IMG/VR virus record: IMGVR_UViG_3300042691_029560
Location: 1 to 64,000 of that record
Origin: a virus
Length of the DNA: 64,000 nt
Reading direction: 5' to 3' (one strand)
Shown: positions 1 to 64,000 of the stretch, piece by piece
Numbering within the stretch: position 1 is the stretch's first letter
Layout: each line of letters opens with the position of its first letter
The notes under the pieces: model-generated
Database searches by the model: none
What the model saw: the letters and a program-made list of their open reading frames with translations, nothing else
What the model was told of the DNA's origin: nothing
Made by a program: the position numbers and the translations under genes

Positions 1-146
1 TCCGGGCAAGCCTTACAAATATCCATTCTCCCCTGGGCATGGCTTTCATCAATCTTACGAGCTTTAGGATTTAAGAGATCTAACGGTGTCACACCATTTT
101 TTTCTTTGTATTGCTCCCATCGGGACTTTTTAGGCTCAGTGTTCAC
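1..146 (-). CDS. Small Cys-rich protein, partial (runs off the window start)
   Basis: Manual translation from GTG at 146: MNTEPKKSRWEQYKEKNGVTPLDLLNPKARKIDESHAQGRMDICKACP...; overlaps the end of the upstream ORF; contains CxxC. Confidence 0.65.
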   Translation of the reverse strand, partial: MNTEPKKSRWEQYKEKNGVTPLDLLNPKARKIDESHAQGRMDICKACP

Positions 147-534
147 GGTGAAAAGGCTCCAATTTAGACATGTCGGTATCTATAATTACAAACTCGTTAT
201 TAACAAATAAAGCATTTGGAGACACAACGTATAGTCCATAAGGATATTCTAAAAGATTTAAAACTAGAGGCTCGCTAAGAAGAATACTTCCAAAATACTC
301 TGAAGTTTGAAACTCTTCTAAAACTTCACCGTCTTTTAAAAATTTAACGGTGATTCCATCATGGCCCGGGTAGTCTTCCGAGATGTCAACTATTTGGTCG
401 TATCCTGTAAAAATAGCAGCGTGCTCTACGGATAGCGGTAGGTCGTACAAGCATCGAGTATCTATTACCCAAACTAATGGAACGCCTCTAACTCCACCAG
501 CACTTGTAAATTGAATTGAATCATCTGTAAGCAT
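136..534 (-). CDS. Hypothetical protein downstream of the tail fibre
   Basis: 132-aa ORF, co-oriented and tightly packed with neighbours. Confidence 0.7.
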   Translation of the reverse strand: MLTDDSIQFTSAGGVRGVPLVWVIDTRCLYDLPLSVEHAAIFTGYDQIVDISEDYPGHDGITVKFLKDGEVLEEFQTSEYFGSILLSEPLVLNLLEYPYGLYVVSPNALFVNNEFVIIDTDMSKLEPFHREH

Positions 535-543
535 ATTTATATC

Positions 544-744
544 CTAGCAGTCGTAAGTCCAAGTAAATGGGCCTTGGGCGTCTACTGGAGAACAAGTTGC
601 TCCCAAACCAAAATCTGCAGCTGCGCAGATCCCAGTAGAAGTGCAACAAGCAAGAGACACTTGAGCACTTGTACAGTATTTACCGGAAGTCGGGGCACCA
701 GCCGATTTATATGATCCTATAAGTCCTTGCACGCAACCAGCCAT
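544..744 (-). CDS. Small Cys-rich tail-fibre-associated protein
   Basis: 66 aa; ATG overlaps the fibre stop (TAATG). Confidence 0.6.
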   Translation of the reverse strand: MAGCVQGLIGSYKSAGAPTSGKYCTSAQVSLACCTSTGICAAADFGLGATCSPVDAQGPFTWTYDC

Positions 745-3700
745 TATGTTAATCCGTTTCCGCTAATAATCCATGAAGTGGATGTGATCTTTACTGCAGT
801 AGCCATACCAAATGGAGCAAGAGTACGAGATCCTGTAGTTCCAGTACCTGCTAAATACATGGTATCAGAAGTAATAGCAATAGTCATAGTTGCACCCGAG
901 CCAGCAATAAACGTAAGTGTTGTGCCGATAGGCAGTGCAAGGTTTGTGTTTGAGTTGATTGTCACTGTGCGAGTAGCAGAAGCGTAAATATGCTTACCTG
1001 CATCTGCGGCTACAATAGTGTAAGAGCCAGTTGTTGTTGAATTTTGTGGAAGACCCATAAAACCTGCACCAGCTGCGGCGGTTGAGGTTGTACCATCTAG
1101 TGGGTTTGGGTCTGTTCCATCCGCATTTACGATGGTTCGTGCTGAACTAGAAGTTCCACGATATTTTAGAGCACCAGATTCAACAAATAGAACACCGCCA
1201 CCGCTAGGGTTGGAAGACGGAACAGTTCCAGCATTAGCTATACCAATAACACCGGATCCTCCACCGGTTCCTGCAGTTCCAGCAACTCTAAGGTTTCCCA
1301 TAGTAGTTAGAGTTGAAGATGTTAAGAAAGATCCGTCTGCAGTTATATAAGCTCTAACGGTACCATCTGATATTTGCCATTGTTGAATATCGGTAACCTG
1401 GCTTGCTGCAGCGCGAACAATTAAGCCTACCGTTGCGGCAGATCGAGAAACAGACGAGGCTTGGGCATAAACTCTAACTGTTCCAGCAACAGTTTGAGAT
1501 CCAGTAGTGGTGTTTGCATAAGTAAAGCTTGTAGTTGTTGGGGTAGAAGCAACAGAAAAAGTACCGTTATATCCAGTTGGAGTAATTCCAGCAACTGTTA
1601 CAATGTCACCAACAGCCAAGTTGTGGTTGTTTGTGGTAGTTATGGTTGCTGTAGTTCCGTCTCCAGAAGTGGCCGTTGTTGCCCCACCTGTTGATGTAGT
1701 CAACGGTGCAATAGATCCAGTAAAGATTTGTCCTACACCGCTACGTCCACCAACAATAGCGGCAGATCCATCCTGGTAATCAACAAGATTTGCTGTAATA
1801 GCTCCAAATCCACGCACCATAAAAGGTCTTTGAGCAGAAGAGTAAGCTTGAACAGCAAGATAAGCACCGTTACCAGGCTGCGCTGTGAGATTTCCAAAAA
1901 ATGCTCCGTTAGGTGCATTAAGAACATCAAATGTTCCCTTACCAGTCTGAGATACCGAGGCAACCGTGCTAGGAGCGCTTGTCTGCCACTCTTGGAGATT
2001 GACTGTCTGACCGCTTCTACCGCGAACAATTATGCCTTGAGAGCCAGTAGCCCTAGTTTGAACGTTTAAAGCCGCGCCATAATCAGCTGCACCATAAACA
2101 TATGTTTGAGCGGTAGTAAATAAAGTTGAATTAGTAAATAAAGCTCCCGATGACGCAACAGAAAAAAGTGTTGTGTTACCGCTATTATCTTGTCCAACTA
2201 ATAAATCAGCTGATTGACTAGCTGCCCCACGAATAACAACACCAATACGAGTGGATAATTGACTATAAACGTCCAACTGGGCGATAGGAGCAGTATTTCC
2301 AATACCAACCTTAGCTGCAGCGTCAATGCTAATTGCTTCACCCAGTGCTCCAGTCGGAGCGAGTAAAGTTAGTCTTGGATTACCGCTTCCATCTGATTTT
2401 AGATACAGTCCTGACTGCCATAGATCAGATGTGTTTGATAAGAGTATGCCCCTTGATTGGTTGGCTGCGTTTGCTACTGGTTTTAGTGTTAGTGCGCCTG
2501 CGCTTGTAACTAACGCAACAGTAGTCGCTGTTGTACCATTCCAAGTTTGCCACTGCTGTAAGTCAGCAGTCTGACCATTAGCACCACGAATAATAGCCCC
2601 AACATTTGTTGTAGATGTGGAATAGACACCTAACTGAACTCCAGAAGCTGAAGAATTAAGACCAATAGTCATATTGCCAGAAGTCAACATGTTGTTGAAG
2701 TTTTGGTAGAAACCGTTGTGAGTAATTGTTCCTGCAAAGAAAGCTCCTCCAGCAGCATCCATAGTTATAACAGCGGAGCCACCAGATCCTTCAATTCTAA
2801 GCATGTTAACACCCTGATTAACAGCTGCTCGAAGTATGAAAGGAGTGGTAGCAGCCGATCTAGCAACAATAGATGCTTGTGCATCAATTGCAACGGTACC
2901 AGCAACAGTTTGAGCACCAGTAGTTGCGTTGTTATAGGTAAAACTTGTTGTTGTAGGAGTTCCAGTAACAATATATGTTCCGTTATATCCTGTTGGTGTT
3001 ACACCTGCAACGGTAACCCTATCACCAGAAGCCAAATTGTGGTTTGATGTAGTTGTAATTGTCGCGACAGAGCCTGTACCAGAGGTTGCAGTAGTTGCAC
3101 CGCCAGTAGATGTGGTTAGTGGTTGTGCTGAACCTGAGAATAACTGACCATTAGCGTTTACACCACCTAAAGTAGTTCCGCTAGAGTTCAGTAAAACGCT
3201 TAGATGGTTTACCTGCAAAGCACCGCCACGAACCGCAAGACCCCAAGTATTAGCAGAAGTCTGGACACCAAGGAATGCCAAACCTACAGATATTCCACCA
3301 AAGTTTCCAGCAGTTGTAGAATTAAAACGACCAGAAGAGTCAATGCTTGCTAATGTAGTTGCTGTACTTCCGTTCCATGATTGCCAATCTTGCAAGTTTC
3401 CTGTCTGTCCACTAGCACCACGAATAGTTACTGGAACCGTAGCATTTGTTGAACCAGTTATTGGCTGGACAAACAATCTATTAGAAGAAAGTTGACTAAA
3501 GTTTTCAACAACAAAGTTAGAAAATGTTGCAGAATCATTTACTGGAACATAGATAGTTCCTGTAGTAGATCCAGCATCCAAACCAAGATAAGTTTTTCCA
3601 GAAGGAGTGTAGCTTTCAGTTGTGTTATTTTGAACAATTTTTCTTACTTTAAATGAAACTACTCTATACACGTCTGGCTGACGTACTTGAATTTCATACA

Positions 3701-6700
3701 AAGAAGAACTTGTTTTTACAACACGAACGTAGTTTACGCTTGGACCTAAAACAACCGCAGCAAGTACGTCATCTTGAGTACCCATGCTTCTTGTAATTTT
3801 TACATAGAATTTAAAAGTCTGAGGGGTATTTGAACTTCCAGCAATTCCATAATTATCAAAGTTATCTACAACATCAACTTGATAAGATGCGCCTGTGTAT
3901 AATCCAGTAGGAGCTGTTACCTCTATTAGTTTTTTCCAAGCAGTGTCAGTTGCACCTGCGGACTCCACCGCGTAGTCATAAATAGTTGTCCCACCTGGAA
4001 TATACATTCTTCCAAGGTAATCAACCTTAGATAAAGTTTCAGGAGTTGCCGCATTGTTTTGCCATCTTTGAAGATCTGCGCTTTGGCTAGTAGCCCCTCG
4101 AACAACTAATCCAACTGTTCCAGAAGCATCCGTATAAACAGATAATGTTCCAAGCTTTGTATTACTTTGGCCAACTACTACAGATCCATCTGCAGCCCAC
4201 GCGCCTCTAGCATTTCCAGAACCATCGTATGCCCTAATAAAAGGACCGCCATTCATAAAGAAGTTTATGCCAACTATAGATGAGCTAGAACCTCTAATTT
4301 CTACGGTTGGGGTAAATCCGCCCCAAGCGGTAGGTGTACTAGAAACACCAAAACCGCTTGTCGTAGTACTTGTAATAATTCTTCCAATGGTATTTACACC
4401 ACCTGCACCAATAAACTGAGCACCTGCAGTAGAGCCAGTGCTAGACATATTGTCTATAAGACCTTCTTCTACACCAGCTGTTCCAGTTCTAGCAGCTAGT
4501 TTCAAAGTTCCAGCAGTTGTCCCGTCTTCTACGTAGAATCGAGCAAAATCAGCAGCCGGGTTAGTTACTGTGGACGTAGTTTTCTTCATTGCAAGAAGTG
4601 CTCCACCAAAAGCTGCTTCAAATGAGCCAAGAGATCCATTAAGAACCCAGCCAACGCTCCAAGCATAGAAACTGGTGTCTACCCTCACCTGTGGAGACCC
4701 ACCGCTATTTTGAATTTGGAATACGTCAACAGTTGGAGTTAGGGGAGCTTTTACAATTAAAGGCGTTTGGCCAGAATTACTGGTTGTGTTAGTTACAGGA
4801 CCGTAGAAAGAACCACCAGCTCTAGGCATCATGCTCGTTGACCACATATCAGAATTAAAGTTATATGCCCACAAATGTTGAATTCTAAGTTGAGTGCTAT
4901 TAGGGCTAGAAATCGTATAGCGAATCTGATTTATACCAGTAGCGTTTCCATTTGTTAAACCAGAAACAGCAGCAAATATATCTTCACTTGTATTAGTTGT
5001 AGTAGTAAATACAGTTACCCAAGAACTACTATCTAAAGAAAAGACTTCAATAGTCACGCTGTTAGCTCTAAAAGTAGAACTACCAAAACTAAGACCCACC
5101 CATGTTCCATAGGTTAAAGTTCTAGGTAGTGGGACAGTAATAACTAGTGGAAATGTAAATCCACTTGTTGGGCTGATGTTAAAGAAACTTGCTGTGCCAT
5201 CAAACATGGCATCCCAGTTAGCATTTGAAATACTGTAAGAAACACCATTTTGTGTTGCACTTACAGTTGATCCACGAAGCCTGGCATTAGCCATATCATT
5301 TGCCAAATAAGCGTTATACATAAATCTACCTTCTGGATTATGTCCAGCAAAGTAGCTGCTACCATACAGGTTTGATGATGTATTTGTTGCTAAATAAAGG
5401 TTTGAGTCGCTAGATCCATCAGCCTTTAAAAACTGGCTAGACGTTCCACCAGATTTTACAAAAGAAGTTCCGCTAACAACACCGGTGCTGCTAACAAGTC
5501 CACGAATGATCGGCTGACCAGTGTATGGAATGTACATCTCCGGAACGTATGTGGCAATGACTCCGCTATCAAATGATAGAGTCCCAGTGGGAGCAGTAGT
5601 AGTTGAAGCAGGGTTTTTATAGATTATCGTGCTGCTATCAATACCGTGGGTTATATTGTAAGAAAATGTAGTGTACTGCCCTGATGAAGCTTGTAAATAC
5701 ACCGACACCGATCCATTAGTTTCGGTGTAAGTCACAATACGAGCAGACACTCTTACTGTTCCCTCTAAATAGTATCGGTATGTAAAAGCATTTCTATTGC
5801 TTAGTAGTACTCTTGCTCTTGCTTTAGCAACAGAACCCCAGTTATCATCAAGCACAGCGTCAACAATAATGTGATCAAATGTTCCAGCAGTAGATATAGG
5901 AAGAGTAGCAATTTTCCAGTATGTTGTTGAAGCTGGAGCACCAGAAGAAACGCTAAATCCATAAGCTGTTTTTCCTGGATACAAACCACCGGTAGCAGAG
6001 ACATCTCCAGTAAAGTTTATTGTTCCGTCAGCTGAAACTATATTTTGTGCTGATCCTGATGTTCCAAGATATTTTAGAGCACCAGTATCAACATAAAGAA
6101 TACCTCCACCAGTTGGAAGAGATGCAGGTACGGTTGTAGCATTAGAAATACCAATTACACCTGATCCACCACCTAAGCTGGCAGATCCACCGCCCAGTTG
6201 AATATTTTTTAAGCTAGCAAGGGTAGCAACGGTTGATCCATCGCTGACAGCAGAAATAGTAGCCCCTTGCAACGTTCCAGTAGCTCTTACTCCCCCCTGA
6301 GGAGAGATATTTGCAATAACAGTTCCGGAAGCATTTTGCCATTCTTGGAGATTATTTGCCTGAGTTACCGTAGCGGTACCACCAGAAACAAAAGCTCCAG
6401 TAGCAGCATTAGTTACTGTAAATGTTGTTTGTGATGGAACTGTAGCGATCGTAACGGACGTTAGGTTGTATGCTCCCGGGTTTACTCCAGTAATTGTTAC
6501 AACGTCACCGGCATCCATATAATGAGCCGTAGACGTAGTGTAGGTTACTGTAGTTCCATTTCCAGAAACGTTCGATACAGTTGCAGTTCTAGTTTTTGCT
6601 TTTACAATAAGTCTTGTATTTGTTCCTCTAGATTCTAATACGGTATTTTTTGCATCAGAGTTGAAGGTTGATAACCCAACTAAGTTAAAAATAACTCTTT

Positions 6701-9700
6701 CCGGATCACTGTTGAAAGAAAAATAACTAGCAGAACCAGCCGGGCCTCCAAGATATAAATTTCTAGTAGTGGAATCAAAGCCAATTCCAGCCCAAGAGTT
6801 GTAGTTCCAGTTATTACCACTTTCAAATCTAAGTTGATTTAGATTTCTAATATTTATTTCTTTATTGCCTTGATACCCTAAAGTAGTAGTCCCAGGAAGA
6901 TTTAAATATGGAGTAGATCCGCCAGTCGCATTTAGAGTGAGACTTGTGGATATAGTTGGGCTAGTAGCAAGAACAACGTCTCCAGTTCCAGTGTAAGTAC
7001 TAAAGTCTGTAAGACCAGCTTCCCAGTTGGCTGCACCGGTTCCTGCGGTTGCAATACAAGTAACCATTGCAGTAGTTCCAGGAATAATTGTAAATACTAA
7101 GTTTCCACCAGAAGAGTTAACTGTTAAGTTAGCAGTGCTGTTGTTAACAATGTGGAATGTCCAACCAAGAGCTAGGGTGCTAGTTACAGGAAGAGTGATC
7201 GTTTGAGCAGTACTTCCAGTGAATTGCTGATAGTAAGTGCTACTGTTTGTTAGAACTACTGGAGTTCCAGATGTGACCGTGGTAGTAAAGCCAGTCAAAG
7301 CTGTCAAAGATGCAGAAGACGTTGTAGATGTCAGGTTTCCGCTAGCATCTACCTTCACAAATCCGGCAGTACCACCAGATAAAGCTCCAACCTTAGTAAG
7401 AGACGAGTTAACTACGCTAGATCCTAGGGTAGTTGCAGTTAAAACAGAAGTTCCAGCAATGTCGTACGAAGTTCCAGGAGAGACAATGTCTATGTCCTGG
7501 TTTGAAGTCCAAGCATCAGTAGCATTGTACCAATTCCAAGTTTTATCCGGAGCGGTTCCCTTTACAGTAATACCTGCGCCATCGGCCAAAGCATCTGATG
7601 GGGATGCTGTACTTGCAAGTTCAATATTTTTATCATCAACAGTAATGGTTGTGGAATTTACAGTAGTTGTAGTTCCATTAATAATCGTGTTTCCGTTAAC
7701 AGTCAAAGTTCCAGCAACTACAACGCCAGCAGAAGTTACTGTCAATCTATCGGTATTTACGTCTGTATATCCACCACCAGAAACTACAAACTTTTTAGAT
7801 TTTATTTGAACAACAGATTGACTAGAAGACTCGTCCCAGTATCCAGCAATAAGGGCATATTCTTCAGCAAAAACATAATCAGTTAAACCGGAGTGATATT
7901 TTTTATTAGCAATTAGCTCAAAACCAGAATCCCTATCACCAGTAATAGTTTTTAAAGACGATACGAGATCTACATAATCTCCACCATTATTTATGTATCT
8001 ATATGTACCGCTAGTAACTGTCAAGGTTTCATAGTCAGTAGGGAGAACTACCTTTGATGCTAAAGAATCAGATGTAGTTACATTAGGAGAAACAAGCATA
8101 GATCTGCTGAAATTAGACTGCTTAAATCCAACGTAATTAAAGTAGTCTAAAGATGCAGTTTGAGTGTCAAGGTCTACGTTTATCCACTGTTTGGTGCCTT
8201 CAATAGAGGCCTGAGCGGGGTCGTAACTTGGAACTAGATCGGTTGTAGAGTACCATCTAATATTTGGAAGGCTGCCTCCAAAAAAGCTTTTATTAGTTGT
8301 GGATACGTATAAGTTATCTATTAAATATGAAAAACTAGTAATCTTTGTTGGAGATCCGCTAACATAACCCGCTCCATTGTGGGTATACATCCAACCAGGG
8401 ATATCTATGTAGATATCTGCTTTGCTTGCATAGTTAGTGCTGTCAAGAGTCTTATATTTAATTGCAAGTTTATTTGCATCAATAATTATTGAATTAGATT
8501 TTTCCATATACGGAATGCCAATAGCCGCATCATGGTACCCAAGTGAGTAAAGTATAGGGTCAGAAATTAAATATTTACCGGTTCCGGCGTCCCAAAGAGC
8601 TTTAGTTTCTACAGATAAAACATCATAAAGATTTACAGTAGACCCGTTGCCAAAACGTAGTCTAATATCAGAAAGATTAAATGCAGCGTTTGTAACTGTA
8701 TAAATATAGGCAGACCGAGTTCCGTAACCATCATCTCCAAGATCCACAGTTGTATTTGGATTACGTATTTCATCGACTGCAACAAGAGTTACATTGTCTT
8801 CAAGAGTATCCGTAGTGGTGTACCCAGAATCTATGTAAAAAGTAGTAGAACTTGGAGCAGGAGAAGACAAGACCGTCTGTGTTCTTGTATAACCACCAGT
8901 AACATTTTTTCTAGTTATGCGTCCTAAATACTCTCCAAGAAGAGAGTCAAACTGGACACCGTCAAAATCTAAAAGAACGGTGTCTCCACCAGACAACCCG
9001 TGGGCACCAGAAGTGTCAATTTGCCAATATAAAGCTCCACCAGGGCCGGCGTATCTTGAAACAGACGTAGGGACCGATCTGGTTGATGTGTACCTAGGAA
9101 ATACTGTAAGACCTAAGTATAAAACTCTACCAAAATCATAAAGATTGTACTGATCGCCAACTGTGTAGTCTAATTTTCCAGAAAGATATGTAGATAACGC
9201 GCTAGACCAAATAGCCCTACCACCGTAGTTGCTATCGTATTGGTATTGAGGACCAACTCCACCATCATTAAATTGCTCAGTAGCAAAAGTTATTCCAGCA
9301 CCAGCTGTCCAAGAAGACGTGCTGGCTATTCTAGATCCTCCGGAGTTTATGTACTCAAAACTTGGATTTTCTAGTAAGTTTACATCTTCAGCTGAAACGT
9401 AAGCAACACCAGTATTTGAGAAGTACCCATAGTCAAATTCAGATTTTGAGTAATCACGCAAATAAAGACCAGCGACATCTTTATTGTAAAAAGTTACATA
9501 GCCCTGAGACTCCGAATCAGCTACATCAGTGCCGGTGTTGCTGTAGCTAATAGTTCTATAATCTACATCAGTTACCTGTACTTTTTCACCGTTTGAGTTA
9601 AATGTAGTGTCATCTTCAAGACCAACAATTATGTAGTCCCCAACAAGAATGTCATGACCTTCAATTGTTAGAGTAGCAACGTTACTTGTACGACTTTTTC

Positions 9701-10154
9701 TAGTAACGTCGTACGGGTCTGGAGAATAAGATTTAAATAGTGCAACATAACTACCTGAAGTAACGTCTTCATCGTTATCACCAAATCCAGAGCTTTCAAG
9801 AAATGTTCCAAGAAGCGTGGTAGATCCGATCACACGAGTAACTGCTGGGCTAGAGATATTCCAATAACCAATTGCACCGGCATAGGCAGTTATATCACCA
9901 CGAACAACTACGCTTCCAAACTCAGCATCACCGTTACCACTGATTCTCCAACCAGCTTCTCCAGCAATGTAATTACCACTTTGTATGGCTTTTTGAATAA
10001 TCTCTAGTTCTTCAGCTAGAGCAGATTCACTGACGGCATTAGCAGCAATTGAGTTCGAGTACTCGGTTCTGTACTCCGAGTAACGAGATTTTTCATCTAA
10101 GTAATTTAGATAAGAACCAATACTACGATTTCTAGAAAGTCTATTACTACCCAC
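744..10154 (-). CDS. Large tail fibre / receptor-binding minor tail protein (3136 aa)
   Basis: Follows the Tal-like gene. N-terminal GWRISGNGDAEF motif typical of phage tail proteins; G/S/T-rich; repeated H-x-L-x-x-G-D beta domains and LQxWQ repeats; C-terminal IISGNGLT. Confidence 0.85.
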   Translation of the reverse strand: MGSNRLSRNRSIGSYLNYLDEKSRYSEYRTEYSNSIAANAVSESALAEELEIIQKAIQSGNYIAGEAGWRISGNGDAEFGSVVVRGDITAYAGAIGYWNISSPAVTRVIGSTTLLGTFLESSGFGDNDEDVTSGSYVALFKSYSPDPYDVTRKSRTSNVATLTIEGHDILVGDYIIVGLEDDTTFNSNGEKVQVTDVDYRTISYSNTGTDVADSESQGYVTFYNKDVAGLYLRDYSKSEFDYGYFSNTGVAYVSAEDVNLLENPSFEYINSGGSRIASTSSWTAGAGITFATEQFNDGGVGPQYQYDSNYGGRAIWSSALSTYLSGKLDYTVGDQYNLYDFGRVLYLGLTVFPRYTSTRSVPTSVSRYAGPGGALYWQIDTSGAHGLSGGDTVLLDFDGVQFDSLLGEYLGRITRKNVTGGYTRTQTVLSSPAPSSTTFYIDSGYTTTDTLEDNVTLVAVDEIRNPNTTVDLGDDGYGTRSAYIYTVTNAAFNLSDIRLRFGNGSTVNLYDVLSVETKALWDAGTGKYLISDPILYSLGYHDAAIGIPYMEKSNSIIIDANKLAIKYKTLDSTNYASKADIYIDIPGWMYTHNGAGYVSGSPTKITSFSYLIDNLYVSTTNKSFFGGSLPNIRWYSTTDLVPSYDPAQASIEGTKQWINVDLDTQTASLDYFNYVGFKQSNFSRSMLVSPNVTTSDSLASKVVLPTDYETLTVTSGTYRYINNGGDYVDLVSSLKTITGDRDSGFELIANKKYHSGLTDYVFAEEYALIAGYWDESSSQSVVQIKSKKFVVSGGGYTDVNTDRLTVTSAGVVVAGTLTVNGNTIINGTTTTVNSTTITVDDKNIELASTASPSDALADGAGITVKGTAPDKTWNWYNATDAWTSNQDIDIVSPGTSYDIAGTSVLTATTLGSSVVNSSLTKVGALSGGTAGFVKVDASGNLTSTTSSASLTALTGFTTTVTSGTPVVLTNSSTYYQQFTGSTAQTITLPVTSTLALGWTFHIVNNSTANLTVNSSGGNLVFTIIPGTTAMVTCIATAGTGAANWEAGLTDFSTYTGTGDVVLATSPTISTSLTLNATGGSTPYLNLPGTTTLGYQGNKEINIRNLNQLRFESGNNWNYNSWAGIGFDSTTRNLYLGGPAGSASYFSFNSDPERVIFNLVGLSTFNSDAKNTVLESRGTNTRLIVKAKTRTATVSNVSGNGTTVTYTTSTAHYMDAGDVVTITGVNPGAYNLTSVTIATVPSQTTFTVTNAATGAFVSGGTATVTQANNLQEWQNASGTVIANISPQGGVRATGTLQGATISAVSDGSTVATLASLKNIQLGGGSASLGGGSGVIGISNATTVPASLPTGGGILYVDTGALKYLGTSGSAQNIVSADGTINFTGDVSATGGLYPGKTAYGFSVSSGAPASTTYWKIATLPISTAGTFDHIIVDAVLDDNWGSVAKARARVLLSNRNAFTYRYYLEGTVRVSARIVTYTETNGSVSVYLQASSGQYTTFSYNITHGIDSSTIIYKNPASTTTAPTGTLSFDSGVIATYVPEMYIPYTGQPIIRGLVSSTGVVSGTSFVKSGGTSSQFLKADGSSDSNLYLATNTSSNLYGSSYFAGHNPEGRFMYNAYLANDMANARLRGSTVSATQNGVSYSISNANWDAMFDGTASFFNISPTSGFTFPLVITVPLPRTLTYGTWVGLSFGSSTFRANSVTIEVFSLDSSSWVTVFTTTTNTSEDIFAAVSGLTNGNATGINQIRYTISSPNSTQLRIQHLWAYNFNSDMWSTSMMPRAGGSFYGPVTNTTSNSGQTPLIVKAPLTPTVDVFQIQNSGGSPQVRVDTSFYAWSVGWVLNGSLGSFEAAFGGALLAMKKTTSTVTNPAADFARFYVEDGTTAGTLKLAARTGTAGVEEGLIDNMSSTGSTAGAQFIGAGGVNTIGRIITSTTTSGFGVSSTPTAWGGFTPTVEIRGSSSSIVGINFFMNGGPFIRAYDGSGNARGAWAADGSVVVGQSNTKLGTLSVYTDASGTVGLVVRGATSQSADLQRWQNNAATPETLSKVDYLGRMYIPGGTTIYDYAVESAGATDTAWKKLIEVTAPTGLYTGASYQVDVVDNFDNYGIAGSSNTPQTFKFYVKITRSMGTQDDVLAAVVLGPSVNYVRVVKTSSSLYEIQVRQPDVYRVVSFKVRKIVQNNTTESYTPSGKTYLGLDAGSTTGTIYVPVNDSATFSNFVVENFSQLSSNRLFVQPITGSTNATVPVTIRGASGQTGNLQDWQSWNGSTATTLASIDSSGRFNSTTAGNFGGISVGLAFLGVQTSANTWGLAVRGGALQVNHLSVLLNSSGTTLGGVNANGQLFSGSAQPLTTSTGGATTATSGTGSVATITTTSNHNLASGDRVTVAGVTPTGYNGTYIVTGTPTTTSFTYNNATTGAQTVAGTVAIDAQASIVARSAATTPFILRAAVNQGVNMLRIEGSGGSAVITMDAAGGAFFAGTITHNGFYQNFNNMLTSGNMTIGLNSSASGVQLGVYSTSTTNVGAIIRGANGQTADLQQWQTWNGTTATTVALVTSAGALTLKPVANAANQSRGILLSNTSDLWQSGLYLKSDGSGNPRLTLLAPTGALGEAISIDAAAKVGIGNTAPIAQLDVYSQLSTRIGVVIRGAASQSADLLVGQDNSGNTTLFSVASSGALFTNSTLFTTAQTYVYGAADYGAALNVQTRATGSQGIIVRGRSGQTVNLQEWQTSAPSTVASVSQTGKGTFDVLNAPNGAFFGNLTAQPGNGAYLAVQAYSSAQRPFMVRGFGAITANLVDYQDGSAAIVGGRSGVGQIFTGSIAPLTTSTGGATTATSGDGTTATITTTNNHNLAVGDIVTVAGITPTGYNGTFSVASTPTTTSFTYANTTTGSQTVAGTVRVYAQASSVSRSAATVGLIVRAAASQVTDIQQWQISDGTVRAYITADGSFLTSSTLTTMGNLRVAGTAGTGGGSGVIGIANAGTVPSSNPSGGGVLFVESGALKYRGTSSSARTIVNADGTDPNPLDGTTSTAAAGAGFMGLPQNSTTTGSYTIVAADAGKHIYASATRTVTINSNTNLALPIGTTLTFIAGSGATMTIAITSDTMYLAGTGTTGSRTLAPFGMATAVKITSTSWIISGNGLT

Positions 10155-13100
10155 GTTTATCGATATCCCATTCTGGCACTAGGTTAAGAGTTACTTTTTC
10201 GTTAGATTCAGTTCCTTCTGTAACTGCAACCTTAATAGATTCTATCTTTCTTAAAATAGTGTTACTTCTAGGCTCTAAGCTACTATTTAAACGTTTTTGA
10301 ATAAATTCATCGCGAATAATAATTTGACACCAATCACCTGGGTTATATGTTCCTACAGCCGGATCAACAGTACCGTTTACTTCAATAGAATATTCTCCCA
10401 TAGGAGGCCTCGACTCTGCCAAAAATCTCTCAGCCGATCTCTGCAAATCTCCTTCAACATCAAAATTACCCCAGTTATCAAGATTAATTTGGTTATACCC
10501 AACTAAAGGCCAAGTAACTTTTTCACTGCTTTCTAATAAAGGCCACCCGTCCGCTAGCAGTTCGTTGGCTGAAGCCGCTGCATATCTAGCTCCAGCGTCT
10601 CCACCTCCAGATCCCTTACCATCTCCAACTACAAACATACGAGTCACACCATTTTCTGCGTTTTCTTGTAGAGTAACATCGTTGATGTTTCCAGGATATT
10701 CAAATACTAGTTTGTCGGCACCAAAAGCGCTCACAGGAGCGTAAGCTCCAGGAGCCAAAGGGTTAGCCAAAAGATAGGTAGTTAGAGTAGTTGGCGTCCT
10801 TGGAATTAAAATAAATTGACGTTTAAATACATTTATACCGGCAACATTTTCAACAGAGCAATCAATTCTGTAATCAAAACCATCCACGCTGTTTGAGTAC
10901 TTTTTTAGAAGATCTCCAACATTTGTTAAGGCACTACCAATCAAAGGAGCATTAATAATCTGTTTTTGACTGTAGTTGTTGTTGTTATAAGTTATTCCAC
11001 CAATACCAGCGTTGTTTGGGAATTCACCATATGTCCTTGAAAATGCAGTAGGTATTTTAGATACAGATGCAGCTTTAAGAACAGTGCTTCCAGAAGGAGC
11101 AGCAGTTTTTCCAACAGTTATAGATGTAGCACCTGTAAAAGTGTAAGTTATAGTGTCTGCCGTAACTGATGTAATTTGAACAGGAATTCCAGCATTATTG
11201 TAGTTAGCTAAACCTTTAATGAATACAGTAATAAACTGATTAGCTACAAATCCGTGCTCATCACCATCAAAATATATAGTCCTATTCACACCGGCAGATG
11301 AGTAGTGAGTCGGGTATCTGACAACCCCAAAATTTGTATATACAGCAAAAGCTGTACCAGTAGCTACAGTAAGAGAAGGCACAGCCGTTCCAACACTTGT
11401 GTAAGTAAATGTAGTAATGCTAGGAACACTTAACACTAATACTGGAGAATCTGAATTATTAAACGATGAATCATCCGAGTTGACAATCACTGTGTCCCCA
11501 ACCACAAACCCGTGGGCAGCTGTTGTCCTTATTGTTGCAGTAGACCCAACTCGCTGTTTTCTATCGATAATGTAGGAAGTATTTGCGATCGGGGCCAGCT
11601 GAGTTTTAACACGTTTTGCAGTTCCAGCTGCAGCCTGCTCTTTTACATCTTTAGCACCCGCGCTAGTTGGCTGATATGAAAAAGTAGTAGCATTTGTTAC
11701 AGTTTTAAGAACCCTAGTTCCATCATAAAAAGTATCTGCTTTTGCCATATTTAAAACTATGGTGTCACCGACCATAAACCCGTGAGGTGCAGTGGTAATT
11801 ATTGTAATAAGGTTGCTGGCTTTATCATATTTTCTAGTTTTTAATTGAGCTATGCTTGACGGCTCTACAGTCATATCAAATTCAGGGTCAAACTGGAACC
11901 AGGTTTTAGGAGAGTTTGGGTCCATAGCAGTTACATATTTGTAACCGTCATACATTGGAGCTCCCCAAGAAGGGTCATCTACACCTTCTACGTAAACATA
12001 GTCTTCTTCCAAAAAGTTTAAGTTGTATCCGTCATAAACACTAATCTCTAAAACTTTTCTAGATACAGAAAACTCAGCATATGAATTTTTTACAGTAACT
12101 CCTGATGCACCACCAAGAGCGGATCCAGTGTTTGAGTAACTAAAAGTCTTATCAGTGGGAACAGCAGTAATAGTGACGGCCGTTCCACCGGCATTAAACT
12201 CTTTATATTTATCTTCAATTTTCATTAAAACTAAATTACCAACAGAAAACCCGTGTGGATATTTTGTAGTTATTGTTGCAAGATTAGACGCTCTTCTAAC
12301 TTTAGTTACCGCTCGTTTGTTAGTTTCCGTAACTCTTCTACTTTTTACAGGATAATAAGTACTTGTTAATGCAGTACTGTTTACAGCTAAAGTACTTATA
12401 ATTCCAGTCAAATCAAAGGTAAACGTATTAGAAGATGGTACATCTAATATCTCAAAAGTACCATTTAAGTCAGTAGCAGGAGCACTTAAGTTAACAATCT
12501 CTACTCTTTGACCAGCTATAAGCCCATGATCATTTAGAGTAGTTATTGTTGCGATCGAGTTTTCAACTTTTCTGTAAGTAATAGTGTTTGCATCTCTAAC
12601 ACCCGGAGCAATTAATTCATTTGCAAACTCTGTGTCAATAAAATCTGTAAATAATTCATCAATAATGTCTCTAACATACTGGTACGTATCAACTTTTGCA
12701 GTTACTGTAACTTTGGAATAAAAACTTCCTGCTCTTGTAGGCAACTTAGGAATTTTTACATAAAAATATGTACTTGTTGGGTCTAAGCCACCGCCAGATA
12801 AGACCTCATAAAATCCACCGTACTGAGCGTATCCTTGCTCACCAAAACTTATGTAAGCTTTCACTTTTGCACCGCTACCATCCAAAGTAGGCATTGTGTA
12901 GGTTCTATTGGTAAAAGTTATTTTTGTATTTCCACCAGCAACAGTTTTTTCTGCTTTTGCCTCAAGACTGTAATTAAAAGTTTTCCAAATAAGTCTGTGC
13001 TCCAAGTAACTTGTTAGTTCAGAAGCATCAACAGATAACTCTCTTTTAGTAACTTTATAATCTCTTGCCCAGATAAGACCGCCCCAAATACATACGCCAT

Positions 13101-13311
13101 TACGAAGAACGTACAAAGCAGTTCTTCCAGGCATGGTTGATTCATACAGATCTAAATTATCTGTTTCTTCTGTAATAGCAATAGTGCCGGAAAATTTACC
13201 GGCTCCTTTTAAAGCGCGCTCAAAGCTAACCCCACTAAAAGGGATTTCAGCTAAAACTTCATTTGAGACTAGGTCTACAGTAAAGTATTTATAACTAGGT
13301 GCGTCTACCAT
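10147..13311 (-). CDS. Minor tail protein (Tal/baseplate hub-like) with inserted repeated beta domains
   Basis: Position after Dit. Actinophage minor-tail-like N-terminus (LAEIPFSGVSFERAL...LYVLRNGVCIWGG) and C-terminus (YNPGDWCQI); about 5 HG[FL]xxG repeats in between. Confidence 0.8.
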   Translation of the reverse strand: MVDAPSYKYFTVDLVSNEVLAEIPFSGVSFERALKGAGKFSGTIAITEETDNLDLYESTMPGRTALYVLRNGVCIWGGLIWARDYKVTKRELSVDASELTSYLEHRLIWKTFNYSLEAKAEKTVAGGNTKITFTNRTYTMPTLDGSGAKVKAYISFGEQGYAQYGGFYEVLSGGGLDPTSTYFYVKIPKLPTRAGSFYSKVTVTAKVDTYQYVRDIIDELFTDFIDTEFANELIAPGVRDANTITYRKVENSIATITTLNDHGLIAGQRVEIVNLSAPATDLNGTFEILDVPSSNTFTFDLTGIISTLAVNSTALTSTYYPVKSRRVTETNKRAVTKVRRASNLATITTKYPHGFSVGNLVLMKIEDKYKEFNAGGTAVTITAVPTDKTFSYSNTGSALGGASGVTVKNSYAEFSVSRKVLEISVYDGYNLNFLEEDYVYVEGVDDPSWGAPMYDGYKYVTAMDPNSPKTWFQFDPEFDMTVEPSSIAQLKTRKYDKASNLITIITTAPHGFMVGDTIVLNMAKADTFYDGTRVLKTVTNATTFSYQPTSAGAKDVKEQAAAGTAKRVKTQLAPIANTSYIIDRKQRVGSTATIRTTAAHGFVVGDTVIVNSDDSSFNNSDSPVLVLSVPSITTFTYTSVGTAVPSLTVATGTAFAVYTNFGVVRYPTHYSSAGVNRTIYFDGDEHGFVANQFITVFIKGLANYNNAGIPVQITSVTADTITYTFTGATSITVGKTAAPSGSTVLKAASVSKIPTAFSRTYGEFPNNAGIGGITYNNNNYSQKQIINAPLIGSALTNVGDLLKKYSNSVDGFDYRIDCSVENVAGINVFKRQFILIPRTPTTLTTYLLANPLAPGAYAPVSAFGADKLVFEYPGNINDVTLQENAENGVTRMFVVGDGKGSGGGDAGARYAAASANELLADGWPLLESSEKVTWPLVGYNQINLDNWGNFDVEGDLQRSAERFLAESRPPMGEYSIEVNGTVDPAVGTYNPGDWCQIIIRDEFIQKRLNSSLEPRSNTILRKIESIKVAVTEGTESNEKVTLNLVPEWDIDKRG

Positions 13312-13355
13312 TTAATAATTTAACCTTGCGTCTGATCGTCACTTATGTATATATT

Positions 13356-15470
13356 CTACCCGATCCAACCAGATCTGTATTTAACAGCAAGAGTTGTGGA
13401 TCCAGACGTAGGGCTAAATTGAACAGTATTGCTTCCCGGTTTTAAATATACCCAGTCTGTTAGGGTATCTATGTAAGAACGAGCAATTGTTGCAGAACCA
13501 TTAAAAAGAGCAGATTTATTGTATGTATCAATTTCTAAAGTGTCTGCACTAGCTAGAGTCACCGTTCCATTAGTTGATGCCGAAGCAAGATCCCCTGTAG
13601 TTTTTGCAAAACTTATTGTCGTATCTGTTACAGCTGTAATAACTGCACCAGTAGTGTTTAATCCAGTTCTACCAGCAGTACTTATGCTAGCAACATTAAC
13701 TACGTCTCCCACTAAGAAAGAGTGCACTGTTGCACCAAATCCAAGAGTAACTACGTTAGAAGATACCTGGGAAGTACTAATAGAAACGTTATAACTAGAT
13801 CCTCTAATATTTTTTGTCACGGTTAAAGTTTTTCCAGCCGTTGTGTTTGTTATAGTAATTGGAGCGGTAAGGCCAGCTGATCCACCAGTAAGAGTTAGTA
13901 CCATAGGAACATCAAAATTGCCCTCGTTGCTTATAGAAGTAGATCCAGCTGCAGCAACGGTAGTGCTTTGATAGCCATTGGAATCATTCCAATTCCATTT
14001 AAATTTAATCGGATTTGCAGCTCTAAGTCCAACTGAAAAATCAATTCTTCCTCTGGCATTTACAACTTTTATACTAGGACGCCCACTAAGACGAACATAT
14101 GCTGCCTTAACAGGATTTTCATCTACAATCAACCAACCACCAGTAGCAACAAGATTTATTGCAGAAATAAGCCTGTCTCTAGCTGCAGCCGTGTAAGATC
14201 TGTCTGGAACAAGAATAGAACCAGTCAAAGTCATAACTCTAGCTGTATAACGTCCTCTAACGTCATAAGAACCGTCATCGAGGCCACGAGTAAGATCTTG
14301 AATTTCCGGGTCTGGCAAATCCCACCAACCCTCGATATCGGTACAAACCCATAAAACGTTATTGTTATCAATAGTGTTGAGCAGTAAATTATTGATCATA
14401 ATATCTGCATTAAGTTCTATGCCAGTTAGATGCGGCGCAGGGACTGGTCGAAGAACTGTATTTGTTTTTGTATTCTCTTGTATCTGAGACACTGACTCTA
14501 CAAACGGACTTGCAAAAGAATTATTCTCAAACTGTAAAGCATCAAGAAGAAATACTTGTCCGGAGACTGAAGTGGATGTTACAACTACTCTAACTCGTCC
14601 GGTGACTGCCGTTGCCGGAGCCGTCCCTGTTATTGAAACCCTTGTCCAACCACTTGCAACTGTAAGTGCAGATGTAGCAGATGTACTAGTAGATAAAGTT
14701 GTTCCACCAGAGTCTCTAAACCGAATTACTGCTTGAAAGCTTGTGGCTTCTTGGCCGATAGGTATTTTTACGTAGTAAGAAAAAGTGTAGGTAAGACCAG
14801 CACCAATAGATATATCTTTACCAATTTCTATTCCAGAAGTAGAACTTTTAGATACAACACCATAAAAATTTCCATAGTATGATTTTTCTATTTCAGCCAA
14901 AGCATTTGTGGTTTCTGTGGTAGATGCTGGAGAGAAAGAACCAAGACCCGGATTTAATCTAAATCTTGTAGCTGACAAAACAGTTACAATTTTTACTCTT
15001 GTATTAAATTGAGAAGTAGAGAATCCGCTAGTAGATACATATTGACCATTTGTAAGATTATGTGGTGTAGCTGTAATATAATTTACAACTGAAGACGACG
15101 CAGGAGTTGCCACTCCGTTAGCTGGGTATTCAGTCCCAGTAACAGAACCAGCCATAGTAGCTCTAAAAGTGTTTACGTCAATTACAGAGATCGCTGCGGA
15201 TGTTACGTTAAAGTTTGCGTATGTAGTGAATCCAGTAATTGTTACAGCGGTTCCGTTTGCAATCCCATGGTTTTGAACAGTGTATACAGCACTAGTAGTT
15301 CCAGCAGCAGTCGCGGACTCTACCTGAAGACTTATAGTGGCAGAGCTAACTGCAACAGAAGTTATTGTAGAGTTTTTACCCTTAGTATCTAAAGAGCAGT
15401 TAGTAGCAGTCCATCCAGTTTGCGTTGCATTATTAAACGTAGGATCTGGAAATAAGTTAGTTTGTATCAT
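13356..15470 (-). CDS. Distal tail protein (Dit) with accessory carbohydrate-binding-like domains
   Basis: Immediately after the tape measure gene. Dit-like core (EGWWDLPD...ARVMTLTG...NEGN...LKPGSNTV); N-terminal extension with a CBM-like segment (YTFSYYVK...WTRVSITGTAP...DALQFE). Confidence 0.8.
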   Translation of the reverse strand: MIQTNLFPDPTFNNATQTGWTATNCSLDTKGKNSTITSVAVSSATISLQVESATAAGTTSAVYTVQNHGIANGTAVTITGFTTYANFNVTSAAISVIDVNTFRATMAGSVTGTEYPANGVATPASSSVVNYITATPHNLTNGQYVSTSGFSTSQFNTRVKIVTVLSATRFRLNPGLGSFSPASTTETTNALAEIEKSYYGNFYGVVSKSSTSGIEIGKDISIGAGLTYTFSYYVKIPIGQEATSFQAVIRFRDSGGTTLSTSTSATSALTVASGWTRVSITGTAPATAVTGRVRVVVTSTSVSGQVFLLDALQFENNSFASPFVESVSQIQENTKTNTVLRPVPAPHLTGIELNADIMINNLLLNTIDNNNVLWVCTDIEGWWDLPDPEIQDLTRGLDDGSYDVRGRYTARVMTLTGSILVPDRSYTAAARDRLISAINLVATGGWLIVDENPVKAAYVRLSGRPSIKVVNARGRIDFSVGLRAANPIKFKWNWNDSNGYQSTTVAAAGSTSISNEGNFDVPMVLTLTGGSAGLTAPITITNTTAGKTLTVTKNIRGSSYNVSISTSQVSSNVVTLGFGATVHSFLVGDVVNVASISTAGRTGLNTTGAVITAVTDTTISFAKTTGDLASASTNGTVTLASADTLEIDTYNKSALFNGSATIARSYIDTLTDWVYLKPGSNTVQFSPTSGSTTLAVKYRSGWIG

Positions 15471-15472
15471 TT

Positions 15473-18400
15473 TTAAATAGTACCCTTACGCATAGAGAAA
15501 GCAAGCTGACGGGACACTTCAGCTGCTAGTTCTTTAACACTCATGCCCTCAGAGGCATAAACGTTAATTTCAATAGGAGAAGATTCTGCAGATTTAGACT
15601 CTTTAATTGCTGCCAATACCGCTTTATCACCAGCAGACAAGCCATTCGAGTCAAGCGGCACAACTCGCTCTGGTTTGCCAGCTTCTGCAATGTTAACAAT
15701 AGATCCACCGGGGCTAGGCATAACCGTACCACCTTGAGCAAGCCTTGTTAATTTAACTGGCTTTAGCGGCTCAAGCTTCATGTCTATAGCACCAAATGAA
15801 GCAAGTTTAATTCCTTCAAGAATTATGTTAATTCCATTAAGAAGCAGGTTAATTCCATTAATCATAAAGTTAATTACAGCTTCCACACCGGTAAGCAACA
15901 AATTAATTATGCCTTTAAAAACAATTGATATGCCTTTAAAGATCGCGGCAAAAACAGTACCAATAAGTCTTACGCCTTTAATAATTGCTGTTATTCCAAA
16001 CATTAGTCCTTCAGCAAACCATTTAGCAAGAGTAACTATGACCGCTATCACGCCTTCAATAATTGCAATAAGCGGCGTAAGCAGGCCAGACAAAACTTTA
16101 ATTGCAGGGCCAAGAACTGCAAGGAAGACATCAGCAAGTGCAATTACTATGTCAAGAATCGGTTCAATTATGCCCATAAGCAACTCGAGTGCCGGAACCA
16201 ATAGCGAAGCAGCTGCTTTTACAATCTCCATCATAGGAGGAAGAAGTTCTTTAAACAGACTACTTATTATAGGTAAAAGCGGCTTAAGAGCATTTAGTAA
16301 TAATTCAATTACTGGAGATAGTGCATCAAAAAGTTTAGTAATTACTGGAACAAGAGCTTCTATTAAGGTGCTAACAAAAGGCATAATTTCTTTTAGAATT
16401 TCACCAAATATTGGAGCCAGATCTTTTATAAGAGTAGCAATTAAAGGAAGAATTGCATCTAAAATATCTTTAATTACAGGAAGAAGCATGTCCATCAACT
16501 GATCAATTAAAGGCACCAGAATTTCTACTAGTTTAACTATAACCGGTACAAGACTTTGTACTAATTGACCAATAAATGGGGCAAGTTCTTTTATAAGATC
16601 GGCAACTACTCCAATCACCGCATCAAAAGTTTCGAGCAATGCACCGATTATAGGAATAATTACATTTTCAATAATCGGCCCAAGCTGGTTTACAAGAGTT
16701 TGAATTAGTGGAGACAGAGCCTTAATAACGTCAGCAATTACTGGCATTAGGCTAGTAAGAACAGATGAGATAGCTGGCATTAATTCTTCAAATACCGATG
16801 CAAAAGAGTCAACTAGTAGAGTGAGTATTGTCATCAACGGAGGAACTACTGTCCTTACAAGCGTATTAATCGTTGGTATAAGGACGCCTAGCAAAGCATC
16901 AATTACAGGCATAATTGATTCAAGAAGCGTTACAAATACGCCAACCACTGAAGAAATAATAGTTTTTAGTGGAGGAAGAAGACTCTTTACAAGACTTTCA
17001 ATAGGATCAAGAAGTTTAACAAAAATATCAAATACTGGAAGTAAAGTCTCAACCAAAGTAATAACAATATCAATAACAACTTTTAGAACATCTCCAGCAA
17101 GATCCATAAGAAGATCTATAACAGACATAATTGGAGGAATAAGTCTTATAAACATATCGGCTAAAGGTTCTATAACGCCAACTACGGCACTAATAATTGG
17201 ACCTAGCATTCCAAGCAGAGACATAATACTTGGCATTAACTCATCTATAAATGGCATTATAGATTTAAGTACATCTTGAACTGCAAGGGCAATTGTACTA
17301 ATTAACGGAGTAATTGCTGGAATAATTTCTTGTAAAGGATTTAAAACAGCAGTGACAAGAGAATCTACTATAGGCATCACTGTTTCTAGTAATCCAACAA
17401 CGACAGGAATAATAGCACTTATTATTCCAGATAGTGCAGGTATTACAGCATTACCAATTTGAGTAATAACAGTACCAACAGCTTTAAGGATCTCGGCAAG
17501 TATTGGCATGAAGTCAGTTACCATCTGTATAAGCACTGGAGCCAGCTGAGCAACCATGTCATTAAATAGTGGAAAAACGTGCTGAACTAAAGAATCAAAT
17601 ATAGGAACGATTGTGTCTGCAAGTACTTTTCCTAAAAGTGTAAATATATCTACTAATCCAGAAACAACGCCGTTTAGTCCGCTATCCCTACCAGTAAATG
17701 CAGCAATTAATAAAGCAAAAGAATCGGCTAGTTCCCGCAGTAAGGTTCCAGCCATGTCAGAAAATATTGCAATAAGAGGTCCAACTGCATCAATTATTGC
17801 TTTAAATACAGGAGTAAAATCTTTTATCAAAACTGCAACAAGATTAATAATCTGAGAAATTACGCTAGCTATAACCGGTATAAAGTCTTTTAAGAATAGA
17901 TCAACTACAGGTCCTAGTGATCCGACAAGCATTCCAAATAGTTCCGCTACAAGTTTTATAACTGGGACTAAGGAGTCTAAAAGTTGCGCAGTTAGATCTG
18001 CTCCATAACGTATTACCAATACTAAGGTGTCAACAAGGAATTCCATTGCAGGAACTATCGCTTCCATGATAGGCGGAATTAATCCCATCAAAGCAGTTGC
18101 AAGATTTCCAATAGGGCCAACAAGTTTATCTACACCAGCAGTAATTTCACTAGATAGTATTTTTGCAAATTGCTGCATTGCTACATTTATTACATCAAGT
18201 ATTGGCTTAACTGTGTCCTGGATAGTTTTCCAGGTTGCATCCATAGAGTTTTTAAAGTCTTCGTTAGTGTTGTATAAATATATAAATAAACCAGCAAGCG
18301 CAGTCATGAAAGCCAAAATTGGGTGCTGAGCAACCTTATTTAAGTTTTCTGTAAGCTTACCCATACCGCCAACAAGTACGTCTAAGCCTTTACCACCATA

Positions 18401-20182
18401 AATAGCAAGAAGACCAAAAGCTAGTGCAAATGCGTGAATCTTTGCAGTTGCTTTAAAGAATGCCTTTACCATAGGTTTTTCCATAAAGTTTGCAAGCATT
18501 TTTGCTGCACCATTTAAGATCTTAAAGAATTCAACAACAGCACCCGATTGAGCAAAAGCACCCAGGAACCTAAGAATATTTACTACAAGCTCACCAAATA
18601 CAGGAAGCGCAGATCCAACTTCTTCAAACATATCTTTAAGAGCCGGCATGCCTTTTTGTAAAACAGCAAAAAATTCACCAAGATTTGGAGTTTGTAAAGC
18701 ACCAAATATTGTTCTTACCATTGTTCCTATAAGTTGTAGGAATGATTTAGCGTTTTGAGCCCCCATAAATAGGCTCTTACGCATCTTTTCAATACCCTCC
18801 GGGCTATTTCTAAGAACTTTCCATTTGCCAGTTACTTCTTTAAACCAATCAAGAAGCATCTCTCCACCAGAGTTTTTACCTACCGAAGATTTTATGATTC
18901 CACTAAAAGCACCAAAAGAGTTTCCAATAATTGCACCAAGTTTGGCAGTTAAACGTCCGGCTTGTAAGAAAAACTTTCTAAGCTCTCCGGTAGACTCTTT
19001 TAGTCTAAGATCGGCTAAAAATCCTTTAGTTTTTTTGTTTAAGAACTTGGTAAACATGCTCAGCAAAGGCGCGGCTTGCTTGAGCAGTAGAACTAGAATT
19101 GCAAATATGTTTCCTAAAGGCTTGCCCATTTGCTCTATAAAGTGAGCAGACATTTGCATAACAGAGTTGACGGCTTTTAGATTCTGCGCACTTGTAATAA
19201 TGTGAGCAAAAGATCTTGCAGCTTTACCCATTGCTATAGCAATAGACGATACACCTTTTTCAAAGACCGGCATACCACGTTTTACTATTAAACCTAAAGC
19301 ATTTTGTAGAGGTGGGAGCAATCCCTTAGCAGCAACAAGACGTAGTCTTGTCATGTTTTTAGATAGGCCGGCTAAGAATTTAGCAAAGTTTTTTTGATAT
19401 ATATTCAAGCCAACCATGGCTTGTTCTATAGGAGTTCTACCAAATCCAGCAGACCCCTTAGCCTGCTGCTCCTGTAAATCTTTATTGCGATCAATTGCTC
19501 GACGCATATTAAGATCTGCTTCAGCATAAGCAAGTTCTGCTTCACGTCTAACTCTAGAGTTAGGCGGCAAATCCTGAACCATTGCAAGACGTTCTCTAGC
19601 TTCCTCTAGAGACATACCAGCACGAAGCTCGCTTAAAGCTGCTTCTTCAGCATCAAATGCTAATTGCTGTAAGTCTTCAGATATCTCTCTGGCAGTTTTA
19701 CCAAGTCCTTTTTGTTCCTTGGTTAAAGCAGCAGCAGCTTCGGTTACACCTTTTAGAGCAAATTTACCAACCATGCCACCAAGTTTTAGTGCAACCATAG
19801 CCCCACCAAGAGCTATCATGGATGGTGCTGCTCCAGCTAATGCACCAGCTAAAGCAAGTATGGCGTTACCTAGAGATCCGATACCACCAATTAAACCGCC
19901 AAGTATGGTTCCAAAACCATAAAACTTACGTTGTAGAGATGCAAAGGCGTCGTAGGCTTGCTTAGACCCCGGACGTAAAGCTTCTAGTCCTTTAGAAACT
20001 CGGCCAAAGAAAGATACTCCGTCTTGCTTAGCCGCGTTAAACGCTCTAGAAAAAGCACCACTTATCTTTTGACCGGCTTCAGAGCCAAGTCTTTCAGACC
20101 CTCTAAATCCATTACGAATGTCACCTTTTACACGGTTTGTTATCGCACGGACTATGACGTGAGCTTCACCTACGACTGCCAT
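15473..20182 (-). CDS. Tape measure protein
   Basis: 1569 aa, helical, long run of ~11-residue Pro-periodic amphipathic repeats; C-terminal LAQGG...IAEAGKPERVVPL; follows the chaperone genes. Confidence 0.92.
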   Translation of the reverse strand: MAVVGEAHVIVRAITNRVKGDIRNGFRGSERLGSEAGQKISGAFSRAFNAAKQDGVSFFGRVSKGLEALRPGSKQAYDAFASLQRKFYGFGTILGGLIGGIGSLGNAILALAGALAGAAPSMIALGGAMVALKLGGMVGKFALKGVTEAAAALTKEQKGLGKTAREISEDLQQLAFDAEEAALSELRAGMSLEEARERLAMVQDLPPNSRVRREAELAYAEADLNMRRAIDRNKDLQEQQAKGSAGFGRTPIEQAMVGLNIYQKNFAKFLAGLSKNMTRLRLVAAKGLLPPLQNALGLIVKRGMPVFEKGVSSIAIAMGKAARSFAHIITSAQNLKAVNSVMQMSAHFIEQMGKPLGNIFAILVLLLKQAAPLLSMFTKFLNKKTKGFLADLRLKESTGELRKFFLQAGRLTAKLGAIIGNSFGAFSGIIKSSVGKNSGGEMLLDWFKEVTGKWKVLRNSPEGIEKMRKSLFMGAQNAKSFLQLIGTMVRTIFGALQTPNLGEFFAVLQKGMPALKDMFEEVGSALPVFGELVVNILRFLGAFAQSGAVVEFFKILNGAAKMLANFMEKPMVKAFFKATAKIHAFALAFGLLAIYGGKGLDVLVGGMGKLTENLNKVAQHPILAFMTALAGLFIYLYNTNEDFKNSMDATWKTIQDTVKPILDVINVAMQQFAKILSSEITAGVDKLVGPIGNLATALMGLIPPIMEAIVPAMEFLVDTLVLVIRYGADLTAQLLDSLVPVIKLVAELFGMLVGSLGPVVDLFLKDFIPVIASVISQIINLVAVLIKDFTPVFKAIIDAVGPLIAIFSDMAGTLLRELADSFALLIAAFTGRDSGLNGVVSGLVDIFTLLGKVLADTIVPIFDSLVQHVFPLFNDMVAQLAPVLIQMVTDFMPILAEILKAVGTVITQIGNAVIPALSGIISAIIPVVVGLLETVMPIVDSLVTAVLNPLQEIIPAITPLISTIALAVQDVLKSIMPFIDELMPSIMSLLGMLGPIISAVVGVIEPLADMFIRLIPPIMSVIDLLMDLAGDVLKVVIDIVITLVETLLPVFDIFVKLLDPIESLVKSLLPPLKTIISSVVGVFVTLLESIMPVIDALLGVLIPTINTLVRTVVPPLMTILTLLVDSFASVFEELMPAISSVLTSLMPVIADVIKALSPLIQTLVNQLGPIIENVIIPIIGALLETFDAVIGVVADLIKELAPFIGQLVQSLVPVIVKLVEILVPLIDQLMDMLLPVIKDILDAILPLIATLIKDLAPIFGEILKEIMPFVSTLIEALVPVITKLFDALSPVIELLLNALKPLLPIISSLFKELLPPMMEIVKAAASLLVPALELLMGIIEPILDIVIALADVFLAVLGPAIKVLSGLLTPLIAIIEGVIAVIVTLAKWFAEGLMFGITAIIKGVRLIGTVFAAIFKGISIVFKGIINLLLTGVEAVINFMINGINLLLNGINIILEGIKLASFGAIDMKLEPLKPVKLTRLAQGGTVMPSPGGSIVNIAEAGKPERVVPLDSNGLSAGDKAVLAAIKESKSAESSPIEINVYASEGMSVKELAAEVSRQLAFSMRKGTI

Positions 20183-20192
20183 TTATCATCAC

Positions 20193-20645
20193 CTACCCTA
20201 TTGGCGCATCTAGTATTCCGTTAAACGGATCGTCTAAATTCGGGCCTACTTCAGTTGGAGGAGTGTAGGCCTTAACTGGTTCTTTGTATCTAGGGTTAAA
20301 CGGTTTAATATCAGAATCATCATCTTTTGTAGAAAACGATGACTCTTCAGCAAACTGAAGATCATCTACCCCGCTAGCTGTATCAAAGCCAGCATTTTTC
20401 TTTTTAGCAGCATATTTATAAGATTTATTGTAGAAATCTTTGTAGAGGGTAGTTCTTAGTTGATCTCTTGCCTGAGATTGCTCTGCGGAACTTACATCAA
20501 AAGCATCTTCTAGCAGATAATGGAGTACGTCTAGCATGTCAGATGCCTCCAAACTTTCTAGTCTAATTCCGTTAAATATGCACTTACCGTTTACATACGG
20601 CCATAAGTCGAGCCCCCACTCGATTAACCCTATGGCCGCTCTATC
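20193..20645 (-). CDS. Tail assembly chaperone C-terminal extension (G-T type, -1 frame)
   Basis: The -1 frame relative to 20630..20956 is open from ~20660 through AAIGLIEWGLDLWPYVNGK...LEASDMLD. The listed TTG start at 20552 is probably internal. The exact shift point is uncertain. Confidence 0.7.
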   Translation of the reverse strand, partial: DRAAIGLIEWGLDLWPYVNGKCIFNGIRLESLEASDMLDVLHYLLEDAFDVSSAEQSQARDQLRTTLYKDFYNKSYKYAAKKKNAGFDTASGVDDLQFAEESSFSTKDDDSDIKPFNPRYKEPVKAYTPPTEVGPNLDDPFNGILDAPIG

Positions 20646-20956
20646 GGGCGGTCTGAGTATTCCTCAATCAGCCATGAGACGATCTCGGCTAAAGTCTCCA
20701 CAGGAACAATTTTTTCCTTGTCATTTAGAAGTGCATCAAAACGTTCGTAGCTTTCGTCAAGCAGAACGGTCTTGAAGAACTTGGTCATAACTGCTGCAGT
20801 TTTTGCTGGATCTTCTGATCCTGAATCAGCAACAAGGTCTAACAAAACCTTGCCCTGAAGTTGAGTAACACAAGTGAACTCTTCGTTGAAAAGTTTGAAT
20901 TTTACTGGTTCAGCATTTGAATCTACTGATCCACCAAAGTCCTTGAATCTGGCCAT
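20630..20956 (-). CDS. Tail assembly chaperone (G)
   Basis: 108 aa upstream of the tape measure gene; ends ...WLIEEYSDRP, similar to actinophage chaperones. Confidence 0.8.
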   Translation of the reverse strand: MARFKDFGGSVDSNAEPVKFKLFNEEFTCVTQLQGKVLLDLVADSGSEDPAKTAAVMTKFFKTVLLDESYERFDALLNDKEKIVPVETLAEIVSWLIEEYSDRPIERP

Positions 20957-21004
20957 AATTACAGTATCCTTAATTTAGTATTGAATGTGGACATGAAGTT
21001 AAAG

Positions 21005-21556
21005 TTATTTAACTCCATCTATTAATCTTAGGCTATCTTTCAAATACCTATTTGGCTTAAATCCAGGGTGAACCACACGTTTGCTATAGATAATACGGGC
21101 ACCCGTCCTGAACCGAAGGGTTTTAGTTGTACCTTTTGGAGTGATAATCCTAGGTTTCATACCCTCGTGATGGACGTAGGCGTAATTGACTGTTGACCCA
21201 ATTTTCATTATTTGCCCACCAACCATTGGCCTATGGTCTTGAATTCTAATAGACTCTCTAAGCCGACCGGTTCTGACACCCACCTGGGCCTTTGCACCGG
21301 CAACAACTTTAGTTCCTTGTACTGTTAGCCAACGGCCAACAGCACCATTCGGTGCGTGCAAAAATGTTTGAATTACAGGCTCATAAAAAATTACATCTTT
21401 AAATGAATATGTAATTCCGGTCGATACAGATCTAGAACCCCTAGAAACTGGATTGCCGCCAAAACCTTTACCCCTAGCAATAGTTCTTTTAGCAATCCTT
21501 TTACTTTGACCCAGGCTGTACGTAAGCCAGCTGTCAGGTATTATGTAATATGGCAT
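21005..21556 (-). CDS. Neck/tail completion protein (HK97 gp10-like)
   Basis: VGVRTGRLRESI...YAYVHHEG...VHPG..PNRYL motifs; synteny. Confidence 0.75.
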   Translation of the reverse strand: MPYYIIPDSWLTYSLGQSKRIAKRTIARGKGFGGNPVSRGSRSVSTGITYSFKDVIFYEPVIQTFLHAPNGAVGRWLTVQGTKVVAGAKAQVGVRTGRLRESIRIQDHRPMVGGQIMKIGSTVNYAYVHHEGMKPRIITPKGTTKTLRFRTGARIIYSKRVVHPGFKPNRYLKDSLRLIDGVK

Positions 21557-21557
21557 T

Positions 21558-22064
21558 TTATGGAACCGCCATTGTCACCTGAAGGTTTATTACTTGGTAG
21601 CCACCTTCAGCTGACGGAGCCTCCAATGTAGCAATAACGCCAACACCAAAACCAGTCTCATCCCACTGATCTAATAAATTAATACTTTGCATAAGAACCC
21701 ACGAATCAACCGCAGAAATGTGACCAGACTTCTCGATCTGCTCTGCTGTTGGTGGACGTCCGTTTTGTCCAACAATGGGGACGGCGCGTGCAATCATGAT
21801 ATTCATAACAACAGTCCTGGTTGTATTACAACGCTGGGGCCTACTTGCTTGATCACCAGGAGGGCCTAAATAAAGTTGTTGCACGGCCACCACCATTTGT
21901 TCGCAATCGACAATTGGAGTACCAAAGGTCCAATAGCGTCTAGCGGGTAGGGGTACGTTATACGACTGGTATATAGTAGCCACTCGTTCAACAACACCAT
22001 CTAGCATTTCTTTTAACGCAAGCGCGTCTTCAGAAACGTTTGATATATCTACCGCTAATGCCAT
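21558..22064 (-). CDS. Putative tail terminator / head-tail joining protein
   Basis: 168 aa between the adaptor and gp10-like gene; assignment by synteny. Confidence 0.6.
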   Translation of the reverse strand: MALAVDISNVSEDALALKEMLDGVVERVATIYQSYNVPLPARRYWTFGTPIVDCEQMVVAVQQLYLGPPGDQASRPQRCNTTRTVVMNIMIARAVPIVGQNGRPPTAEQIEKSGHISAVDSWVLMQSINLLDQWDETGFGVGVIATLEAPSAEGGYQVINLQVTMAVP

Positions 22065-22067
22065 TTG

Positions 22068-22277
22068 TTACTCTGCTACTTCCTCGTCATCTGCTACGAC
22101 TACAGCTGGCTCTTCTACTACAGGTTCGACTACAACCTCTGGCTCAACTACGGCCACTGGCTCTTCAACCTTTTTAGAAGCTGGCTTTGGAGTTACTTTT
22201 TTAGGAGCAACTACAACTTCTGCAGCCTTCACACCGCCGAGCATGTCGACAGCACGGAAGTTTGTCTGAACTGACAT
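22068..22277 (-). CDS. Small acidic V/E/P-rich protein
   Basis: 69 aa, AGGA RBS, in operon. Confidence 0.65.
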   Translation of the reverse strand: MSVQTNFRAVDMLGGVKAAEVVVAPKKVTPKPASKKVEEPVAVVEPEVVVEPVVEEPAVVVADDEEVAE

Positions 22278-22291
22278 ACTGTCCTACTTTC

Positions 22292-23401
22292 TTAGCTATA
22301 TAACTTGATCTGGAGGTTTCCAGTCTCAATCTCTGATACGGTTTCTACACCAGCAATGGTTTTAGTAGCGTATAGAGTCCATGTACCCGGGTCTACCATA
22401 CCTAACGCACCCCATGCGTTTTTGTATGTGACTGGGAAAGATACGGTTTGCGCACCGTTATTTAGTGTGATGTCAGAAGCAGATATTTCTACAGTTTTAG
22501 ACCCAGAGTAGCTTCTTAAAACTACACTTGGTATCCAGTCCGGTTCATCAAAGAACAAGCTTACATCTACGCTTGCTTTTCCAGCAGATGTCCAAGTTGT
22601 AGTTGCTTCTCTAATTACGTTTATATCTGTGTCTGCATTTGTTGCAAGGACTAGATCTTTTCTGGTATACCTACGACCTCTAGGAACATCAGGGCTAAAT
22701 ACTCTAGCCTTGGCTCTAGCTTTGTCTGGATTTATAGACTTTAAGAATAGATCTACTACATATAAACCAGTTCTTACATCTTCAATAAAATCTTGGCTGT
22801 CGAGCAGTGTATAAGACACACCTTGCCGAGAAATAGAAGTAATACGCTGAGGCAGCATGCAGTCGTCATCGCCAGCCCACAGCTTGGCAAGCTCAATAGC
22901 CAACGTGCGAGCAGCCATTTTTCCAGCAGTAGGAATTGGTGATCCATAAGTGTAAGTAACTTCAACGTTGCAGGGAGTCCAGGGGACTCCAGCTGCAGCT
23001 TGAAGTGTCGAGTGATCTACCAAATAGTAACTATCCTCACTCAGGATATCTCCAGTTCTAATACGAACTGAGTGCACCTTTGTTACCGGTCTGCCACGTA
23101 ATTTTATGCGTGACTCGGGAGAGAGACCATCCGATACCAATTCAGCATATTCTTGAAAATCAGTAATCGGAATATTGTAAACTTCACCAGAAATTAAAGT
23201 GGCATAGTAGTTTTTAGAAGAAGGACCCATACGATACGCACGCTTAGCACAGACGTATCTTTCAGTGACAGTGACTTCGCCAGTATATTTACGGCCTGAC
23301 ATAGTCCACATCAAATACGATGCAACTTCGCAGGCTTCCTGAGCAAACTCAGTACTTGCGTAGTAACCTAGATCGGCTGGTTCTACCCATAAAGCTGTCA
23401 T
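22292..23401 (-). CDS. Head-to-tail adaptor
   Basis: LWT.SGR...VTYTYG...C.LPQRITSISRQGVS motif characteristic of actinophage adaptors. Confidence 0.8.
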   Translation of the reverse strand: MTALWVEPADLGYYASTEFAQEACEVASYLMWTMSGRKYTGEVTVTERYVCAKRAYRMGPSSKNYYATLISGEVYNIPITDFQEYAELVSDGLSPESRIKLRGRPVTKVHSVRIRTGDILSEDSYYLVDHSTLQAAAGVPWTPCNVEVTYTYGSPIPTAGKMAARTLAIELAKLWAGDDDCMLPQRITSISRQGVSYTLLDSQDFIEDVRTGLYVVDLFLKSINPDKARAKARVFSPDVPRGRRYTRKDLVLATNADTDINVIREATTTWTSAGKASVDVSLFFDEPDWIPSVVLRSYSGSKTVEISASDITLNNGAQTVSFPVTYKNAWGALGMVDPGTWTLYATKTIAGVETVSEIETGNLQIKLYS

Positions 23402-23422
23402 TGAATATTCTCCTTAGTGAAG

Positions 23423-23463
23423 CGGGCGACGCGTTTTGTGAATATCACTGTAACGCGCCGCCC
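23423..23463 (-). terminator. GC-rich hairpin after the major tail gene (attenuator or RNA-stability element)
   Basis: Inverted repeat GGGCGACGCGTT...AACGCGCCGCCC; no clear U-tract. Confidence 0.5.
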
Positions 23464-23478
23464 GTTCCTAACCGTTTA

Positions 23479-25023
23479 TTAAGAGGTTGGGTCCTCGTTT
23501 GACTTGATTACGCGGTCAAGAGGTAGGTCAGGGTTGTAGTTGACGTTACCTGGGACGTTGAATCCAGTGGTTGATGCAGTACCTGCAGCAGCCGATGACA
23601 CACTAGCACCAAATAGAGCACTGAGGGTAGTGATCGCACTTCCACGTGTTACCTGTGCAGTAGCTGCAATTGTTTCAGTAGCAGTAGTGCTCGAAATGGT
23701 TGCAGTAAAGGTATTAACACCAGTCACAGTAATGGCTGCAGCAGTTATGTTGAATGCTGCGTTAGTTACGAATCCGGTAACAGTAACAAGTTGACCAGTA
23801 ACTAGACCATGGGCTGCAGCGGTGTAGGTAGCTGTAGTACCAGCAGCAGTACATGATGTAATTGCAGCACGACGAGCAACAGCAACGCTAGTTCCAGTTG
23901 TACCTGCAAGAGCAGTGAATGTACCGTTGAAGATGCTACGAGTAACTACAGCAGACGAGCTGTTAACTGCAACGCTAGTTACAGCAGCAGCATTGGTCTT
24001 AGCGTAGGTGATGTCGTTAGTTGACACTGTAGCTACACCGTAAGTACCATCAAATGCGCTGTCACCAATAGAAACAACAATTTTGTCACCAACTACTACA
24101 CCGTGGCCAGCTGCAAGAGTTAGCGTTACGGTAGAAGTGGTAGCAGCTTTATTAGTTACTAGGTAAGTTGCGTCTGCGTTAGCTACCGTTAGGCTGTCAC
24201 CAACACTGTAAGTGTGGCTTTCTGTAGTAGCCAAAGTGATCGCACCAGCAGTAGTAATTGCCACAGTCGATAGTTTGTAGTTAATACCATCAAGCGACTC
24301 GACAGCACGGTAGTTTGGAGCACCAAGTTCGGCACCGCCTTCACCAGCGTAGTTCCAAGTGTAGAATCCATTAAGACCTACTGGAGCCCAGGCTGAACGT
24401 GCATAAGCGTATGGACGCTCAGCTGCAGTTGGGAACTCCCAACGGCCGTCAATACCGGATGCAAAAGTAGGGTTTCCTAGACCATAACCTTCAAAGGTGT
24501 TGGCTAGTAGACCGTTTTCAATAACGCGGTCGCCTGACTGACGTAGCTTAACGTATGGGAATACCCAGTAGAAGTAAGGAAGAGTTCCAGACTTCTTACC
24601 GTTCTTGATAGCCCATGACCAAGCTTCAATGGCAACACCGTTACCTGCTGGGTCATCTCCAACGCCTGGAGCTGCCCAACCGATTGACTGGTTGTTAGCT
24701 GATGCAAAGGTTCCTAGGTTCTTACGAAGTAGTAGACCACCAGATAGCAGAGAGGTTAGCTCTGGGTCTGGCTCACAAATCGCAAGTTCCATAGTGATAC
24801 GCTTTAGGGTGTCTGGAGACTTGTAAGTTACGCAAACAGTACCGTTAGCGGACTTCTCAGTGATCTCGTCACCTTCTTCGTATTCAGGTGTAAATGACAG
24901 GCGCATGAAAGCAGACGTTACGTAGCTGTCACCCGGACCCGTCATCAAGTTGCCAGATGCGTCCAAGCGGGTGACACGGATTGACACACCTTGGATGCTG
25001 GCTGCATAATCTTGAGTAGGCAT
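23479..25023 (-). CDS. Major tail protein with C-terminal decoration domains
   Basis: N-terminal ~220 aa resembles actinophage tail tube proteins (IRVTRLD..G...EYEEGDEI..K.ANG.VC...YWVFP); C-terminal repeated HG.VxG beta domains. Confidence 0.85.
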   Translation of the reverse strand: MPTQDYAASIQGVSIRVTRLDASGNLMTGPGDSYVTSAFMRLSFTPEYEEGDEITEKSANGTVCVTYKSPDTLKRITMELAICEPDPELTSLLSGGLLLRKNLGTFASANNQSIGWAAPGVGDDPAGNGVAIEAWSWAIKNGKKSGTLPYFYWVFPYVKLRQSGDRVIENGLLANTFEGYGLGNPTFASGIDGRWEFPTAAERPYAYARSAWAPVGLNGFYTWNYAGEGGAELGAPNYRAVESLDGINYKLSTVAITTAGAITLATTESHTYSVGDSLTVANADATYLVTNKAATTSTVTLTLAAGHGVVVGDKIVVSIGDSAFDGTYGVATVSTNDITYAKTNAAAVTSVAVNSSSAVVTRSIFNGTFTALAGTTGTSVAVARRAAITSCTAAGTTATYTAAAHGLVTGQLVTVTGFVTNAAFNITAAAITVTGVNTFTATISSTTATETIAATAQVTRGSAITTLSALFGASVSSAAAGTASTTGFNVPGNVNYNPDLPLDRVIKSNEDPTS

Positions 25024-25062
25024 TGCCTTTTCTCCTTCTTACTTAATTGATTGAGTTGTTGG

Positions 25063-25944
25063 TTATGCTGCGGTCAAGTCGACGCGAACAGCAAGGTGTA
25101 TCGAGGTTCCAAAGTAAACCGCCGCTGGGCGAATTGCTTTTAGCCTCATGTCATTTTGGTTTCCTGCGACATCATAAGCCTGGGCCAAGTTGTCGTTTAC
25201 AACATCGATCTTGCCCAAGTAAACTCGAACAGTGCCGGTGGCGTAAATCCATTTGTTTGTGGCTGATGCAGTCTGTGTCCCGTCAGTAACGCTGAGCGGT
25301 CCTTGACCTGTGTAACCACTTCCAACGATAACTGGAGTACCACCCATGGTTTGTAGGTGGTCCTTATCTTTCTCGTGGAAAAGCATATTTGAGTTGCTCG
25401 ACAGAAGAGCAACAACGTCGCGAGTAGCGTGGATAATCCCCTGCTCACCGCCGTGAGAGACAGTAGCAATTGAGTGCTCTAGTAGAGCAAGTGCACGCTT
25501 TGGTGAAAGTGCGGCTCCAGAGTTAAGAACTGTTGCCCCATCAATTAAAGCTTTGTTGTCATGACTTTCACCAATACGGATGTCTCCGTGCCATAACTCT
25601 CGCTCTAAAGCTTTCTGCGTTACGCCCTCTAGCTGACGCTTTAGACGAGCAACACGATCTATTCCTGAAAAACCTAAAGTAGATCTAACTTCTTCTAGCT
25701 CAATGAAGAACGGCTTGATTTCGTCGTAGTAATTTACAGTCGCGTTGTTTACAAGTGTATAGCTGGTGGTATCTGTATCATCCCAGTTCTTTAGGGTATC
25801 TACAGTAGTTTCATACTCCTGAGAGAATCCACGAATCCAGCGATCCTCATCTGCTGAATTCTCTGGCTTTACTACGGCAAGTAAGCCAAAAGCGGAGGGC
25901 ACAATTTTTCCTGCCTCTGCAACGCCATTCTTAGGAAGAGCCAT
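25063..25944 (-). CDS. Minor capsid / capsid-associated protein
   Basis: Directly after the major capsid gene; GTPVIVGSGY...WIYATG.V motif seen in actinophage post-capsid genes. Confidence 0.7.
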   Translation of the reverse strand: MALPKNGVAEAGKIVPSAFGLLAVVKPENSADEDRWIRGFSQEYETTVDTLKNWDDTDTTSYTLVNNATVNYYDEIKPFFIELEEVRSTLGFSGIDRVARLKRQLEGVTQKALERELWHGDIRIGESHDNKALIDGATVLNSGAALSPKRALALLEHSIATVSHGGEQGIIHATRDVVALLSSNSNMLFHEKDKDHLQTMGGTPVIVGSGYTGQGPLSVTDGTQTASATNKWIYATGTVRVYLGKIDVVNDNLAQAYDVAGNQNDMRLKAIRPAAVYFGTSIHLAVRVDLTAA

Positions 25945-25981
25945 TCTTAATCCTTAATTTAAAGTCTGTAGTCCAGTTACT

Positions 25982-26007
25982 GGGGCGGCCTTTTGACGGG
26001 CCACCCC
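25982..26007 (-). terminator. Hairpin after the major capsid gene
   Basis: GGGGTGGCC-cgtcaaaa-GGCCGCCCC on the minus strand; weak U-tract. Confidence 0.5.
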
Positions 26008-26027
26008 AACAACTAGGGGTTTATCGA

Positions 26028-27824
26028 TTAAAGCTCGATAGTAGCTGCGGCAGTGCTGCCAGTGGTGTCGCGCAGAGCTGCGGCTACACCGTTGATGCTG
26101 ATGGTTGAGGTGATCTTGAGAGACTCAATACCAACCTTTGCAACAGCCTCGAATGTTTCAATGAACATCTTGTAGTCGTTTGTGCCAACAAGAGTGCTGT
26201 CACGAATGATTCCAAGGTCCAAAGTTCCACCGTCAAGGAACAAGAATGTACCCTCGGCGAATAGGTACCAGTCAAACTCGTCTGGGAACTCAAGAAGTGC
26301 GGCAGCACTCTGTGAACCGAAGACGGTCATGTCTGGAGATGATACTAGAGTTACGTTGCTGTGCGATAGGTAACCATCAATTTCTGACTTAGAAACTGAT
26401 AGAGTGCCATCACCTGGCATTGCCAAGGTTAGGTCAGCTGCCATTGCATCGTATACCCACTCAGGAATGAAAGCCTGAAGCTGGGTGTTTGGGTCGATGC
26501 GGTGACGGTTACGGTAAGCAACAGCTGCACGACGGATCTGTACTAGGAAGTCACGACCAAAACCAATTAGGTTAGTGGTAGTAACAGCAGTAGAACCGTT
26601 GGTTAGCTGGCTGAGTAGGTTCTGCTCAGCTTCACGAGCGTGCTGTACTAGAGCCAACTCGTTGTGACGAGCGATCAACTCTGGGTAAGCACGAGTCATC
26701 AAGTTACCGAACTGTAGCTGTAGGGTTACAGCGTCAGTTGACTTGGTGTTTTCAGCAGCAGCTGAAACAGTCAAGCTGGTCTTGGTGGCTGGGCTTGGAG
26801 TAGTAGCTGAGTCGTTTGTTGCAGTCCATACACCAACAGCGTTAGCATAAGTGCCAGCTGCGAATGAAGGTGGAGTAACGAAACGGATACCACCACGGTC
26901 AGCCTGGAAGCGAGGCAGAGCATCGCGTAGAGGACGAACGTTGGTTGAACCGATCGAGTAGATGTCATACTTAACCTCGAACGGAGCTGCGTGACCACCA
27001 GAAGCAACAAGTGCCTCAGGTCCTGCAACTGCAGCGATCTTCAAAGCGTTAGCTTCTGCATCGGTAGTTAGAGTACGAGCCTCTGGGTATTCGGTTGTTA
27101 CGGATGCAACGATGTGCTGCTCTCCGTCTCCACCGTTGACACGACGTAGAGAATGAATTCTCTTCTCCATAGCTACTGCTACTTCGCTCATGTCAGCAAT
27201 GGTTGATCCTGCGCTGTAACCAGGAATGTCAGCACCAGCAGTAATAGTTACTGGAGCTTCCTTAACTTCGATTACAGGCTGGCGATCAGCTGGGGCCTCG
27301 AAAGGCTGTTCTGCTGCTGCGGTCACTGGGGCCTGCTCTTCCTGCTGAACTTCGTCAGCGGTAGTGGTTGTTTGGGGTTCTTCGGTTGATAGTTCAGATC
27401 CTTCAACCTGAGTCATTGATGCGTCCGAGGTTTCGGCTGAGTAAGCCTTCTTCTTTTCCTCGTCCTCTTGAGCTGGAGTCTCTACGACTTCCTCCACTGG
27501 AGCTTCCTCCATTGGGGTTTCTTCAGCTGGAGCTTCTTCAACTGGCATATCGCCAACTGGAGCCTCCCCGTCCTCGCCAGTAACACGCATAGTCGCTTCG
27601 GCAGCACGAGCAGCAAGCTCTTCTTTAGCGGCCTCGCGACGACTGGTTTCACCGCGTACGGTGTCCAACATGTCGGCAAGTGACGTCATAGCGTCAACAA
27701 CCTCAGGAGTAGTTTCTTTACCTTCGACCAATTCGAATTCACGGACGATTGATTCCTGTAGAGCGGCAACTTGCTCGTCGCTTAGCTCTGCCAGTCCATC
27801 GACCTGAGATTTAATGTGGTCCAC
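26028..27824 (-). CDS. Major capsid protein with N-terminal acidic scaffold-like extension
   Basis: 598 aa; acidic N-terminus, then ALVASGG...RPLRDALP.F.ADRGGIRF...FLDGGTLDLGIIRDS.L..TNDY..F.ETFE; strong GGAGG RBS; highly biased codons. Confidence 0.92.
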   Translation of the reverse strand: MDHIKSQVDGLAELSDEQVAALQESIVREFELVEGKETTPEVVDAMTSLADMLDTVRGETSRREAAKEELAARAAEATMRVTGEDGEAPVGDMPVEEAPAEETPMEEAPVEEVVETPAQEDEEKKKAYSAETSDASMTQVEGSELSTEEPQTTTTADEVQQEEQAPVTAAAEQPFEAPADRQPVIEVKEAPVTITAGADIPGYSAGSTIADMSEVAVAMEKRIHSLRRVNGGDGEQHIVASVTTEYPEARTLTTDAEANALKIAAVAGPEALVASGGHAAPFEVKYDIYSIGSTNVRPLRDALPRFQADRGGIRFVTPPSFAAGTYANAVGVWTATNDSATTPSPATKTSLTVSAAAENTKSTDAVTLQLQFGNLMTRAYPELIARHNELALVQHAREAEQNLLSQLTNGSTAVTTTNLIGFGRDFLVQIRRAAVAYRNRHRIDPNTQLQAFIPEWVYDAMAADLTLAMPGDGTLSVSKSEIDGYLSHSNVTLVSSPDMTVFGSQSAAALLEFPDEFDWYLFAEGTFLFLDGGTLDLGIIRDSTLVGTNDYKMFIETFEAVAKVGIESLKITSTISINGVAAALRDTTGSTAAATIEL

Positions 27825-27962
27825 GTATCCTCCTAGGATAGTTGTTTAGATGTGTGTATTTCACACATCTTGCTGTTCGGTCCAAAGCAAAGGGACTTAC
27901 CGCACCATGCGGCAGGCACTCTACCCAGACTTATTTTACCCTGTTTTTTAGTTGTTTATTAT

Positions 27963-30900
27963 TTAGGTCAGAAGCCTTAGAAGCTTGTTGAACTCTCTGG
28001 ATATATCAGATTGTCCAAATAGCTTAGATCCTGACTTAAAGGAGCGAATTTCTTGGGTAGCGATATCCGCGTCCTTTGAACCAATCTTTTGCTCAACCCT
28101 GCTTGTCATATCATCAAGTAGATCTTTCAGAACAGGGGGGAGGTCACTATATCTAAGTTTCGCGTTTGGATCCTTAAATGGTAGTGGCAGGTTGGCAATT
28201 GTTTTACCTAGTTCTTGCGTAGTTAAACGTATGTTTTCTAGAGATTTAGCATTTAAGGCTCCAGTGTCAAGACGATCAACAGTTCCAATGAGATCTGACG
28301 CGGCTTTAGCAGCCGTACCATAGTCACCAATTTCTGTATAACCTTCTGCCTGAGCCACTTTTCTAGCTACACTCTCTAGACCAGCAACACCTAGGTTAAG
28401 TTTTAGTCTGGCTAGTACCTTACGGAACTTTCCATACTCGTCTCGCGGTTGGTTCTTACCAGGGACGTACTTATCTCCATCTTGAGCATAAGGGCTTATG
28501 TCGGAGTCTTTTTTAACTTCTTCAATAACCTTCTGCTCAATTTCTTCTTGAGTAAGACGCTCATCCACTGGTTGCTTCTCCATTACTGGCTTGTCTTTAG
28601 GCTGAACCCCGAGAGGTTTATCTGCCTTAACAGGAACAGTAGGGAGAGGATTTACAGGACCAACCGCATCAGTTTTTCCCAGGGCCTCCACAGCCGCTGC
28701 AACACGAGCACGAAGTTCATTCGGCTGGGTTGAAGCTGTGATTGACTCTGAAGTAGAAGCAACGTGTTGCTTGTGCCACTTCTCTGGGATTAGATCTGTT
28801 TTGCCAAGAGCCTTAGCACGACGCATAATGTGGCGACGAACCTTGTTTCTTTCAGATTCTTTTGCACGGCCGAATGCTTGAATAGCATTCTTCAGATCCT
28901 CTTCATTACGAATAGGATATGCTCCGTCTGGAAGAGCCTGACGCTTCTTTACGGCTGCATCGCGCTCTGCCTTGGTAATAGCAAAGTTGTCAACGTAACC
29001 ATAAACCTTGTTTGACAATTCAGCACTCCTGGCGGAAAGAACAGCTGCTCTTTCGCTACGGAATGCGTCAAACCTAGCTTTAGCTGCGGCAACCTGAGCA
29101 TCTGGACCATAAAGTTCAGAAGCTTTTAGTTCAGCTAGAGGGCGAGCACCAGCTGCAACAAGGGCCATTACAGCACCTGATGCGACACGGGCACGGGCGA
29201 TTGGGAAGCCAGGAACATTAACCTGGCAGACAGCTACAAGCTCAAGTGAGCCACGGATTGGACGCCAGTCACCTGAAGGAGCAGATGCACGAAGTGCACG
29301 TACTTGCTCAGGGGTTGCGGATGGGCGAAGTCCACCGGCGACCCAGATACCATGTGCATCTTCTCCGGCATGTACGTCAGCAATTGCTGATGCAGTGTCG
29401 TCGTAGTGCTTAACGGCGTCTAGTGCGCTAGCTTCTAGTGGGGCATGGCCTCCCGCAAGCGTGAGTTGACCTACTGGTACATCCTTACCATTGGCAGTGC
29501 GAACAACGCCAGTGTGGAAGTAAGAGTAGTTACTCTTGCTACGGGGAGGTTTGGTGCCGGCTACCAAACCGATATGATCAACGTTCCAAGCTGCAATGTG
29601 ACCAAAGACTCTACCATCGTCAGTAACGGTGATAGGGGTAGGTTTACTTAGCTTAGGATTGTTAAACCATTCAGCAGGTGGCACAACCGGGATAGCTCCA
29701 GCAACTACAGCGCATGCAACAAGCGATGCTGATTCTGGAGAATCCAGGTCTTCGGCATAAATTCCATCTTTTGGAATCATACTTTCCTCCTGGGGGTTTG
29801 CTTCCTCTAATAGGAAGATCTTGCATTCTTGGAACGCGGGCTTTGGCACCATAGTGATTGCCATTACCCGAGCTTTGTTGATAGTGAGTTTGTCTCCACC
29901 AACTTTTTTGTCGTCATCGATATCGATGTCGTTCTCAGTCTTAGCTTTAGAGTCCGATTTCTTTTTCTCTTCTTCAGCTTCAAACTGATCCATATCGGCT
30001 GATACGCCACGGATAAATCCGTTGCGAACCAGACGTTCGGCTTCACGCCCGTACTCGCCGGTATCAAATACGCCAAACGCGTTTCCAATACCTTCTTCTG
30101 TACGCTCCATTCGGTCAATACGACCGACTACGACGGACCCATTGTGTCCATCTGAAGTTCTAACTTGCCACAGCAAAGGAAGTGGCAGCTCACGCATAGT
30201 TATAGAACCTTTACGGAAAGTACGCCCGTCTCCAGTCTCTTTTCCTTCAGGAATAACTAGCGGAATTCTAAATGATGACCCACTTCCGCCCGCTACTAAA
30301 GGAGCAGCCGCAAGAAGTCCAAGTCTTTGTTTAGCGTTGTTTGATCGGGCTAAAAGTTCTAACGAGTTTATAACCATCTCGCTTGATTTAATGACATCGC
30401 TACTAAACATAGCTTTGTTACCGCCACGGCCTTTTCTACCATACATCTCTCTATGACGCTTGTCTCCGGTCCACATGCCAGTCATTTCTTTGTGGCGTAG
30501 AGCACAGTAACCTTTAGCACGTGGGCCTAGGTATTTTTCAAGTTGTCTTACGCAACGAGTCCAGTCACCCTTGGTGTTCCATCTAATCTTTAGACCACCC
30601 TTACCAACAGTCCAGTAGCGGCGTAATTCTTCTGCGTTACCACGGTTGCGATCTAAGCCACCGGCTGCAACAAGAATTTCTTCTCTAGGACCCCAAAGAA
30701 CCATCATCTCGTATTGAAGATACGCTGCAGAGGCAGTGATTCCATCTACTTGCTTTAGAACATCATTTAAAGTTGCGGAATCAAGTGGGACTACAGGTGG
30801 TGGAGTTGCTGACTTAAGATCAGAAAGAGTTTTTTCGTCACGAACCCACTTCTTATCTAAACGACGGTAAATCATAGGAGCCGTAGACGTTGAGCTAGCT

Positions 30901-32717
30901 GGCACCATACTTACAAGATCTAGCACAGCCTGAGGGTCGTCCGGAGCAACAATAGCAAAATATAGAGGCTGAACGTCAGAAGTTTCAGGAGTTAGCTGGA
31001 CTGGCTTTCCTGGATCTTTTGGGGTTGGACTACTTTTAGGTGCGCCTTCTGGCTTAGCCTCGTCTTTTTGAGTTTCTGTTACCGCATCAGTTGCAGGCTT
31101 TTGAGCTTCAGCTATTTCAGCTGGAGTATTAGGTGCTGCAACCATTGCAGAAGCAACAACAGGAGATGCCCAGTTATTGTCAGTCTCTGGTTGCATCTCA
31201 TCGCGTTGTTTTGAAGCACGCCACTTTTTTAGAAGCGGGTGATCATAAGATTCTATTCGCTCTTCTTTTTCATCTCCAGCACTTGTCATAGGAGTTTTGT
31301 AGTCTCCTGGAGAATAAGAAGCACGTTGGCTTTGTACCCAAGCCGGGAAGTCATAAAGAACTTGGTGTAGATCTTCCTTAGTCATTGCAGGAAGTGTGCC
31401 AGAAATTCTAGCGTTTGGTCTATCTATTGGAGTACGAGGTTCACCAAGAATTCCAGAAGTATCTAGGGGACCTTCAAGTATTTCTTGTGGAGGTAGCCCA
31501 GATTCGGCTCTCTTTCTTTGCTCTTCTAGACTAATTCCCCCAGGCTTACCTTTGGAAGCTTCAGCACCCTGAGGTGTTGCACCTTGCTGTCCTGGTGCAA
31601 CACTTTGCTTTCCAGCAGTAGTTTTTCCAGTATTGCCTTTGCTACCAAATCTTCCACCAGCAGCCCTAGGTTGTTTTGCAACATTTGCCGAACGTTCTTT
31701 TGAAGTATAGCCAGGCGTACCCATACCGCCTTCTCCAGCAGCAACCATACCAAGATCAATCATCTCCCAGTCTTCTTCTGGAATTGATCGGGCAGCTAGC
31801 ATAGCTTCGTCTTTATCTAGGTCAAAAACAGAAACTTTTCCATAAGGACTACTTGCAAGTCTTGCTGCCATCAGTACAGCAGACGAAGGATCTATTAATA
31901 TATGACTTTTTTCTATGCCGTCATCTTCAAAGTCAAGCTGCTCGTCATAGTCCCAAACATCGTGGTCAACATTACCCATGTCATCCCAGCAGTCGTTATC
32001 CCAAACGTAGACTTGCCCATCAATGTCAACTTTGTATAGACGATCTAATCCAGACCCATCCAAACAAACTCTAGCCATAAATTCTGGGCCATAATTTTCT
32101 TCCAAGTCAAAAGCATTTTTAAATGGATCAACTGGATTTTGAGACATTAAGTATCCATCAGCTTTCATAGCTTTAGGATCTGCGTGCTCTACAATGTCAG
32201 CGGCCCAACGCCAAGCGGAATCCCCGCCCCACAGCGCCCACGCTATTCGTCCGTTAGAAGGGAAGTTGTCTTGGCCAGGCTTCCAACCCTTACCCTTTTT
32301 GTCAACTTCGTGACGCGGGAAATATTTTGCTATATGGCGGACTTTTTGTAGACCTATCTGTCCGCCGCGAGCCAAGATACGAGCAGTGTTAAGGCCAACA
32401 GGAGTGCCGCCACGCTTGTGCTCTTTACGCCACTCAAGTGCTTTTTTAGCTTCAGCCTGAGCAGCTTTAGGAATTGTATACATACGTCCAGCAGCAGCTG
32501 TTATAGATTTTGCATCTAAAGTTTGGAGTGCTATATTAGCAAGAGATGCTTCATTTGAGTAAAGATTCCGATCGGCTTTTTCCCATTTTCTAGAAGAAAA
32601 TAACTCCTCGGGAACACCTGACTCAACAACCATGTTGAAGTCAGTATCGACAACTACACCATGATGGTCGCTCGTAAATAGGAGCTGAGACCCAGATTGG
32701 CCGATTAATGTGATCAT
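27963..32717 (-). CDS. Multidomain capsid maturation (prohead) protease
   Basis: Protease-like core EG.ETGDGR.F...LPLLWQ...H.GSVVVGRI...GVSAD; second segment GRVFGHIA.W...SGDWR...VN.PGFP; accessory domains (GGTPVG...IAWALWGGD; LRRYW..G.G..KIRW; ALPDG.YPI); upstream of the capsid gene. Confidence 0.85.
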   Translation of the reverse strand: MITLIGQSGSQLLFTSDHHGVVVDTDFNMVVESGVPEELFSSRKWEKADRNLYSNEASLANIALQTLDAKSITAAAGRMYTIPKAAQAEAKKALEWRKEHKRGGTPVGLNTARILARGGQIGLQKVRHIAKYFPRHEVDKKGKGWKPGQDNFPSNGRIAWALWGGDSAWRWAADIVEHADPKAMKADGYLMSQNPVDPFKNAFDLEENYGPEFMARVCLDGSGLDRLYKVDIDGQVYVWDNDCWDDMGNVDHDVWDYDEQLDFEDDGIEKSHILIDPSSAVLMAARLASSPYGKVSVFDLDKDEAMLAARSIPEEDWEMIDLGMVAAGEGGMGTPGYTSKERSANVAKQPRAAGGRFGSKGNTGKTTAGKQSVAPGQQGATPQGAEASKGKPGGISLEEQRKRAESGLPPQEILEGPLDTSGILGEPRTPIDRPNARISGTLPAMTKEDLHQVLYDFPAWVQSQRASYSPGDYKTPMTSAGDEKEERIESYDHPLLKKWRASKQRDEMQPETDNNWASPVVASAMVAAPNTPAEIAEAQKPATDAVTETQKDEAKPEGAPKSSPTPKDPGKPVQLTPETSDVQPLYFAIVAPDDPQAVLDLVSMVPASSTSTAPMIYRRLDKKWVRDEKTLSDLKSATPPPVVPLDSATLNDVLKQVDGITASAAYLQYEMMVLWGPREEILVAAGGLDRNRGNAEELRRYWTVGKGGLKIRWNTKGDWTRCVRQLEKYLGPRAKGYCALRHKEMTGMWTGDKRHREMYGRKGRGGNKAMFSSDVIKSSEMVINSLELLARSNNAKQRLGLLAAAPLVAGGSGSSFRIPLVIPEGKETGDGRTFRKGSITMRELPLPLLWQVRTSDGHNGSVVVGRIDRMERTEEGIGNAFGVFDTGEYGREAERLVRNGFIRGVSADMDQFEAEEEKKKSDSKAKTENDIDIDDDKKVGGDKLTINKARVMAITMVPKPAFQECKIFLLEEANPQEESMIPKDGIYAEDLDSPESASLVACAVVAGAIPVVPPAEWFNNPKLSKPTPITVTDDGRVFGHIAAWNVDHIGLVAGTKPPRSKSNYSYFHTGVVRTANGKDVPVGQLTLAGGHAPLEASALDAVKHYDDTASAIADVHAGEDAHGIWVAGGLRPSATPEQVRALRASAPSGDWRPIRGSLELVAVCQVNVPGFPIARARVASGAVMALVAAGARPLAELKASELYGPDAQVAAAKARFDAFRSERAAVLSARSAELSNKVYGYVDNFAITKAERDAAVKKRQALPDGAYPIRNEEDLKNAIQAFGRAKESERNKVRRHIMRRAKALGKTDLIPEKWHKQHVASTSESITASTQPNELRARVAAAVEALGKTDAVGPVNPLPTVPVKADKPLGVQPKDKPVMEKQPVDERLTQEEIEQKVIEEVKKDSDISPYAQDGDKYVPGKNQPRDEYGKFRKVLARLKLNLGVAGLESVARKVAQAEGYTEIGDYGTAAKAASDLIGTVDRLDTGALNAKSLENIRLTTQELGKTIANLPLPFKDPNAKLRYSDLPPVLKDLLDDMTSRVEQKIGSKDADIATQEIRSFKSGSKLFGQSDISREFNKLLRLLT

Positions 32718-32776
32718 CTAAAAGTCCTGCTGTTGATAGTATTTATATTTATTGTACACTTCTATTGTAAAAGTGA

Positions 32777-32947
32777 CTATTCTGGTTTACCACGGTAGAC
32801 GCCGTTTTCATCAACTTCATCGGAGTCGTCTTCATAATCCGGAACCGGATTTCCAATGATTCTAGCCATAAGAGCCCAGTATTCTGGGTCATCTTCTGTG
32901 TATTGCTTAGGCATATCTGGGTCTTCTGGCATTTCTTTTTCAGCCAT
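32777..32947 (-). CDS. Small acidic protein (56 aa), not in the ORF track
   Basis: GAGGAG RBS then MAEKEMPEDPDMPKQYTEDDPEYWALMARIIGNPVPDYEDDSDEVDENGVYRGKPE; starts 2 nt after the upstream stop. Confidence 0.75.
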   Translation of the reverse strand: MAEKEMPEDPDMPKQYTEDDPEYWALMARIIGNPVPDYEDDSDEVDENGVYRGKPE

Positions 32948-32949
32948 TT

Positions 32950-35900
32950 TTACTCCTCATCTTTGGATTCATCAGTAGATTTTTGAACAGCGTTTCCAAT
33001 ACTATATCCGTCCAGAGGGCTCCAGTCTCCGAGCTCTGTCCCAAGAATATAGTCTACAGCTTTTTGAGCCTGGCTAGTTGCGCTAATGATCTCATCTGGG
33101 TTAGATTTTAGGTGCTTTAGCCAACTTTGAACGTAAGCTGCACTATTATCAAATACTGCATCAACGCCAAACATATTACCTAGAAGAGCGGCTCCAATTT
33201 CAGCAATAAGTTCTTCTCTAGCTCTGGACTCTAGATCTGTTTCATAGTCTTTAGTTAGATCTGATCTATCTAAGCGATTTGGATGACCAGTGCTGTGTAC
33301 CAGCTCATGGGCAATGGTATCAAACAGATCTTCAGGAGATTCAAACTGCTCTAGATTAGGAAGGGTCACTTGGTCAGAGATAGTTCCCCAGCTTGGTGCT
33401 TGGTGAGCACCGCCAACTCCAACGTACTTGTGAGTGACGTTAGGTGCTTTTCCAGTTCTAGCGGCCATAGCTTTCTTGTATCTTTCAACAATAAACTCTT
33501 GTGCATCCAGTGGAGTCATCTTAGGAAGAGATTCTGTAGAAAGATCAGGCAAGTTTAGACCATCAATCTGTTCAGCATTGAATACTGCCATAGCTTTGAA
33601 CATGGTGAATGATCTAGTCTTATTTGGGTCTTTCTCATCCTTTTGGACTATACGCATAGGAACAAGAATGAATGTACCCTTCTCACCCTTACGGACTTGA
33701 CCACCCATCTGCTCTGCCTGCTTATAGGTCATCCATCTAGGATCGCTGTACCCGTTTTCTTCTTGAGCAAATCTAAGTGCCATTGCGTTAACACCAGAGT
33801 AGATATGCTTAGAAGATGGGTTTCTAGGCAGACCCATACCAGCGTACTTTTCGCCTTCTTTATAAGGTTTACGCCAAGGAGTCTCGCCCTGCTTAATCTT
33901 TTCAAACAGGCCGGCCATAACTTTTTCTGTGGCAGTTTTGCTGTCAGAAACGACTTTCTTACCAGTACGACTCTTACCACCAGGCTTTTGAGCAAAGCCA
34001 GTTATTTCTGGGTTTTCATCAGATCCCGGGGTTCCAGGCGGATAAGCAGAAGGAGCATCCTCTGGTCTTAAGTTCGTGTCAGGGTTCCAGCTACGTGGGC
34101 CAGGATATCCTGGAACACCAGCCTGCTCCATCATGTCAACAGAGCTGTTAATCCATGGAGGAAGAACATCATTACCTAGTACAAAATCTACAGCTATCTC
34201 TGCTTCGGCCATAGCTTTAGTTATTTCAGCGTCACTTAAGCGGTGAGATTTTAGGTACTCAGCTGTTCTATTTGGATCATGGTTAATTCCTAGACGCTGT
34301 AGTAACAGCTGTGATGCAATTTCAGCCACAGCTTCTTCCCTAGCTCTTTGCGGATCGGTAACACCTCTTCCAGCAAGATGGCCTTCTCTTCCAAGTCTAC
34401 GTCTAGTTCCGCTAGCATGGGCAAGTTCGTGGAATAGACTGTATAGATAATCCTCCGGACTATCGTACTTACTTCTATCCGGAAGCCTAATTGATTCAAC
34501 ACCTTCACTTACAGACCAGAATGGAGTTATAGGTTTTCCTTTATTAGGTCCTTCTTTTGTCTCAATACCAATCAGATCTTCGTAGACCTTTAGTCTTCCA
34601 GATCCACCACGCTTCTTTTCAGCTTCAGCAAATCTACCAAGAACGAATTCCAAAGCCTGAGAAGCTGTCATTTTTTGCTGCTGCTTAGGGTTGTATGGCT
34701 CTAATCCATCCATCTGAGCTGCGTTAAACACAGTCACAGGAGTCTGAACAAGTACACGTTCTCCGGTATCCTCGTTTTCAATAGTGCGGAATGTCATAAT
34801 CCGAACACCCTGCTCACCATCACGTATCTTTGCGCCCATTTTTTTAGCCTGAGCTACAGACATCCATCTTGGATCTGTATATCCTCTCTCGGCTGCAGCT
34901 GCGGCAAGTGCGTGGTGGTTTATACCACTGTATTGGTGCTCTGAAGATGGGTTGAATGGCATGTTGCTAGGATTAACCGGAGCAGACATTGGGTCTTCAG
35001 CAGGATACTCAGAGTATGGTTTGTCGTAATCACCTGTACGATATGGCCTAGGGTTTTTAATACGCTCACGGAAAATGTCAAGCATCTTGGCTGCAGCTGA
35101 TTTATTATCAGCTACGGCTTTAGCTTTCTTTTCTTCAAAAGTTTTAGCTGGAACGGTTTCAGATGGAAGCGTTTGAGCAAAGCCATCTACATCTTCACCG
35201 CCCCTAATTTTGTCATCTTTTAGTGCAGCGTCTGCAGCATCTAAATTATCAGTAAAGTCTTTAGCAACCTTATCAACGGTAGGAGCTTCAATAGCTTTTG
35301 GAGTAGCTGGTTTCTTTGGCTTTAGATCTTCTGGGTGATTTTTCTTCCAACGATCTTTAGCAATTCTTGCAGCAAGTTTTGCTTTCTTAATTGCAGCAGA
35401 TAGCTCAGAGATAGCAGCCATCTTCTCTTCAACGCCCTTAGACTTCTTCAAGTTGTCGATAGCTTTTTGTAGATCGGCTTTGACGTAACGCATGTTGTTT
35501 ACGAATTCGCCGACGTTGTTTACATCTTCACGAACCTTGGAGGTCTTACCCTTCCATTCGTCAAATAGACCTAGGGCGTTGCTTAGCGAAGCTATAGCCT
35601 CTAAAATACGGTGAGGACGCTTAGGTTGTTTTCCACCAAGCTGAGCAAATCCAGCTTCATCTACTCCAGCAGGAAGTATTTGAGTGTTTTTACCTGGAGT
35701 TTGTGCAAAACCTACGTTATCTGACTTAGTGTTGTCAGGGGTCTCTACTAGGTCGAGCTCTACAGTTAAGTTTCCATTTGAATCTTCTTTAACTGAAGTA
35801 ACCTTAAATTTTGAATTTCTTGGTAATATAACTTCATCTTCAGCGTATCTAGATAATGCAGACCCCATAGAATATCCGGTTAATTTAGATCCTTTAGGCG

Positions 35901-38271
35901 AAAGTGCATATGTTATTGATTTGCCAGTAAGTCGATTTCCGGTGAGTGCCTGTACAGGATTTACAAATAAATCAATCGAGTTTAAATCTGTAGAAGTTGA
36001 CATAAAGCCAGGGTCAATAAATTCAGCTCCAGGGACTAAAGCCTTTTTAGCTTTTTCAAAGTCATCTAGTCCCCTACGAGATTCACCAAGTGTAACTACT
36101 TTTCCATCACTAAAAAACTCTCCTCTAAACAATCTAGAAGCTATTAGGGGATTTTTTGAAGTTAAAGAGTCTAGCCCACGGACTACAGATTCTTGATCTT
36201 TAGGAACAGGTGTACCAGTCCTTAATGCTTTATTTATAGGTATATAAGCTGCACGAGTGCTATATTTTCTAGCAGCACTTGACTCATCTTTTGTAATAAC
36301 ATCTTTTGAAGATAAGCCTTTAGACAGATCTGCTGGTGGAGTAAATGTAGATTTTCTAGCTTTAAGTTGTCGCCAATCAAAATCTCCGGACTTCATTTTA
36401 AAGAAATCGTTGTCAGATAGGAAATAGTATCCAGCCTGAATTACGTCAAACGTATCTGCATTTTCTTCATCTTCTTCATCAGCATCTTCATCAAAAATAG
36501 ATTCGTTTAGACTAATACGATACAGTCCAGTGTTAGAGTCGGATGGATTTCCGGTTACTTGATCAAGAGTAATTCCTGTAAACTCTGCTTCATCACTTCC
36601 AAGAACTTCTTTACCGGGTTCTGCATACCTGCTAGTTACTGATCTATTCAAATCCTGAAATCCTAGGGGAAGAGTGTCACTGTCAATAGACACATTAAAC
36701 TTAGTCTTGTCCCCACGTTTTAAAGTTTTATTTTCCAGTGTTACTGTTCTGCTACCGTCTGAAGACTCTACAGACTTTCTAGAAGACTCTAATTTTTTAT
36801 CTTCTTCGGCAGCTTGCTCACGTAGTTTTTGTCGTAAATCCTCTCTAGCTGCTTGTAATTTTAAAAATTTTGAACTATTTGTATATTCTCTAGTGTCTTC
36901 ATAAGACACGTAATCATCAATTTCAGCACCTTCAAAAGGTTTTTTTGGATCAGCATTAAGCCTTTTTTCTAAAGATTCTTTAGTTACAATTGCATATTCC
37001 GGAGCTATTCGCTCTGCTTCAACAGCTTCCCACCCAATATCATCTCCCTCTTGCATCTCGTATTCTTCTTTAGACAATCCATTTTCATCTAATTCAACAG
37101 GGTAGTCGTTATCTTTAAATTCTTCGGTTCTAAAAATAAATTTATCTTTGTCTTCTTCTTTACCAGTGATGTCAAATAAAGTTACTCCAGTGTACCTAGA
37201 TGGAAATCTTTCTAGCCTAGGTTCTTCACCAAAACCAATATCGTCACCGAGATAGTCTGTGAATCCAGTGACTCCCTCAAAATGTTTTTCATAATCATCT
37301 AGCCCGGTGCCCGACTCATAAGATCTGTCAAGTGGATACCAATCTCCTGGATTAATTTTGTTTCCGGAAGATAGAGTTATAGGAGTGTCTCCAAATACAT
37401 CTCCCTGTACCTTGTTAAATCCAGGTTTTCTAGGTTTAGAAAATTTTCCTTCTTTTTGAGCAAAGCCGTCGTAATCAACGGTGTCGAACTCAGCGGTTCT
37501 AAGCATGATTTGACGTTCAGCTTCTTTAAAAGCTTCACTTGCGTCAATTCCAAGATCTACTTTTTCTTTAGGCTTGTCGCTAAAAGTAGCGGTAAATCTG
37601 CCACCCTTTTCCAAAATGTCGGTGACTAGACCGTTTTCCTCACGAGTCCAACGACTAATGTCTTTTTTAGCGTCTTTCTCTGTAGTAGCATCTACAAACT
37701 TACGTTCCGCCGCTGTTTCATTGAACTTGCCGGCTCTTTCAGATCCAGCTGCTTGTGCAAATCCTTCAGAGTCTTCTGGAAGAAGCTCAGAATCAAAAAA
37801 TACATCTCTCGGCAAGATAGTATCTTGATTTTCAGCAATTTTATCTAGCTTTTCTCTAGGAGCTACATATTTTCCGACTCTTCGAAGTTGAGTCTCATTT
37901 CCCGGAGAATCTTGAGAATTTACAATTCTTACTGGGACATACTCGACTCCGGCTTTACGAGCCGCGGCTAGTCTATGGTTACCTTCAGTAATAAATGCTT
38001 TACCATTTTTAGGGTTGAGCACTACTATAATTGGCTCTTTAAAGCCGATGCCTTCTTCTAGATCTTTGGCAATGCTGTCTACCGTACTCTGCTCACGAAT
38101 CTCATTACCTTCAGCTCCAATTAGAGCTTTGGTATTTACGTACTGAACTACCGATTTTCCATCAGATTTATAATCTTGTAGGTTAGGATTATACTTTTTA
38201 CTGTATTCAGCATCTACCTCTGTACTAGGTGTCTGTGAGAACCCACGGTCCCCCTTTTCGGGGGTTACGCT
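32950..38271 (-). CDS. Polyvalent protein, C-terminal part (reached by -1 frameshift): ParB/Srx-like domain, ADP-ribosyltransferase, 2x ArdC-N + zincin metallopeptidase
   Basis: Frame is open from the slip site. ParB motif FKEPIIVV...EGNHRLAAA; ART motifs Y..IN..LR / LFRG / GFMSTS / EDEVILPR; ArdC motifs NPSS.H.YSG.N...DPRWM...Q.....G..VRKGEKG...VFNA.Q.DGL; HELAH and HELVH. Confidence 0.88.
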   Translation of the reverse strand, partial: SVTPEKGDRGFSQTPSTEVDAEYSKKYNPNLQDYKSDGKSVVQYVNTKALIGAEGNEIREQSTVDSIAKDLEEGIGFKEPIIVVLNPKNGKAFITEGNHRLAAARKAGVEYVPVRIVNSQDSPGNETQLRRVGKYVAPREKLDKIAENQDTILPRDVFFDSELLPEDSEGFAQAAGSERAGKFNETAAERKFVDATTEKDAKKDISRWTREENGLVTDILEKGGRFTATFSDKPKEKVDLGIDASEAFKEAERQIMLRTAEFDTVDYDGFAQKEGKFSKPRKPGFNKVQGDVFGDTPITLSSGNKINPGDWYPLDRSYESGTGLDDYEKHFEGVTGFTDYLGDDIGFGEEPRLERFPSRYTGVTLFDITGKEEDKDKFIFRTEEFKDNDYPVELDENGLSKEEYEMQEGDDIGWEAVEAERIAPEYAIVTKESLEKRLNADPKKPFEGAEIDDYVSYEDTREYTNSSKFLKLQAAREDLRQKLREQAAEEDKKLESSRKSVESSDGSRTVTLENKTLKRGDKTKFNVSIDSDTLPLGFQDLNRSVTSRYAEPGKEVLGSDEAEFTGITLDQVTGNPSDSNTGLYRISLNESIFDEDADEEDEENADTFDVIQAGYYFLSDNDFFKMKSGDFDWRQLKARKSTFTPPADLSKGLSSKDVITKDESSAARKYSTRAAYIPINKALRTGTPVPKDQESVVRGLDSLTSKNPLIASRLFRGEFFSDGKVVTLGESRRGLDDFEKAKKALVPGAEFIDPGFMSTSTDLNSIDLFVNPVQALTGNRLTGKSITYALSPKGSKLTGYSMGSALSRYAEDEVILPRNSKFKVTSVKEDSNGNLTVELDLVETPDNTKSDNVGFAQTPGKNTQILPAGVDEAGFAQLGGKQPKRPHRILEAIASLSNALGLFDEWKGKTSKVREDVNNVGEFVNNMRYVKADLQKAIDNLKKSKGVEEKMAAISELSAAIKKAKLAARIAKDRWKKNHPEDLKPKKPATPKAIEAPTVDKVAKDFTDNLDAADAALKDDKIRGGEDVDGFAQTLPSETVPAKTFEEKKAKAVADNKSAAAKMLDIFRERIKNPRPYRTGDYDKPYSEYPAEDPMSAPVNPSNMPFNPSSEHQYSGINHHALAAAAAERGYTDPRWMSVAQAKKMGAKIRDGEQGVRIMTFRTIENEDTGERVLVQTPVTVFNAAQMDGLEPYNPKQQQKMTASQALEFVLGRFAEAEKKRGGSGRLKVYEDLIGIETKEGPNKGKPITPFWSVSEGVESIRLPDRSKYDSPEDYLYSLFHELAHASGTRRRLGREGHLAGRGVTDPQRAREEAVAEIASQLLLQRLGINHDPNRTAEYLKSHRLSDAEITKAMAEAEIAVDFVLGNDVLPPWINSSVDMMEQAGVPGYPGPRSWNPDTNLRPEDAPSAYPPGTPGSDENPEITGFAQKPGGKSRTGKKVVSDSKTATEKVMAGLFEKIKQGETPWRKPYKEGEKYAGMGLPRNPSSKHIYSGVNAMALRFAQEENGYSDPRWMTYKQAEQMGGQVRKGEKGTFILVPMRIVQKDEKDPNKTRSFTMFKAMAVFNAEQIDGLNLPDLSTESLPKMTPLDAQEFIVERYKKAMAARTGKAPNVTHKYVGVGGAHQAPSWGTISDQVTLPNLEQFESPEDLFDTIAHELVHSTGHPNRLDRSDLTKDYETDLESRAREELIAEIGAALLGNMFGVDAVFDNSAAYVQSWLKHLKSNPDEIISATSQAQKAVDYILGTELGDWSPLDGYSIGNAVQKSTDESKDEE

Positions 38272-38277
38272 TTTGGG
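38250..38277 (-). other. Programmed -1 ribosomal frameshift signal
   Basis: In-frame C CCA AAA heptamer (38277-38271), 6-nt spacer GCGTAA, hairpin CCCCC-GAAAA-GGGGG (38264-38250). Confidence 0.82.
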
Positions 38278-41200
38278 GAGTTCGCACCTCTACGCTTTAG
38301 AGTATCAATAAGTCTTTGAATCTCGTCAGCAGACTTGCTGTTCAGGTTCGTGATTCCAAGCTTACGCTTCTCTGCAGAAGTCAGACCAAGAGAGTTAGCC
38401 AGATCCTTGACACGCTTAAGTTGTCTAGGAGTTGGCTTACCGGTGTCGACGCCAGCCTTAGGGTTTAGAGCCCTAAGTTGTCCAAGCATTGCACCCATCT
38501 GAGCCTTAGTCAAGTTTTTACTTGATAGGGCATCTTGAATTGCAGTAGCTAGTTCTGGATCGATGCCGTCTCTGTTGCCACCAAGTTCCTTGAGGTAGTC
38601 ATACTGAGCGTCAGTAGCTGGCTCACCCATCTTAGGTGATACAACTGCGTTGCCAGGTTCTTGAGAAAAGCCGTCAGAATCATCATTAACATCATCATAA
38701 TAACCTCGGCTGTTTTCAGCATCTTCATCAACAAGATCGCTGTTGTAGTAGTCTAGCTTTTCATTAGCAAATGCTAGGGCTTCTTCTTTAGAACCAAAAG
38801 TCTGAGAACCTTCGTCATATTGGAATTCTGCATCTTTATCCATGTATTGATACGAGTGATCTACTTCCCACTCACCGTCGCCCTTATACCAGACCTCAAT
38901 CTGACTGTCAGAGTAAGGGTCTGTAGTATAACCACCATCGCTGTTTTGACTTAGTTTGTCATCCCTAACTGGAGTGCCTTTTCTGCCAGGTTCTTGGGCG
39001 AAACCACCCTGATCTTTCTTACGGTTTTTCTTATCTAGAATTCTCTGAGCACGATCTACAAAATCACTAAGAGCATATCTAAACTCATCTGATACTCTAG
39101 CATCACCAAAGTCCTCATAAAGCCTTGCCATTCTATCGATAAACTCTTGCTCAGTACCATTTTCAATAGCTGTTGAAAGTTCTTTCTCTAGATTTGCTTC
39201 CGAGAAGTTTTGAGATAGATTTGAGTTATAGTCAGCTGCTTCGTTAGCTGCCCACTCAATCGCGTCATCGCGGTCATCAAACTCTTGCCTATCATACGCA
39301 GAATCTCCGCTATCAGAACCATAAGTAATTCTAGCTTCGTACTTACCATTCTCGTTTGGCTCATTGTCAATGTTGATTTCTGCTCCACCGCTTCTGTAGT
39401 CTCCCCAGTAACCATCATCTGCAGCTTCTGCAATCTTATCGGCATCTGTTGAATAGTAAATTTCTCTAGCAGTAGCCATTTCATCTTCAACGTCAGATAG
39501 ATCTAAGTTTCTTAAATCGTCAGGATCTCTAAGAGCTGCTCGTATTCCAGCACGATCTTCAATTCTCTTAATAACTTGATCTCTCAGGTTATCGAGCTCG
39601 TCTGCCAAACTAGAGTCACTAGAATTATCTCTTCTAAGTCTAGATACAACATCTTGAAGATCGGAAGCAAACATGTAAGACTGCTCTACAGCCCAGTCTT
39701 TACCATATTTTTTATTGTCTGGATTGTCTGGATCTGACTCTGCTAACATTTCTCTCAAGTTGTCGCCGTCTAACATAAGGAAAGTGTCCTCATTTGCAGC
39801 GTCAAGTCTTCTTGCAAGCTCATCAATTCGCTCACCCTTTAGAGAGTTGTAGTAAGCATCCATCTCACCAGCAACTTCGGCAGGTCCGCTTTCTGTAAAG
39901 TCGTCACCAGCACGGTCGCGGTTGAACTGCTCTTCTCCAGGAATGCCTGGCTCCTGAGCAAAGCCGATAGTCTCTGGACGATCCTTCTTTCTACGAAGCT
40001 TGTCGTTTAGAGCATCTACTTCAGCACGGTTCATGTTTGGTAGGTTGTCTAGGATGTCCTTGACTTCTTCTGGAGTTAGGTCCTTGGTCACAAGCTTGCT
40101 GTTCAATGACTGAAGAGCACGGTCGCTTGGCTTGTTAGGGTCGACGCCCGGTTTGAACGGAGCATCACGCATAGGGCCAATAAGTGCACTCATCTGTGCC
40201 TTAGTTAGGTTCTTGTTCGCAAGAGCTTCTGTAATTGCCTGAGCAGTTAGGTCGTCAGCTGGAACTCTTTCATCAGCGTACTCTTGTAGAAGAGCATACT
40301 GAGCAGGAGTTGCAGGTTCCATCTGCTTAGCAGACAAACCTCCAGTTTTTTCCTTGTTTTGCTTCTTATTGCCGTCAGCAATCTGCTTACGTAGCCATTT
40401 CTCGGCTGCCTCTGGACTATTGAATGATTTACTAGTAGTATTTCCTAGTCCATTTCTATTTTCAGGATTAGCGTATTTAGCAAACCATCTGTTAGATTCT
40501 GTACCGTCTTCATTTTTATAGACGCCATACCTAACGTCAGATATGTTACCGTTGGCATCTTTATAAACTACGCCTCCTACTTTATCGACAGACTTAAGAT
40601 CTAAAGCGTTTGGGTCCTCTTCTAATAGATCGGAACCGGTTCCTGGTTCTTGGGCGAATCCACCGCTCTTATCTTCACGGAAGAAGTCATAGTCTTCACC
40701 ATTGTTTAGACCAATCGTATCAAACCATTCACCAGGTCCAAAGCCTGATTCTTTGTCTGCTTCTAGGAATAGCTTATAAGCTAGTACTTCACTATGGTAG
40801 CGACTAGGTTTTTCAATAGCTCCCTTAATCTCTCTACCGTTGTACCCATTAGCAACTGCCATATCAGCAATTAAATTGTAATAGCTGTATGGATCACTTT
40901 CGGCGAGACCATTTAGATAATCATCGTTGTAGCTCATAGCATTTTGTACTAGATCGCTAAGTTCTTCATTGTCATAGTCACCAGCAAGTTCAGAAAGTTT
41001 TTCCGAATCAAAATAACCATCGTCTTCTGCGCCAAGAGCACTTAAAATTTTATTAGCATCTTCTTCGCTCTTTGAGAAAAGATCTTTGTTAATTTTATCT
41101 TGCTCGTCCCAGGCATTCTGTACGTCAGATGCAAGGCCGGCAAGTTCACCATCTTGAGGAAGGTACTTAAATTGCTTAGATCTTGCAGCCCAACCAAATT

Positions 41201-44200
41201 GAGCTTTTTGTTGTTGAAGATCTCGGATTTCATCTCTATTATCAGATTTATCAATTTTACCCTGAAGAATATCTTCAGCTTCTTTGACAGCTCGATTTAC
41301 TTTATCACGTATTGGCTTATTAGCTGCTTTAGGAGTAAAATCAATTCTACCCTTTGGATAGTTTGTCCAAGCATAGTTTTTAGCTGGCTCTTCGCCACCA
41401 GGACGTTGAGCAAAGCCTTCACCTTCAGAGCCAAAACCAATCTCGTTTAGCCAGTGATCATTGTTCTGATCCTCAGCCCAGGTGTTCATTTCTGCGTCAA
41501 GAACATAGTCATGATAGTTATAAGGTTTCTCAATCATACGTTTGAACTCAGATGGGCTTGCATTTATAGCTTCAGCAGCATTCGCAATTTTGTAGAAGTA
41601 TTCAGCAGGATTTGTACGAGCTAAATTGTCTAGGTAGTTTTCATTTAGCTCTTTAATTTCCTGAGCAGCTTCGTAGTCTTCATCATCCTCGTCTAGACCG
41701 CCGTCTTCAATAAAAGCATACTTCTCAACAAGTCTCTTAGCTAGAGCTTTGTTCTTTGCTCTAACTTCTGGGCTTGGTCCGTTTCCAGGTGCTTGACCAA
41801 AGCCTCCGTAATCAAGATCGGCAGCGTAATCCTCTGCGTCCTGATTTACTTCCATACTGTTGTAGTAATTAAGTTTTTCGTTAGCAAATGCTAGAGCTTC
41901 TCCCTTAGTGTCGAAGGTCTTAGAGCCTTCGTCAAACGGCAACTCTCCTCTAGATTTGTCCATGTGAATGAACTGGTGGTTTACTTCCCACTTACCGTCA
42001 TTGGTAGGGTTGACTTCAATTTGACCTGGCTCACCAAAAGTAGTGCTAAGAGAACCGTCGTCACTCGTAATCAATTTGGAATTGTTTATAGGAGTATATT
42101 TTCTGCCAGGTTCTTGAGCGAAACCTCCGGACTCAAGATCAGCGGCGGCATCTTCTGCATCTGAGAATACCTTGTCACCGTTGTAGTAGTCTAGTTTTTC
42201 GTTAGCAAATACAAGAGCTTGCTTTATAGAATCAAACTTCTGAGAACCTTCGTCAAATGCAAACTCATTTCCAGAGCGTGCCATGTGGTTGTACGCGTGG
42301 CTTACTTCCCATTTACCGTCATCAGTAGGGTTGACTTCAATTTGCTTGTTAGAAGTTGGACTAGTACTGTAACCACGATTGCTAGTTGGCTGTAACACTT
42401 CTGGTTTGCCAGTTGCTTGAGCGAAGCCAGCTGCAGGAGATTCTCCGTTAGCGTCTCTAAGAGCTCGATCAATAGCCTCAACAGCGTCTTGTTTAGCCTT
42501 AAGTGGGTCACCAAACCCTAAGTTAGCTTTATCAATGTCTTCGATTGCTTGTCTAATTTCATCTTCGTAGTCTGGAACAATGTCTACAGGCTTACCATCG
42601 AAGGTGACCACAAGGAAATTACCGTCAGGATCTCCTTCTACGACTACCTTTAGGCGTCCGTCTGCAGAAGTAAAGTTTCCGCTTCTATCCCAGAGATCAG
42701 GATTGTCAGCTGCCTTACGGTCAATCTTAGGAGTGTAGCTAATTGAAAGATCTGCACTCTTGCCAACCTCAGCAAGAAGCTTGCCCATCTCGCCTTTGGT
42801 TAGGGCCTTGTTAGCAACGGCTTCTTCAACCATATCGCGAACGTCGGTTGGAAGTTTTTCACCTTGGTTATCTAAGATACCCTGAAGCTTGTTGTACTGT
42901 AGGGAGCTAGCTGGGTCTTTAGTCCAGGCTGGTGGCTCGTCGCCAGGTTCTTGAGCAAAACCGCCCATCTCGTCTGGAGACTTTCTAGCGTTTCCTTCAA
43001 GTTCTGAGAACAGACGTTCGCCGTCTTCAAGTGCCTTGTCTAGATTATCTGTAGGTTCACCCTGGCCCATAATTTCACCATTACGGTTGTAGGCGATAGG
43101 GGTAATCATACCCTTGTCTTTTTCTAGACGTACAATTCCACCATCTTCTGTTTCTGCAGTAGCAGCAAAGAAAATATCACTATCTGGATATAGAAGGAAT
43201 TTTCCGCGTTTATTTGAAGACTCACCAGGCTTTTGATCAAATCCACCGGTTTGCTTCTTTAGGAATTTGTCAACTAAAACACCTACGTCTTTTGCTAGGT
43301 CTGCTGAATCGTAGCCCCAACCAATGTAAGGAAGCTCACCAACCCATTCGCCATCGTAAGATACAGAAATACGAGATAGGTTTGTACCACCAAATCCCAT
43401 GTCTGGTTCTCCATCTGCCATTGACTCAAGAGTCAATCTTCCATCTGGAGACTTGTAGGTAGCGTCATTACCGCCTTCAGGATCTCCGAACCAGTGGCTT
43501 AGGTTGGCAATGTGAGCCTCGTCAACTCCACCAGCTTGGCCGGCTGATTGGGAGAATCCTTCGATATCATCGGTTCTTTCACCGTACTTGATATTCGGTC
43601 CGCCTCTAAGAAGTTCTTTAAGATCCGAAACAATTTCTTCTGCTTCTCTTTCAACACCTTCAGGCTCCATGTCTGGGTATCGAGAACTATCGTCAACTAA
43701 AACAAAATTCTGTACGTAGCCAATTGGTTTTCCATCATAACTAACTTCCCAGTCTCCACCTTCTACATAGGCAGAAGCAGCTCCTTTATTGGTTTCATAG
43801 TCATAATCACCAGATTTGTCTACATATTTTATTTCAAGTTTTCCGTCCTTAGACTTCCACTCGTCTCTAAAATCAAAACTACTGTCAAGTTCACCAGAAT
43901 AGTCTTTGGCTAAGTTACGTCGCTTAGGACTGCTATTAAGGTGCTTTGAGATTACATTCTCAATTTCATCAGCATAGTCGTCAATATCCATGAGCTCGAT
44001 TGGTTGAGAGTATGGTCTATCGATGTATCTAACAGGCTGTCCATCTTCTAGATCTATAGTATATTTTTCCCCATCAACAGATACTTCTAGATAAGATGTA
44101 TCGACTGCAGGATCATCTGCATAATAGCCAGCATCAGCGTCTCGGACGTAAGTAATCTTAATTCTTCCATCTCTAGAAACCCAGGTACGGTCCTTAAATG

Positions 44201-47200
44201 CTTCGGCAGACCAGTTGGCGTCTTTAAATGCGTCTACTGGAAGCTTATATTTTAGAGGCTCATCTTCTCCAGGCGCTTGAGCAAAACCTTCAATGTCATC
44301 TTGACCAGGAAGATCTGCTAGAGAAATGTCATTTGCAGCCTTTTCTGCTGCACCAATGCTCTTGAAGTTTGATGACGCACCTAGTTCGCCACCATCCTGA
44401 GAAATTGGAGTTACGTCCCAGGTACCATCGCCCTTAGGTGTGTAACGCATCATCAAACCTTCAGAGTTTTTCTTCAATAGGTTTGGACTTGCGTCTTCCC
44501 AGCCGTTGGTGTCTGGCATACCCTTTAGACGAGTAATGAGATCTGAAGCTTCATCCTTGGTCATCTTTGGAAGACGCTTGCTTAGATCAGCGGCTTCTTT
44601 AGCAGGAAGACCCTTAGAAATTAGACCACGGCGGATAGACGCTAGTTGTCTATCTGAAGGTACGTTGGTGTCAACGGCCTTTCGCATCTCACCAATTACG
44701 GCACCAATTTCGCCCTTAGTTGCTTCTTTGTTTGCAAGAATATCTTGCATAGACTTACGAAGTTCTTCTGGAAGTTTGTCACCCTGCTTTTCTAGGATGT
44801 TAGCTACGAATCCACGCTGGGCATCGGTTGCTGGGTCAGAAGATTTTCCACCCGGTTCTTGACTGAAACCAGGCATTTGATCATAACCTTCAAAGCCATC
44901 AACGTCATAGTAATCCCGATCATTTGATTTAGCTTGAGCGTTACCAAAAGCTTCGTCAAGCGCACCTATTTTTCCGTCTTCACCTTCACCATAGTTTTTA
45001 GGGTCATAGCCATCACTAAACTCGCGCTCTTTGTCACCACCAAATGGACTTTTAACGAGACTACCACCTACAACATCAACAGTACCGTCGGAATACTGAG
45101 TTATCTCAGCTGAACCGGCGTCACCTTCGTAGAACCAAACACGTTTTCCTGCTGCTTTATCGGATTCAGACGTTATTTCTTTGAAGTCTTTTCCGTAAGC
45201 CTTAACAAGATCGTCAACGGTATTAATTTCTGGTTCATTGCCAGGTGCTTGATAGAAGCCATCTCTTTCCCAGTCTTCAGGACCCTCTGGTGGCTCTGGT
45301 GGATCGTAGTCACTCTCTCCAGCACCAAATATACCTGCAATATCGTCCATGGAAGAGCCCAAAGGAAGTGACTCATAACTAGTGTCTACATCTTGACTAG
45401 GTGGCTCATCCCAGCCTCCAGGATTGTATTTACCGGCAGTATATTGAGTTAATTCGGCTGCTCCACCAGGATAAATTTCTAGTTCTGCGTACTTGTAGTT
45501 ATCTTCACTACCTAATGTTAGAAATATCACACCATCATCATCAGGGAATACATCTCCTGAATACCCGTATTCCTCTGCAAGATTTTTAATAGCAGCTAAC
45601 TCTTCATCAGAATAAAAAGAACTCTCAGAAGACCCATTTTCATAGTCGTCATATTTTTTAAGTTGAGCAGCGATTACATCGTGGTACTTAGCGTATTCAG
45701 GGTCCTCTAGCAAAGATTTCATTGCTTCTGCATCTAAATCCTTGAAAGACGTAAATACTTTAGCTTTTAATCCACGGTTGTACTTAATTTGCTCAATTTT
45801 GGCCTCGCGAGCCTTTTTTACATCTGACTTAAGTGGTTCTAAGCCATCTTTTTCACGTTTTTTATTTTTTGGAAATGCAAAGATTCCTTCTATATCATTC
45901 TGGGATCTTAAGTTATAACCATACTCACTGCTTAAAACACCAACACCAATGGTGTCTCCACTGTAGTACCTTTTACCAGCATTTTCTCCTTCGGTAATAT
46001 TTATTTCAAAATTACTCGGGTTAGGATTATTTTCTTGTCCACTCCAAGGCGTATATACAATCTCGTGGCCATAAGCTGACCATTTTCTAATGCCTTTGGC
46101 AGCATCTTCGGGGGTGGTAACTTCTACTGCATCATACTTTTTTGCAAAATCGTCAAGATTAATATTCTCCCCACCAGGTGCTTGATCATAGCCATAAAAA
46201 TCGCGATTGTCGCGATCCTCGTCGTATGTGTCTGGCTCATCATCAGAATTATCGTAGTTTTCATAACCCTCATCCATCAGTCCAGCTAAGTCGTCTAAGC
46301 TAGAACCGGCTGGAATACTATTTCCATCACTTCTAACGTCAGCATCTGCTGGGCTATCCCAGGATGCTGCATAACGCTTTGCAACATAAAAGTTTTCTAG
46401 GTCTGCGGATCCATCTGCACGTACAATTAGCTCAGCCCATGCGTCTCCAGCGTCATCGCCTTTTACTAGAGATATATATGGTTCTTCTCCTAAATATTCA
46501 CCTCTAGGTAAGCCGTAACCAAACTCATCCATTAATTTTTGAATATCCTCGAGTTCTTTATTTGTCCAGTACGGGCTATCAGCTTCCCCTGCTTCATATG
46601 CCTTTGCTTTTTCTAACTGCTTACTAGCATAATCATGATGTGCCGCATATTCAGGATTGTCGAGTACTGACTGGATCTGCTCAATAGATCCAGTATTAAT
46701 TCCACGATATGCGCGAATTTCAGCTACATCTTTAGGGGATATTCTTTGAGCTTTTGATACGAGCTCTTCCGCATTTGCAATTGCACGATCTTTTAGTTCG
46801 GTGCTTTCATATGCTGCGTTTTTCTTGTTTTCCAGATTTTTTTGTAGTGCTTCTACGTCGCCAAATCGAACAGCTTTTTGTCGATCGTAATATGATTCAA
46901 AATTATTGTAGAATTTAGGATCACCGTATTCAAAAACACCATAGTCGTACTCTTTCTCACCAGGAGCTTGCTCGAAGCCTTCATTATTTTCTAATAGATC
47001 CTTAGGAGATAGTTTTTTATTTCTGCCAGGTTCTTGAGCGAAGCCCTTAGCTGGCTGCTGTTTGCGTAGACGTGCTTTTGCTTTTGGAGCCTTACCCTTA
47101 CCAGAGTCATTATCTGCGGCAAGCTTTTGAAGGTTTGCCCATTCCTGAGCGTAGCCAACAAAATCTCCAAATTCATCTGACAAAGAAAGTACAGGTTTGT

Positions 47201-48290
47201 TTGAATCATATGAGCCATCAGGACCAGCACCAATAAATTTTGAGCCCGAAGGTGCTTGCTCGCCGGATGGAAGAGTTGAAACAGAGTAGCCGTCTGCAGA
47301 CGTAAAGGTGCCATCACCATTGTCAGTCCAACCAGTTGGAGCAGACTTGCGGTTTGCTAGAAGTTCTTGTAGTGGAATTGCGTAACGTGAGTTTTTAGAG
47401 TCTGCCTTAAATGCTGGAGCTTCTCCAGTTCTAAGAATAGCTTTTAGACCTTCTACCTTAGATGCAGGAACAGAATAGATACCTGATGGAAGATCGGCTC
47501 CTCCTCCAGAAATTTCAACTTCAATCCTGTCGCTGTCTTGTGGGTTACCAGCAAACTTACCAACGAACGACTTAATCATGTCGCCAATCATGGCAAATAT
47601 ACGAGATCCACCACCCATCTCAGCAAATCGACCCTTACGGTCACGACGTTGCAACTTGGCACGTGCAGAACGTGCTGCTGAAGAGTTATTTCCAGCGAAT
47701 GGGTTTCCGATACCAAAAGCAGCGGTAATTGCTTGAATCTTAATGTCTGCTGGAACAGAAGCAGTTAGTGCCTCTAGACGTGCAGCAGCGTAGATGCTCT
47801 TGCTACTTCTTGGCTGTTGAACAAATGCCTCAAAGACTGCTTTACGTACAGACTCGTCAGTGATGCGTGGGTCGTAGGAAACCCAAGCAGCATTACGGAC
47901 GCGACGTGCAGATGCAGTAATCGGGCCAACGGTTTTTGTTGAGTACGGGTGAGCACTAGGGAGTAGGTCCCTAAACTCTACTACCGGAGCTTTATTGGAA
48001 GCCGGACCGTCGATAGCGTAGTCAACAAAATTGGTTACTTCACGCGCAGCGTGGAAGAAAATGTCTCGAGGGTCTTCGATGTCTAGTTTGCTTGCAATGT
48101 AACGATCTGTGTAGTTAAGAACGTCTTTTAGTGCTACTTGTCTTACCGAGGCAACTAACGCGTTTCTTTCAACAACGTAGTTTATAACGCCTCTCTTAAA
48201 GATCTGCTCACTCTCGGTGACAGTTATTTCTAGATCTTTTTCACTTAAGCTCTCTAGAGCAGCAACTAGGGGATTCAAATTTTCACTCAC
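38265..48290 (-). CDS. Giant acidic modular head-module protein (3341 aa), N-terminal part of the polyprotein
   Basis: Long ORF between Dps and the protease; 18 G[FY]xQxPG-like linkers separating duplicated D/E-rich modules. Confidence 0.88.
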   Translation of the reverse strand: MSENLNPLVAALESLSEKDLEITVTESEQIFKRGVINYVVERNALVASVRQVALKDVLNYTDRYIASKLDIEDPRDIFFHAAREVTNFVDYAIDGPASNKAPVVEFRDLLPSAHPYSTKTVGPITASARRVRNAAWVSYDPRITDESVRKAVFEAFVQQPRSSKSIYAAARLEALTASVPADIKIQAITAAFGIGNPFAGNNSSAARSARAKLQRRDRKGRFAEMGGGSRIFAMIGDMIKSFVGKFAGNPQDSDRIEVEISGGGADLPSGIYSVPASKVEGLKAILRTGEAPAFKADSKNSRYAIPLQELLANRKSAPTGWTDNGDGTFTSADGYSVSTLPSGEQAPSGSKFIGAGPDGSYDSNKPVLSLSDEFGDFVGYAQEWANLQKLAADNDSGKGKAPKAKARLRKQQPAKGFAQEPGRNKKLSPKDLLENNEGFEQAPGEKEYDYGVFEYGDPKFYNNFESYYDRQKAVRFGDVEALQKNLENKKNAAYESTELKDRAIANAEELVSKAQRISPKDVAEIRAYRGINTGSIEQIQSVLDNPEYAAHHDYASKQLEKAKAYEAGEADSPYWTNKELEDIQKLMDEFGYGLPRGEYLGEEPYISLVKGDDAGDAWAELIVRADGSADLENFYVAKRYAASWDSPADADVRSDGNSIPAGSSLDDLAGLMDEGYENYDNSDDEPDTYDEDRDNRDFYGYDQAPGGENINLDDFAKKYDAVEVTTPEDAAKGIRKWSAYGHEIVYTPWSGQENNPNPSNFEINITEGENAGKRYYSGDTIGVGVLSSEYGYNLRSQNDIEGIFAFPKNKKREKDGLEPLKSDVKKAREAKIEQIKYNRGLKAKVFTSFKDLDAEAMKSLLEDPEYAKYHDVIAAQLKKYDDYENGSSESSFYSDEELAAIKNLAEEYGYSGDVFPDDDGVIFLTLGSEDNYKYAELEIYPGGAAELTQYTAGKYNPGGWDEPPSQDVDTSYESLPLGSSMDDIAGIFGAGESDYDPPEPPEGPEDWERDGFYQAPGNEPEINTVDDLVKAYGKDFKEITSESDKAAGKRVWFYEGDAGSAEITQYSDGTVDVVGGSLVKSPFGGDKEREFSDGYDPKNYGEGEDGKIGALDEAFGNAQAKSNDRDYYDVDGFEGYDQMPGFSQEPGGKSSDPATDAQRGFVANILEKQGDKLPEELRKSMQDILANKEATKGEIGAVIGEMRKAVDTNVPSDRQLASIRRGLISKGLPAKEAADLSKRLPKMTKDEASDLITRLKGMPDTNGWEDASPNLLKKNSEGLMMRYTPKGDGTWDVTPISQDGGELGASSNFKSIGAAEKAANDISLADLPGQDDIEGFAQAPGEDEPLKYKLPVDAFKDANWSAEAFKDRTWVSRDGRIKITYVRDADAGYYADDPAVDTSYLEVSVDGEKYTIDLEDGQPVRYIDRPYSQPIELMDIDDYADEIENVISKHLNSSPKRRNLAKDYSGELDSSFDFRDEWKSKDGKLEIKYVDKSGDYDYETNKGAASAYVEGGDWEVSYDGKPIGYVQNFVLVDDSSRYPDMEPEGVEREAEEIVSDLKELLRGGPNIKYGERTDDIEGFSQSAGQAGGVDEAHIANLSHWFGDPEGGNDATYKSPDGRLTLESMADGEPDMGFGGTNLSRISVSYDGEWVGELPYIGWGYDSADLAKDVGVLVDKFLKKQTGGFDQKPGESSNKRGKFLLYPDSDIFFAATAETEDGGIVRLEKDKGMITPIAYNRNGEIMGQGEPTDNLDKALEDGERLFSELEGNARKSPDEMGGFAQEPGDEPPAWTKDPASSLQYNKLQGILDNQGEKLPTDVRDMVEEAVANKALTKGEMGKLLAEVGKSADLSISYTPKIDRKAADNPDLWDRSGNFTSADGRLKVVVEGDPDGNFLVVTFDGKPVDIVPDYEDEIRQAIEDIDKANLGFGDPLKAKQDAVEAIDRALRDANGESPAAGFAQATGKPEVLQPTSNRGYSTSPTSNKQIEVNPTDDGKWEVSHAYNHMARSGNEFAFDEGSQKFDSIKQALVFANEKLDYYNGDKVFSDAEDAAADLESGGFAQEPGRKYTPINNSKLITSDDGSLSTTFGEPGQIEVNPTNDGKWEVNHQFIHMDKSRGELPFDEGSKTFDTKGEALAFANEKLNYYNSMEVNQDAEDYAADLDYGGFGQAPGNGPSPEVRAKNKALAKRLVEKYAFIEDGGLDEDDEDYEAAQEIKELNENYLDNLARTNPAEYFYKIANAAEAINASPSEFKRMIEKPYNYHDYVLDAEMNTWAEDQNNDHWLNEIGFGSEGEGFAQRPGGEEPAKNYAWTNYPKGRIDFTPKAANKPIRDKVNRAVKEAEDILQGKIDKSDNRDEIRDLQQQKAQFGWAARSKQFKYLPQDGELAGLASDVQNAWDEQDKINKDLFSKSEEDANKILSALGAEDDGYFDSEKLSELAGDYDNEELSDLVQNAMSYNDDYLNGLAESDPYSYYNLIADMAVANGYNGREIKGAIEKPSRYHSEVLAYKLFLEADKESGFGPGEWFDTIGLNNGEDYDFFREDKSGGFAQEPGTGSDLLEEDPNALDLKSVDKVGGVVYKDANGNISDVRYGVYKNEDGTESNRWFAKYANPENRNGLGNTTSKSFNSPEAAEKWLRKQIADGNKKQNKEKTGGLSAKQMEPATPAQYALLQEYADERVPADDLTAQAITEALANKNLTKAQMSALIGPMRDAPFKPGVDPNKPSDRALQSLNSKLVTKDLTPEEVKDILDNLPNMNRAEVDALNDKLRRKKDRPETIGFAQEPGIPGEEQFNRDRAGDDFTESGPAEVAGEMDAYYNSLKGERIDELARRLDAANEDTFLMLDGDNLREMLAESDPDNPDNKKYGKDWAVEQSYMFASDLQDVVSRLRRDNSSDSSLADELDNLRDQVIKRIEDRAGIRAALRDPDDLRNLDLSDVEDEMATAREIYYSTDADKIAEAADDGYWGDYRSGGAEINIDNEPNENGKYEARITYGSDSGDSAYDRQEFDDRDDAIEWAANEAADYNSNLSQNFSEANLEKELSTAIENGTEQEFIDRMARLYEDFGDARVSDEFRYALSDFVDRAQRILDKKNRKKDQGGFAQEPGRKGTPVRDDKLSQNSDGGYTTDPYSDSQIEVWYKGDGEWEVDHSYQYMDKDAEFQYDEGSQTFGSKEEALAFANEKLDYYNSDLVDEDAENSRGYYDDVNDDSDGFSQEPGNAVVSPKMGEPATDAQYDYLKELGGNRDGIDPELATAIQDALSSKNLTKAQMGAMLGQLRALNPKAGVDTGKPTPRQLKRVKDLANSLGLTSAEKRKLGITNLNSKSADEIQRLIDTLKRRGANSPKA

Positions 48291-48380
48291 TTAGGAGTAC
48301 CTTCCTACTACAGGTATCGCGACTGTTTTATTGTAACAAACTTAGAAAAAGTTTATCGTATTATGTGTACTTTGATTAGT

Positions 48381-49499
48381 TTAACCGTGTACGAAATAGC
48401 CTAATGCAAATGCAAGAGCTGTATTAAATCCAGACTTGCCCTTAGACTGCCCGTAGATCCAAGCATCCTTGATCTGGCTAACGGCTTCATAGCCTTTTCC
48501 AGAGAATTCAGCAATATCTAGGACTGCATCATCATTACGCTTGTACTCGCCAGGCTTTCTAACAGTTACGGTTAGACCGTTTTTAACTGCAGCTGAAGCC
48601 ACAAGTGGGTCAATGCTTAGGGCCTTAGGGTGAGTATGAGGCAGCAAATCAGCGTCATCGGTTGAGAATGTTGTTAGCAACTTCTCACTACCAATCTGAG
48701 ACAAGAAGTTCTGTACTCGGCTAATTGCAAAGCGGTGGCGGGTTGTGCCTTCGGACATTTCACCAGCGTACTTTCTAGCTCCACGGCGGTAAACGGTCTT
48801 GCACTTAGCAAAAGTAGTCTTTAGGCCATCCTGAGCAGAAGCGTTGTAGTTGTCAACAAGTGATCGCAGCTCTGCTTCAACGTTGGTTGGAAGCACTAGT
48901 TCGCGAGAACGTCCAGATGCAAAGAATGCAGTTCCGTCTTGGTCATAACCATCTAGGAATGCAAGCTCGTCGTCCCAGCCGTCCTGAGAAATTGGAACTA
49001 TAGGAGACTCAACGTCAACAATCATAATTGTGCTAGTCGATGGGACCTGCATTCCTAGAGTTGCAGCCAACTGCCACTGCCACTTCTGGTGCATGTCTAT
49101 TCGCTCGGCAATAAAGTTTGCAACTCCCTGCTCATTGCAGCCATTTGCACAGTCAAAAGTCTGAACAAGGTGAGAGATAAGTTTACCGTTGACGTCAAGT
49201 AAAGACGAAACCATACGAGTCGGGTCGCTAGAGATTATCTTCTCTGGAACACAGGTCGCAAGGTCGTTGAACTCTGACATCATAAATGGAGCGTCAAAGC
49301 CGAGCTTGCGGATGTTCTCCGCCAGTGGGTCTAGCGATCCAGATACGTCTTCGTAAATGTCGCCAAAAAACTCGTGGAACTCTCTGAAGTCCATGCCTTT
49401 GACGTTCCAGTGATAGCCGTGAGAAACGTGATACATAACAGCAGCGTTTGCAAGTGCTGTAGATAGCTTGTCTCTTAGATCGGTTTTTGAGTGAGTCAT
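48381..49499 (-). CDS. dps: Dps/ferritin-like domain fused to a C-terminal phage domain
   Basis: H.YHWNVKG..F..FH.FF..IYE...D.LAE.IR.LG...HQKW.WQL Dps signature in the N-terminal ~150 aa; C-terminal VYRRG...RV.NF...DLLP..HP domain. Confidence 0.88.
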   Translation of the reverse strand: MTHSKTDLRDKLSTALANAAVMYHVSHGYHWNVKGMDFREFHEFFGDIYEDVSGSLDPLAENIRKLGFDAPFMMSEFNDLATCVPEKIISSDPTRMVSSLLDVNGKLISHLVQTFDCANGCNEQGVANFIAERIDMHQKWQWQLAATLGMQVPSTSTIMIVDVESPIVPISQDGWDDELAFLDGYDQDGTAFFASGRSRELVLPTNVEAELRSLVDNYNASAQDGLKTTFAKCKTVYRRGARKYAGEMSEGTTRHRFAISRVQNFLSQIGSEKLLTTFSTDDADLLPHTHPKALSIDPLVASAAVKNGLTVTVRKPGEYKRNDDAVLDIAEFSGKGYEAVSQIKDAWIYGQSKGKSGFNTALAFALGYFVHG

Positions 49500-49508
49500 C
49501 TTTTTACC

Positions 49509-51269
49509 TTACTGTGGTTCCGCTAGCGGAATTGGGGGAGCCTCCGGGTTTTCCTGGGCCGGAGCTTCTTGGGTTGGAGCTCCAGAAGGCGGAATTGCCT
49601 CTGGAGTTGGAGCTGCGGGAGCAGCGGGAGCAGGAGCAGGGGCACCTGGTTGTGCGCCTTGTAGCATCTGCTCTAAGCCTGGTGGAATTGGAGCAACAGA
49701 AGTTGCCTGTGATGCAGCACGGGTAGCTTCCATAACTTCTGGAGCGACTGCGTTTAGCATAGCTTCGGTAAGTTCTGGCGTGATCATACCCTTGTCCATA
49801 ATCATACGTAGAGCAACCTCTGTTGGACTTGGTGCATCCTGGTCTGAGAATCCGTGAGCACGTCTCCAAGTGTCGTAAGAAACTGCCATCTTCTCAAAGC
49901 CGGAGTCTGCATCCATTGCTCGGTCGTTACGAGTTGCAACTGCTGATGGGTCATACCAAGCAACAACTCTCTCGACTTCAGTGCGCGAGAAGCCATTGGC
50001 TAGAAGATATGGACGTAAGTAAACAACAGTAATCGCGTCTGCAATTAAAAGCATAAGTGGCTCAATGTGAGCCTTGTAAAGTGACTCGTCGATCTGAACC
50101 GCGTTTGAATACTTTACGTTTGCAAGACCAGTAACAATATCCTTAGGAACGTCGAGACCTTGCAGAATACGCTCTAGTACACGGTCAGCACGTTGAACAA
50201 GAGTTGCATCGAATGAACGCTCAAACTTGAACTGCTTAATCTTGTCACCAAGTTCCGCAGGACCACGAATGATCAGAGGAACAACTGCGGATGCAGAATC
50301 CTCGTCACGAATCGGAGTGGTCATCGCGTCGATTAGCTGGTCTTCAAATTCATCTGCCATCTCTTCTGGAGTTGGTTCAGCGGAAAGACCGTCTGCATCA
50401 TCGTACGGATAACTAGGGTCCGGAGTTGCGGCTACGGACAGGCCATCAGGCAGATAGAGCGCACCAGCGTTCAGACGGGAACGCGCCGTTGCACGGAACG
50501 TACGGTTTAGCAACAGTAGTTCTGCGCAAAGATCTAGAAGGCCACGTAAGCTCGAATCAGCTTCTTCAGAAAAACGTGGGTGAGCTCGCCAAATACGTCC
50601 TACGAACGCATTTGGTGGAAGTTTGATTCCCATGCCTTTACCATTTGCTGTTCCTTGTAGCATTTCACGACGGGCAATAACAGAGTACTGTCCTTTGGTG
50701 TCAATCTGCAGTTCGTCAATTGATCGGATGTCCCAGCTTTCTGGAATTCCAGATCCTTGACGTTCAGGAATTTGTACTAGGTAGCATTCGCCGGTAACAG
50801 ATAGGTTTAGGGCGGCGTCACGCAAAAGACCAGCCTGGCCTCCGTATGCGGAGTCTAGACGTTGAATTGCACGTTCGGCTGCAGAAGCTAGACGTGCTTC
50901 AATTGCATCTGCGTTACGAATTGGAACTGGTGCTTCTGCTGGATCAATAATGACCGCAGCGTAAAGACGAATACGAGAAACAACGGAAGCAACGAGTGAG
51001 AATGCGTATTTGATTTCACCGATCGCGTCGTAGTATTCCCAAGCTTCAGACTGCCACGCAGAAGAAGATGCTAGACGTCGGTTTCTAAATTGCTCGGCTT
51101 CGGTTCTGTCGTTCAGTTTAATCTGAGCAGCGGCAGCAGTAAGTGGACGTGGTTGATTATAACTTACCGAGGTCGCCGGAATGTATCCGTACGGAATTGG
51201 TAGAGACGTAGGTGGAAGTGGCATCGAGGTATTGCGACTTCGAGCTGGTTCACGTCTGAAAACTGCCAT
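49509..51269 (-). CDS. Portal protein
   Basis: WQ.EAWEYYDAIGE..YA...SR.RL, RIWR.HPR...ADS, SRL..G.L.LPD, DEDSASAVVP motifs of actinophage portals; Pro-rich tail. Confidence 0.88.
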   Translation of the reverse strand: MAVFRREPARSRNTSMPLPPTSLPIPYGYIPATSVSYNQPRPLTAAAAQIKLNDRTEAEQFRNRRLASSSAWQSEAWEYYDAIGEIKYAFSLVASVVSRIRLYAAVIIDPAEAPVPIRNADAIEARLASAAERAIQRLDSAYGGQAGLLRDAALNLSVTGECYLVQIPERQGSGIPESWDIRSIDELQIDTKGQYSVIARREMLQGTANGKGMGIKLPPNAFVGRIWRAHPRFSEEADSSLRGLLDLCAELLLLNRTFRATARSRLNAGALYLPDGLSVAATPDPSYPYDDADGLSAEPTPEEMADEFEDQLIDAMTTPIRDEDSASAVVPLIIRGPAELGDKIKQFKFERSFDATLVQRADRVLERILQGLDVPKDIVTGLANVKYSNAVQIDESLYKAHIEPLMLLIADAITVVYLRPYLLANGFSRTEVERVVAWYDPSAVATRNDRAMDADSGFEKMAVSYDTWRRAHGFSDQDAPSPTEVALRMIMDKGMITPELTEAMLNAVAPEVMEATRAASQATSVAPIPPGLEQMLQGAQPGAPAPAPAAPAAPTPEAIPPSGAPTQEAPAQENPEAPPIPLAEPQ

Positions 51270-51292
51270 TGGAGGCTCCTGTAGTTATCTAG

Positions 51293-51586
51293 TTAGTTGT
51301 CGAGCTTGTTAGTTACTAGACCTGCAATTGCAGAAAGGGCTAGCGGCAGCAAGCAAACAAACGTTACTGATGGATATATTGTATATGAAATAGTGACTAG
51401 TGATCCGAACCAAATGCTCATACACCAGTTGCATGTGAATAAATAGCCGAATGTGGTTGATGGTGGAAAGCGTTTCCACACACGTTGACGTAGGGCATCA
51501 AAAATAACGTCGGTTGTAAATAGACGTGCAAGTCTAAACGTTCCGAGAGATAGAACTAAGAGTTGAATTAGGGTTAGATCGTTCAT
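51293..51586 (-). CDS. Membrane protein (DUF1360-like)
   Basis: FRLARL.T.D.IF..LR...YLFTC.WC.SIW; likely start at ATG 51586 (ATGA overlap) rather than 51658. Confidence 0.75.
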   Translation of the reverse strand: MNDLTLIQLLVLSLGTFRLARLFTTDVIFDALRQRVWKRFPPSTTFGYLFTCNWCMSIWFGSLVTISYTIYPSVTFVCLLPLALSAIAGLVTNKLDN

Positions 51587-51951
51587 TGAGTAGGGTCCAG
51601 TATCGAGCTTAGAGTGCGGTATGGATTCCACGCACGAAGACGTGAGCCACAGCCGCAAGAGTTATCTTTTTGGAATGCAAGCATCTTACCAGACGTCGTT
51701 AAAACGCGATATACGCCTGATTGAGAGTCTGCAGGAAAGTATGAAAGATACGTCTCGTGGAAGACGATCTGAGGGCCCTCTGGGGCATCTGAGGCCACTG
51801 TGACGTGTGTGTCAGAGACTATTACACGGGTCGTAGAGACGTAGAAGGTTCCAAGGATGTGAGAGATTGGATTTAGCTCAAAGACGTCCCTAAGGGCACC
51901 TGCAGGGGCCGCAGAAAAGTGTGCAGGAAAGACATCGGCTAGTATTCTCAT
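51583..51951 (-). CDS. Hypothetical protein with C-terminal CGCGS motif
   Basis: 122 aa; translationally coupled on both sides. Confidence 0.75.
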   Translation of the reverse strand: MRILADVFPAHFSAAPAGALRDVFELNPISHILGTFYVSTTRVIVSDTHVTVASDAPEGPQIVFHETYLSYFPADSQSGVYRVLTTSGKMLAFQKDNSCGCGSRLRAWNPYRTLSSILDPTQ

Positions 51952-52448
51952 TAGCTACCTAGTCTACGGGATATGGCTCGATGTGTGACTCCAGCTGCCC
52001 TGGCTATGTCAGCAATCGAGACGTTGTTGGCTCGAAGATCTTTAGCCATTTGAGTGAAAAGGGAATTGGCTACAGACTCAGGAGAAGATGACGCCATACC
52101 GGAACGGAAACGTCGGGCCAGGGGTGCTAGACGTCGGAGTTCTTCAGCGGTGATCGGAGGAACACCGGGGGATTTAGGAGTCTTTCTTTGATAGCCGTTG
52201 GCCGACGTTTTTAATGTTGGATCGGGAATAGGGACGTCGACGGTAACGTTTGGAGAAGGTCTATCCACCCAAGCTTTGACAGACGAACGTCCTTTCGGTG
52301 GATAGAGAGCGGACCCGATTGCGGAAAGGGTCCAACCCCCACGAAAGAGTTGCTGAACTCGGAGGACTTTGTGATCGTAGTCGAGAGAGTTTAGAAAAAG
52401 GGTTTCCGTTTGTGGAAGCTTTTGATTACGAGCTGGACGTCTGGACAT
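51951..52448 (-). CDS. Double helix-turn-helix DNA-binding protein
   Basis: GWTLSAIG and VSIADIARAAGVTHRAISRRL; paralogue of 55892..56455. Confidence 0.75.
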   Translation of the reverse strand: MSRRPARNQKLPQTETLFLNSLDYDHKVLRVQQLFRGGWTLSAIGSALYPPKGRSSVKAWVDRPSPNVTVDVPIPDPTLKTSANGYQRKTPKSPGVPPITAEELRRLAPLARRFRSGMASSSPESVANSLFTQMAKDLRANNVSIADIARAAGVTHRAISRRLGS

Positions 52449-52602
52449 GTGTACAGTTTATCAGAAGATGAGACATTGATTGCGGCTGTACTGTGCGTAA
52501 AAATGATACATTAACGTTTTTTGACTTTGGGCTGCGAGACGGCAACGCATGTTTTTCGCGTGCCGTCAAAACGTTTCCTGAATAATTCCTGAAAATCACA
52601 AG

Positions 52603-52621
52603 TTAGGTTAGGCTAACCTAA
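52603..52621. promoter_or_regulatory. DtxR/IdeR iron box 1
   Basis: TTAGGTTAGGCTAACCTAA, 19/19 match to the consensus TWAGGTWAGSCTWACCTWA. Confidence 0.85.
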
Positions 52622-52687
52622 GTTGTCTTGCGTGTAATGTGTGGGGGGTGGACGCAACTTCTAACGAACCAGACCAGACTTTATAAG

Positions 52688-52706
52688 TTAGGTTAGCCTA
52701 ACCTAA
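52688..52706. promoter_or_regulatory. DtxR/IdeR iron box 2
   Basis: TTAGGTTAGCCTAACCTAA, 19/19 match; reverse complement of box 1, 85 bp away. Confidence 0.85.
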
Positions 52707-52796
52707 CCAACTACAAACCTGACCAAGCCAAGCAAGTCATTTGGATACAAACAAAGCAACCCAAGCAAGTAGCATAACTTCCAACAGACTTCTAAC

Positions 52797-53103
52797 GAGC
52801 TGAGCTACGAGCTGAGCTACAAGCTAGCTATGAGCTGAGCTAGCTCAAAGCTACGAGCTGAGCTACGAGCTGAGCTACAAACTTCTAACGAGCTGAGCTG
52901 AGCTATGGGCTAGCTACTAGCTACGAGCTGAGCTTAGCTGAGCTATGAGCTACTAGCTATGAGCTGAGCTACGAGCTACAAGCTACGAGCTATGAGCTAC
53001 TAGCTATGAGCTGAGCTACGAGCCGAGCTGAGCTACGAGCTGAGCTGAGCTATGAGCTAGCTACTAGCTATGAGCTGAGCTGAGCTGAGCTACGAGCTAA
53101 GCT
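52797..53103. repeat. AGCT satellite, block 1
   Basis: Irregular tandem of GAGCT, GAGCTAC, GAGCTAT and TAGCT units; about 48 AGCT in ~307 bp. Confidence 0.95.
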
Positions 53104-53203
53104 AGCAAACTATCACCGCATCAACTTACAAAGTTCTATGGTGAAGCAGTAGTGATTAGTAATGACTAACAAACTTATTCCTGTCCGTCTAAACAACACA
53201 TAC

Positions 53204-53332
53204 GGATCCAAATGATAATAAAGCAATGATCAAATAAGCAAAGGCAAATAAATAATTGATCAACAATGATCACAAAGAGAGATCGTGATCAGCGATCATA
53301 AATAATGATCAAACCAATACAAATAACGATCC
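53204..53332. repeat. A-rich GATC cluster
   Basis: About 9 GATC (often TGATCA) in ~130 bp between the two AGCT blocks. Confidence 0.85.
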
Positions 53333-53344
53333 GTATGTCCGTGT

Positions 53345-53506
53345 ATGAGCTGAGCTATGAGCTGAGCTATCCAGCTATCCGTATGAGCTGAGCTATCAAC
53401 TTATAATGAGCTGAGCTATCCGTATGAGCTGAGCTATCAACTTATAATGAGCTGAGCTATCCGTATGAGCTGAGCTATGAGCTACAAGCTGAGCTGAGCT
53501 ATCCGT
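53345..53506. repeat. AGCT satellite, block 2, with a ~41-bp direct duplication
   Basis: About 19 AGCT; the unit ctatccgtatgagctgagctatcaacttataatgagctgag is repeated. Confidence 0.92.
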
Positions 53507-53508
53507 AT

Positions 53509-53551
53509 AAATAAATAATCCCCTATCAAGTTGATAAGGGATTATTTATTT
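53509..53551. terminator. Bidirectional intrinsic terminator
   Basis: AAATAAATAATCCC-CTATCAA-G-TTGATAA-GGGATTATTTATTT inverted repeat just after the 53561 stop. Confidence 0.8.
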
Positions 53552-53560
53552 AGATACAAA

Positions 53561-53899
53561 CTAACCGAATACTACATCGCCAAACAAAGCAACTTGGATA
53601 ATACAATCGGCGTCTTCGGCGTCATAATCAACATCGCTAGGGTCGCTAATAATCTGTTGGCATACTGCCTTAGTGTTGCTGTTGATAGATACTTCACCCG
53701 TAGCAAGTTTTTTGGCTGCGTCAAATAAGTCTTGATAGGTAATAGTTTTTGACGCCCAGCTCTCAACATACTCCGGCAATAGATACACCTTATAAGTTTG
53801 GCTGTCCGGATTATGCTGACCCTTGCTGACCCAATAGCCAATCCAATAGCCACCATCGTCAATAATGTTCTCAATCAGTTCTGCTGTTTCTTGATTCAC
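53561..53899 (-). CDS. Hypothetical early protein
   Basis: GAAAGGAA RBS; IGYW...DAEDADCIIQVALFGDVVFG. Confidence 0.8.
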   Translation of the reverse strand: MNQETAELIENIIDDGGYWIGYWVSKGQHNPDSQTYKVYLLPEYVESWASKTITYQDLFDAAKKLATGEVSINSNTKAVCQQIISDPSDVDYDAEDADCIIQVALFGDVVFG

Positions 53900-53936
53900 T
53901 AGATTTCCTTTCAGTAGTGATTACTAGATAACTATA

Positions 53937-54164
53937 CTACGCTTCGCACTGCCAGCAAGCACAATCGTTATCCCCATAGAGATAAACCCCGTGTTCGCAA
54001 TAATCAGTATTACGCTTCTGCTCTAACGCTTCGCCCATTTGATCAATACTAATGAGCAACCTTTCACTAGCGTTGCCTAGTGATAGTTTGCGATACGCTT
54101 CTTCCAAAGCATAACGCAAGGTTTCAGTGGAATAGTTTTTGTAAGGGTTTTCGGTGTTAGCCAT
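53937..54164 (-). CDS. Hypothetical protein with C-terminal CEHG...C..C metal motif
   Basis: GGAG RBS before MANTEN; Cys/His cluster. Confidence 0.7.
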   Translation of the reverse strand: MANTENPYKNYSTETLRYALEEAYRKLSLGNASERLLISIDQMGEALEQKRNTDYCEHGVYLYGDNDCACWQCEA

Positions 54165-54393
54165 TTTGCTCACCACACTTTCGGCAGTTAGTTTCTAGCG
54201 AATGGAAATAGTTTCCACATTGTTTTATTAGACCGAGCTTGGCTAATGTTCTAACTGCTCCTGCTAAACTAGCGACATTTTTACTAGCAACATCGTAAGG
54301 TCTAGCGTTAGCGATTTGCTCGGGTGTTCCAGCGTAGTTCCAACTAACAACATAGGTAAGCATTTTTCGTTGTTGCTGATTTAGTTTTAGCAC
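54157..54393 (-). CDS. Hypothetical early protein
   Basis: GAAAGGGAA RBS and promoter-like sequence upstream. Confidence 0.7.
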   Translation of the reverse strand: MLKLNQQQRKMLTYVVSWNYAGTPEQIANARPYDVASKNVASLAGAVRTLAKLGLIKQCGNYFHSLETNCRKCGEQNG

Positions 54394-54468
54394 TTAGGTT
54401 CCCTTTCCGTAGTGGTAAGTCAATGCTACTACATACAACCGACAAAGCAAGGGATTTATTCCCAGAGA

Positions 54469-55881
54469 TTATCTAACTTTAAAGATACCTTTTCTGGATC
54501 CACCAGCTTCGCTTCCACGGGGATTAGGTATCTTTCTACCAGCAACCGATCGGGCTGTAATCTTTCCACCTGTAAATCCCGACGGGGGTTTGATAAGCAA
54601 GGCAGTTAGGGCGTGAACCAGGGCGTCTACCCTGTCCGGTGATTTGCCTTCGCCAGGTATCCAAGAATACATCTGGCTTTCCAATGATCCGAGATAACCT
54701 ATGTGGTGAACCCTACCCTGCTCATAAGCCAATGTGACGGGTTCTGCTCTCAAGGCCTTTCCGTATTTGGAATGGACTTCTAATACTTTTATGTTTGGAT
54801 CTATTGTGTGGATCGCATTCTTCACCAATGCTCCACCTTGGTTCACTTCGGCTACAACAGGGCAACCCCACTTGCGAGCCATCTCTACAACCTTGTTAGC
54901 CCAAACATCGGGACTTCCGTGAACACTTGCGTCTTCCAATACCCAAGCTTGACGCTTGTATAAATCTCTCTCAGCAGTAGACGAAACTACGACAATCCCA
55001 CATTCATCTCTCGGGTTCTCAGCAACGCTAGGGTCAACACCAATGATCCGTAATGGAACGCCAAGTGGCATAGCACCTTGACGATACTGCTCAATCAGTT
55101 CTTCTGTCCACAAAGCACCCTCAACGCTATCTAACATCTCACCATAGATTTCTTGCTGAGCCAAGCGAGTTCCCTCATAAACACCCGTGATAGCGTCAAG
55201 ATAAGCACTAGATAAGTTCCCTGAGTTGTCCAATGTAGACCCACGAGTAATAACTACACGACCCGTCTTCGCTTCTTCTATCAACTTGTAAAGCAATGGA
55301 ACACGCTTCGGTGTTGTAGTGACCATAATCTTAGGATTAGATCCAAGACGAGTTCCAACACGCAAGTTATCAAAGGCAGTCATACCAGCTGCGTCTGGTG
55401 TCTGTCGCCAAGCAGCGATCTCATCTCCCCAAGCGTGAGTAAATTGTGGACCACGAAGCGAGTCTGGTTCATCTGCCGTGAAGCAAGTAGCAACATTTCC
55501 GTTAGGCCAAGTTAGTCTTCGCTTGGATGGTTCATACAAAGGTCTTTCACTAGGGGGAGTCACATTCATAATCCCCGACTCACCTTCTACGATTACATCT
55601 CTAACATCGGCAGCCGTTCTTGCGACTAATGCAAAGCGACGCTGTCCCGTAGTTGTATGCTTCGCTTCTTCACGAACCCATTCAGCAGCAGTTCTAGTCT
55701 TACCAGCACCACGACCAGCAATGTAAGCCCAAATGTTCCAATCACCAGCCGGGGTTTGCTGTTCAGGGCGACCCCAAGCAGACCAATCCCACATAAGCGT
55801 TTCCGGATCCATACCAGCCAATACTCTTGCTTGTTCTTCCGGAGATAGCAAAGCTATCTGTTCCATTAGGGACTTAGCCAT
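54469..55881 (-). CDS. terL: Terminase large subunit
   Basis: Walker A AGRGAGKT, LRGPQF, Walker B AWGDE, coupling motif TTTP, nuclease GVDPS and SPDRVDA. Confidence 0.95.
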   Translation of the reverse strand: MAKSLMEQIALLSPEEQARVLAGMDPETLMWDWSAWGRPEQQTPAGDWNIWAYIAGRGAGKTRTAAEWVREEAKHTTTGQRRFALVARTAADVRDVIVEGESGIMNVTPPSERPLYEPSKRRLTWPNGNVATCFTADEPDSLRGPQFTHAWGDEIAAWRQTPDAAGMTAFDNLRVGTRLGSNPKIMVTTTPKRVPLLYKLIEEAKTGRVVITRGSTLDNSGNLSSAYLDAITGVYEGTRLAQQEIYGEMLDSVEGALWTEELIEQYRQGAMPLGVPLRIIGVDPSVAENPRDECGIVVVSSTAERDLYKRQAWVLEDASVHGSPDVWANKVVEMARKWGCPVVAEVNQGGALVKNAIHTIDPNIKVLEVHSKYGKALRAEPVTLAYEQGRVHHIGYLGSLESQMYSWIPGEGKSPDRVDALVHALTALLIKPPSGFTGGKITARSVAGRKIPNPRGSEAGGSRKGIFKVR

Positions 55882-55891
55882 AAACTCCTAC

Positions 55892-56455
55892 TTACTCTTG
55901 GTCAATAATAACCCTGTTCTTATCTAGGATAGCAGAATACACTTGGCTCTTACCTGTCGTTTCTGTCTTATACCCGTATCTAGCAAGACGGAAACGAATA
56001 GCCCCGTGAGTAATCCCTAGCAACTTGGCTAAGCGATACACCGAAACTCCTTCTACTTCTACTGCCTTGTTTAGCAGATACGAGTATTCTTCGGCTTCCC
56101 TGCGATACTTCTTGCTATGAGAACGAACCTGTTGGGCTAGTGGTTGTAGTTCCACTAGGCGACTAAGCGTTTCATTACTAGGCAAGATAATAACTCTTGT
56201 AGATTTCACTACTTCGGGGGCGATAGGTGGTGTTGGTAGTGGAAACTCAACTGCCTTATCGGTATCAACGCTAGATTTGGCGATTTGCCTTGCTCTCTCT
56301 CTTGTAATCTCAAACGCAACGCCAATGCTCTCAAATGTCCAACCTAGACCCCTTAGAGCCTTTACATAGGCATCTCTAAGTTCTCTATCGGTGATACTTC
56401 TAGCAGTAGCGACTACTTCTTCGGGGATTTGGTGATTTTGCTTCACATAAGACAT
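55892..56455 (-). CDS. Double HTH DNA-binding protein (sigma region 4-like)
   Basis: GWTFESIG..FEITRERARQI and VSVYRLAKLLGITHGAIRFRL; directly upstream of terL. Confidence 0.8.
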   Translation of the reverse strand: MSYVKQNHQIPEEVVATARSITDRELRDAYVKALRGLGWTFESIGVAFEITRERARQIAKSSVDTDKAVEFPLPTPPIAPEVVKSTRVIILPSNETLSRLVELQPLAQQVRSHSKKYRREAEEYSYLLNKAVEVEGVSVYRLAKLLGITHGAIRFRLARYGYKTETTGKSQVYSAILDKNRVIIDQE

Positions 56456-56563
56456 AACTTTCTCCTTTTGTCGTGTGTATTTGTCTTTCTACAACATTAC
56501 AAGATAATAACGAGAAATGCCAACTCGCAAATGCGAATTGGCATTCCTTAGTAGCGAACAGAT

Positions 56564-57100
56564 CTATAAGACTACTCTTACATTAGGATCATTAGCAAAG
56601 ATCAGCTCAAATGTCTCGGCGTTGATCACGCCATCTCCCACTAGGCCACGATCAGCCTGGAACTGAGCGATCGCTGATTTAGTTACATCTCCGTAATACC
56701 CGTCTTTATCTTTCAGGGCTACAACATAACCAAGTTCATACAATCTTCGTTGTAAGTGGTGGATCGTTAGCGACTTGCGATTGTAGATGTTCTTGTAGAT
56801 ACACTTGTCCAAGAACACTTCATCAACTACGCCTAGTCCAACCACAGCTGGCCCTGCCGGGACAACTTCTTCTTGCTTGATAGGTGGAGCCGGAGTTGGA
56901 ACCATACCACCATCCGTGATCTCAATAACCGGAGCGATCTTTACCGGAATAGGATCTGGATCTACAACCGGCTCTTCTACCGGATCTACGACAGGTTCTT
57001 CTACCGGATCTTGATCAACAACCGGCTCTTGATCTACAACAAGATCATTAGTTAGATCCGGATCTTTATTTTCTTTATTATTTGCCACTGATTTCTCCAA
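56564..57100 (-). CDS. Peptidoglycan-binding domain protein with acidic Pro-rich N-terminal repeats
   Basis: LQRRLYELGY...DGYYG..TKSAIAQFQ...GL..DGVI...T (PG_binding_1 pattern); EPVVDP repeats. Confidence 0.85.
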   Translation of the reverse strand: MEKSVANNKENKDPDLTNDLVVDQEPVVDQDPVEEPVVDPVEEPVVDPDPIPVKIAPVIEITDGGMVPTPAPPIKQEEVVPAGPAVVGLGVVDEVFLDKCIYKNIYNRKSLTIHHLQRRLYELGYVVALKDKDGYYGDVTKSAIAQFQADRGLVGDGVINAETFELIFANDPNVRVVL

Positions 57101-57112
57101 TCTAATAAATGA

Positions 57113-57274
57113 TTACGCTCGCTGGGCAAGCAGAGCAAGTGAAATGCTTCCAAGACCTAAGACAACTGCGACAGCTGGATTAAAGAACGCAACGATCACA
57201 GCCAATCCTAGAAATACAACAGAAAAAATGGCCGGCCACACCAAATCACGCAACCGGATAAGCCAACTAGACAT
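57113..57274 (-). CDS. Small membrane protein, 2 TM (53 aa), not in the ORF track
   Basis: MSSWLIRLRDLVWPAIFSVVFLGLAVIVAFFNPAVAVVLGLGSISLALLAQRA. Confidence 0.7.
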   Translation of the reverse strand: MSSWLIRLRDLVWPAIFSVVFLGLAVIVAFFNPAVAVVLGLGSISLALLAQRA

Positions 57275-57275
57275 A

Positions 57276-57437
57276 CTAATCTTCTTTCTTCGGGGAAACT
57301 ACCCCAAGTAGAGTTTGTGGCTCCGGATCATTCTTCCGGGCCATACGATCAGCATACAGGAATAAGATCCCATAAGAGATCCCATTGATCAATAAGATCG
57401 ATCCAATGATCGCAAGTAAAAACCATAAAAGTTCCAT
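57276..57437 (-). CDS. Small membrane protein, 1 TM (53 aa), not in the ORF track
   Basis: MELLWFLLAIIGSILLINGISYGILFLYADRMARKNDPEPQTLLGVVSPKKED; TAATG coupling. Confidence 0.7.
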   Translation of the reverse strand: MELLWFLLAIIGSILLINGISYGILFLYADRMARKNDPEPQTLLGVVSPKKED

Positions 57438-57589
57438 TAGTCCACCAAATCTTCATCAAAAGTAGAATACCAATCATCTTTCTCAGATCCGTATAGGTAT
57501 AAAACCTTAGCAATCGGCAGCAGCACAGCTACGGCCAGGATCAAAAAGATAAACACCCCTAGGGTGAATAAAAGGATTGTAAGGATCAT
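57437..57589 (-). CDS. Small membrane protein, 1 TM (50 aa), not in the ORF track
   Basis: MILTILLFTLGVFIFLILAVAVLLPIAKVLYLYGSEKDDWYSTFDEDLVD; apparently little or no leader. Confidence 0.65.
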   Translation of the reverse strand: MILTILLFTLGVFIFLILAVAVLLPIAKVLYLYGSEKDDWYSTFDEDLVD

Positions 57590-57607
57590 AAAGAAATGAT
57601 ACCTTAG

Positions 57608-57641
57608 AAAAAACCCCCCTAGTTTATGACTAAGGGGGTTA
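57608..57641 (-). terminator. Intrinsic terminator
   Basis: AACCCCCTTAG-TCATAAA-CTAGGGGGGTT followed by TTTT on the minus strand. Confidence 0.8.
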
Positions 57642-57648
57642 TCTACTA

Positions 57649-57834
57649 CTAATCTCTATGCCTACGCCTAATAAATCTAGGCAATTCACTAATAGCAAGA
57701 ACCAAAGCACCAAAGATTAGCAATAGACCGAGAGATAGTCCAACAAACATAGAGTTTGTATGACCGAGATGCTCACCAAAGTAAAATCCCATAATCACCG
57801 AACTACAACCGAGAGCCATTAGTAAAAACTTCAT
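57649..57834 (-). CDS. Small membrane protein (2 TM)
   Basis: 61 aa, hydrophobic, AGGAG RBS. Confidence 0.7.
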   Translation of the reverse strand: MKFLLMALGCSSVIMGFYFGEHLGHTNSMFVGLSLGLLLIFGALVLAISELPRFIRRRHRD

Positions 57835-58040
57835 TAGTCATTTCTCCTTAGAGCATCAAACGCAAACAACAAAGTAAATCCTACACCGAGAACCATACCG
57901 AACCCAAAGTAATCGGCAAAGGTGTTTCCATTAGAACCAGCACCATAAGCGATTAGCATTACGCAACCAACCGAATAGACAAGTCCAACAAACGGAACAA
58001 TAACAATACCAGCAAGTAATCTACGAACAAAGAACTTCAT
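57834..58040 (-). CDS. Small membrane protein (2 TM)
   Basis: Start moved to MKFFVRR after the GAAAGGAG RBS. Confidence 0.7.
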   Translation of the reverse strand: MKFFVRRLLAGIVIVPFVGLVYSVGCVMLIAYGAGSNGNTFADYFGFGMVLGVGFTLLFAFDALRRND

Positions 58041-58102
58041 TTGTAATCTCCTTTCCTGAGATACTAAAAGTCTATACCACAATAAAGCAAACACACAAGT
58101 AT

Positions 58103-58240
58103 TTATTTAGACCACTTTTTAGGGCAGTCCATATGGAAATAGGTAATAAGAGCCTGAGTTGGATCGGTAGTAGTAGCACCACACCACATACAAGACCAGC
58201 TCTCTTTTTTAGACTTCTTAGGGGACTTACGATCTGCCAT
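58103..58240 (-). CDS. Small Zn-finger-like protein
   Basis: AAAGGAG RBS before MADRK; CMWC...H..C. Confidence 0.6.
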   Translation of the reverse strand: MADRKSPKKSKKESWSCMWCGATTTDPTQALITYFHMDCPKKWSK

Positions 58241-58251
58241 TAGTTTCTCCT

Positions 58252-58356
58252 TTACTTTTTGGCGTTTAGGTTGTGAGCAATCCAAGATAACTTATGAGCA
58301 ACGCTTACAAGCGTGCCACTAATACTTAGCAAGCGTTTAGCGATTTTCTTTTTCAT
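58252..58356 (-). CDS. 34-aa basic peptide, not in the ORF track
   Basis: AAGGAG RBS; MKKKIAKRLLSISGTLVSVAHKLSWIAHNLNAKK. Confidence 0.5.
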   Translation of the reverse strand: MKKKIAKRLLSISGTLVSVAHKLSWIAHNLNAKK

Positions 58357-58442
58357 TAGAACTCCTTGTGTTGTAAGTCTAGTGGATTAGGTGAGCAGTT
58401 TAGAACACTTGCTCAGGTGTTATCTCTTTCTATGAGATTGGC

Positions 58443-58673
58443 TTATGATAACTTTTCACCGAGAGCAGTTAGCAACTCGTAAGGTGAAACACGCAACTCT
58501 CGGCAAAGGGTAGCAAGCGTGTTTGACGGGATGTGTCGCTGATTGTGAAAGTATCGGCTAAGGCTAGACTTCTGTAAGCCCGTAGCGATTGCGAATTGGT
58601 TTAGGGATTGGTAGCCCTGACTTTCATACTGAGCAACGAACCACGCCCAAGTATCTACTTTTTTCTTTCCCAT
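58443..58673 (-). CDS. XRE/Cro-family HTH protein
   Basis: SLNQFAIATGLQKSSLSRYF...P...LATLCREL.VSPYELL. Confidence 0.85.
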   Translation of the reverse strand: MGKKKVDTWAWFVAQYESQGYQSLNQFAIATGLQKSSLSRYFHNQRHIPSNTLATLCRELRVSPYELLTALGEKLS

Positions 58674-58705
58674 TTTGTTTCTCCTTTTCTAATCGGGAAT
58701 AACTC

Positions 58706-58735
58706 AATCTAACCACAACTCAAACTTATTCGCAA
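58706..58735 (-). promoter_or_regulatory. Sigma70/SigA-type early promoter
   Basis: TTGCGA-N18-TAGATT upstream of an AAAAGGAG RBS. Confidence 0.6.
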
Positions 58736-58804
58736 GTTTATTTGTATCCGTGTTTGGATCGGTTTCCAGAGATCTCCAAGCTTCGGCCGGCCATAGCCTA
58801 GACA

Positions 58805-59329
58805 CTACCAACTCGGGTTAGTAGTGTCTAGGGCTAGCAACCACTCAACAAAGTTAGGGTTGAACAGAACTAACTCGTGTCGCTTCTCACGCATTAGGTC
58901 AATCGCTTCTTGGACTTGGTATCCGTCAAGCATTAGAACTATCGCCATAAGTAAGCCAGACCTATTTAGACCTGCTTGGCAACGGACTAGCACCTTTTCC
59001 CCAGACTTCCAATCAGTAAAGATGTTGTAAGCGATACGCATAAATGCTTTTTCATCAAAGTCAGTATCAGCACTATCAAAGTATCCGTATCTAAACTCTT
59101 TTACTAACCAATCAACAGGGTTAGCGTGAGCATAGAAAGTATAAACGCTATCAAAGTTTCGCTTCTTGATAGAGATTAGGGGTCTATCAAACTCGCAATG
59201 CTTATCACCAACTCGGTCATCATCATCAGTTCCACCTAGCCAAAGGTTAGGCAGTATCTCACTCCAAAGTTCAGGCTTGGTGAACTTCTTAGTTTTTGCT
59301 TCGTCATAAGATTTTTCGTAGTTATTCAT
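58805..59329 (-). CDS. Dual-specificity / protein tyrosine phosphatase
   Basis: EILPNLWLGG and catalytic loop VLVRCQAGLNRSG (CX5R). Confidence 0.9.
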   Translation of the reverse strand: MNNYEKSYDEAKTKKFTKPELWSEILPNLWLGGTDDDDRVGDKHCEFDRPLISIKKRNFDSVYTFYAHANPVDWLVKEFRYGYFDSADTDFDEKAFMRIAYNIFTDWKSGEKVLVRCQAGLNRSGLLMAIVLMLDGYQVQEAIDLMREKRHELVLFNPNFVEWLLALDTTNPSW

Positions 59330-59403
59330 TTTGTCCTTTCACTAACTACAACCTAAATACTATTTGATTTATTCCCGAGATTAGAAATAATTTTGGATCG
59401 TGT

Positions 59404-59571
59404 TTAGTCAAACTCCCGAATAGATTTTGACTTGTTAGCCAAGCGTGTTCTTGCTCGCTTGCTTCGCTTATCAGCGTGAACGCCACTAGCGTTAGAGCGT
59501 GAACGCTCACGCAACATAATCTCCAACGCCAAAGCTTCGGCATTACGCCTTGCCTTATTAGCCTTGTTCAT
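59404..59571 (-). CDS. Small very basic protein (55 aa), not in the ORF track
   Basis: GAAAGGAA RBS; MNKANKARRNAEALALEIMLRERSRSNASGVHADKRSKRARTRLANKSKSIREFD. Confidence 0.75.
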   Translation of the reverse strand: MNKANKARRNAEALALEIMLRERSRSNASGVHADKRSKRARTRLANKSKSIREFD

Positions 59572-59696
59572 TTTCATTCCTTTCCCGAATGGCAGACACT
59601 CTAATCCTATCAGTTAGGGCAGACATAGCAAGTGGCGTGTCGCGGCCACAGATCAACCGGCAGAGATCTCTACCGGATCTCCCGGCCGGTAGAGAT

Positions 59697-59729
59697 AATC
59701 CCCCTGGCGAATGATCCAGGGGGATTTTC
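59697..59729. terminator. Intrinsic terminator-like hairpin
   Basis: AATCCCCCTGG-cgaatgat-CCAGGGGGATT after the 59745 stop. Confidence 0.7.
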
Positions 59730-59744
59730 TAAGTCGGTGGCAGA

Positions 59745-59957
59745 TTAGATGTAATCGCTAAACGCTAGCAAAGGGTCAAAGGGTTCTGGCTTTTTCTTTA
59801 CTCGCATTTTCTCAACATAATCGCTGTCTTTCCATTGCTCGGCTCCACAAGACGGACAAAGTAGTTCACCCGTTCTAGTTAGCGATTGCTCCCCGTAGAA
59901 GTGTCCACAAGCAACACAATCAAAGATGTAGATGTAGTGTTTTCTAAACCCGAACAT
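59745..59957 (-). CDS. Zn-ribbon protein
   Basis: CVACG...CPSCG; GAAAGGAA RBS. Confidence 0.8.
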   Translation of the reverse strand: MFGFRKHYIYIFDCVACGHFYGEQSLTRTGELLCPSCGAEQWKDSDYVEKMRVKKKPEPFDPLLAFSDYI

Positions 59958-59969
59958 TAGTTTCCTTTC

Positions 59970-60125
59970 CTAGTAGTTTTCGTTTAGGTATTCCATAAGT
60001 TCAGTATAACTCTTTCCAAGAGAAATCAAACTAATAAGTTGCTCATCCATAGCAAGTAAGTTTATGTCTATCAAGCTCTCACCCGAAAGCATAAGTAAGA
60101 TTTTACCTACTGCTCCAATTCCCAT
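59970..60125 (-). CDS. Hypothetical protein (51 aa), not in the ORF track
   Basis: GAAAGGAA RBS; MGIGAVGKILLMLSGESLIDINLL...EYLNENY. Confidence 0.7.
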   Translation of the reverse strand: MGIGAVGKILLMLSGESLIDINLLAMDEQLISLISLGKSYTELMEYLNENY

Positions 60126-60283
60126 TTCAGTTCCTTTCCAGAGAATTCCAGCAATTCGTTTTTCTGCTCATCGGTGAGCATAGCAAACGCCATACCAGCA
60201 AGATACGCATAAGCGTTATCCTCTTTATCAGTTTTACCTGTCCTGATTAGGTTGTCGATAATTTGTTTTGCTAAAGTATCCAT
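60107..60283 (-). CDS. Hypothetical protein (58 aa), not in the ORF track
   Basis: GAAAGGAA RBS; MDTLAKQIIDNL...AYAYLAGMAFAMLTDEQK. Confidence 0.7.
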   Translation of the reverse strand: MDTLAKQIIDNLIRTGKTDKEDNAYAYLAGMAFAMLTDEQKNELLEFSGKELKWELEQ

Positions 60284-60295
60284 TTGGTTCCTTTC

Positions 60296-60487
60296 TTATT
60301 CGTTGTCTAGTTTATCAGGTTCATCGTAGTTATCGTGCCAGATTTCATCTGGTATCGCCCAAATAGTTTCTAACTCCATAAGTCGCTGGTTCAGCACTCT
60401 TAGGGTTTTGTTTTTTGGTTTTTCTAGCCAAGTTGGATCGTTTGTTATGTCGCTGATTACTGCCTTGTAAGCGTCTGCTAGTTCCAA
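60296..60487 (-). CDS. Hypothetical early protein
   Basis: GAAAGGAA RBS, TTG start. Confidence 0.7.
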   Translation of the reverse strand: MELADAYKAVISDITNDPTWLEKPKNKTLRVLNQRLMELETIWAIPDEIWHDNYDEPDKLDNE

Positions 60488-60564
60488 GGTTGTTTCCTTT
60501 CATCCGTGTATCTAAACATTACCACATTTGATTATTTTACAAAGTTTAGATCGATCGGTGTTGA

Positions 60565-60753
60565 TTATTTTTTTCTTTTCTTTTTATCGCCAATTGCGAC
60601 AATAATATCAACTTCGTAGAAGCGTTCTACAACTTCTCTTGCTGTTTCCCAAGTAGATAGTTCGATGTAAGTTCCATTGTGCATTTCCACAAGTTCATCA
60701 GCAAGGCGTTCTAGTAGTTCATCGCTACTTAGGTGTTTTACATACTTAGCCAT
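60565..60753 (-). CDS. Hypothetical early protein
   Basis: GAAAGGAA RBS; promoter-like TTGCCT-N18-TAAACT upstream. Confidence 0.75.
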   Translation of the reverse strand: MAKYVKHLSSDELLERLADELVEMHNGTYIELSTWETAREVVERFYEVDIIVAIGDKKKRKK

Positions 60754-60855
60754 TAGTTAGTTTCCTTTCGGGATTAGGGGTTTCAGTTTATAGCAAACTT
60801 GCGACATTAGGCAAGATTTATTCCGGCAAGTCTGGATCAAATTTGTAAAGCTTCT

Positions 60856-61026
60856 TTACTCCGGATTAGTCTGCTTCTTTAGAACTCTAACTCTCCGGCT
60901 AAGTCTAAGGTTAGGTTGGAATGGAATTAGTCCGGCGGCCATCGCCAGGTACACAAGTTCGTAAAGCTTCCGTGTCTGGAACTTGTCTAGTTCAGCGATC
61001 TGTTCAGGCGTTAGTTTAGTTCTCAC
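60856..61026 (-). CDS. Hypothetical protein (56 aa), not in the ORF track
   Basis: GTGA coupling with the upstream gene; MRTKLTPEQIAELDKFQTRKLYELVYLAMAAG... Confidence 0.55.
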   Translation of the reverse strand: MRTKLTPEQIAELDKFQTRKLYELVYLAMAAGLIPFQPNLRLSRRVRVLKKQTNPE

Positions 61027-61187
61027 TCTTGCTCACTCTCGTCAATAGGAAACGCTTGTCTAAACGCTTCATCTACTTCGGGGTCAAAGAGCCACTCCAA
61101 GAAACCCCTAACACCACTCTCGGTGTTCAGGTCAAACTTAGGGTTCAGTAGTGGGTTCTGGTCTGGGTCTGGGATTTGATTAGTCAT
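61023..61187 (-). CDS. Small acidic protein (54 aa), not in the ORF track
   Basis: GAAAGGAAG RBS; MTNQIPDPDQNPLLNPKFDLNTESGVRGFLEWLFDPEVDEAFRQAFPIDESEQE. Confidence 0.7.
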   Translation of the reverse strand: MTNQIPDPDQNPLLNPKFDLNTESGVRGFLEWLFDPEVDEAFRQAFPIDESEQE

Positions 61188-61220
61188 TTACTTCCTTTCA
61201 GTAAATAGAACCAAGTTTAT

Positions 61221-61418
61221 TTAGGATTTATTCCCGATTTGGATTTTATTTTTCAGTTGTCGCAACCTAATCCGTGTTGTCCCGTGGGTCTTACACCACT
61301 TCGGGTGCTTACACGGAACTAAGACAAGTCGCCTTTCGCCGAATGGGTCTTTATCTTTCAGTAGTCCAAGGGCAAACAATTCGGCTTTCTCGGCATCGCC
61401 TTTTTTCTCAACAAACAT
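61221..61418 (-). CDS. Hypothetical protein with C.HP.WC..HG motif
   Basis: Start moved to MFVEKK after the GAAAGGAAAG RBS. Confidence 0.65.
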   Translation of the reverse strand: MFVEKKGDAEKAELFALGLLKDKDPFGERRLVLVPCKHPKWCKTHGTTRIRLRQLKNKIQIGNKS

Positions 61419-61693
61419 AACTTTCCTTTCCAATAAAGATAACTCTATCAACCTTGGATTTATTCCCAAGTATTTCAATAAGTTTTGATCGGCCGGCCGG
61501 TGAGCTTAGCCACGCAGATACGGAAACACCCCCAACCAGAAAAATAGAGAAAACTAGTTAGGGGTGTTCCTTTATAGGAAAGGAAACTACTGACTTGGTG
61601 AAACATGAAAAACCAAGTCGGGCAAGTGAGATACTCTCGAACTTGCTTATTGCTAGGTTAGCAAATAAATAACAAAATAGCAACACCAAAAGC

Positions 61694-61724
61694 AAAAAAC
61701 CGTAGCAATTTAGCTACGGTTTTT
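61694..61724. terminator. Bidirectional intrinsic terminator
   Basis: AAAAAACCGTAGC-aattta-GCTACGGTTTTT after the NlpC/P60 stop. Confidence 0.8.
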
Positions 61725-61737
61725 CGCTGATTTGGAT

Positions 61738-62295
61738 CTATCCAGCAAACGCAGGTTTTTTGTTTGATACCTGATCAATGACCCTTACAAACCGGATCTG
61801 ACTATTTTTGTAGTCAGATAGTGGCTGTATGATCGTCGATCTTGCTCCGTAATGAGCGTTTATGATCTTTCCATTACCAATATAGATTGCTGAGTGGTAG
61901 AAGCTATGACTGCCCTTGTAGGCAAACACAACCACATCTCCAGCTCGGGGGTTGGACACACGCTTACCAATATGCGCTTGCTTATCGGCAGAATGAGGGA
62001 TTTCTAGGCCGAACCTTTGGTAGGTCCAGCGAACTAATCCTGAGCAGTCCCAACCCCTTGGAGAAGATCCGGAGAACACATAGGGTGTTACTCCAACCTT
62101 AGTCCGTAAGTATTTGATGACTTGCTTCATCCGGACAGTATTGCGATGAAGCTTCAACGGATCGTCAGAATACTTATTCGCAACACTATTTTTCTGATCC
62201 GAAACAACCATAGGTCTATGATCGTATCCGGACGCAGCTGATGAACATCCAACTAGCATTAGGAGCACACTAGTTATTGTGATGAACCTCTTCAT
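61738..62295 (-). CDS. NlpC/P60 cell-wall peptidase, predicted lipoprotein
   Basis: PYVFSGS...GWDCSGLV...H.AIYIGNG.IINA catalytic pattern; signal peptide with lipobox LVGC. Confidence 0.9.
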   Translation of the reverse strand: MKRFITITSVLLMLVGCSSAASGYDHRPMVVSDQKNSVANKYSDDPLKLHRNTVRMKQVIKYLRTKVGVTPYVFSGSSPRGWDCSGLVRWTYQRFGLEIPHSADKQAHIGKRVSNPRAGDVVVFAYKGSHSFYHSAIYIGNGKIINAHYGARSTIIQPLSDYKNSQIRFVRVIDQVSNKKPAFAG

Positions 62296-62440
62296 TTGGC
62301 GACCACCTTTCCTTGCGTTAGTACAGGTCGTTTATTGTCGGGTCTCCCGTCACATTGATCCGAAAACCAATGTGTCTAAATTATAAGGGCCAATTAGATC
62401 TACAAACAACATTTTTGATCAATTTTTCCGAAAAAATAGC

Positions 62441-62468
62441 AAAAACCCCTGGAAAACCAGGGGTTCTT
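62441..62468 (-). terminator. Intrinsic terminator
   Basis: AACCCCTGG-tttt-CCAGGGGTT-TTT on the minus strand. Confidence 0.8.
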
Positions 62469-62485
62469 ACATTGACCGGAGATTT

Positions 62486-62698
62486 CTACTCTGCCGGTGT
62501 GTTCTCGGCGATTTGCTCCTTGAGCCAAGCTAACGCAGCCTGCCGGCCCTTTACTCCGCGACCGAAAGTCTTGTAAGCGTCAATGTTGAGCAACCGGCCC
62601 AATGACTTCATAGCCGGTTCGCCAAAAGTCATCTTTCCGTCTGTGCTGATTTCAAACTCCAAGTTGATAACTAGGATTTCTGCCTGTAGTGAGTTCAT
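62486..62698 (-). CDS. Hypothetical early protein
   Basis: GAAAGGAA RBS. Confidence 0.75.
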   Translation of the reverse strand: MNSLQAEILVINLEFEISTDGKMTFGEPAMKSLGRLLNIDAYKTFGRGVKGRQAALAWLKEQIAENTPAE

Positions 62699-62806
62699 TT
62701 GATTTCCTTTCGCCTAACTACATAAAAAGCCTACACCAAAAACTAAAAAACACAAACATAAAAACATAAATAGATCTGTTTCTATGTTTGTGTCGTTTAG
62801 TGTTTG

Positions 62807-63022
62807 TTAGATACTCCACGCACCAAAGTCGGTATCGGCAGCGATACGCCTAGCGTTCATCCACGCACTTTCTCCATAAAAGTATGTGACTTTCTTGGTG
62901 ACTTTGTTTCTAACTTTCCAATAGTCTTGCTCGAATACCGCAGTTCCATAACTAACTTCCACTAGGTCGCTGTTATAAGCAACTGTCCATTCTTTCACTA
63001 GACTTACGCTTGGCTTAGCCAT
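62807..63022 (-). CDS. Hypothetical early protein
   Basis: GAAAGGAA RBS; K.TYFYGESAW..A.R motif. Confidence 0.75.
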   Translation of the reverse strand: MAKPSVSLVKEWTVAYNSDLVEVSYGTAVFEQDYWKVRNKVTKKVTYFYGESAWMNARRIAADTDFGAWSI

Positions 63023-63154
63023 TTAGTTTCCTTTCGGTTGATTATCGATAATCTGTGTAAATAGTTTATTGACTACCCTGTCCATATGGCAAGGGTCGCA
63101 TAGAAAAGATTCGCTCGGTAAAAGCTCCGTTCGGCAGTCTAAACAGGTTCGCAC
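63023..63154 (-). CDS. Small Zn-finger protein (43 aa), not in the ORF track
   Basis: MRTCLDCRTELLPSESFLCDPCHMDR...; fills the gap exactly. Confidence 0.6.
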   Translation of the reverse strand: MRTCLDCRTELLPSESFLCDPCHMDRVVNKLFTQIIDNQPKGN

Positions 63155-63339
63155 TATTTCAGCGCCTTTCTAGTCTTTCTTAGCGATACCAATTCCTTTA
63201 CATCGCTAATGCCGATATTGTCTAAGGCAGATACAACTTTGTAAGCAATTTCTAATGACTTGTGTTCGGTTGAGATAGGGGCTAATACTTTGGTCGCAAC
63301 TTTGGCAACAATCTTGGCAGTAATAATTTCGGCTAGCAT
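63154..63339 (-). CDS. Hypothetical early protein
   Basis: GAAAGGAA RBS and promoter. Confidence 0.7.
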   Translation of the reverse strand: MLAEIITAKIVAKVATKVLAPISTEHKSLEIAYKVVSALDNIGISDVKELVSLRKTRKALK

Positions 63340-63361
63340 TTATTTCCTTTCGTAGAATTAC

Positions 63362-63391
63362 AGACTACATTACACCTAAGACATTTCGCAA
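63362..63391 (-). promoter_or_regulatory. Sigma70/SigA-type early promoter
   Basis: TTGCGA-AATGTCTTAGGTGTAATG-TAGTCT. Confidence 0.7.
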
Positions 63392-63459
63392 CATTTCACC
63401 AAACTAAATTGGATCGTGTTGTAGAGATCTCTAAGCTTGGTGAGCAGATAGGCTACGGC

Positions 63460-63804
63460 CTATCTGTCGAAAACAGTATCTAAAAACTCTTGCTTTGTAT
63501 AGACAACTTCTCGATAGACAACATTTCCGTCGTCAGCAGAAATAATAATTGCTTCATTGTCGTCAGCGAAAAATCGGTTCTCTCCCACGCTAATACCGAA
63601 ACTTAGGTTTCCGTCATAGTTAGCCCGTGTAGAAAACTCATAGAAAAGTTGAGCAGTTAGATAAGCAGGGTCGCCAATTCTATCTGTTCTCGATAAAACA
63701 TCTACTACGGCAAGCACATTATCTGTTCCTGACCAGTGGCCGTAAAGGTGGATAGGTTCGATAAAGTCTTTGCTTGTTACAATAATTCTTGACCTGTCGC
63801 CCAT
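63460..63804 (-). CDS. Hypothetical early protein (MGDR...LY.HW.G type)
   Basis: 114 aa; GAAAGGAA RBS. Confidence 0.8.
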   Translation of the reverse strand: MGDRSRIIVTSKDFIEPIHLYGHWSGTDNVLAVVDVLSRTDRIGDPAYLTAQLFYEFSTRANYDGNLSFGISVGENRFFADDNEAIIISADDGNVVYREVVYTKQEFLDTVFDR

Positions 63805-63833
63805 TTGGATTTCCTTTCATTCGGGACACTAAA

Positions 63834-63862
63834 AGACTACACCTAACCTAAGACATTCGCAA
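63834..63862 (-). promoter_or_regulatory. Sigma70/SigA-type early promoter
   Basis: TTGCGA-ATGTCTTAGGTTAGGTG-TAGTCT (17-bp spacer); near-copy of the 63362 promoter. Confidence 0.7.
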
Positions 63863-63899
63863 GCGTGTCGCAAGCCGGCCGGAGCTGGATCAAAAAGTT

Positions 63900-63931
63900 G
63901 TCCCCCGTTAGGCGCTAACATAACGGGGGAC
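63900..63931. terminator. Terminator-like hairpin
   Basis: GTCCCCCGTTA-N10-TAACGGGGGAC. Confidence 0.65.
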
Positions 63932-64000
63932 TAATTTGGTCGTACACCTAAGCAGTTGTTGTGAACATTATTAAGTTATTTATACTTAGATGTTTGTCGC

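Follow-up and report, generated by a model that had tools for sequence, protein, structure and literature searches.

Why should a phage string some two dozen modules on one polypeptide and mark the joints with the same short peptide? The question is raised by an uncultured lake phage of actinobacteria, in which ~26 modules are chained in a single head-region protein of 5,113 residues whose joints consist of a conserved Gly-Phe-x-Gln peptide. The DNA analyzed here (the window) covers 64,000 nucleotides, positions 1 to 64,000 of the 92.7-kb record IMGVR_UViG_3300042691_029560. The peptide is a selected signal that occupies the flexible joints of this capsid-region cargo polyprotein, and recognition by a protease is its most likely and most economical reading.

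Architecture of the giant protein

The gene is located between the portal and head-maturation genes and is read in two parts (Table 1). ORF A, which contains no Cys, opens with a domain common to at least 272 database representatives, those listed being mostly 1.5–7 thousand residues long; this domain is probably the part that brings the protein into the capsid. ORF B has no start codon upstream of its first motif copy and is therefore read as an A–B fusion. The frameshift recognized in the preliminary description holds, with a heptamer, a 6-nt spacer and a hairpin leading to the 5113-aa product. The string C CCA AAA GCN TAG is likewise present in relatives L111, L112, L114 and L115, and in relative P0004 A and B are fused in frame. 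Judged from these sequences, the −1 shift at C CCA AAA is real. Gag-Pol-type and phage −1 programmed frameshifts also combine an X XXY YYZ heptamer, a spacer and a stem-loop, and here, as in the Gag-Pol type, the enzyme-bearing extension would be the frameshifted form; unlike them, the shift extends a head cargo protein and not a capsid or tail chaperone protein.

By its predicted domains (ParB, ART and two ArdC-N/zincin units) the giant protein is of the polyvalent type. Polyvalent proteins (Iyer, Burroughs, Anand, de Souza, Aravind 2017, PMC5512222) similarly bear ArdC-N, the MPTase-PolyVal zincin, ART and ParB on one polypeptide and are phage-encoded in the head gene region. The present protein departs from them by its conserved joint peptide, its −1 frameshift and its dedicated N-terminal domain, and most of its modules are small domains whose function is not known; PMC5512222 describes no linker or cleavage motif, and the word ‘linker’ is absent from it. 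According to the passages of that paper on phage P1, the anti-restriction proteins DdrB and DarA are also packaged in the head, and DdrB, which has a C-terminal zincin, is processed before packaging; it differs in being processed to one 76-kDa polypeptide, and those passages do not mention a repeated motif (PMC5512222).

Table 1. Features of the giant-protein locus (A and B numbers are residues of ORF A and ORF B)
Feature	Position	Strand	Remarks
Major capsid protein, 598 aa	26028..27824	-	acidic N-terminal extension
1584-aa fusion protein	27963..32717	-	S78-like prohead protease domain ~810-970
ORF B, 1779 aa stop-to-stop	32950..38289	-	-1 frame
GFAQKPG (B1431), then ArdC-N + zincin unit 2	32953..33999	-	HELVH 33295-33309
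GFAQTLP (B1036), then ArdC-N + zincin unit 1	34000..35184	-	HELAH 34417-34431
GFAQLGG (B880)	35632..35652	-	
GFAQTPG (B860)	35692..35712	-	
ADP-ribosyltransferase (ART) domain (B663-853)	35731..36303	-	followed by copy at B860
GFAQKEG (B275)	37447..37467	-	
GFAQAAG (B176)	37744..37764	-	
ParB-like domain (B41-128)	37906..38169	-	
GFSQTPS (B16)	38224..38244	-	slip-site Lys + 9 residues (SVTPEKGDR)
Hairpin CCCCC-GAAAA-GGGGG	38250..38264	-	6-nt spacer after heptamer
ORF A, 3341 aa	38265..48290	-	N-terminal domain (1-398), then 18 linker-delimited modules
Slippery heptamer C CCA AAA, -1	38271..38277	-	in ORF A frame, two codons before TAA stop
GFSQEPG (A3207)	38652..38672	-	
GFAQEPG (A3096)	38985..39005	-	
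GFAQEPG (A2776)	39945..39965	-	preceded by conserved RRKKDRPETI
GFAQEPG (A2544)	40641..40661	-	
GFAQRPG (A2292)	41397..41417	-	fold model: coil, pLDDT <50
GFGQAPG (A2163)	41784..41804	-	fold model: coil, pLDDT <50
GFAQEPG (A2056)	42105..42125	-	fold model: coil, pLDDT <50
GFAQATG (A1955)	42408..42428	-	fold model: coil, pLDDT <50
GFAQEPG (A1777)	42942..42962	-	
GFDQKPG (A1683)	43224..43244	-	
GFSQSAG (A1578)	43539..43559	-	
GFAQAPG (A1335)	44268..44288	-	
Double copy GYDQMPG-GFSQEPG (A1135, A1141)	44850..44888	-	
GFYQAPG (A1011)	45240..45260	-	
GYDQAPG (A700)	46173..46193	-	
GFEQAPG (A438)	46959..46979	-	
GFAQEPG (A416)	47025..47045	-	
ORF A N-terminal domain	47097..48290	-	helical 24-191, beta-rich 228-381

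The joint peptide

The linker G-[FY]-x-Q-x-[PA]-G is present in 25 copies, 18 in ORF A and 7 in ORF B, as the preliminary description had counted them and within ~10 nt of the places it named. Over 5120 residues, G[FY].Q is observed 27 times against 1.07 in shuffled sequences (maximum 5 in 2000 shuffles), and G[FY].Q.PG 17 times where shuffling gives 0.0045. Scanning the window in six frames agrees with the earlier statement that no other protein bears the motif, and the same scan of the whole 92.7-kb record reveals no further linker-type copy outside ORFs A and B. Also borne out are the preference for a preceding acidic residue (D or E at position −3 in 17 of the 25 copies) and the placement at domain borders: copies at B16 and B176 bracket the ParB-like match, one at B860 follows the ART domain, and those at B1036 and B1431 precede the ArdC units. 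Many linker-delimited modules are paralogues, and the motif also joins unrelated domains (ParB, ART, ArdC). Three strings were rejected as copies: GYAQEWA (A379), which lies inside the folded N-terminal domain, GYVQNFV (A1524), and GYDQDGT in Dps, attributed to chance because the orthologue reads GYDNEG.

The proposed match between motif and AlphaFold domain boundaries was found in the model of A1940–2310, where all four copies fall in low-confidence coil (Table 1) between modules with pLDDT of 66–81. The copies at A416 and A438 come after the confidently modelled N-domain. Motif flanks are enriched in disorder-type residues (.69 vs.59) and depleted in hydrophobic ones (.19 vs.26).

Conservation acts on the protein, as had been claimed, since the orthologues retain the motif residues (G.86, F.81, Q.86, G.89) far better than the x positions (.33–.42) or the flanks (.3–.5). 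The wider clade keeps the core [F/L]-x-Q alone, with a tail that differs by lineage (GFxQxAG, GFxQGER, GLDQDAP, GLGQxxP, PDLxQD). The site following RRKKD[KR]P occupies the orthologous position throughout the motif lineages, and in distant ones the counterparts of GFAQEPG (A2776) are GFAQGER, DLNQGVS and ELNQNIS. The core outlasts exchange of F for L and total rewriting of the tail, in lineages whose N-domains are 30–40% identical. Such alignments show that what is selected across the clade is a bulky hydrophobic residue with Gln two places on, while the neighbours drift together in each lineage. The remark that codons vary stands in part: identical motif peptides have only 84% of nucleotides in common, but usage is biased, with GGC for the first Gly in 12/25 (22% gene-wide), CAA for Gln in 22/25 (61%) and CCT for Pro in 15/19 (46%). 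Of these biases only that for GGC recurs in relative G001. Most of the giant-protein family is devoid of any linker motif, and an uncut chain therefore evidently works.

The prohead protease and a second motif

In the S78-like domain of the 1584-aa fusion protein, His858 and Ser906 do not vary among 29 homologues; another conserved domain follows at 1030–1190, and we read the C-terminus as scaffold-like. In the fusion, [ILV][TV]A[SAG] occurs at eight sites and GFxQ at none. GFxQ is also missing from the capsid protein and the portal, and the 121 protease-fusion homologues searched have 0–1 per protein, which we summarize as absent. In the capsid protein, ITAGA at residue 194 (27231–27245) marks the border where likeness to other capsid proteins starts, and in the N-terminal domain of the giant protein [ILV][TV]A[SAG] occurs three times (residues 45, 124 and 175). 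These sites are positionally conserved. The pattern was defined post hoc, after the sequences had been inspected; in the form [ILVM][TV]A[SAG][AGSV] it is enriched 6- to 21-fold in the portal, Dps, giant N-terminus, protease fusion and capsid protein. The second motif occurs 232 times in the first 250 residues of 140 giant proteins (12 expected), 42 times in the remainder (49 expected) and 636 times in 120 protease fusions (45 expected).

We infer that [ILV][TV]A[SAG] is the site of the S78 prohead protease. Its layout is that of herpesvirus assemblin sites (V/L-x-A↓S; YLQA↓T and VQA↓S in PrV; PMC4498786), and it sits, as with assemblin, in proteins that an S78/assemblin-type enzyme would be expected to cut, with a presumed cut position; the likeness concerns this motif and not the GFxQ linker. 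T4 gp21 and phiKZ gp175/SPN3US gp245 also cut head-packaged proteins at a very short motif and remove a targeting part, applying one code to all substrates and cutting after Glu (PMC9026906, PMC10052503). Here, the N-terminal 180 residues carry the motif common to the capsid protein and scaffold fusion, whereas the cargo joints bear a second code, [F/L]-x-Q, that neither the capsid protein nor the scaffold and protease proteins contain.

Reading of the joints

From the earlier view of a processed polyprotein, the selected signal in module-border linkers stands and cleavage itself remains putative. Cutting at the GFxQ joints by the protein's own zincin rather than by the prohead protease is favoured here, tentatively and at somewhat less than even confidence, the enzyme being the weaker part. 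ORF A would be the main product, and slippage would yield the A–B form with its added ParB, ART and ArdC-N/zincin units. The ArdC-type HExxH zincin would cut the chain at the linkers into ~26 fragments, the shortest of 6 and the longest of 585 residues, either within the filled head or once the protein has been injected. Zincins usually recognize a hydrophobic residue just past the cut (P1′), so the cut would precede Phe/Leu; to our knowledge, no sequence specificity is established for ArdC-type zincins. The prohead protease would separately trim the capsid protein, scaffold fusion and Dps at [ILV]-[TV]-A-[SAG], a code limited in the giant protein to the first ~180 residues.

Between the two enzymes suggested earlier, the HExxH domains fit better, by association. 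All motif-bearing lineages with a readable C-terminus (window, P0004, P0009-11, L111, L112, L114) possess a pair of intact HExxH ArdC units, with a motif copy ahead of each, whereas six relatives that have ArdC but not the motif possess a single unit. The association favours the zincins weakly, since one ancestral event may underlie it and it is thus worth roughly one observation. An ArdC zincin without the linker motif occurs in seven database relatives and six loci, and the enzyme therefore does not need it. Processing by their own zincin domains has been proposed for polyvalent proteins; plasmid ArdC and N4 vRNAP are transferred without cleavage (PMC5512222).

That the neighbouring S78-type prohead protease cuts after Gln (hydrophobic P3, Gln P1) and dices the cargo in the prohead is improbable. 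Such cutting would mirror T4 gp21 (L/I-x-E, a layout similar to [F/L]-x-Q) and phiKZ/SPN3US (A/S/G-x-E), the giant-protein gene adjoins the S78-like domain with its invariant His and Ser, and giant phages process many packaged ejection proteins through their prohead protease motif, head and ejection proteins being cut at L/I-x-E in T4 and A-x-E in giant phages (PMC9026906, PMC10052503). In those phages, however, the substrates, including the protease itself and the capsid protein, share a single consensus (PMC9026906, PMC10052503). Contrary to the earlier suggestion, the proteins that this protease should cut bear the other enriched motif and never GFxQ, which speaks against it; moreover, relatives devoid of the linker still have capsid proteins 54–69% identical, and the protease region is 51–88% identical among the 120 homologues listed. 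Polyproteins cut by picornavirus 3C and potyvirus NIa/TEV also have short repeated joints with an invariant Gln. The analogy drawn with them is weak, since the residue after Gln here is not small (E/A/K/R/M/S/T/L) and no additional protease was named when ten of the larger remaining ORFs were scanned with PHROG, a search not aimed at chymotrypsin-like families. It is very unlikely that a host enzyme, e.g. an actinobacterial cytoplasmic housekeeping protease, cuts the linkers after injection: both phage proteases lack a direct tie to the motif, which is confined to one phage clade with a possibly common host group, but the lineage-specific tails shift fast between close phages and we know of no bacterial protease with [F/L]-x-Q specificity.

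The motif may also stay uncut and act as a ~25-fold repeated binding element, anchoring the cargo to the portal, the scaffold or the inside of the capsid, or making multivalent contacts with host proteins after injection, which appears unlikely but deserves consideration. A hydrophobic anchor and a polar residue flanked by glycines in disordered linkers are typical of short linear motifs, lineage-specific tails could equally have co-evolved with a partner or with a protease, and most relatives apparently function as uncut chains. Capsid incorporation, however, is already explained by the conserved N-terminal domain. The disordered portal C-terminal tail of an unrelated phage contains GFAQEPG-GIG-GFAQSPG, and such tails face the capsid interior by general portal architecture; yet this match came from a motif search and may reflect chance and local duplication, the search having returned 98 matches against ~90 expected by our rough estimate from information content, not a computed value. 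There is little likelihood that the motif lacks a function of its own, as a linker that came with duplicated modules and was homogenized by gene conversion or as a DNA-level joint for cassette shuffling. The numerous paralogous modules and the codon bias would fit, but identical peptides diverge in their nucleotides, the motif joins unrelated domains, orthologues keep only G, F, Q and G amid varying x positions and flanks, and the core survives across lineages.

Linker motif of the giant protein

The structural module of an uncultured siphovirus-like phage occupies the minus strand of the window (see table). The genes around ORFs A and B are those for terminase, portal, capsid, tail and adaptor proteins, so the giant protein is phage-encoded. 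The context is head-related: the portal gene lies on one side of the two ORFs and the maturation protease gene on the other, and the N-terminal domain has a motif in common with head proteins. The capsid protein shares 69% identity with its counterpart in the Actinomycetia phage DSL-LC01, a metagenome-assembled lake phage, 54–56% with those of large Microbacterium phages and 46–47% with those of Arthrobacter phages, and in all these relatives a giant-protein gene follows the portal gene directly. Pfam recognizes ArdcN (2.8e-49, two stretches), MPTase-PolyVal (1.1e-44, two stretches) and ADPrib_exo_Tox (1e-11) in the giant protein, and PHROG a ParB-like domain. Like the polyvalent proteins described by Iyer et al. 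(2017), it joins unrelated effector and DNA-binding domains, including ArdC-N and MPTase-PolyVal, and its gene is phage-borne. Cysteine is absent from the 5113-aa A–B fusion, and most giant proteins of the family contain 0–2 (database proteins in the range P0003–P0155); this may be related to unfolding and passage through the tail.

Features of the structural module, with counts of the head-protein motif [ILVM][TV]A[SAG][AGSV] (expected values from shuffled sequences)
Feature	Position	Strand	Motifs observed / expected	Range of motif copies	Remark
Terminase	54469-55881	(-)			
Portal	49509-51269	(-)	2 / 0.16	50982-51143	
Dps/ferritin-like protein	48381-49499	(-)	1 / 0.07	48591-48605	
ORF A (giant protein A, 3341 aa)	38265-48290	(-)	3 / 0.32	47754-48158	all motifs within residues 45-179
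N-terminal domain model	47097-48290				
Slip heptamer C CCA AAA	38271-38277				
Hairpin CCCCC-GAAAA-GGGGG	38250-38264				5-bp GC stem
ORF B	32950-38289	(-)			stop-to-stop
1584-aa protease fusion	27963-32717	(-)	8 / 0.38	29148-32504	PHROG: family annotated 'portal protein' and head-maturation protease
Conserved domain of the fusion	29148-29628				residues 1030-1190
Major capsid protein	26028-27824	(-)	4 / 0.35	26997-27326	followed by tail genes
Six tail-region proteins			2 / about 3.5		293-3136 aa, 7569 aa in all

A list of all G[FYW]xQ occurrences in both ORFs contains 25 linker-type copies of the form G-[FY]-x-Q-x-x-[GSP], 18 in ORF A and 7 in ORF B; their exact ranges, now computed, coincide with the places named in the preliminary description. 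G[FY]xQ occurs 27 times against 1.07 in shuffles of the 5120 residues (maximum 5 in 2000), and the strict form G[FY]xQxPG 17 times against 0.0045. No linker-type copy is present in other reading frames of the window or in the rest of the record, in line with the initial statement that the motif is confined to one protein of the window. GYDQDGT in the Dps/ferritin-like protein was considered as a 26th copy and dropped as a chance match, because the orthologue reads GYDNEG and lacks the Gln. Acidic residues were said to precede the motif, and D or E is indeed found at position -3 in 17 of 25 copies. The codons of the motif vary, as had been described, but three of them exceed their gene-wide frequency, namely GGC (first Gly), CAA and CCT (p about 0.003 for each). 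GGC accounts for 12/25 window copies and 12/20 copies in the related genome G001, against 22–23% gene-wide; CAA (22/25) and CCT (15/19) are over-used in the window, and the bias that recurs in G001 is that of GGC. We interpret the excess as a bias due to sequence context or as common descent of the linkers, and not as a DNA-level function, because the peptide core outlasts an F/L exchange and a full rewriting of the motif tail in other lineages.

Pfam and PHROG borders agree with the earlier assignment of the motif to domain borders: copies flank the ParB-like domain on both sides, one lies 7 residues past the ART domain and one precedes each ArdC unit. A1940-2310 was modelled with AlphaFold; the model, though weak as a whole (mean pLDDT 51, from an alignment of three rows), contains two beta-beta-beta-alpha-alpha modules and a helical module (pLDDT 66–81), and all four motif copies of this segment form coil between modules with pLDDT below 50. 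The model of the N-terminal domain is confident as far as residue 398 (mean pLDDT 76.6), and the copies at A416 and A438 belong to a disordered stretch beyond it. Disorder-type residues are also enriched in the flanks of the motif. Since the copies examined fall in low-pLDDT coil or in a disordered stretch, the models do not place them as structural strands inside folded domains, an arrangement named at the outset as fatal to the cleavage reading. GYAQEW at A379, once considered as an ancestral cleavage site, was dropped and is not a linker copy, as it forms a confident strand–helix junction inside the N-domain fold; it is kept in motif-free relatives too.

Frameshift and distribution across the family

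ORF A ends in tcC CCA AAA gcg taa, where C CCA AAA is an in-frame canonical X XXY YYZ heptamer, followed after 6 nt by a hairpin. The 61-nt stretch at the slip site folds at -17.8 kcal/mol, with a z of only -1.4. The -1 frame, which is closed five codons upstream of the heptamer, is that of ORF B (1779 aa). Heptamer, short spacer, stem-loop and long open -1 frame at the end of ORF A are the elements of programmed -1 ribosomal frameshifting. The first copy in ORF B, GFSQTPS, precedes any start codon and can therefore only arise as part of the 5113-aa A–B fusion. The A and B parts are fused in frame in the database protein P0004 (4795 aa). In four IMG/VR loci (L111, L112, L114 and L115), the A genes end in [NA]PKA, encoded by C CCA AAA GCN TAG; in the first three, a -1 ORF of about 780 aa comes next with the order 'motif - ArdC - motif - ArdC', while in L115 a -1 ORF of 176 aa with a partial ArdC match extends to the end of the locus. 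Among 151 database representatives, seven end in PKA, a C-terminus kept in distant lineages (including P0013, P0014, P0016, P0019 and P0020), and about as many end in KKA, which by its sequence suggests a slip site of the A AAA AAR type.

The close relatives P0003 and P0004 carry 17 and 25 copies of the linker motif. At aligned sites in relatives, identity is 81–89% at G, F, Q and the final G, 42% and 33% at the x positions, 56% at Pro, which swaps with Ala, and 30–50% in the flanks. Among 1.84 billion representative proteins, 272 are related to the N-terminal domain; most of the 150 listed have lengths of 1.5–7 thousand aa. A repeated joint peptide is found only in the closest groups of these relatives, each with its own version: GFxQxAG (P0009, P0010), GF[ND]QGER (P0011), G[FL]DQxxG (P0019), GLDQ[DA]A[PK] (P0018, P0020), GLGQxxP (P0013, P0014, P0016) and P-D-L-x-Q-D (P0060, P0082, P0091). 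Positional orthology is seen after RRKKD[KR]P, where GFAQEPG, GFAQGER, DLNQGVS or ELNQNIS follows, depending on the lineage. Because aligned sites differ in their tails between lineages yet hold [F/L]-x-Q, the alignments point to this tripeptide as the lasting core. The other family members examined, including DSL-LC01, Pumpernickel and Atuin, have no repeated joint motif; the giant protein of Atuin has PEPE-rich linkers instead.

The DNA pattern of GFAQEPG occurs in multiple copies only in P0004-type contigs of IMG/VR. No matches were returned by a metagenome search with the three-protein alignment, by viral searches with P0001 (first), P0082 and P0013, or by megablast of ORF A against GenBank phages, and tblastn of the N-terminal domain matched DSL-LC01 alone. 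The portal protein (734 aa) of an unrelated phage, L057:5578-7782 (+) of IMGVR_UViG_3300032731_000802, has a Gly-rich tail with GFAQEPG-GIG-GFAQSPG at its end; this match may reflect chance and local duplication, or hint at a wider role inside capsids.

Head-protein motif and candidate enzymes

Proteases of just two kinds were found in the record: the 1584-aa fusion protein contains an S78-like domain, and ORF B the two HExxH units. PHROG on ten of the larger remaining ORFs gave no further protease, in a record of 92.7 kb that may be incomplete (relatives reach about 126 kb). We read the fusion as also containing MuF-like and scaffold-like parts. Its Pfam match to Peptidase_S78 (E=0.005, 17.4 bits) is under the cut-off of 21, His858 and Ser906 of the domain are invariant in 29 homologues, and PHROG matches 'head maturation protease' on the adjoining domain (1008-1202). 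Searches of the fusion profile against PDB sequences and NCBIfam gave no match. After the S78-like domain comes a second, very highly conserved domain (GHIAAW...HAGED..GIWV...PGFPIARA) with no Pfam, NCBIfam or PDB sequence match; the PHROG label 'head maturation protease' belongs to this part.

The head-protein motif is enriched 6- to 21-fold, in head proteins only. In the capsid protein, ITAGA at residue 194 marks the start of similarity to other capsid proteins, and G001, DSL-LC01, Pumpernickel and Atuin all retain it; it is the likely maturation site. LVAAG at residue 1186 of the fusion is kept in 28/28 homologues. Family-wide, 140 giant proteins contain 232 motifs within their first 250 residues against 12 expected, and 42 against 49 in their other several hundred thousand residues; 120 protease fusions contain 636 against 45. 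These figures overstate significance because the pattern was defined post hoc and homologous positions are not independent, but the pattern itself is clear. The layout of the motif is that of herpesvirus assemblin sites (YLQA↓T, VQA↓S; PMC4498786). From sequence, it is probably the cleavage code of the prohead protease, by which the giant protein would be trimmed only in its N-terminal part.

These observations bear on which enzyme, if any, would cut the linker. The prohead protease had been named as one option. The substrates of such enzymes have a site in common, L/I-x-E for the T4 protease and A-x-E for that of SPN3US (PMC9026906, PMC10052503), so a prohead protease reading GFxQ should find it in its other substrates as well. 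The capsid protein, portal and protease fusion of both phages examined have no GFxQ, and 121 fusion homologues never exceed one chance match each; in the window, the three proteins carry the head-protein motif instead. Unlike sites of S78/assemblin-type substrates, the linker motif is thus not common to protease polyprotein, scaffold and capsid protein, and this enzyme is disfavoured. When linker A2757-2800 was modelled in complex with the protease region (residues 805-1195 of P0006), the score was 0.02, a result without a verdict either way. The suggested likeness to 3C/TEV-type sites is weak, as Gln is followed in the window by E, A, K, R, M, S, T or L, not by the small residue (Gly, Ser, Ala) of those polyproteins; Gly follows Gln only in lineage P0011. 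This leaves cutting by the zincins or by a host enzyme, or a linker that stays uncut.

The zincins of ORF B are candidates. Such enzymes generally select a hydrophobic residue directly after the cut, so the invariant Phe/Leu would be P1'. In all motif lineages with a readable C-terminus (the window, P0004, P0009-11, L111, L112 and L114), two ArdC units with intact HExxH are present, each with a motif copy ahead of it, whereas six motif-free relatives with ArdC have one unit only. However, this association may stem from a single ancestral event, and giant proteins with a zincin but no motif exist; the rule that a zincin implies the motif was dropped on account of seven such representatives and six such loci. 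We also know of no sequence specificity for ArdC-type proteases, and some zincin-bearing polyvalent proteins are delivered uncut (PMC5512222). A serious rival is that the linker is never cut and acts as a binding motif; even then, it would stand as a short motif under strong selection, specific to the clade and placed in a capsid cargo protein. Transglutaminase action (Q-x-P), SSB-tail mimicry, Gln modification and translational pausing were also considered and have no support here. Processing of a polyprotein, as originally proposed, is plausible and stays the best reading of the linker, though it is unproven.

An extended form of the processing reading, which we consider improbable, would have two proteolytic codes, orthogonal to each other, operate in the same capsid. 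The first, an assemblin-like [ILV]-[TV]-A↓[SAG] code, would be read by the prohead protease during assembly, trimming the capsid protein, the scaffold, Dps and the cargo's targeting part. The second code, x↓[F/L]-x-Q, would be read solely by the cargo's own ssDNA-binding ArdC zincins, set off by DNA either inside the filled head or at entry, and would free about 25 small effectors, each starting with Phe or Leu. Both are bacterial N-degron residues, and the effectors would thus be short-lived in the host.

To our knowledge, no cutting site of polyvalent proteins has been defined so far. Their cleavage into effector domains was predicted in 2017, and no joint peptide of this type is described there (PMC5512222). 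This phage clade now offers an explicit short candidate site and natural controls, namely sister phages with similar capsid genes but no site and lineages with rewritten tails; the two candidate enzymes are separable by simple mutants, and processing is directly testable with recombinant fragments in E. coli. The head-protein motif, if confirmed, would give the cleavage specificity of a large actinophage family of maturation proteases and a way to predict the proteins loaded into these heads. Beyond the initial picture, the linker motif is now mapped across the family and reduced to a minimal core, the frameshift is seen to be conserved together with tandem ArdC units, and the head proteins have a separate motif of their own, which speaks against the prohead protease as the linker enzyme.

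N-terminal domain and Dps-like protein

The confident AlphaFold model of the N-terminal domain consists of a helical and a beta-rich part, for which Foldseek gave no match in the PDB. A core of ~90-120 residues (A199-319, with RRDRKGRFAEMGG) also begins a second, smaller protein of DSL-LC01. The Dps/ferritin-like protein is extended by 220 aa at its C-terminus, and its DLLPHTHP...PLVASA resembles DLLPSAHP...PITASA of the N-terminal domain (BLASTP E=0.07 only), an element nearly invariant across the N-domain family. A ferritin domain is fused to two homologues of the protease fusion, P0226 and P0265. The shared DLLP element, its near-invariance in the N-terminal domain and these ferritin fusions together suggest, at the level of sequence, that Dps is loaded into the head.

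Follow-up and report, generated by a model that had tools for sequence, protein, structure and literature searches.

Gene arrangement at the junction

The window analysed here is a stretch of 64,000 nucleotides, positions 1 to 64,000 of the IMG/VR record IMGVR_UViG_3300042691_029560, and comes from an uncultured lake phage whose host is probably to be found among the actinobacteria. Two giant reading frames meet within it, both on the minus strand, as are all features of the junction and of the two frames described below. The upstream frame, ORF1 (38265..48290), encodes a zero-frame product of 3,341 aa, a giant, modular and acidic protein to which the closest orthologue, P0003, aligns from residue 1 with 69% identity. 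A Pfam search of ORF1 returned nothing informative. The gene is placed after the portal gene and lies between it and the genes for protease and capsid; the major capsid protein is encoded separately, at 26028-27824.

The 3' end of ORF1 reads AAC TCC CCA AAA GCG TAA, giving the C-terminus KRRGANSPKA and a zero-frame stop, TAA, at 38267-38265. Embedded in this ending is a putative slippery heptamer, C_CCA_AAA (38271..38277), which lies in the frame of ORF1 and would present CCA in the ribosomal P-site and AAA in the A-site. The heptamer is followed by a spacer of 6 nt, GCG TAA (38265..38270), comprising one Ala codon and the stop itself, and then by a predicted stimulatory hairpin, CCCCC-GAAAA-GGGGG (38250..38264), whose 5' arm, loop and 3' arm occupy 38264-38260, 38259-38255 and 38254-38250, respectively. 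A TAG at 38290..38292, four sense codons 5' of the heptamer, closes the -1 frame and is therefore the 5' boundary of the overlap between the two frames. Coordinates re-derived on the minus strand agree with the original prediction for the heptamer, the spacer, the hairpin and the end of ORF1, as well as for a tiny overlap that contains the heptamer; this overlap offers only six possible heptamer positions.

Beyond the heptamer the -1 frame reads PKSVTPEKGDRGFSQTPSTEVDAEY... and continues for 1,775 codons to a stop at 32952-32950. The extension that it encodes (32950..38277) would add 1,773 residues after Lys3340, so that a trans-frame product would have 3,340 + 1,773 = 5,113 aa, the length that had been estimated approximately, and it shares 76% identity with the C-terminal portion of P0003, in which both parts form a single ORF. 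An inter-module linker, G-F-S-Q, had been noticed in the -1 frame and is found just 3' of the hairpin (38233..38244); all relatives have the same G[FL]xQ motif after the site. The first ATG, GTG or TTG of the -1 frame is a GTG at 38022-38020, 85 codons past the heptamer. It corresponds to residue 90 of P0001 and falls within both a ParB-like match, as originally claimed, and the block that aligns with orthologues.

The extension carries several recognisable enzymatic modules. A ParB-like (ParB/Srx) domain, with approximate limits 37906..38169, is matched by PHROG ParB-like families (E about 2e-6) covering residues ~41-128 of P0001. An ADP-ribosyltransferase domain, ADPrib_exo_Tox (PF03496), lies at 35752..36303 (P0001 residues 663-846, E 1e-11). 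Two ArdC-like units follow (approximate limits 33037..34962), each consisting of an ArdC-N ssDNA-binding domain and a zincin peptidase of the MPTase-PolyVal type; ArdcN and MPTase-PolyVal each match two stretches (E 3e-49 and 1e-44), Tc-38 is also matched, and the anti-restriction family phrog_7245 matches the ArdC region with E 1e-111. A MuF domain was sought across the genome and not found.

Strength of the putative frameshift signal

Three features by which programmed -1 frameshift sites are recognised occur together at this junction: an X_XXY_YYZ heptamer in the zero frame and inside the overlap, a stable predicted structure within about 5-9 nt of it (here 6 nt), and a downstream frame that lacks an initiation site of its own and displays coding constraint from the site onward. 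In-frame X_XXY_YYZ heptamers number 13 in 3,342 codons, and the probability of at least one falling within the six possible positions of the overlap is P = 0.023. The hairpin is the sole perfect 5-bp G/C stem in the 15.3 kb of both ORFs when loops of 3-7 nt are counted. The 40 nt after the heptamer have a predicted fold of -13.1 kcal/mol, and the hairpin, with five base pairs that are all GC, is predicted to be weaker than those of relatives (6-8 bp, -16 to -23 kcal/mol). Over the 111-nt region as a whole, folding is no better than that of shuffled sequences (z -1.37). The junction was also considered as a possible intrinsic terminator or promoter; both readings were rejected, as neither a terminator-like nor a promoter-like site was found on the coding strand. 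No tRNA genes were found within the window.

The run of four A's in the heptamer raises the prospect of RNA-polymerase slippage, by which mRNAs with one extra A would arise and the frame would likewise be restored. Known sites of such slippage require runs of about 7 residues or longer, however, and slippage by the ribosome fits the conserved hairpin, the distance at which it lies and the X_XXY_YYZ register of the heptamer, leaving the transcriptional explanation with a negligible probability.

Sequencing or assembly error is a more mundane concern for a break that sits in homopolymer runs (the stretch at the junction is CCCCAAAA): an indel in the C4A4 or C5 tract could have divided what is really one continuous ORF, as it is in the closest orthologue. 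Against this, the same ORF lengths and boundaries recur on >12 contigs from independent sources, NCBI, ENA, Logan and JGI. An ORF1 of exactly 3,341 aa is present on 3+9 contigs and a 1,690-aa call from the same GTG on 4+12+1 contigs (NCBI, ENA, Logan, JGI), while a 1,112-aa variant, 98% identical, shares that GTG start. Moreover, the same stop and frame change are seen in eight diverged contigs and in seven representative clusters. Stop, heptamer and hairpin would not be conserved together if the break were an error; hence, we regard an indel artefact as barely credible.

Conservation of the cassette in diverged phages

A degenerate pattern scan of viral contigs revealed the same cassette at the end of a homologous giant gene in eight other distinct contigs (L003, L006-L010, L012 and L014), always in the order C_CCA_AAA, GCN, TAR and CCCCC-N5-GGGGG. 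Conservation of the PKA-stop ending together with the hairpin had been proposed as a check on the original prediction, and it is borne out. The heptamer is invariant in all nine contigs and in the fused orthologue. The codon after it is GCC, GCG or GCT, so the Ala codon of the spacer varies synonymously, and the stop that follows is TAG or TAA. Likewise, the CCCCC/GGGGG stem is invariant across contigs and the loop is variable, with seven different sequences.

The codon before CCA is AAC, TCC or GCC, and CGC in the fused orthologue; its third base is always C. This invariant C thus spans codons for N, S, A and R, in ORFs where C occupies only 18% of third positions; once the peptide x-Pro-Lys is given, C|CCA|AAA would arise by chance with a probability of about 0.045 in each lineage. 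As judged from these alignments, conservation of the signal at the nucleotide level exceeds what the protein would need.

Over the 150 aa upstream and 100 aa downstream of the site, identity between the window and the other contigs is about 20-30%, and the protein modules that flank the site in those contigs are often unrelated to those of the window, with the site itself kept. From lineage to lineage the cassette is found between different upstream and downstream modules, as if moving with module shuffling. Nine clusters in a library comprising 1.84 billion representatives possess the upstream module, and 7 of them end in PKA. Among these 7 is P0031, a relative of the window type ending KRRGANSPKA, whose last domain is 83% identical and whose module order is different.

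Viral contigs scanned with the last 400 aa of ORF1 gave no match, nor did the exact 29-nt site among the scanned viral contigs or the junction DNA among GenBank phages. Actinomycetia phage DSL-LC01, which is the nearest record with a name, carries a gene of 3,289 aa at the same position, without such a site or extension.

In the relatives the -1 frame opens 1-17 codons 5' of the heptamer and runs for 108 to >770 codons, and at every locus 43-144 codons pass before the first ATG, GTG or TTG. This bears directly on termination-reinitiation, or use of a non-standard start codon near the stop, by which two separate proteins would be made. The stop does adjoin the start of the -1 coding region, and a G-rich stretch resembling a Shine-Dalgarno sequence, AAGGGGGA, lies within the hairpin. 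Nevertheless, the sole nearby GTG (38246-38244) is in the frame of ORF1 and meets a stop after 10 codons, and reinitiation would leave unexplained both the C before CCA, retained across four amino acids, and the invariant third bases of CCA and AAA. Together with the start-less opening of the -1 frame, this makes reinitiation very improbable.

Selection on the start-less stretch and relatives with a fused gene

From the hairpin to the first possible start codon, dN/dS at five loci ranges from 0.06 to 0.45 and is mostly 0.1-0.2. For the window itself (38217-38023), dN/dS is 0.19 against L001, and comparison with L003 gives pN 0.13 and pS 0.85. These values show that purifying selection acts between the site and the first possible start.

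The closest orthologue, P0003, is one continuous ORF of 4,795 aa, and in each of the orthologues P0003-P0006 (3,832-4,795 aa) both parts are contained in one ORF. It could be argued from such fused orthologues that a frameshift mutation has become fixed in the window lineage, splitting the gene and leaving ORF2 either dead or expressed as a truncated protein from GTG 38022, where gene callers do begin it. Several findings oppose this. Purifying selection acts on the 85 start-less codons, and the GTG itself is inside the ParB-like domain; ORF2 is free of stops over 1,775 codons and retains its 76% identity to the orthologue; a canonical heptamer, a hairpin and a tiny overlap all occur at the very point of the break; and the split state is common to lineages with saturated synonymous divergence. 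A fixed frameshift mutation is a very unlikely account of the junction, if less so than the other three alternatives.

The closest orthologue, represented by L001/L004, keeps both heptamer and hairpin. Its hairpin is compensated (CCCGGC/GCCGGG) and, in this case, it is the -1 frame that stops one codon after the slip (CCC AAA AGG TAG).

The original prediction had proposed that the cargo is made only by frameshifting. The frameshift itself finds support, since each of its testable predictions held, namely conservation, selection, a recurrent split and single-ORF orthologues. The word 'only' cannot be extended across the family: four relatives, the closest orthologue and three others, encode the cargo in frame, and frameshifting is therefore not obligatory for the family.

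Discussion

Taken together, our findings indicate that the two ORFs are very probably joined by programmed -1 ribosomal frameshifting of the classical tandem-slippage type, yielding a 5,113-aa product. Most ribosomes would read CCA AAA GCG and end at TAA, producing the 3,341-aa protein. A fraction would pause at the GC hairpin, 6 nt past the heptamer, allowing tRNA-Pro and tRNA-Lys to re-pair one base back (CCA to CCC, and AAA to AAA). The shifted ribosomes would then pass through the G-F-S-Q linker into the ParB-like, ADP-ribosyltransferase and two ArdC/zincin-peptidase modules. That slippage takes place, we infer from the sequence of the site and its conservation. In E. coli, A_AAA is less slippery than A_AAG, and slippage here would depend on the tRNA-Lys and tRNA-Pro repertoire of the host; its efficiency may be too small to have any effect in the lineage of the window.

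We found no publication describing this site. The closest precedent is that of Lactobacillus phage A2, whose major head protein was reportedly shown by Garcia et al. in 2004 (cited in PMC5009743 and PMC10885494) to exist as gp5A and gp5B through -1 frameshifting. The A2 head-protein extension, an Ig-like domain, arises by -1 frameshifting, and the heptamer C_CCA_AAG is highly shift-prone in E. coli (PMC5009743). In the genome record, A2 orf5 ends ACC CCA AAA GCG TAA (L019 3067-3081), so that A2 and the window share an identical 13-nt core, C CCA AAA GCG TAA, in which a single sense codon, GCG, separates the heptamer from the stop, and C is the next base in both. In both, the -1 frame begins PKSVTP (that of A2 has 89 codons), and both genes belong to the virion module of a tailed phage and have a second, C-terminally extended form, predicted in the case of the window. 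The two differ in scale and context. A2 adds about 85-89 residues to its major capsid protein, whereas here 1,773 residues of enzyme would be added to a non-capsid protein of 3,340 residues encoded after the portal gene; the structure downstream of the A2 heptamer is also distinct and more distant.

The content of the extension recalls the polyvalent proteins (Iyer et al. 2017, PMC5512222), in which ArdC-N, MPTase, ART and ParB-like domains occur in one giant polypeptide encoded beside virion genes. The combination of several conflict-related domains is found here only for the frameshifted product, and the window phage differs in having no detectable MuF domain. The word 'frameshift' occurs 0 times in that paper. 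Given where the gene lies, between the portal gene and those for protease and capsid, both forms would be expected to enter the capsid and be delivered with the DNA, as polyvalent proteins in such a location would. A further parallel is provided by PRFect, which flags sites between MuF-like and VIP2 ADP-ribosyltransferase genes of actinophages, listed among its 'false positives' as a possibility (PMC10885494). In those cases too the slip is a predicted one that would link an effector to a head-module protein, and a single fused gene exists in other genomes, but the flags are unvalidated, concern other genes and come with no conservation analysis.

Tail assembly chaperones of the G/GT type, which lambda and most long-tailed phages possess, likewise combine a conserved -1 slip at an X_XXY_YYZ heptamer with a late structural operon and with a short and a long form having a common N-terminus. 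The window locus, in contrast, is in the head module after the portal gene, its proteins are unrelated and its extension consists of enzymes. In its logic it would resemble the Gag/Gag-Pol arrangement of retroviruses and totiviruses, where an abundant structural or scaffold form ends at a stop just past a heptamer and structure and a minority form takes the enzymes into the particle at a fixed ratio, even though those are eukaryotic viruses with unrelated proteins. By analogy with Gag and Gag-Pol, the ratio of short to long forms may serve to dose the anti-defence cargo, and a sub-stoichiometric share of cargo in each virion might, as originally suggested, keep the toxicity of the ART in check.

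The fused L001/L004 invites comparison with E. coli dnaX and its tau and gamma products, because there a slip would truncate the protein; the dnaX heptamer is A_AAA_AAG and the topology of the window is the opposite. It is tempting to speculate that the cassette is a portable two-isoform switch at the border of scaffold and cargo, its default flipped in evolution by single-nucleotide changes within the spacer. The window and at least eight other lineages, with a stop in the zero frame, would then make mostly the short form and some of the long form by slippage; L001, with its TAG in the -1 frame, would make mostly the long form and some of the short, as dnaX does. We consider this broader proposal possible but doubtful.

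There are also consequences for annotation. Gene callers begin the cargo gene at the GTG within the ParB-like domain in all assemblies of this phage, where the true product is probably the trans-frame protein of 5,113 aa, which is among the largest that have been proposed in phages. If the frameshift reading is true, the junction represents a counterpart of Gag/Gag-Pol in a bacterial virus, with one gene fixing the ratio of a giant carrier to the same protein armed with ArdC, ADP-ribosyltransferase and ParB-like modules. This would bear on how phages dose the proteins that they inject with their DNA, and the well-conserved -1 sites would gain one that belongs neither to the tail-chaperone nor to the capsid-decoration class. 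Because its core matches the experimentally studied A2 site exactly, frameshifting here is easy to test; natural 'split' and 'fused' variants of the gene exist for comparison.

Architecture of the ORF1 junction

On the minus strand, the giant head-module gene ORF1 (3,341 aa; 48290-38265) reads AAC TCC CCA AAA GCG TAA at its 3' end, with the slippery heptamer C_CCA_AAA (38277-38271) in its frame, the stop at 38267-38265 and, beginning 6 nt past the heptamer, a predicted CCCCC-GAAAA-GGGGG hairpin (38264-38250). The arrangement is as originally noted. A TAG (38292-38290) closes the -1 frame upstream, after which 1,775 codons remain open as far as 32950, encoding ParB-like and ADP-ribosyltransferase (ART) domains and two ArdC-N plus zincin-peptidase units. 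The frame reads PKSVTPEKGDRGFSQTPS... and therefore enters at once the G-F-x-Q motif already noted, which separates modules throughout ORF1 and the extension. A slip after Lys3340 would give a product of 3,340 + 1,773 = 5,113 aa, matching the proposed fusion of ~5113 aa. On these sequence grounds, together with the comparisons below, we regard a programmed -1 frameshift at the junction as strongly supported and very probable.

Reinitiation after the ORF1 stop would be an alternative route to the extension, but no start codon for it was found. As first noted, the earliest ATG, GTG or TTG of the -1 frame is GTG 38022, 85 codons in and within the ParB-like match; a single GTG lies nearer (38246-38244), but it belongs to the ORF1 frame, which reaches a stop ten codons on. 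Reinitiation also leaves the X_XXY_YYZ register unexplained. ORF1 contains 13 such in-frame heptamers across its 3,342 codons, and the chance of at least one falling in the six possible overlap positions is P = 0.023; apart from the hairpin, the two ORFs (15.3 kb) contain no perfect 5-bp G/C stem. Polymerase slippage is unlikely, the run comprising four A's, and no terminator-like site was seen on the coding strand at the junction.

A Shine-Dalgarno-like GAGGTG (38290-38285, minus) lies 7 nt before the heptamer, and AGGTGGTG occupies a similar place in L001, the locus of a fused orthologue. Nothing like it precedes the heptamer in loci of the L003 type (below), and this rules it out as a conserved stimulator. 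Within ORF1 there are two in-frame A_AAA_AAG heptamers (46143-46137 and 45819-45813, minus), the most slippery type in Escherichia coli. Their -1 frames end after 3 and 8 codons, neither is followed by an obvious hairpin, and both are probably incidental.

Conservation of the cassette in diverged relatives

Conservation of the PKA-stop and hairpin in homologues had been proposed as a check, and both were present in eight diverged contigs: L003, an NCBI metagenome contig (63% identity in the ParB-like block), and seven IMG/VR contigs retrieved through a neighbouring domain or a degenerate pattern (L006-L010, L012, L014). Every one of these contigs has a homologous giant ORF that ends in [AAC, TCC or GCC] CCA AAA GCN TAG, after which come CCCCC, five variable bases and GGGGG. 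Their -1 frames open 1-17 codons before the heptamer and read PKS[LV]AP.EGA...G[FL]DQ..., continuing into ArdC or other modules. When 1.84 billion representative proteins were searched with the upstream module, nine clusters were recovered, of which seven end in ...PKA.

The base preceding CCA is always C, whether the codon specifies Asn, Ser or Ala (Arg in L001), although only 18% of codons in these ORFs have C in third position. CCA and AAA are unchanging while the next codon varies (GCC/GCG/GCT), and the hairpin stem is unchanging against seven versions of the loop. Together these patterns show that selection acts on RNA, not protein. Flanking modules of the window and the other contigs are largely unrelated (about 20-30% identity), and the cassette is therefore the best-conserved element of the junction.

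The same cassette precedes different modules across loci, suggesting that modules may shuffle around a fixed recoding site. In the window it is followed directly by the ParB-like module, whereas in L003 an additional helical module comes before the ParB-like one; ArdC follows directly in L006-L010 and L014, and an unrelated domain follows in L012. The window has two additional modules inserted upstream. Among the seven ...PKA clusters is a window-type relative, P0031 (C-terminus KRRGANSPKA; 83% identity in the last domain), which has another module order.

Independent records and coding constraint

An indel error at the junction is excluded, as independent assemblies and the diverged relatives carry the same split. 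ORF1 is recorded at exactly 3,341 aa on three contigs (NCBI, ENA, Logan) and nine JGI contigs, and the 1,690-aa cargo call from GTG 38022 on 4 + 12 + 1 contigs. That ORF2 is dead or truncated is contradicted by its 1,775 intact codons and by selection on the start-less stretch. From the hairpin to the first possible start codon, dN/dS was 0.06-0.45, mostly 0.1-0.2 (L006-L010); window positions 38217-38023 gave 0.19 against L001, and pN 0.13 and pS 0.85 against L003.

The cargo differs among near-identical strains (P0008, P0016, P0017). One variant, 98% identical and starting at the same codon, is 1,112 aa long, and thus roughly the ART-containing middle is missing. One 36.6-kb contig has its cargo ORF split between two gene calls (774 + 847 aa).

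Orthologues with one continuous ORF

The closest continuous orthologue, P0003 (4,795 aa; L001 contig), aligns with ORF1 from residue 1 (69% identity), with the window ParB-like block (66%) and with the last 900 residues of the extension (76%); P0004-P0006 (3,832-4,461 aa) are likewise continuous. At the homologous site (L001 2875-2915, equal to L004; IMGVR_UViG_3300032334_001128), L001 and L002, identical over 6.8 kb, read CGC CCA AAA GG TAG A, then CCCGGC-GATAA-GCCGGG. The heptamer remains in frame and a hairpin, with another sequence, is retained, but the spacer before the stop triplet is one base shorter, so that the TAG falls in the -1 frame, one codon past the slip, and the zero frame is open. 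A slip at this putative site would truncate the protein, the topology of dnaX and the reverse of that in the window. The V-R-P-K residues here are kept in all of P0003-P0006.

Precedent

The major head gene of Lactobacillus phage A2 ends ACC CCA AAA GCG TAA in its genome record, sharing an identical 13-nt core with the window and C as the next base; its -1 frame continues PKSVTP... for 89 codons. The A2 extension is a product of -1 frameshifting, and in E. coli C_CCA_AAG has a strong tendency to shift (PMC5009743). These combinations of domains are set out in the foundational polyvalent-protein paper, which makes the case that proteins of this kind are packaged and then injected; frameshifting is absent from its text (PMC5512222). 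The nearest literature hint found is in the PRFect paper, which lists actinophage MuF-like/VIP2 ADP-ribosyltransferase gene pairs among its 'false positives' and remarks that, since other genomes have them fused, they might use frameshifting (PMC10885494). Literature on frameshifting with polyvalent proteins, ArdC or anti-restriction yielded nothing relevant. The kind of recoding is already known, and the gene class is one where frameshifting has not been described. The frameshift may set cargo dose and limit toxicity, as originally proposed.

Genome setting and host

The window belongs to a 92.7-kb IMG/VR viral contig. Its late genes, all on the minus strand, begin with large terminase (54469-55881) and portal (49509-51269); next come a DNA-binding protein of 372 aa, ORF1 and the extension, then a 1,584-aa protein that includes a prohead-protease region (27963-32717), the major capsid protein (26028-27824) and, last, adaptor and tail genes. 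The major capsid protein shares 69% identity with that of Actinomycetia phage DSL-LC01, itself metagenome-assembled (PMC10611076), with more distant kin in Microbacterium, Arthrobacter, Gordonia and Mycobacterium phages; hence, the host is probably a freshwater actinobacterium. In DSL-LC01 (L011, OQ999401.1), the nearest named phage, the corresponding post-portal position (16801-26670) is occupied by a hypothetical gene of 3,289 aa, in which neither a PKA-stop cassette nor an ArdC extension was found.

G-[FY]-x-Q-x-P-G motifs lie between modules of both ORFs (32950-48290, minus), and relatives carry G[FL]DQ directly after the frameshift site. These motifs are candidate linkers or cleavage sites; the protease-containing ORF adjoins the two ORFs just downstream.

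Follow-up and report, generated by a model that had tools for sequence, protein, structure and literature searches.

Why should a phage carry, ahead of its structural genes, two perfect copies of what looks like the operator of a bacterial iron regulator? The window analysed here, a stretch of 64,000 nucleotides, is the first 64 kb of a 92,713-bp IMG/VR record with 43.6% GC and an estimated completeness of 54%. In it, two 19-mers match the strict iron-box consensus, the 19-bp palindrome TWAGGTWAGSCTWACCTWA, at all 19 positions (Table 1); the consensus is the actinobacterial one. Both 19-mers are palindromic, differ from each other at the central base alone and start 85 bp apart. They span 155–258 bp upstream of the ATG at 52448, with near edges at 155 and 240 bp, and are located in noncoding DNA, the stretch 52449–53560 being free of genes. 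The initial annotation had reported two perfect boxes at these positions, 85 bp apart, upstream of a run of HTH, portal and Dps genes; positions and spacing were right, neither box had a mismatch and the downstream genes were as described, the portal matching phrog_776 and the Dps gene PF00210. The single ORF there, 57 amino acids long and over the promoter block (52426–52599), was rejected as a gene because frameshifting indels break it in a close relative (L002).

Table 1. Features of the late control region and of the first late genes, in window coordinates; promoters and terminator are predictions.
Feature	Position	Strand	Description
Dps/ferritin-like fusion	48381..49499	-	PF00210, E 7.5e-17; domain at aa 10-149; C-terminal ~220 aa without assigned function
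Portal protein	49509..51269	-	phrog_776, E 1.5e-102
First late gene, 165-aa two-HTH protein	51951..52448	-	HTH_23 / Terminase_5-like in relatives
Predicted promoter P2	52455..52463	-	Extended -10 TGATAAACT, 6 nt before ATG, leaderless geometry
Predicted promoter P1	52508..52537	-	-35 TCGCAG 52532-52537, 18-nt spacer, -10 TAATGT 52508-52513
GGAAAC-n-ATTT imperfect palindrome	52567..52578	-	Conserved throughout the phage group; possible target of a phage protein
Proximal iron box	52603..52621		Strict DtxR/IdeR consensus, + strand centre G; centre 164 bp upstream of HTH ATG
Inter-box element	52655..52680	-	Identical in window and L002/L003, rest of spacer diverged; contains CGTTAGAAGT, which recurs twice in the satellite
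Distal iron box	52688..52706		Strict consensus, + strand centre C; centre 249 bp upstream of HTH ATG
Gene-free satellite	52795..53509		AGCT-rich short repeats 52795-53104 and 53344-53509, on either side of a GATC-rich, A-rich stretch
Probable terminator hairpin	53508..53552	-	Strong hairpin, 22-nt arms, 95% complementary, directly after the last terminase-operon gene

The strict consensus was found exactly at 120 or more loci in a collection with one genome per prokaryotic species, nearly all of those listed belonging to Actinomycetota, and the genomic copies whose neighbours we inspected were next to genes for a FecCD permease, ZIP metal transporters, a DtxR-family protein, a siderophore-interacting protein and an ABC transporter. 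With a degenerate form of the consensus, 33 of 301 Actinomycetia genomes had any site, totalling ~43 sites in ~1.2 Gb, and the reversed consensus gave 0 sites in the same genomes; the tally includes one unpublished genome, G023, on which no result rests. The same sequences, including the variant carried by the window's closest relative, are DmdR1 sites in Streptomyces siderophore clusters (PMC7174319). The reading of the motif as an actinobacterial DtxR/IdeR operator, first proposed from the letters alone, is thus borne out by its taxonomic distribution, its iron-related neighbours and its identity with known DmdR1 sites.

Within the phage, the two sites stand alone. Allowing up to three mismatches, we found no others in the window, against a mean of 0.03 sites in shuffled sequences, none of 100 shuffles reaching two. 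When up to five mismatches to the strict consensus were allowed across the whole 92.7-kb record, the search additionally returned just two shifted-register windows overlapping the boxes, and no other IMG/VR contig contained a copy of the strict consensus. Given the scarcity of even degenerate sites in Actinomycetia genomes, a 93-kb phage with two perfect sites in a single 104-bp stretch is extreme.

Judged by its sequence affinities, the window is actinophage DNA, since the portal and the large terminase (TerL) are nearest to those of the Actinomycetia phage DSL-LC01 (73–78% identity), followed by Microbacterium phages of ~190 kb (about 60–65%) and then by Arthrobacter and Gordonia phages. DSL-LC01 comes from a lake metagenome and is predicted to infect Actinomycetia (PMC10611076). 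Megablast of the box region against cultured phages gave zero matches, the record contains no tRNAs, and Pfam searches with ten larger ORFs outside the window found no host-specific gene; a prepilin-peptidase-like phage gene showed only 30–34% identity to homologues in a low-GC, small-genome actinobacterial order. All three near-complete relatives have a serine recombinase of ~220 aa (PF00239; G001:81442-81882, G002:18057-18497, G005:115199-115639), which could be an invertase or a resolvase, and no tyrosine integrase was found in them.

All genes around the boxes are on the minus strand. In the order of transcription, small early genes (92–54 kb) are followed by a TerS-like 187-aa protein and TerL, a terminator, a gene-free region of 1.1 kb and the late block, a nearly continuous run of ~52 kb that encodes the two-HTH protein, a 122-aa protein, the portal, the Dps fusion, giant proteins and other virion genes. 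As the terminator and the gene-free stretch precede the boxes and the HTH-portal-Dps block begins downstream of them, the boxes head the entire late block. The hairpin after the terminase operon is a probable terminator that would isolate the late control region; searches against Rfam returned only spurious miRNA matches on it. Between this terminator and the late promoter block, each relative has a short-repeat satellite of its own, with units that are AGCT-based in the window, CACGCGCCACCCT in L024/L033, GT repeats in L006, ATCGT-based in L008 and ATAAGT in L028.

The region between the boxes and the first late gene contains further candidate control elements. The GAAAC core of the GGAAAC element is the same in all 12 aligned loci. 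The core of the P1 block is conserved across relatives (-10 TAAKGT in the 12-locus alignment) and, by motif scan, unique in the genome, and P2 shares its -10 and an AATGTC spacer motif with the early promoter family of the phage. That family numbers ~22 members (TTGCGA, AATGTC in the spacer, TAAACT-type -10) in the window at 54400–64000 and in G000 at 64001–78100; its members precede small early genes, the last being at ~54445, upstream of TerL. Measured from the predicted P1 start, the box centres are ~111 and ~196 bp upstream. Our scans found no sigma-70-like or phage-early-type promoter overlapping either box in the window.

The first late gene encodes a DNA-binding protein. For this 165-aa protein, HTH_23 and Terminase_5-like matches were found in 10–11 of 17 relatives, and its AlphaFold model (pLDDT 87.8) has two helix-turn-helix domains. 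Comparison of the model with the PDB gave nothing significant, the best rows being sigma factors with E > 0.6, and searching the sequences of the PDB by profile gave no significant match either. A distant paralogue, with 28–30% identity in cross-hits, is the 187-aa protein encoded ahead of TerL (55892–56455; sigma-70 region 4-like HTH); either of the two paralogues, or neither, may be the small terminase.

We searched for the boxes in relatives of the phage, using 80 IMG/VR contigs retrieved via the portal protein. Among these, boxes were found in the closest two alone (L002 and L003, portal 91% identical), in the homologous place and 84 bp apart as against 85 bp in the window. Their proximal box differs by a symmetric T7A/A13T pair, at positions that vary among true sites, and its palindrome is intact; their distal box carries two substitutions, of which one departs from the consensus and counts as one mismatch to its degenerate form. 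Part of the spacer separating the two boxes has diverged. Searching IMG/VR with the degenerate form gave 34 contigs, and the multi-box contigs all belong to the window's phage group: more distant members have three boxes (L088), two and one single-mismatch site (L092) and two (L096), in every case in the gene-free region upstream of the HTH homologue. The 29 single-box contigs are weak evidence on their own, and some may be chance matches. Altogether, the relatives' boxes have zero or one mismatch to the degenerate consensus, and in four related records, two near-complete and two partial, all sites with at most one mismatch are confined to the late control region. The scan of related phages proposed with the initial annotation recovered both the pair, in the nearest relatives, and sets of two or three boxes further out. 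The perfect sites, the kept spacing and the palindrome-preserving substitutions indicate that the boxes are currently under selection in the window's phage lineage. The distance from box to gene ranges from 155 bp to ~1 kb among relatives, a spread that classical operators do not usually show. At up to two mismatches, zero iron boxes were found in the five cultured relatives scanned, GMA2, GodonK, Sixama, Forza and Pumpernickel.

Several of the phages with boxes show other arrangements around them. L088 (12400–13411) and L092 (7000–7600) contain tandem pairs of strong TTGACT-17-TAGAAT sigma-70-like promoters (10–11 of 12 matches), all directed towards the HTH gene, each pair being followed by an iron box 36–47 nt downstream and then by the motif CTGCGGTAAT; the motif GTATCCTAATGA has five copies in L092 and one in the window. 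The two boxes of L096 flank a dual-specificity-phosphatase-like gene (1388–1927) that is transcribed away from the HTH gene and has a homologue in the window at 58805–59329. In L113 the iron box overlaps a predicted -10. A separate lineage of ~53% GC (L095, at 3837–3924, L107, L109 and L111) has a degenerate-consensus box after a terminator and ~70 bp before the major capsid gene (PF05065).

The place taken by the iron boxes in the window is held by a different operator in several of its sister phages. The actinobacterial SOS box, the site of LexA, is TCGAAC-N4-GTTCGA, and these sisters have such boxes 117–180 bp upstream of the HTH gene. Two perfect copies are present in L029 and L030 (L029:553-602, L030:5571-5620) and one in L035 (907–922); L025 (217–232) and L024/L033 (L024:190-205) have one box each with a single mismatch, and L027 has a weaker LexA-like box with more than one mismatch, spotted by eye. 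They adjoin the conserved GGAAAC element or overlap it. A complete phage of the LexA-box type has zero iron boxes at up to three mismatches. In the TerL tree, the window and L003 are sister to L030, which has LexA boxes, and L018, which has neither kind (support 95/91), and the iron-box phages L096 and L088 fall outside this set. The iron-box phages thus do not form a clade, and operators have been replaced at a position that itself stayed fixed. Because the LexA sites of the sisters occupy the spot of the iron boxes, the window's phage and its sisters probably make virion production depend on a stress signal from the host. In another phage lineage, an iron box is found beside a perfect LexA box, near a terminator-like hairpin (L112:7742-7776, L098:37-73).

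The protein that reads the iron boxes is likely a host regulator of the IdeR type. No DtxR-family gene (PF01325) was found in G000 or in the four relatives checked, which include records 93, 94 and 100% complete, and the recognition helices of the HTH protein hardly change between phages with iron boxes, with LexA boxes and with neither. The type of box is likewise independent of similarity in the HTH protein, L027 (68%) and L029 (60%) being without intact iron boxes and L092 (44%) having them. The target of the HTH protein is likely something equally conserved, such as the GGAAAC-n-ATTT element. As for hosts, the DtxR N-terminal domain is present in 120 of 121 genomes of Microbacteriaceae (the family holding a Microbacterium MAG), including genomes of 0.9–1.7 Mb, and some small Microbacteriaceae genomes have iron boxes with one mismatch. 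In the low-GC (46–50%) actinobacterial order of G303, with genomes of 1.2–2.2 Mb, either DtxR-family domain was found in 0 of 61 genomes and LexA in all 61; this order, which we take to be acI-like, must sense iron by another regulator, and its gene content suggests that the type of box may track the regulator repertoire of the host. A host from it would make the boxes orphans, and the absence of the domain there makes a host lacking the regulator the main risk to our reading. Most likely, the iron-box phages infect a low-GC host that has IdeR.

We consider it fairly probable that these phages couple their late switch to the iron status of the host through IdeR/DtxR at the boxes. In this reading, the two palindromes would be operators of the Fe(II) sensor of the host, a DtxR/IdeR-family regulator, and would have been recruited into the late control region; binding of the regulator would alter transcription from the predicted promoters P1 and P2 downstream, and the onset of late transcription, with ~52 kb of virion genes, would be tied to host iron. 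Gating of structural-gene expression had been one of three options offered in the initial annotation, and it fits best, as the boxes head the virion block and LexA boxes hold the same spot in the sisters.

The direction of this control could be either of two. IdeR is a repressor where its box overlaps the promoter and an activator from upstream tandem boxes (PMC9132128), and one iron box takes two IdeR dimers (PMC8464063). Under repression, plentiful iron would keep the late genes silent and iron shortage would fire them, IdeR either hindering a phage factor at the GGAAAC element or blocking RNA polymerase arriving from upstream. This is favoured because LexA, solely a repressor, holds the same place in the sisters and because the boxes of other phages are in repressor-type positions; in the window itself, no box covers a predicted -10 or start, the predicted P1 and P2 being more than 100 bp downstream. 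Alternatively, IdeR could activate, or relieve silencing, from tandem boxes further upstream, as it does at mycobacterial bfrB. This is supported by the distance of the boxes from the predicted P1, with no promoter overlap, and by the ferritin-like gene in the operon, a gene that is there regardless of boxes. On balance, our analysis leans slightly towards repression over activation.

The Dps gene deserves separate consideration. It is the fourth gene of the structural operon, right after the portal, and its Dps domain has all four ferroxidase residues (His, His, Asp and Glu). The initial annotation had joined it with the boxes into an iron-sensing and iron-handling system, a link for which we found no specific support: Dps follows the portal in most relatives, with boxes or without, and also in the LexA-box phage, and the association is therefore nonspecific. 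G002 encodes it as a stand-alone protein of 164 aa, and Microbacterium phage Pumpernickel lacks it. Feedback through Dps is possible. An iron-dependent small subunit of ribonucleotide reductase, sought as a reason for iron sensing, was not found.

A wider reading, which we put forward tentatively and hold to be rather doubtful, is that an entire family of large freshwater actinophages has a conserved late switch wired to whichever host stress repressor is available, deferring virion production, with Dps as a possible lock-on. The switch would use IdeR where the host has IdeR and LexA elsewhere, by operator turnover at a fixed spot, and nominally lytic phages would wait for a signal of iron shortage or DNA damage in the host. 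In the iron-box members, the operon's Dps could draw down free Fe(II), which would keep the switch locked on.

Other explanations leave late transcription out of the account or assign the boxes to another protein. Perfect sites on replicating genomes could titrate host IdeR and derepress host iron uptake, phage transcription not being directly affected. This sponge, the second option of the initial annotation, would profit from sites that match the consensus better than most native ones, and it sits well with boxes in the window that overlap no predicted promoter, with the variable distance to the next gene among relatives and with the three boxes of L088 and L092 in a repeat-rich, gene-free array. 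We keep it as a rival and judge it unlikely: there are two sites per genome here, not many sites lacking an adjacent target, both stay at a single control region immediately before the late block, and the LexA boxes of the sisters, tight against a conserved phage element, look like regulation and not like titration. It is also quite unlikely that the boxes are relics, inherited or captured and functionless in a present host that lacks a DtxR-family regulator or does not use one. The order with 0 of 61 genomes positive shows that such hosts exist among low-GC, small-genome Actinomycetia, the iron-box phages are all low in GC (43–48%), and decay is exemplified by L027/L029, whose distal iron box has a 3-bp insertion. 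On the other hand, the signs of current selection described above speak against relics, and the small-genome Microbacteriaceae do have the regulator.

The third option of the initial annotation, that the host protein acts as an architectural factor at the genome end, has become very unlikely. Here the gene-free region would be a pac/cos site or an origin, on which the host protein builds a nucleoprotein complex; the first downstream gene, with its two HTH domains and the Terminase_5/HTH_23-like matches in relatives, would suit this, as would the order in L088 (gene-free region, HTH, TerS-like protein, TerL, portal) and the short repeats and GATC cluster of the region. However, in G005, a relative that is complete with terminal repeats in the assembly, the homologous region is ~53 kb inside the contig, the terminase is ~27 kb (Pumpernickel) and ~20 kb (GodonK) from base 1 of the linear record, and these two phages have no large gene-free gap at the corresponding spot; the swapping of IdeR and LexA sites is also hard to square with a single structural role. 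Highly improbable, finally, is a binder encoded by the phage, for instance the 165-aa HTH protein, with the match to the iron box being mimicry or coincidence. A DNA-binding protein does start the operon, and several relatives have other palindromes at a similar upstream distance, but the type of box does not track this protein, whose recognition helices hardly vary and for which the GGAAAC element is a better partner, and 19 of 19 matches to a host operator, twice, are implausible as chance.

If host IdeR does gate the 52-kb virion block, phage output in iron-poor lakes would depend on the metal status of the host. To our knowledge, control of phage genes by a host iron repressor is hardly documented beyond toxin genes of temperate phages (tox, stx1), and our literature search turned up no description of IdeR boxes in the control region of phage late or structural genes. 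The interchange of IdeR and LexA at one position would be a clear case of one phage switch rewired to different host sensors.

Precedents exist for the parts of such a switch. Phage switches under LexA control include GIL01, coliphage 186 tum and CTXphi. The window's sister phages resemble them in having perfect actinobacterial SOS boxes at the homologous position; the window, in contrast, has iron boxes there, and in the relatives we found no integrase and only the ~220-aa serine recombinase. The tox promoter of corynephage beta carries a DtxR operator, one box that covers the -10 of a gene for lysogenic conversion in a temperate phage. The likeness is close, an identical 19-bp palindrome on phage DNA being read there by the host iron repressor, whereas here two perfect boxes are upstream of the predicted promoters of a virion block, in a large uncultured phage with no toxin gene.

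At mycobacterial bfrA and bfrB, IdeR is an activator that acts through tandem upstream boxes by relieving Lsr2, bfrB having four adjacent boxes (PMC9132128). The window shares with bfrB several boxes well upstream of a promoter, here a predicted one, and a ferritin-like gene in the unit, but it has two boxes 85 bp apart instead of four adjacent ones, and Dps is fourth in a structural operon and not a dedicated storage gene. In phages of Alphaproteobacteria, comparative-genomic evidence on CtrA boxes has been interpreted as 'lytic deferment' (PMC9437464). There, too, sites for a host master regulator are present in phage promoter regions and bear on the timing of the lytic cycle, although CtrA is a cell-cycle regulator, not a metal or SOS sensor, and the hosts belong to another phylum. 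The lytic Bacillus phages phi29 and Nf have boxes for Spo0A, which blocks early promoters and keeps p4 from activating the late promoter (PMC2731898). The regulator and the signal differ, the latter being sporulation, and what was shown by experiment in those phages is deduced from sequence here; yet a host global regulator that hinders a phage activator is the very logic that we propose for LexA and IdeR beside the GGAAAC element.

Follow-up and report, generated by a model that had tools for sequence, protein, structure and literature searches.

A sharply bordered block depleted of short restriction-like words in a freshwater actinophage genome, with ordered site-packed spacers upstream of putative early promoters

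The window, a stretch of 64,000 nucleotides, is part of a 92.7-kb IMG/VR contig of an uncultured freshwater actinophage (about 54% complete). The part studied here makes up the downstream third of an arm that spans 31 kb and carries about 70 short genes, those for terminase and lysis coming last. All genes of the phage run one way, onward from the start border of this arm, and those of the stretch lie on the reverse strand. TerL, the terminase large subunit, is encoded at 54,469-55,881. The gene at 55,892-56,455, with a weak helix-turn-helix (HTH) match, probably encodes the small terminase, judging by its position. A peptidoglycan-binding-domain protein (56,564-57,100) contains a repeated GATC/CCGG-rich linker within its coding sequence. 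The other assigned genes encode a Cro/C1-type HTH protein (58,443-58,673), which is a candidate regulator, a dual-specificity phosphatase (58,805-59,329) and an NlpC/P60 peptidase (61,738-62,295).

The original prediction held that genes of this stretch are nearly free of 4-bp palindromes, and exact counts agree. Apart from 9 CTAG and 1 TATA, the gene at 55,892-56,455 contains none; only 4 CTAG and 1 TATA remain in the phosphatase gene, and 1 AATT and 1 CTAG in 57,649-58,040. The TerL gene is without ACGT, GTAC, CATG, GCGC, CGCG and ATAT, with one TTAA and one TGCA left. The words GATC, AGCT, CCGG and GGCC, also said to be kept out of genes, are missing from some of them only: TerL carries 9 GATC, 4 AGCT, 4 CCGG and 2 GGCC, the peptidoglycan-binding-domain gene 17 GATC and 9 CCGG, and 9 GATC are tolerated in the NlpC/P60 gene. 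Similarly, the description of these genes as early applies in part, the stretch comprising terminase and lysis genes besides early genes.

The depletion reaches much further than 53,560-64,000, the extent first given for it. It forms one contiguous block of about 31 kb, between about 52,600 and about 83,950 in contig coordinates, of which 52,600-64,000 lies in the window, on the reverse strand. TTAA, ACGT, GTAC, ATAT, TGCA, CATG, GCGC, CGCG and CCTC/GAGG are nearly absent from it. The observed over Markov-expected counts in the arm were 7/164, 7/60, 12/74, 21/101 and 17/107 for TTAA, ACGT, GTAC, ATAT and CCTC+GAGG, respectively, whereas the block-depleted words stand at 0.8-1.1 of the Markov expectation in the remaining 61 kb. 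Both borders are sharp: at 52,571 on one side and about 83,950 on the other, the density of these words changes from about 40 per kb outside the block to 0-5 per kb within it. That the depleted block is real is hardly open to doubt. The chief feature is thus a genome split sharply into a word-avoiding and a non-avoiding part, which the original prediction had overlooked.

A synonymous-codon shuffle (500 shuffles) was applied to the 28 genes in 53,560-64,000. The observed counts of ACGT, GTAC, TTAA, CATG, CGCG, TGCA, ATAT and GAGG were 0, 0, 2, 0, 1, 2, 6 and 4 for null means of 21.7, 19.0, 28.6, 8.2, 14.0, 15.3, 23.8 and 24.0, respectively (z of -6.8 for ACGT and -7.4 for TTAA). For every one of these words, 0/500 shuffles were as low as observed. 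The codon-preserving null gave z values of -5 to -12. The arm spacers are word-poor as well (5 TTAA vs 70 in the dinucleotide-shuffle analysis). Because CCTC and GAGG are both avoided, the avoidance acts at the DNA level and not on RNA or translation; Shine-Dalgarno sequences with GAGG amount to 0/68 in the arm vs 10/45 elsewhere. When the 136 strand-collapsed 4-mers were ranked by spacer/coding ratio, the top eight were all palindromes, so that an equal patchiness of non-palindromic words is rejected. The patterned landscape that had been proposed is therefore significant against the codon shuffle and against a dinucleotide shuffle of the spacers.

The avoidance is being maintained. This phage differs from its relative L006 by 1,017 substitutions over 5 kb, a nucleotide divergence of about 20%. 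Random placement of these substitutions led to 79-83 sites (minimum 52), while the real sequences hold 10 and 6. Selection continues to act on the arm against no fewer than 9 short words typical of type II restriction enzyme recognition, and none acts against those words elsewhere in the genome. Restriction is very probably the selective agent. Relatives were compared around the AAA-ATPase gene (48 after dereplication) and around TerL (18). In the first set, 9 exhibit at least 3-fold fewer sites in the arm than upstream and another 11 exhibit 1.5-3-fold fewer, none being reversed by 3-fold; in the second, the early side has at least 3-fold fewer sites in 6 relatives, with 0 reversed. The start border is fixed in relatives, where it precedes the AAA-ATPase gene by 0-2 kb. 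The block varies in length from 16 to 31 kb, as many as 13 four-base palindromes are missing from it or nearly so, and the depletion is mostly strongest beside the start.

The constant direction of this asymmetry (15 cases of at least 3-fold, 0 reversed) does not fit well with the split being a matter of history rather than function, the arm coming from an ancestor that avoided the words genome-wide and the structural and other modules having been recombined in from otherwise-protected phages. Such an origin is suggested by the strong mosaicism of the phage group, in which cassette order differs between this phage and L006, by avoidance ranging from none to genome-wide among relatives, and by a variant junction located, in run X14, exactly at the start border. 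In addition, the complete relative G001 and its kin possess, in several samples, an island of normal density over TerS-TerL within the depleted zone; thus, depletion is not strictly required everywhere. On the other hand, the ongoing avoidance between this phage and L006 (about 80 sites expected) argues against a relic, and so does the conservation of the start border although the AAA-ATPases of relatives are only 51-83% identical. Moreover, a recombinant with about 40 unprotected sites per kb over 61 kb should be unfit unless shielded. As the 61-kb part would need shielding, this explanation, which we consider unlikely, leads back to a functional split. Rusinov et al. in 2018 (PMC6286503) reportedly found short palindromes under-represented in phages relative to composition-aware nulls. 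Avoidance of this genome-wide kind is shown by the relatives DSL-LC01 (0 TTAA and 0 ATAT in 129 kb) and G005 (0 GATC, AGCT and ACGT in 135 kb), whereas here it is limited to one sharp-bordered block, the rest being at expectation.

The distal border (52.6-53.56 kb) is a non-coding, repeat-rich region of 0.96 kb. It comprises a first AGCT(C) tandem array at 52,795-53,104 (period 12, 26 copies, AGCT every 5-7 bp), an AT-rich stretch at 53,205-53,332 with 9 GATC, mostly in TGATCA context, and a second AGCT(C) array at 53,344-53,510 (41-nt unit, 3.3 copies). A terminator-like hairpin, as read from the sequence, marks the end of the block's last transcription unit (53,510-53,555, reverse strand). 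At the position of the first array, L006 has the same kind of array and G001 a CAGGCT array; L006 also has a TGATCA array at the place matching the AT-rich stretch. The latter resembles an origin or packaging (pac) site, for which it is a candidate. The 'direct terminal repeats' given by IMG/VR for relatives were rejected as genome ends, being 103-bp assembly overlaps, and no physical genome end was found. Contigs of relatives often stop 0.2-4 kb downstream of TerL, where the tandem arrays lie, as could be the case if the contig were an assembly chimera of two different phages. This is extremely improbable: the 6 kb surrounding the start border are present in 20 runs belonging to 17 studies and bridged by an independent 3.7-kb contig of another study, and relatives including L006, L009, L012 and L042 run across the distal border with the same succession of genes, TerL followed by portal.

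A conserved sigma-A-type early promoter, written TTGCGAAATGTC ... TGCTATAAACT, is predicted from a recurrent motif and its fixed position; scanning the stretch with the generic sigma-70 consensus yielded no enrichment (12 vs 18.8 after shuffling). Matches to the promoter pattern on the coding strand number 29 in the arm vs 5 in the structural part, and the AAAGGA[AT] RBS 35 vs 2. Since promoter and RBS cassettes are confined to the arm, the arm looks like an early class.

The spacers between cassettes had been described as stacking GATC, CCGG, GGCC and AGCT, and the five strings given in support all occur exactly as quoted, packing 3-9 sites of the four words into 18-50 bp. By dinucleotide shuffle, the spacers of 53,560-64,000 are enriched in GATC (26 vs 7.2, z 7.7), CCGG (18 vs 5.8, z 6.0) and GGCC (12 vs 5.8, z 2.8). 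AGCT is without enrichment there (7 vs 8.0) but is enriched in the spacers of the whole block (58 vs 33, z 4.7), together with GATC (95 vs 28.7, z 13.8) and CCGG (74 vs 29, z 9.1). The pattern thus goes, as proposed, beyond simple avoidance: some words are purged, and others, namely GATC, CCGG, AGCT and GGCC, are concentrated in spacers. The sites follow an order upstream of the RBS, CCGG/GGCC lying at -150 to -91, AGCT at -110 to -71 and GATC at -110 to -51, with almost none of the four words from -50 to the RBS (5/279 counted). They make up ordered motifs, CCGGCCGG/GGCCGGCC, AAGCTT, AGAGATCTCT and GATCCAAACACGC, upstream of the conserved promoter TTGCGA...TATAAACT. The long motifs recur 9 times for AGAGATCTCT, 11 for CCGGCCGG and 13 for GATCCAAA, and 27 of the 28 copies of AGATCT are in spacers. 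The four words forming these motifs are the sole palindromes that this sub-lineage tolerates.

Six spacers of the stretch, all read on the reverse strand, illustrate the arrangement. At 58,674-58,804 the coding-strand order is GGCCGGCC, AAGCTT, GAGATCTC, GATCCAAACACG, -35 (TTGCGA, 58,735-58,730), -10 (TAGATT, 58,711-58,706) and RBS AAAGGA. At 59,544-59,744 a terminator hairpin precedes CCGGCCGG, AGAGATCTCT, TTGATC, -35 (TTGCTA, 59,631-59,626), -10 and RBS. The cassette at 60,754-60,855 has AAGCTT, GATCCA, CCGG, -35 (TTGCCT, 60,814-60,809), TGC-TATAAACT (-10 at 60,790-60,785) and RBS, and that at 63,340-63,459 has AAGCTT, AGAGATCTCT, GATCCAA, -35 (TTGCGA, 63,391-63,386), -10 and RBS. The spacer at 61,479-61,737 contains two hairpins, with the string AGCTCACCGGCCGGCCGATCAAA at its promoter-proximal end. 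Finally, a cassette at 63,805-64,000, continuing beyond the window edge, shows a terminator hairpin, GATCCAGCTCCGGCCGGC, -35 (TTGCGA, 63,873-63,868) and RBS.

These stereotyped, promoter-upstream modules are a layer separate from the arm-wide depletion. Being part of ordered motifs upstream of a conserved promoter, the spacer words are probably protein-binding elements, and the balance tips slightly towards the spacers serving as binding sites for a regulatory protein. Among the options originally put forward, protein-loading sites appear best-fitting, given the fixed order and distance upstream of the promoter. Sacrificial or decoy targets guarding the cassettes, another of these options, would account for the clustering and nothing more; we regard them as highly improbable. 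The same words total 157, 118, 93 and 55 (GATC, CCGG, AGCT and GGCC, respectively) in the arm, some within TerL and the lysis genes, and 303, 136, 399 and 107 over the remaining 61 kb, where they reach or exceed expectation, so that they are evidently harmless to the phage. A cut, even one placed between cassettes, breaks both strands of the genome, and the sites form longer ordered motifs tied to promoters.

Dam methylation tunes some E. coli and P1 sites. Methylation marks were also among the options originally put forward, and host methylation of the four words could in the same manner distinguish incoming from newly replicated DNA and tune early promoters. Sister lineages keep precisely these four words out of whole genomes or blocks, as G005 does with GATC and AGCT, which suggests that the words are real restriction-modification (R-M) specificities in the host range; they also occupy fixed positions upstream of promoters, and a TGATCA cluster lies at the border. 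Nevertheless, the clade is one in which no methyltransferase was found, and conserved motifs of 10-13 bp favour sequence-specific binding over 4-bp marks, so we hold such switches to be rather improbable. To return to protein binding, actinophage operator or 'stoperator'-type repeats are short, conserved, partly palindromic motifs found at many gene boundaries near promoters. The motifs described here differ in being built only from the four tolerated palindromes and in lying in a fixed order upstream of the -35. They are also missing from sister lineages with the same promoter: relatives avoiding GATC, CCGG, AGCT and GGCC retain it without such spacers.

Concerning the depletion itself, the arm most likely represents DNA that host type II restriction can reach while the countermeasures of the phage are still to come. 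This arm would be the first part to enter, with a leading end at about 83.95 kb, just upstream of the AAA-ATPase gene, and the remaining genome would enter, or become accessible, only later, as with the leading region of T7-like phages and with T5-like first-step-transfer (FST) DNA. The 0.96-kb distal border would then sit where T5 has its injection-stop region, and the spacer motifs upstream of early promoters would most likely bind a regulatory protein. We give entry order an even chance of being the reason for the depletion of the arm, and the whole package, exposure by entry order together with regulatory spacers, appears equally balanced. Against the entry-order reading, the arm, at 31 kb, is three times the length of the T5 FST and holds terminase and lysis genes. 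Such genes are normally late. Nor was any known anti-restriction gene recognised among those that open the arm.

One product of the virion module is a polyvalent protein that combines two ArdC-N anti-restriction domains with zincin peptidase domains and an ADP-ribosyltransferase. The delivery of such proteins along with DNA is established for P1 Dar, as cited in PMC12455610. This protein could point to region-specific shielding with no ordered entry, in which DNA modification or a co-injected coat protects the rest of the genome, and the early arm, left bare for host RNA polymerase, must shed its sites. However, no DNA-modification or methyltransferase gene was found in the clade, five Pfam families of DNA methyltransferases being absent from the contig and from one 100%-complete close relative; gene absence is weak evidence, the contig being only 54% complete. 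Shielding would also have to be confined to a contiguous two-thirds of the genome, with borders sharp within a few hundred bp, and we know of no mechanism so confining a replicative modification or an injected coat. We therefore judge it improbable.

Ordered entry has parallels in known systems. T5-like phages resist type I, II and III R-M systems unless sites lie in the FST region (PMC10644984), and their FST/SST border is non-coding and repeat-rich (PMC10644984; T5 record annotation). As in these phages (Tequintavirus), restriction would count only for sites in a defined first-entering segment, the rest carrying sites and yet being resistant; the segment has short host-takeover genes and host-type promoters, and a long non-coding repeat-rich region sets it apart. 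The T5 segment differs in being about 10 kb long and inside a terminal repeat, while the block here spans 16-31 kb with a presumed terminal position and two-step entry, brings up to 13 four-base palindromes to or near zero and, in this phage, includes terminase and lysis genes. No homologues of T5 A1/A2 were recognised in this phage. We computed observed/expected ratios of 0.5-1.2 for the T5 FST, a faint 4-mer signal, and the analogy is thus one of kind, not of magnitude. In Murciavirus, a T7-like phage, sensitivity to type I R-M is set only by motifs in the first-injected region (PMC12455610). The Murciavirus case, proven by experiment, involves a single type I motif in a podovirus of 40 kb, whereas ours, from computation alone, is a type II-like signature made up of several words, seen in siphovirus-like genomes above 90-150 kb. 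The Murciavirus authors propose sub-genomic selection on the leading region, with genes co-oriented with entry (PMC12455610), and the genes of the phage studied here likewise all run one way from the start border.

For the 28 genes of positions 53,560-64,000, word counts were compared with those of 500 synonymous-codon shuffles. The observed counts were 0, 0, 2, 1, 2, 6 and 4 for ACGT, GTAC, TTAA, CGCG, TGCA, ATAT and GAGG, against null values of 21.7, 19.0, 28.6, 14.0, 15.3, 23.8 and 24.0, respectively. Such counts were reached in none of the 500 shuffles. By exact count, the only 4-bp palindromes in the genes at 55892-56455 and 58805-59329 were CTAG and one TATA, and 57649-58040, described as similarly clean, contained a single AATT and a single CTAG. 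All the spacer strings quoted in the original prediction, five in number, were found exactly as quoted. The clustering that it proposed is sustained by both nulls: the gene depletion is unmatched in the codon shuffles, and spacer GATC, CCGG and GGCC exceed dinucleotide shuffles. Equal patchiness of non-palindromic 4-mers was refuted, the eight highest spacer/coding ratios among the 136 strand-collapsed 4-mers all belonging to palindromes. The description "palindrome-free early genes" has to be corrected in two ways: the genes encoding the large terminase (TerL), a peptidoglycan-binding protein and an NlpC/P60 protein are rich in GATC and CCGG, and the part of the stretch made of terminase and lysis genes is not early. 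The observation was thus confirmed and its interpretation supported in part; the stretch to which it referred is only the edge of a larger depleted block.

Word counts along the whole contig place this block between the last ACGT at 52,571 and approximately 83,950, with a combined purged-word density of 0-15 per kb inside and 20-43 per kb on both flanks. Relative to second-order Markov expectations, the block contains 7 TTAA for 164 expected, 7 ACGT for 60, 12 GTAC for 74, 21 ATAT for 101, 19 GCGC for 72, 27 TGCA for 88, 28 CATG for 58, 33 CGCG for 68 and 17 CCTC+GAGG for 107, whereas in the other 61 kb the purged words occur at 0.66-1.24 of expectation. Synonymous shuffling gives the purged words z-scores from -5 to -12 in the block. 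Palindromes make up 9 of the 10 most depleted 4-mers; the tenth, CCTC/GAGG, low in both orientations, is a known type of recognition sequence. Intergenic spacers of the block are purged as well (5 TTAA for 70 expected under the dinucleotide null). This purging, together with that of both CCTC/GAGG orientations, discards a cause acting on RNA or translation, and the depletion bears the mark of restriction avoidance at the DNA level. Purine/pyrimidine alternation was dropped as the rule by which palindromes are chosen, TTAA being purged and TATA only mildly so. The Shine-Dalgarno sequence itself seems to have been altered by the avoidance: GAGG is found upstream of 0 of the 68 block genes versus 10 of 45 genes elsewhere, and AAAGGA[AT] is the ribosome binding site (RBS) in half of the block genes. 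Between 53,560 and 83,900 the RBS is mostly GAAAGGAAA, GGAGG-type sites being located outside the block.

Several observations argue that the block is neither an artefact nor a relic. Its start border, near an AAA-ATPase gene, is present in 20 sequencing runs and bridged by a 3.7-kb contig from an independent study; its distal border, beside TerL, is crossed in several independent IMG/VR contigs with unchanged gene order. The nearest relative, L006, carries the same block. Across a 5-kb aligned segment, 1,017 substitutions separate the two phages. We randomly reassigned the same substitutions among the same columns in 500 trials, which yielded 79-83 avoided words (minimum 52) versus 10 and 6 in the real sequences. 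Purging has therefore continued in both lineages since their divergence.

At genome position ~83,881 (L201:8881), exactly at the start border, a contig from run X14 matches the upstream side but on the block side runs on into unrelated sequence with ATAT and TGCA; it comes from a strain variant that has another junction there. Of the 80 contigs of TerL relatives (loci L007-L085), about 55 stop no further than ~4 kb downstream of TerL, while nearly all reach 10 kb upstream. This junction breaks assemblies, possibly through its tandem arrays, through hypervariability or because a physical end lies there. Between 54400 and 66000, the promoter-gene-terminator cassettes are ~75-80% identical to those of L006 and differ in order, which indicates cassette shuffling.

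The IMG/VR record is linear and 92,713 bp long, and the window is its first 64 kb. No terminal overlap was found in the contig, which is a fragment, with a completeness of 54% according to CheckV. All its long ORFs are on the minus strand. TerL (54469-55881) shares 78% identity with that of Actinomycetia phage DSL-LC01, which comes from a lake, and 60-64% with those of large phages of Microbacterium; relatives are encoded on more than 400 contigs of IMG/VR. Near-verbatim copies of one 6-kb part of the genome occur in 20 sequencing runs, which belong to 17 studies of lakes or fresh water dated 2017-2025, so that we are dealing with a widespread natural freshwater actinophage and not with a construct. 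Hints on the host come only from the actinobacterial affinity of the TerL relatives and the lake metagenome origin. Within the head module, a protein with a ferritin/Dps-like domain is encoded at 48381-49499 (minus strand), adjoining a portal-like gene.

Two sets of loci were compared among relatives: 18 after dereplication with TerL at their centre, and 48 with the AAA-ATPase gene that lies close to the block start. In the first set, the early side had at least 3-fold fewer of eight palindromes than the structural side in 6 loci and 1.5-3-fold fewer in another 4, the reverse being found in none. In the second, palindromes dropped at least 3-fold at block entry in 9 loci and 1.5-3-fold in 11 more, and a 3-fold rise was seen in none. 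About 13 palindromes are at zero over ~18 kb in genome G006 (locus L174), and locus L042 shows 0-1 sites per kb across 11 kb. In every case 0-2 kb separate the start border from the AAA-ATPase gene downstream of it, and depletion usually peaks next to this border. A conserved trio, made of a 161-aa protein, the AAA-ATPase and a candidate VWA protein, is encoded at the block start. Blocks measure ~16 kb (G007), 20 kb (G006), 15-22 kb (the complete genome G001) and 31 kb (this phage). No conserved sequence was found at the start border across distant relatives, and no block in the first 50 kb of the records of two cultivated soil relatives, Gordonia phage Sixama and Microbacterium phage A3Wally. 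The main finding is a sharply bounded and actively maintained block that avoids restriction sites; blocks of this kind, with the same start, recur in a lineage of abundant, uncultured lake phages.

The set of avoided words varies among relatives. In G006 and G007 the block is also purged of GATC, AGCT, CCGG and GGCC, and phages of the G001 type keep a non-depleted island, made of the small and large terminase genes, inside the depleted zone. The 135-kb genome G005 (L194-L200) lacks GATC, AGCT and ACGT genome-wide, except for one ACGT, and nevertheless encodes DNA methyltransferases of family PF01555; its 70-85 kb region forms an extra block with no ATAT or GTAC and nearly no AATT. Phage DSL-LC01 (L001-L003, OQ999401.1) has zero TTAA and zero ATAT in 129 kb (53% GC), its other palindromes being normal. 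A "three-regime" model, with an arm avoiding all words, a structural part avoiding the four words GATC, AGCT, CCGG and GGCC and a remainder avoiding none, fits some relatives; it was dropped as a general rule, the structural part being normal in G006 and G007.

Experiments on T5-like and some T7-like phages have established selection against restriction sites in the DNA that enters first. These cases involve one or a few sites and are scarcely visible in sequence statistics. By analogy, we consider it an even call that the block is the first-entering DNA of this phage, exposed to restriction in the manner of a leading region or of the first-step-transfer (FST) DNA of T5-like phages. If this is correct, the same logic would have produced an extreme signature: over 10-20 kb, as many as 13 of the 16 four-base palindromes are at or near zero, beside DNA that is at expectation, and the phages concerned are known from metagenomes alone. 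Strong local signals of this kind can escape avoidance studies that average over whole genomes. Against type I, II and III systems, T5-like phages are resistant except when sites fall within the FST region (PMC10644984), which is set off from the remainder by a repeat-rich non-coding border (PMC10644984; T5 annotation). In Murciavirus, the motifs of the early-injected region alone matter, and the authors make the case for sub-genomic filtering of phages by restriction (PMC12455610).

The leading-region reading fits an avoidance confined to one contiguous segment with a conserved start, the remainder of the genome carrying sites. It also fits the ~70 short genes of the block, most of them with their own predicted promoter and terminator, a recurrent promoter, TTGCGAAATGTC-N10-TGCTATAAACT, and an AAAGGA RBS that are confined to the block, and the direction of all genes away from the start border. 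Against an early class throughout, the block also includes TerL and the lysis genes. The inner border (52600-53560) consists of 961 bp of non-coding DNA, in which two AGCT(C) arrays flank an AT-rich TGATCA cluster, and may correspond to the repeat-rich stop region (iss) of T5. Arrays occupy the matching position in L006 and G001 and are absent from loci L042 and L053. This border could be an origin, a packaging site or an entry-stop region. The AT-rich stretch between the arrays holds 9 GATC (TGATCA-like). Two 19-bp palindromes of form TTAGGTTAGSCTAACCTAA are also found at 52600-53560, and resemble actinobacterial IdeR/DtxR boxes.

When T5's own FST was run as a positive control, it gave only a faint 4-mer signal; this, the non-depleted terminase island of G001-type phages and the lack of a recognised anti-restriction gene in the block weigh against the leading-region reading. 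The block matches leading-region or FST avoidance in kind and is new in its magnitude, the breadth of words concerned and its taxonomic setting. Searches with Pfam, PHROG and PADLOC detected no known anti-restriction protein among the first genes of the block, most of which have no known family; the matches obtained were limited to an AAA_5 ATPase and a weak VWA hit below the cut-off. Were the leading-region reading true, computation alone could show for uncultured phages where the leading end lies and how far first-step DNA extends, candidate broad anti-restriction genes could be located, being expected inside the block, and the restriction specificities circulating in dominant freshwater Actinobacteria could be deduced.

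A further step, possible although on balance doubtful, would be that this abundant lineage of uncultured lake actinophages records in its sequence a two-step or paced delivery of the genome. The razor-sharp start of the block would then be the leading end of the virion DNA, its length (16-31 kb) the amount of DNA inside the cell before restriction is neutralised, and the repeat arrays of the inner border an entry pause. The lists of purged and tolerated words would reflect the restriction repertoire of uncultured hosts, and the four tolerated palindromes would have been recruited, in this sub-lineage, into promoter-upstream binding arrays. Available assemblies are either circular overlaps or fragments. 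Shielding is a less likely explanation for the part of the genome that is not depleted, kept in view by a polyvalent protein with two ArdC-N domains encoded in the virion module. This 1690-aa protein (32950-38022, minus strand) contains, besides the two ArdC-N anti-restriction domains, two zincin "MPTase-PolyVal" domains and one each of the ADP-ribosyltransferase exoenzyme and Tc-38 types; this "polyvalent" protein is probably delivered together with the DNA.

A second layer is superimposed on the block: modules that lie upstream of promoters and are composed of the tolerated palindromes. Under dinucleotide shuffling, the spacers of 53,560-64,000 contain 26 GATC for 7.2 expected (z 7.7), 18 CCGG for 5.8 (z 6.0) and 12 GGCC for 5.8 (z 2.8); AGCT is not enriched there but is enriched over the whole block, whose spacers hold 95 GATC, 74 CCGG and 58 AGCT for 29, 29 and 33 expected under the dinucleotide null, respectively. 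Genes of the block stand below the codon-shuffle null for GATC (58 versus 96), AGCT (34 versus 94) and GGCC (14 versus 42). The four tolerated palindromes are 4-7 times denser in the block's spacers than in its genes, for a ratio of ~0.7-2 in the structural part. Relative to the RBS, CCGG and GGCC peak at -150 to -91, AGCT at -110 to -71 and GATC at -110 to -51, with nearly no such site from -50 onward.

On the coding strand, a typical spacer reads: terminator hairpin, CCGGCCGG, AAGCTT, AGAGATCTCT, GATCCAAACACGC, -35, -10, RBS. Recurrent motifs comprise CCGGCCGG/GGCCGGCC (16 copies), AAGCTT (17 copies), GATCCAAA(CACGC) (13 copies) and AGATCT, of which 27 of 28 copies in the block fall in spacers, mostly as cAGAGATCTCTg. 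The predicted cassette promoter, of TTGCGA-N17-TATAAA type, was derived solely from the recurrent motif; a scan with the generic sigma-70 consensus gave no enrichment in the stretch. These partly palindromic motifs of 10-13 bp, ordered and at a fixed distance from the promoter, look like regulator binding sites, and we lean slightly towards this putative role. Sister lineages that avoid the four words have the same promoter and no upstream module; the module has therefore been added in the sub-lineage to which these words do no harm.

One option of the original prediction was that the sites could be sacrificial or decoy targets. It fails, since genes and the other 61 kb abound in the same words. 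Methylation marks would have to depend on host enzymes, because five methyltransferase families (PF01555, PF00145, PF02086, PF05869 and PF02384) are absent from the clade, as searched in the 54%-complete contig, the 100%-complete G001, G002 and G003. We also rejected the idea that lineages tolerating GATC, AGCT, CCGG and GGCC carry their own methyltransferases: none was found in G000-G003, and it is the avoiders G004 and G005 that have PF01555.

No regularity was detected in the spacing of AGATCT along the genome, which does not differ from random. In coding sequence outside the block (window 1-52600 and genome 84000-92713), AGATCT occurs 46 times for 22 under the synonymous-codon null (z 5.2), without the extended AGAGATCTCT context that it has in spacers. 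The densest "polylinker" of the contig is the spacer at genome positions 64726-65384, with ~22 GATC, AGCT, CCGG or GGCC sites in ~130 nt.
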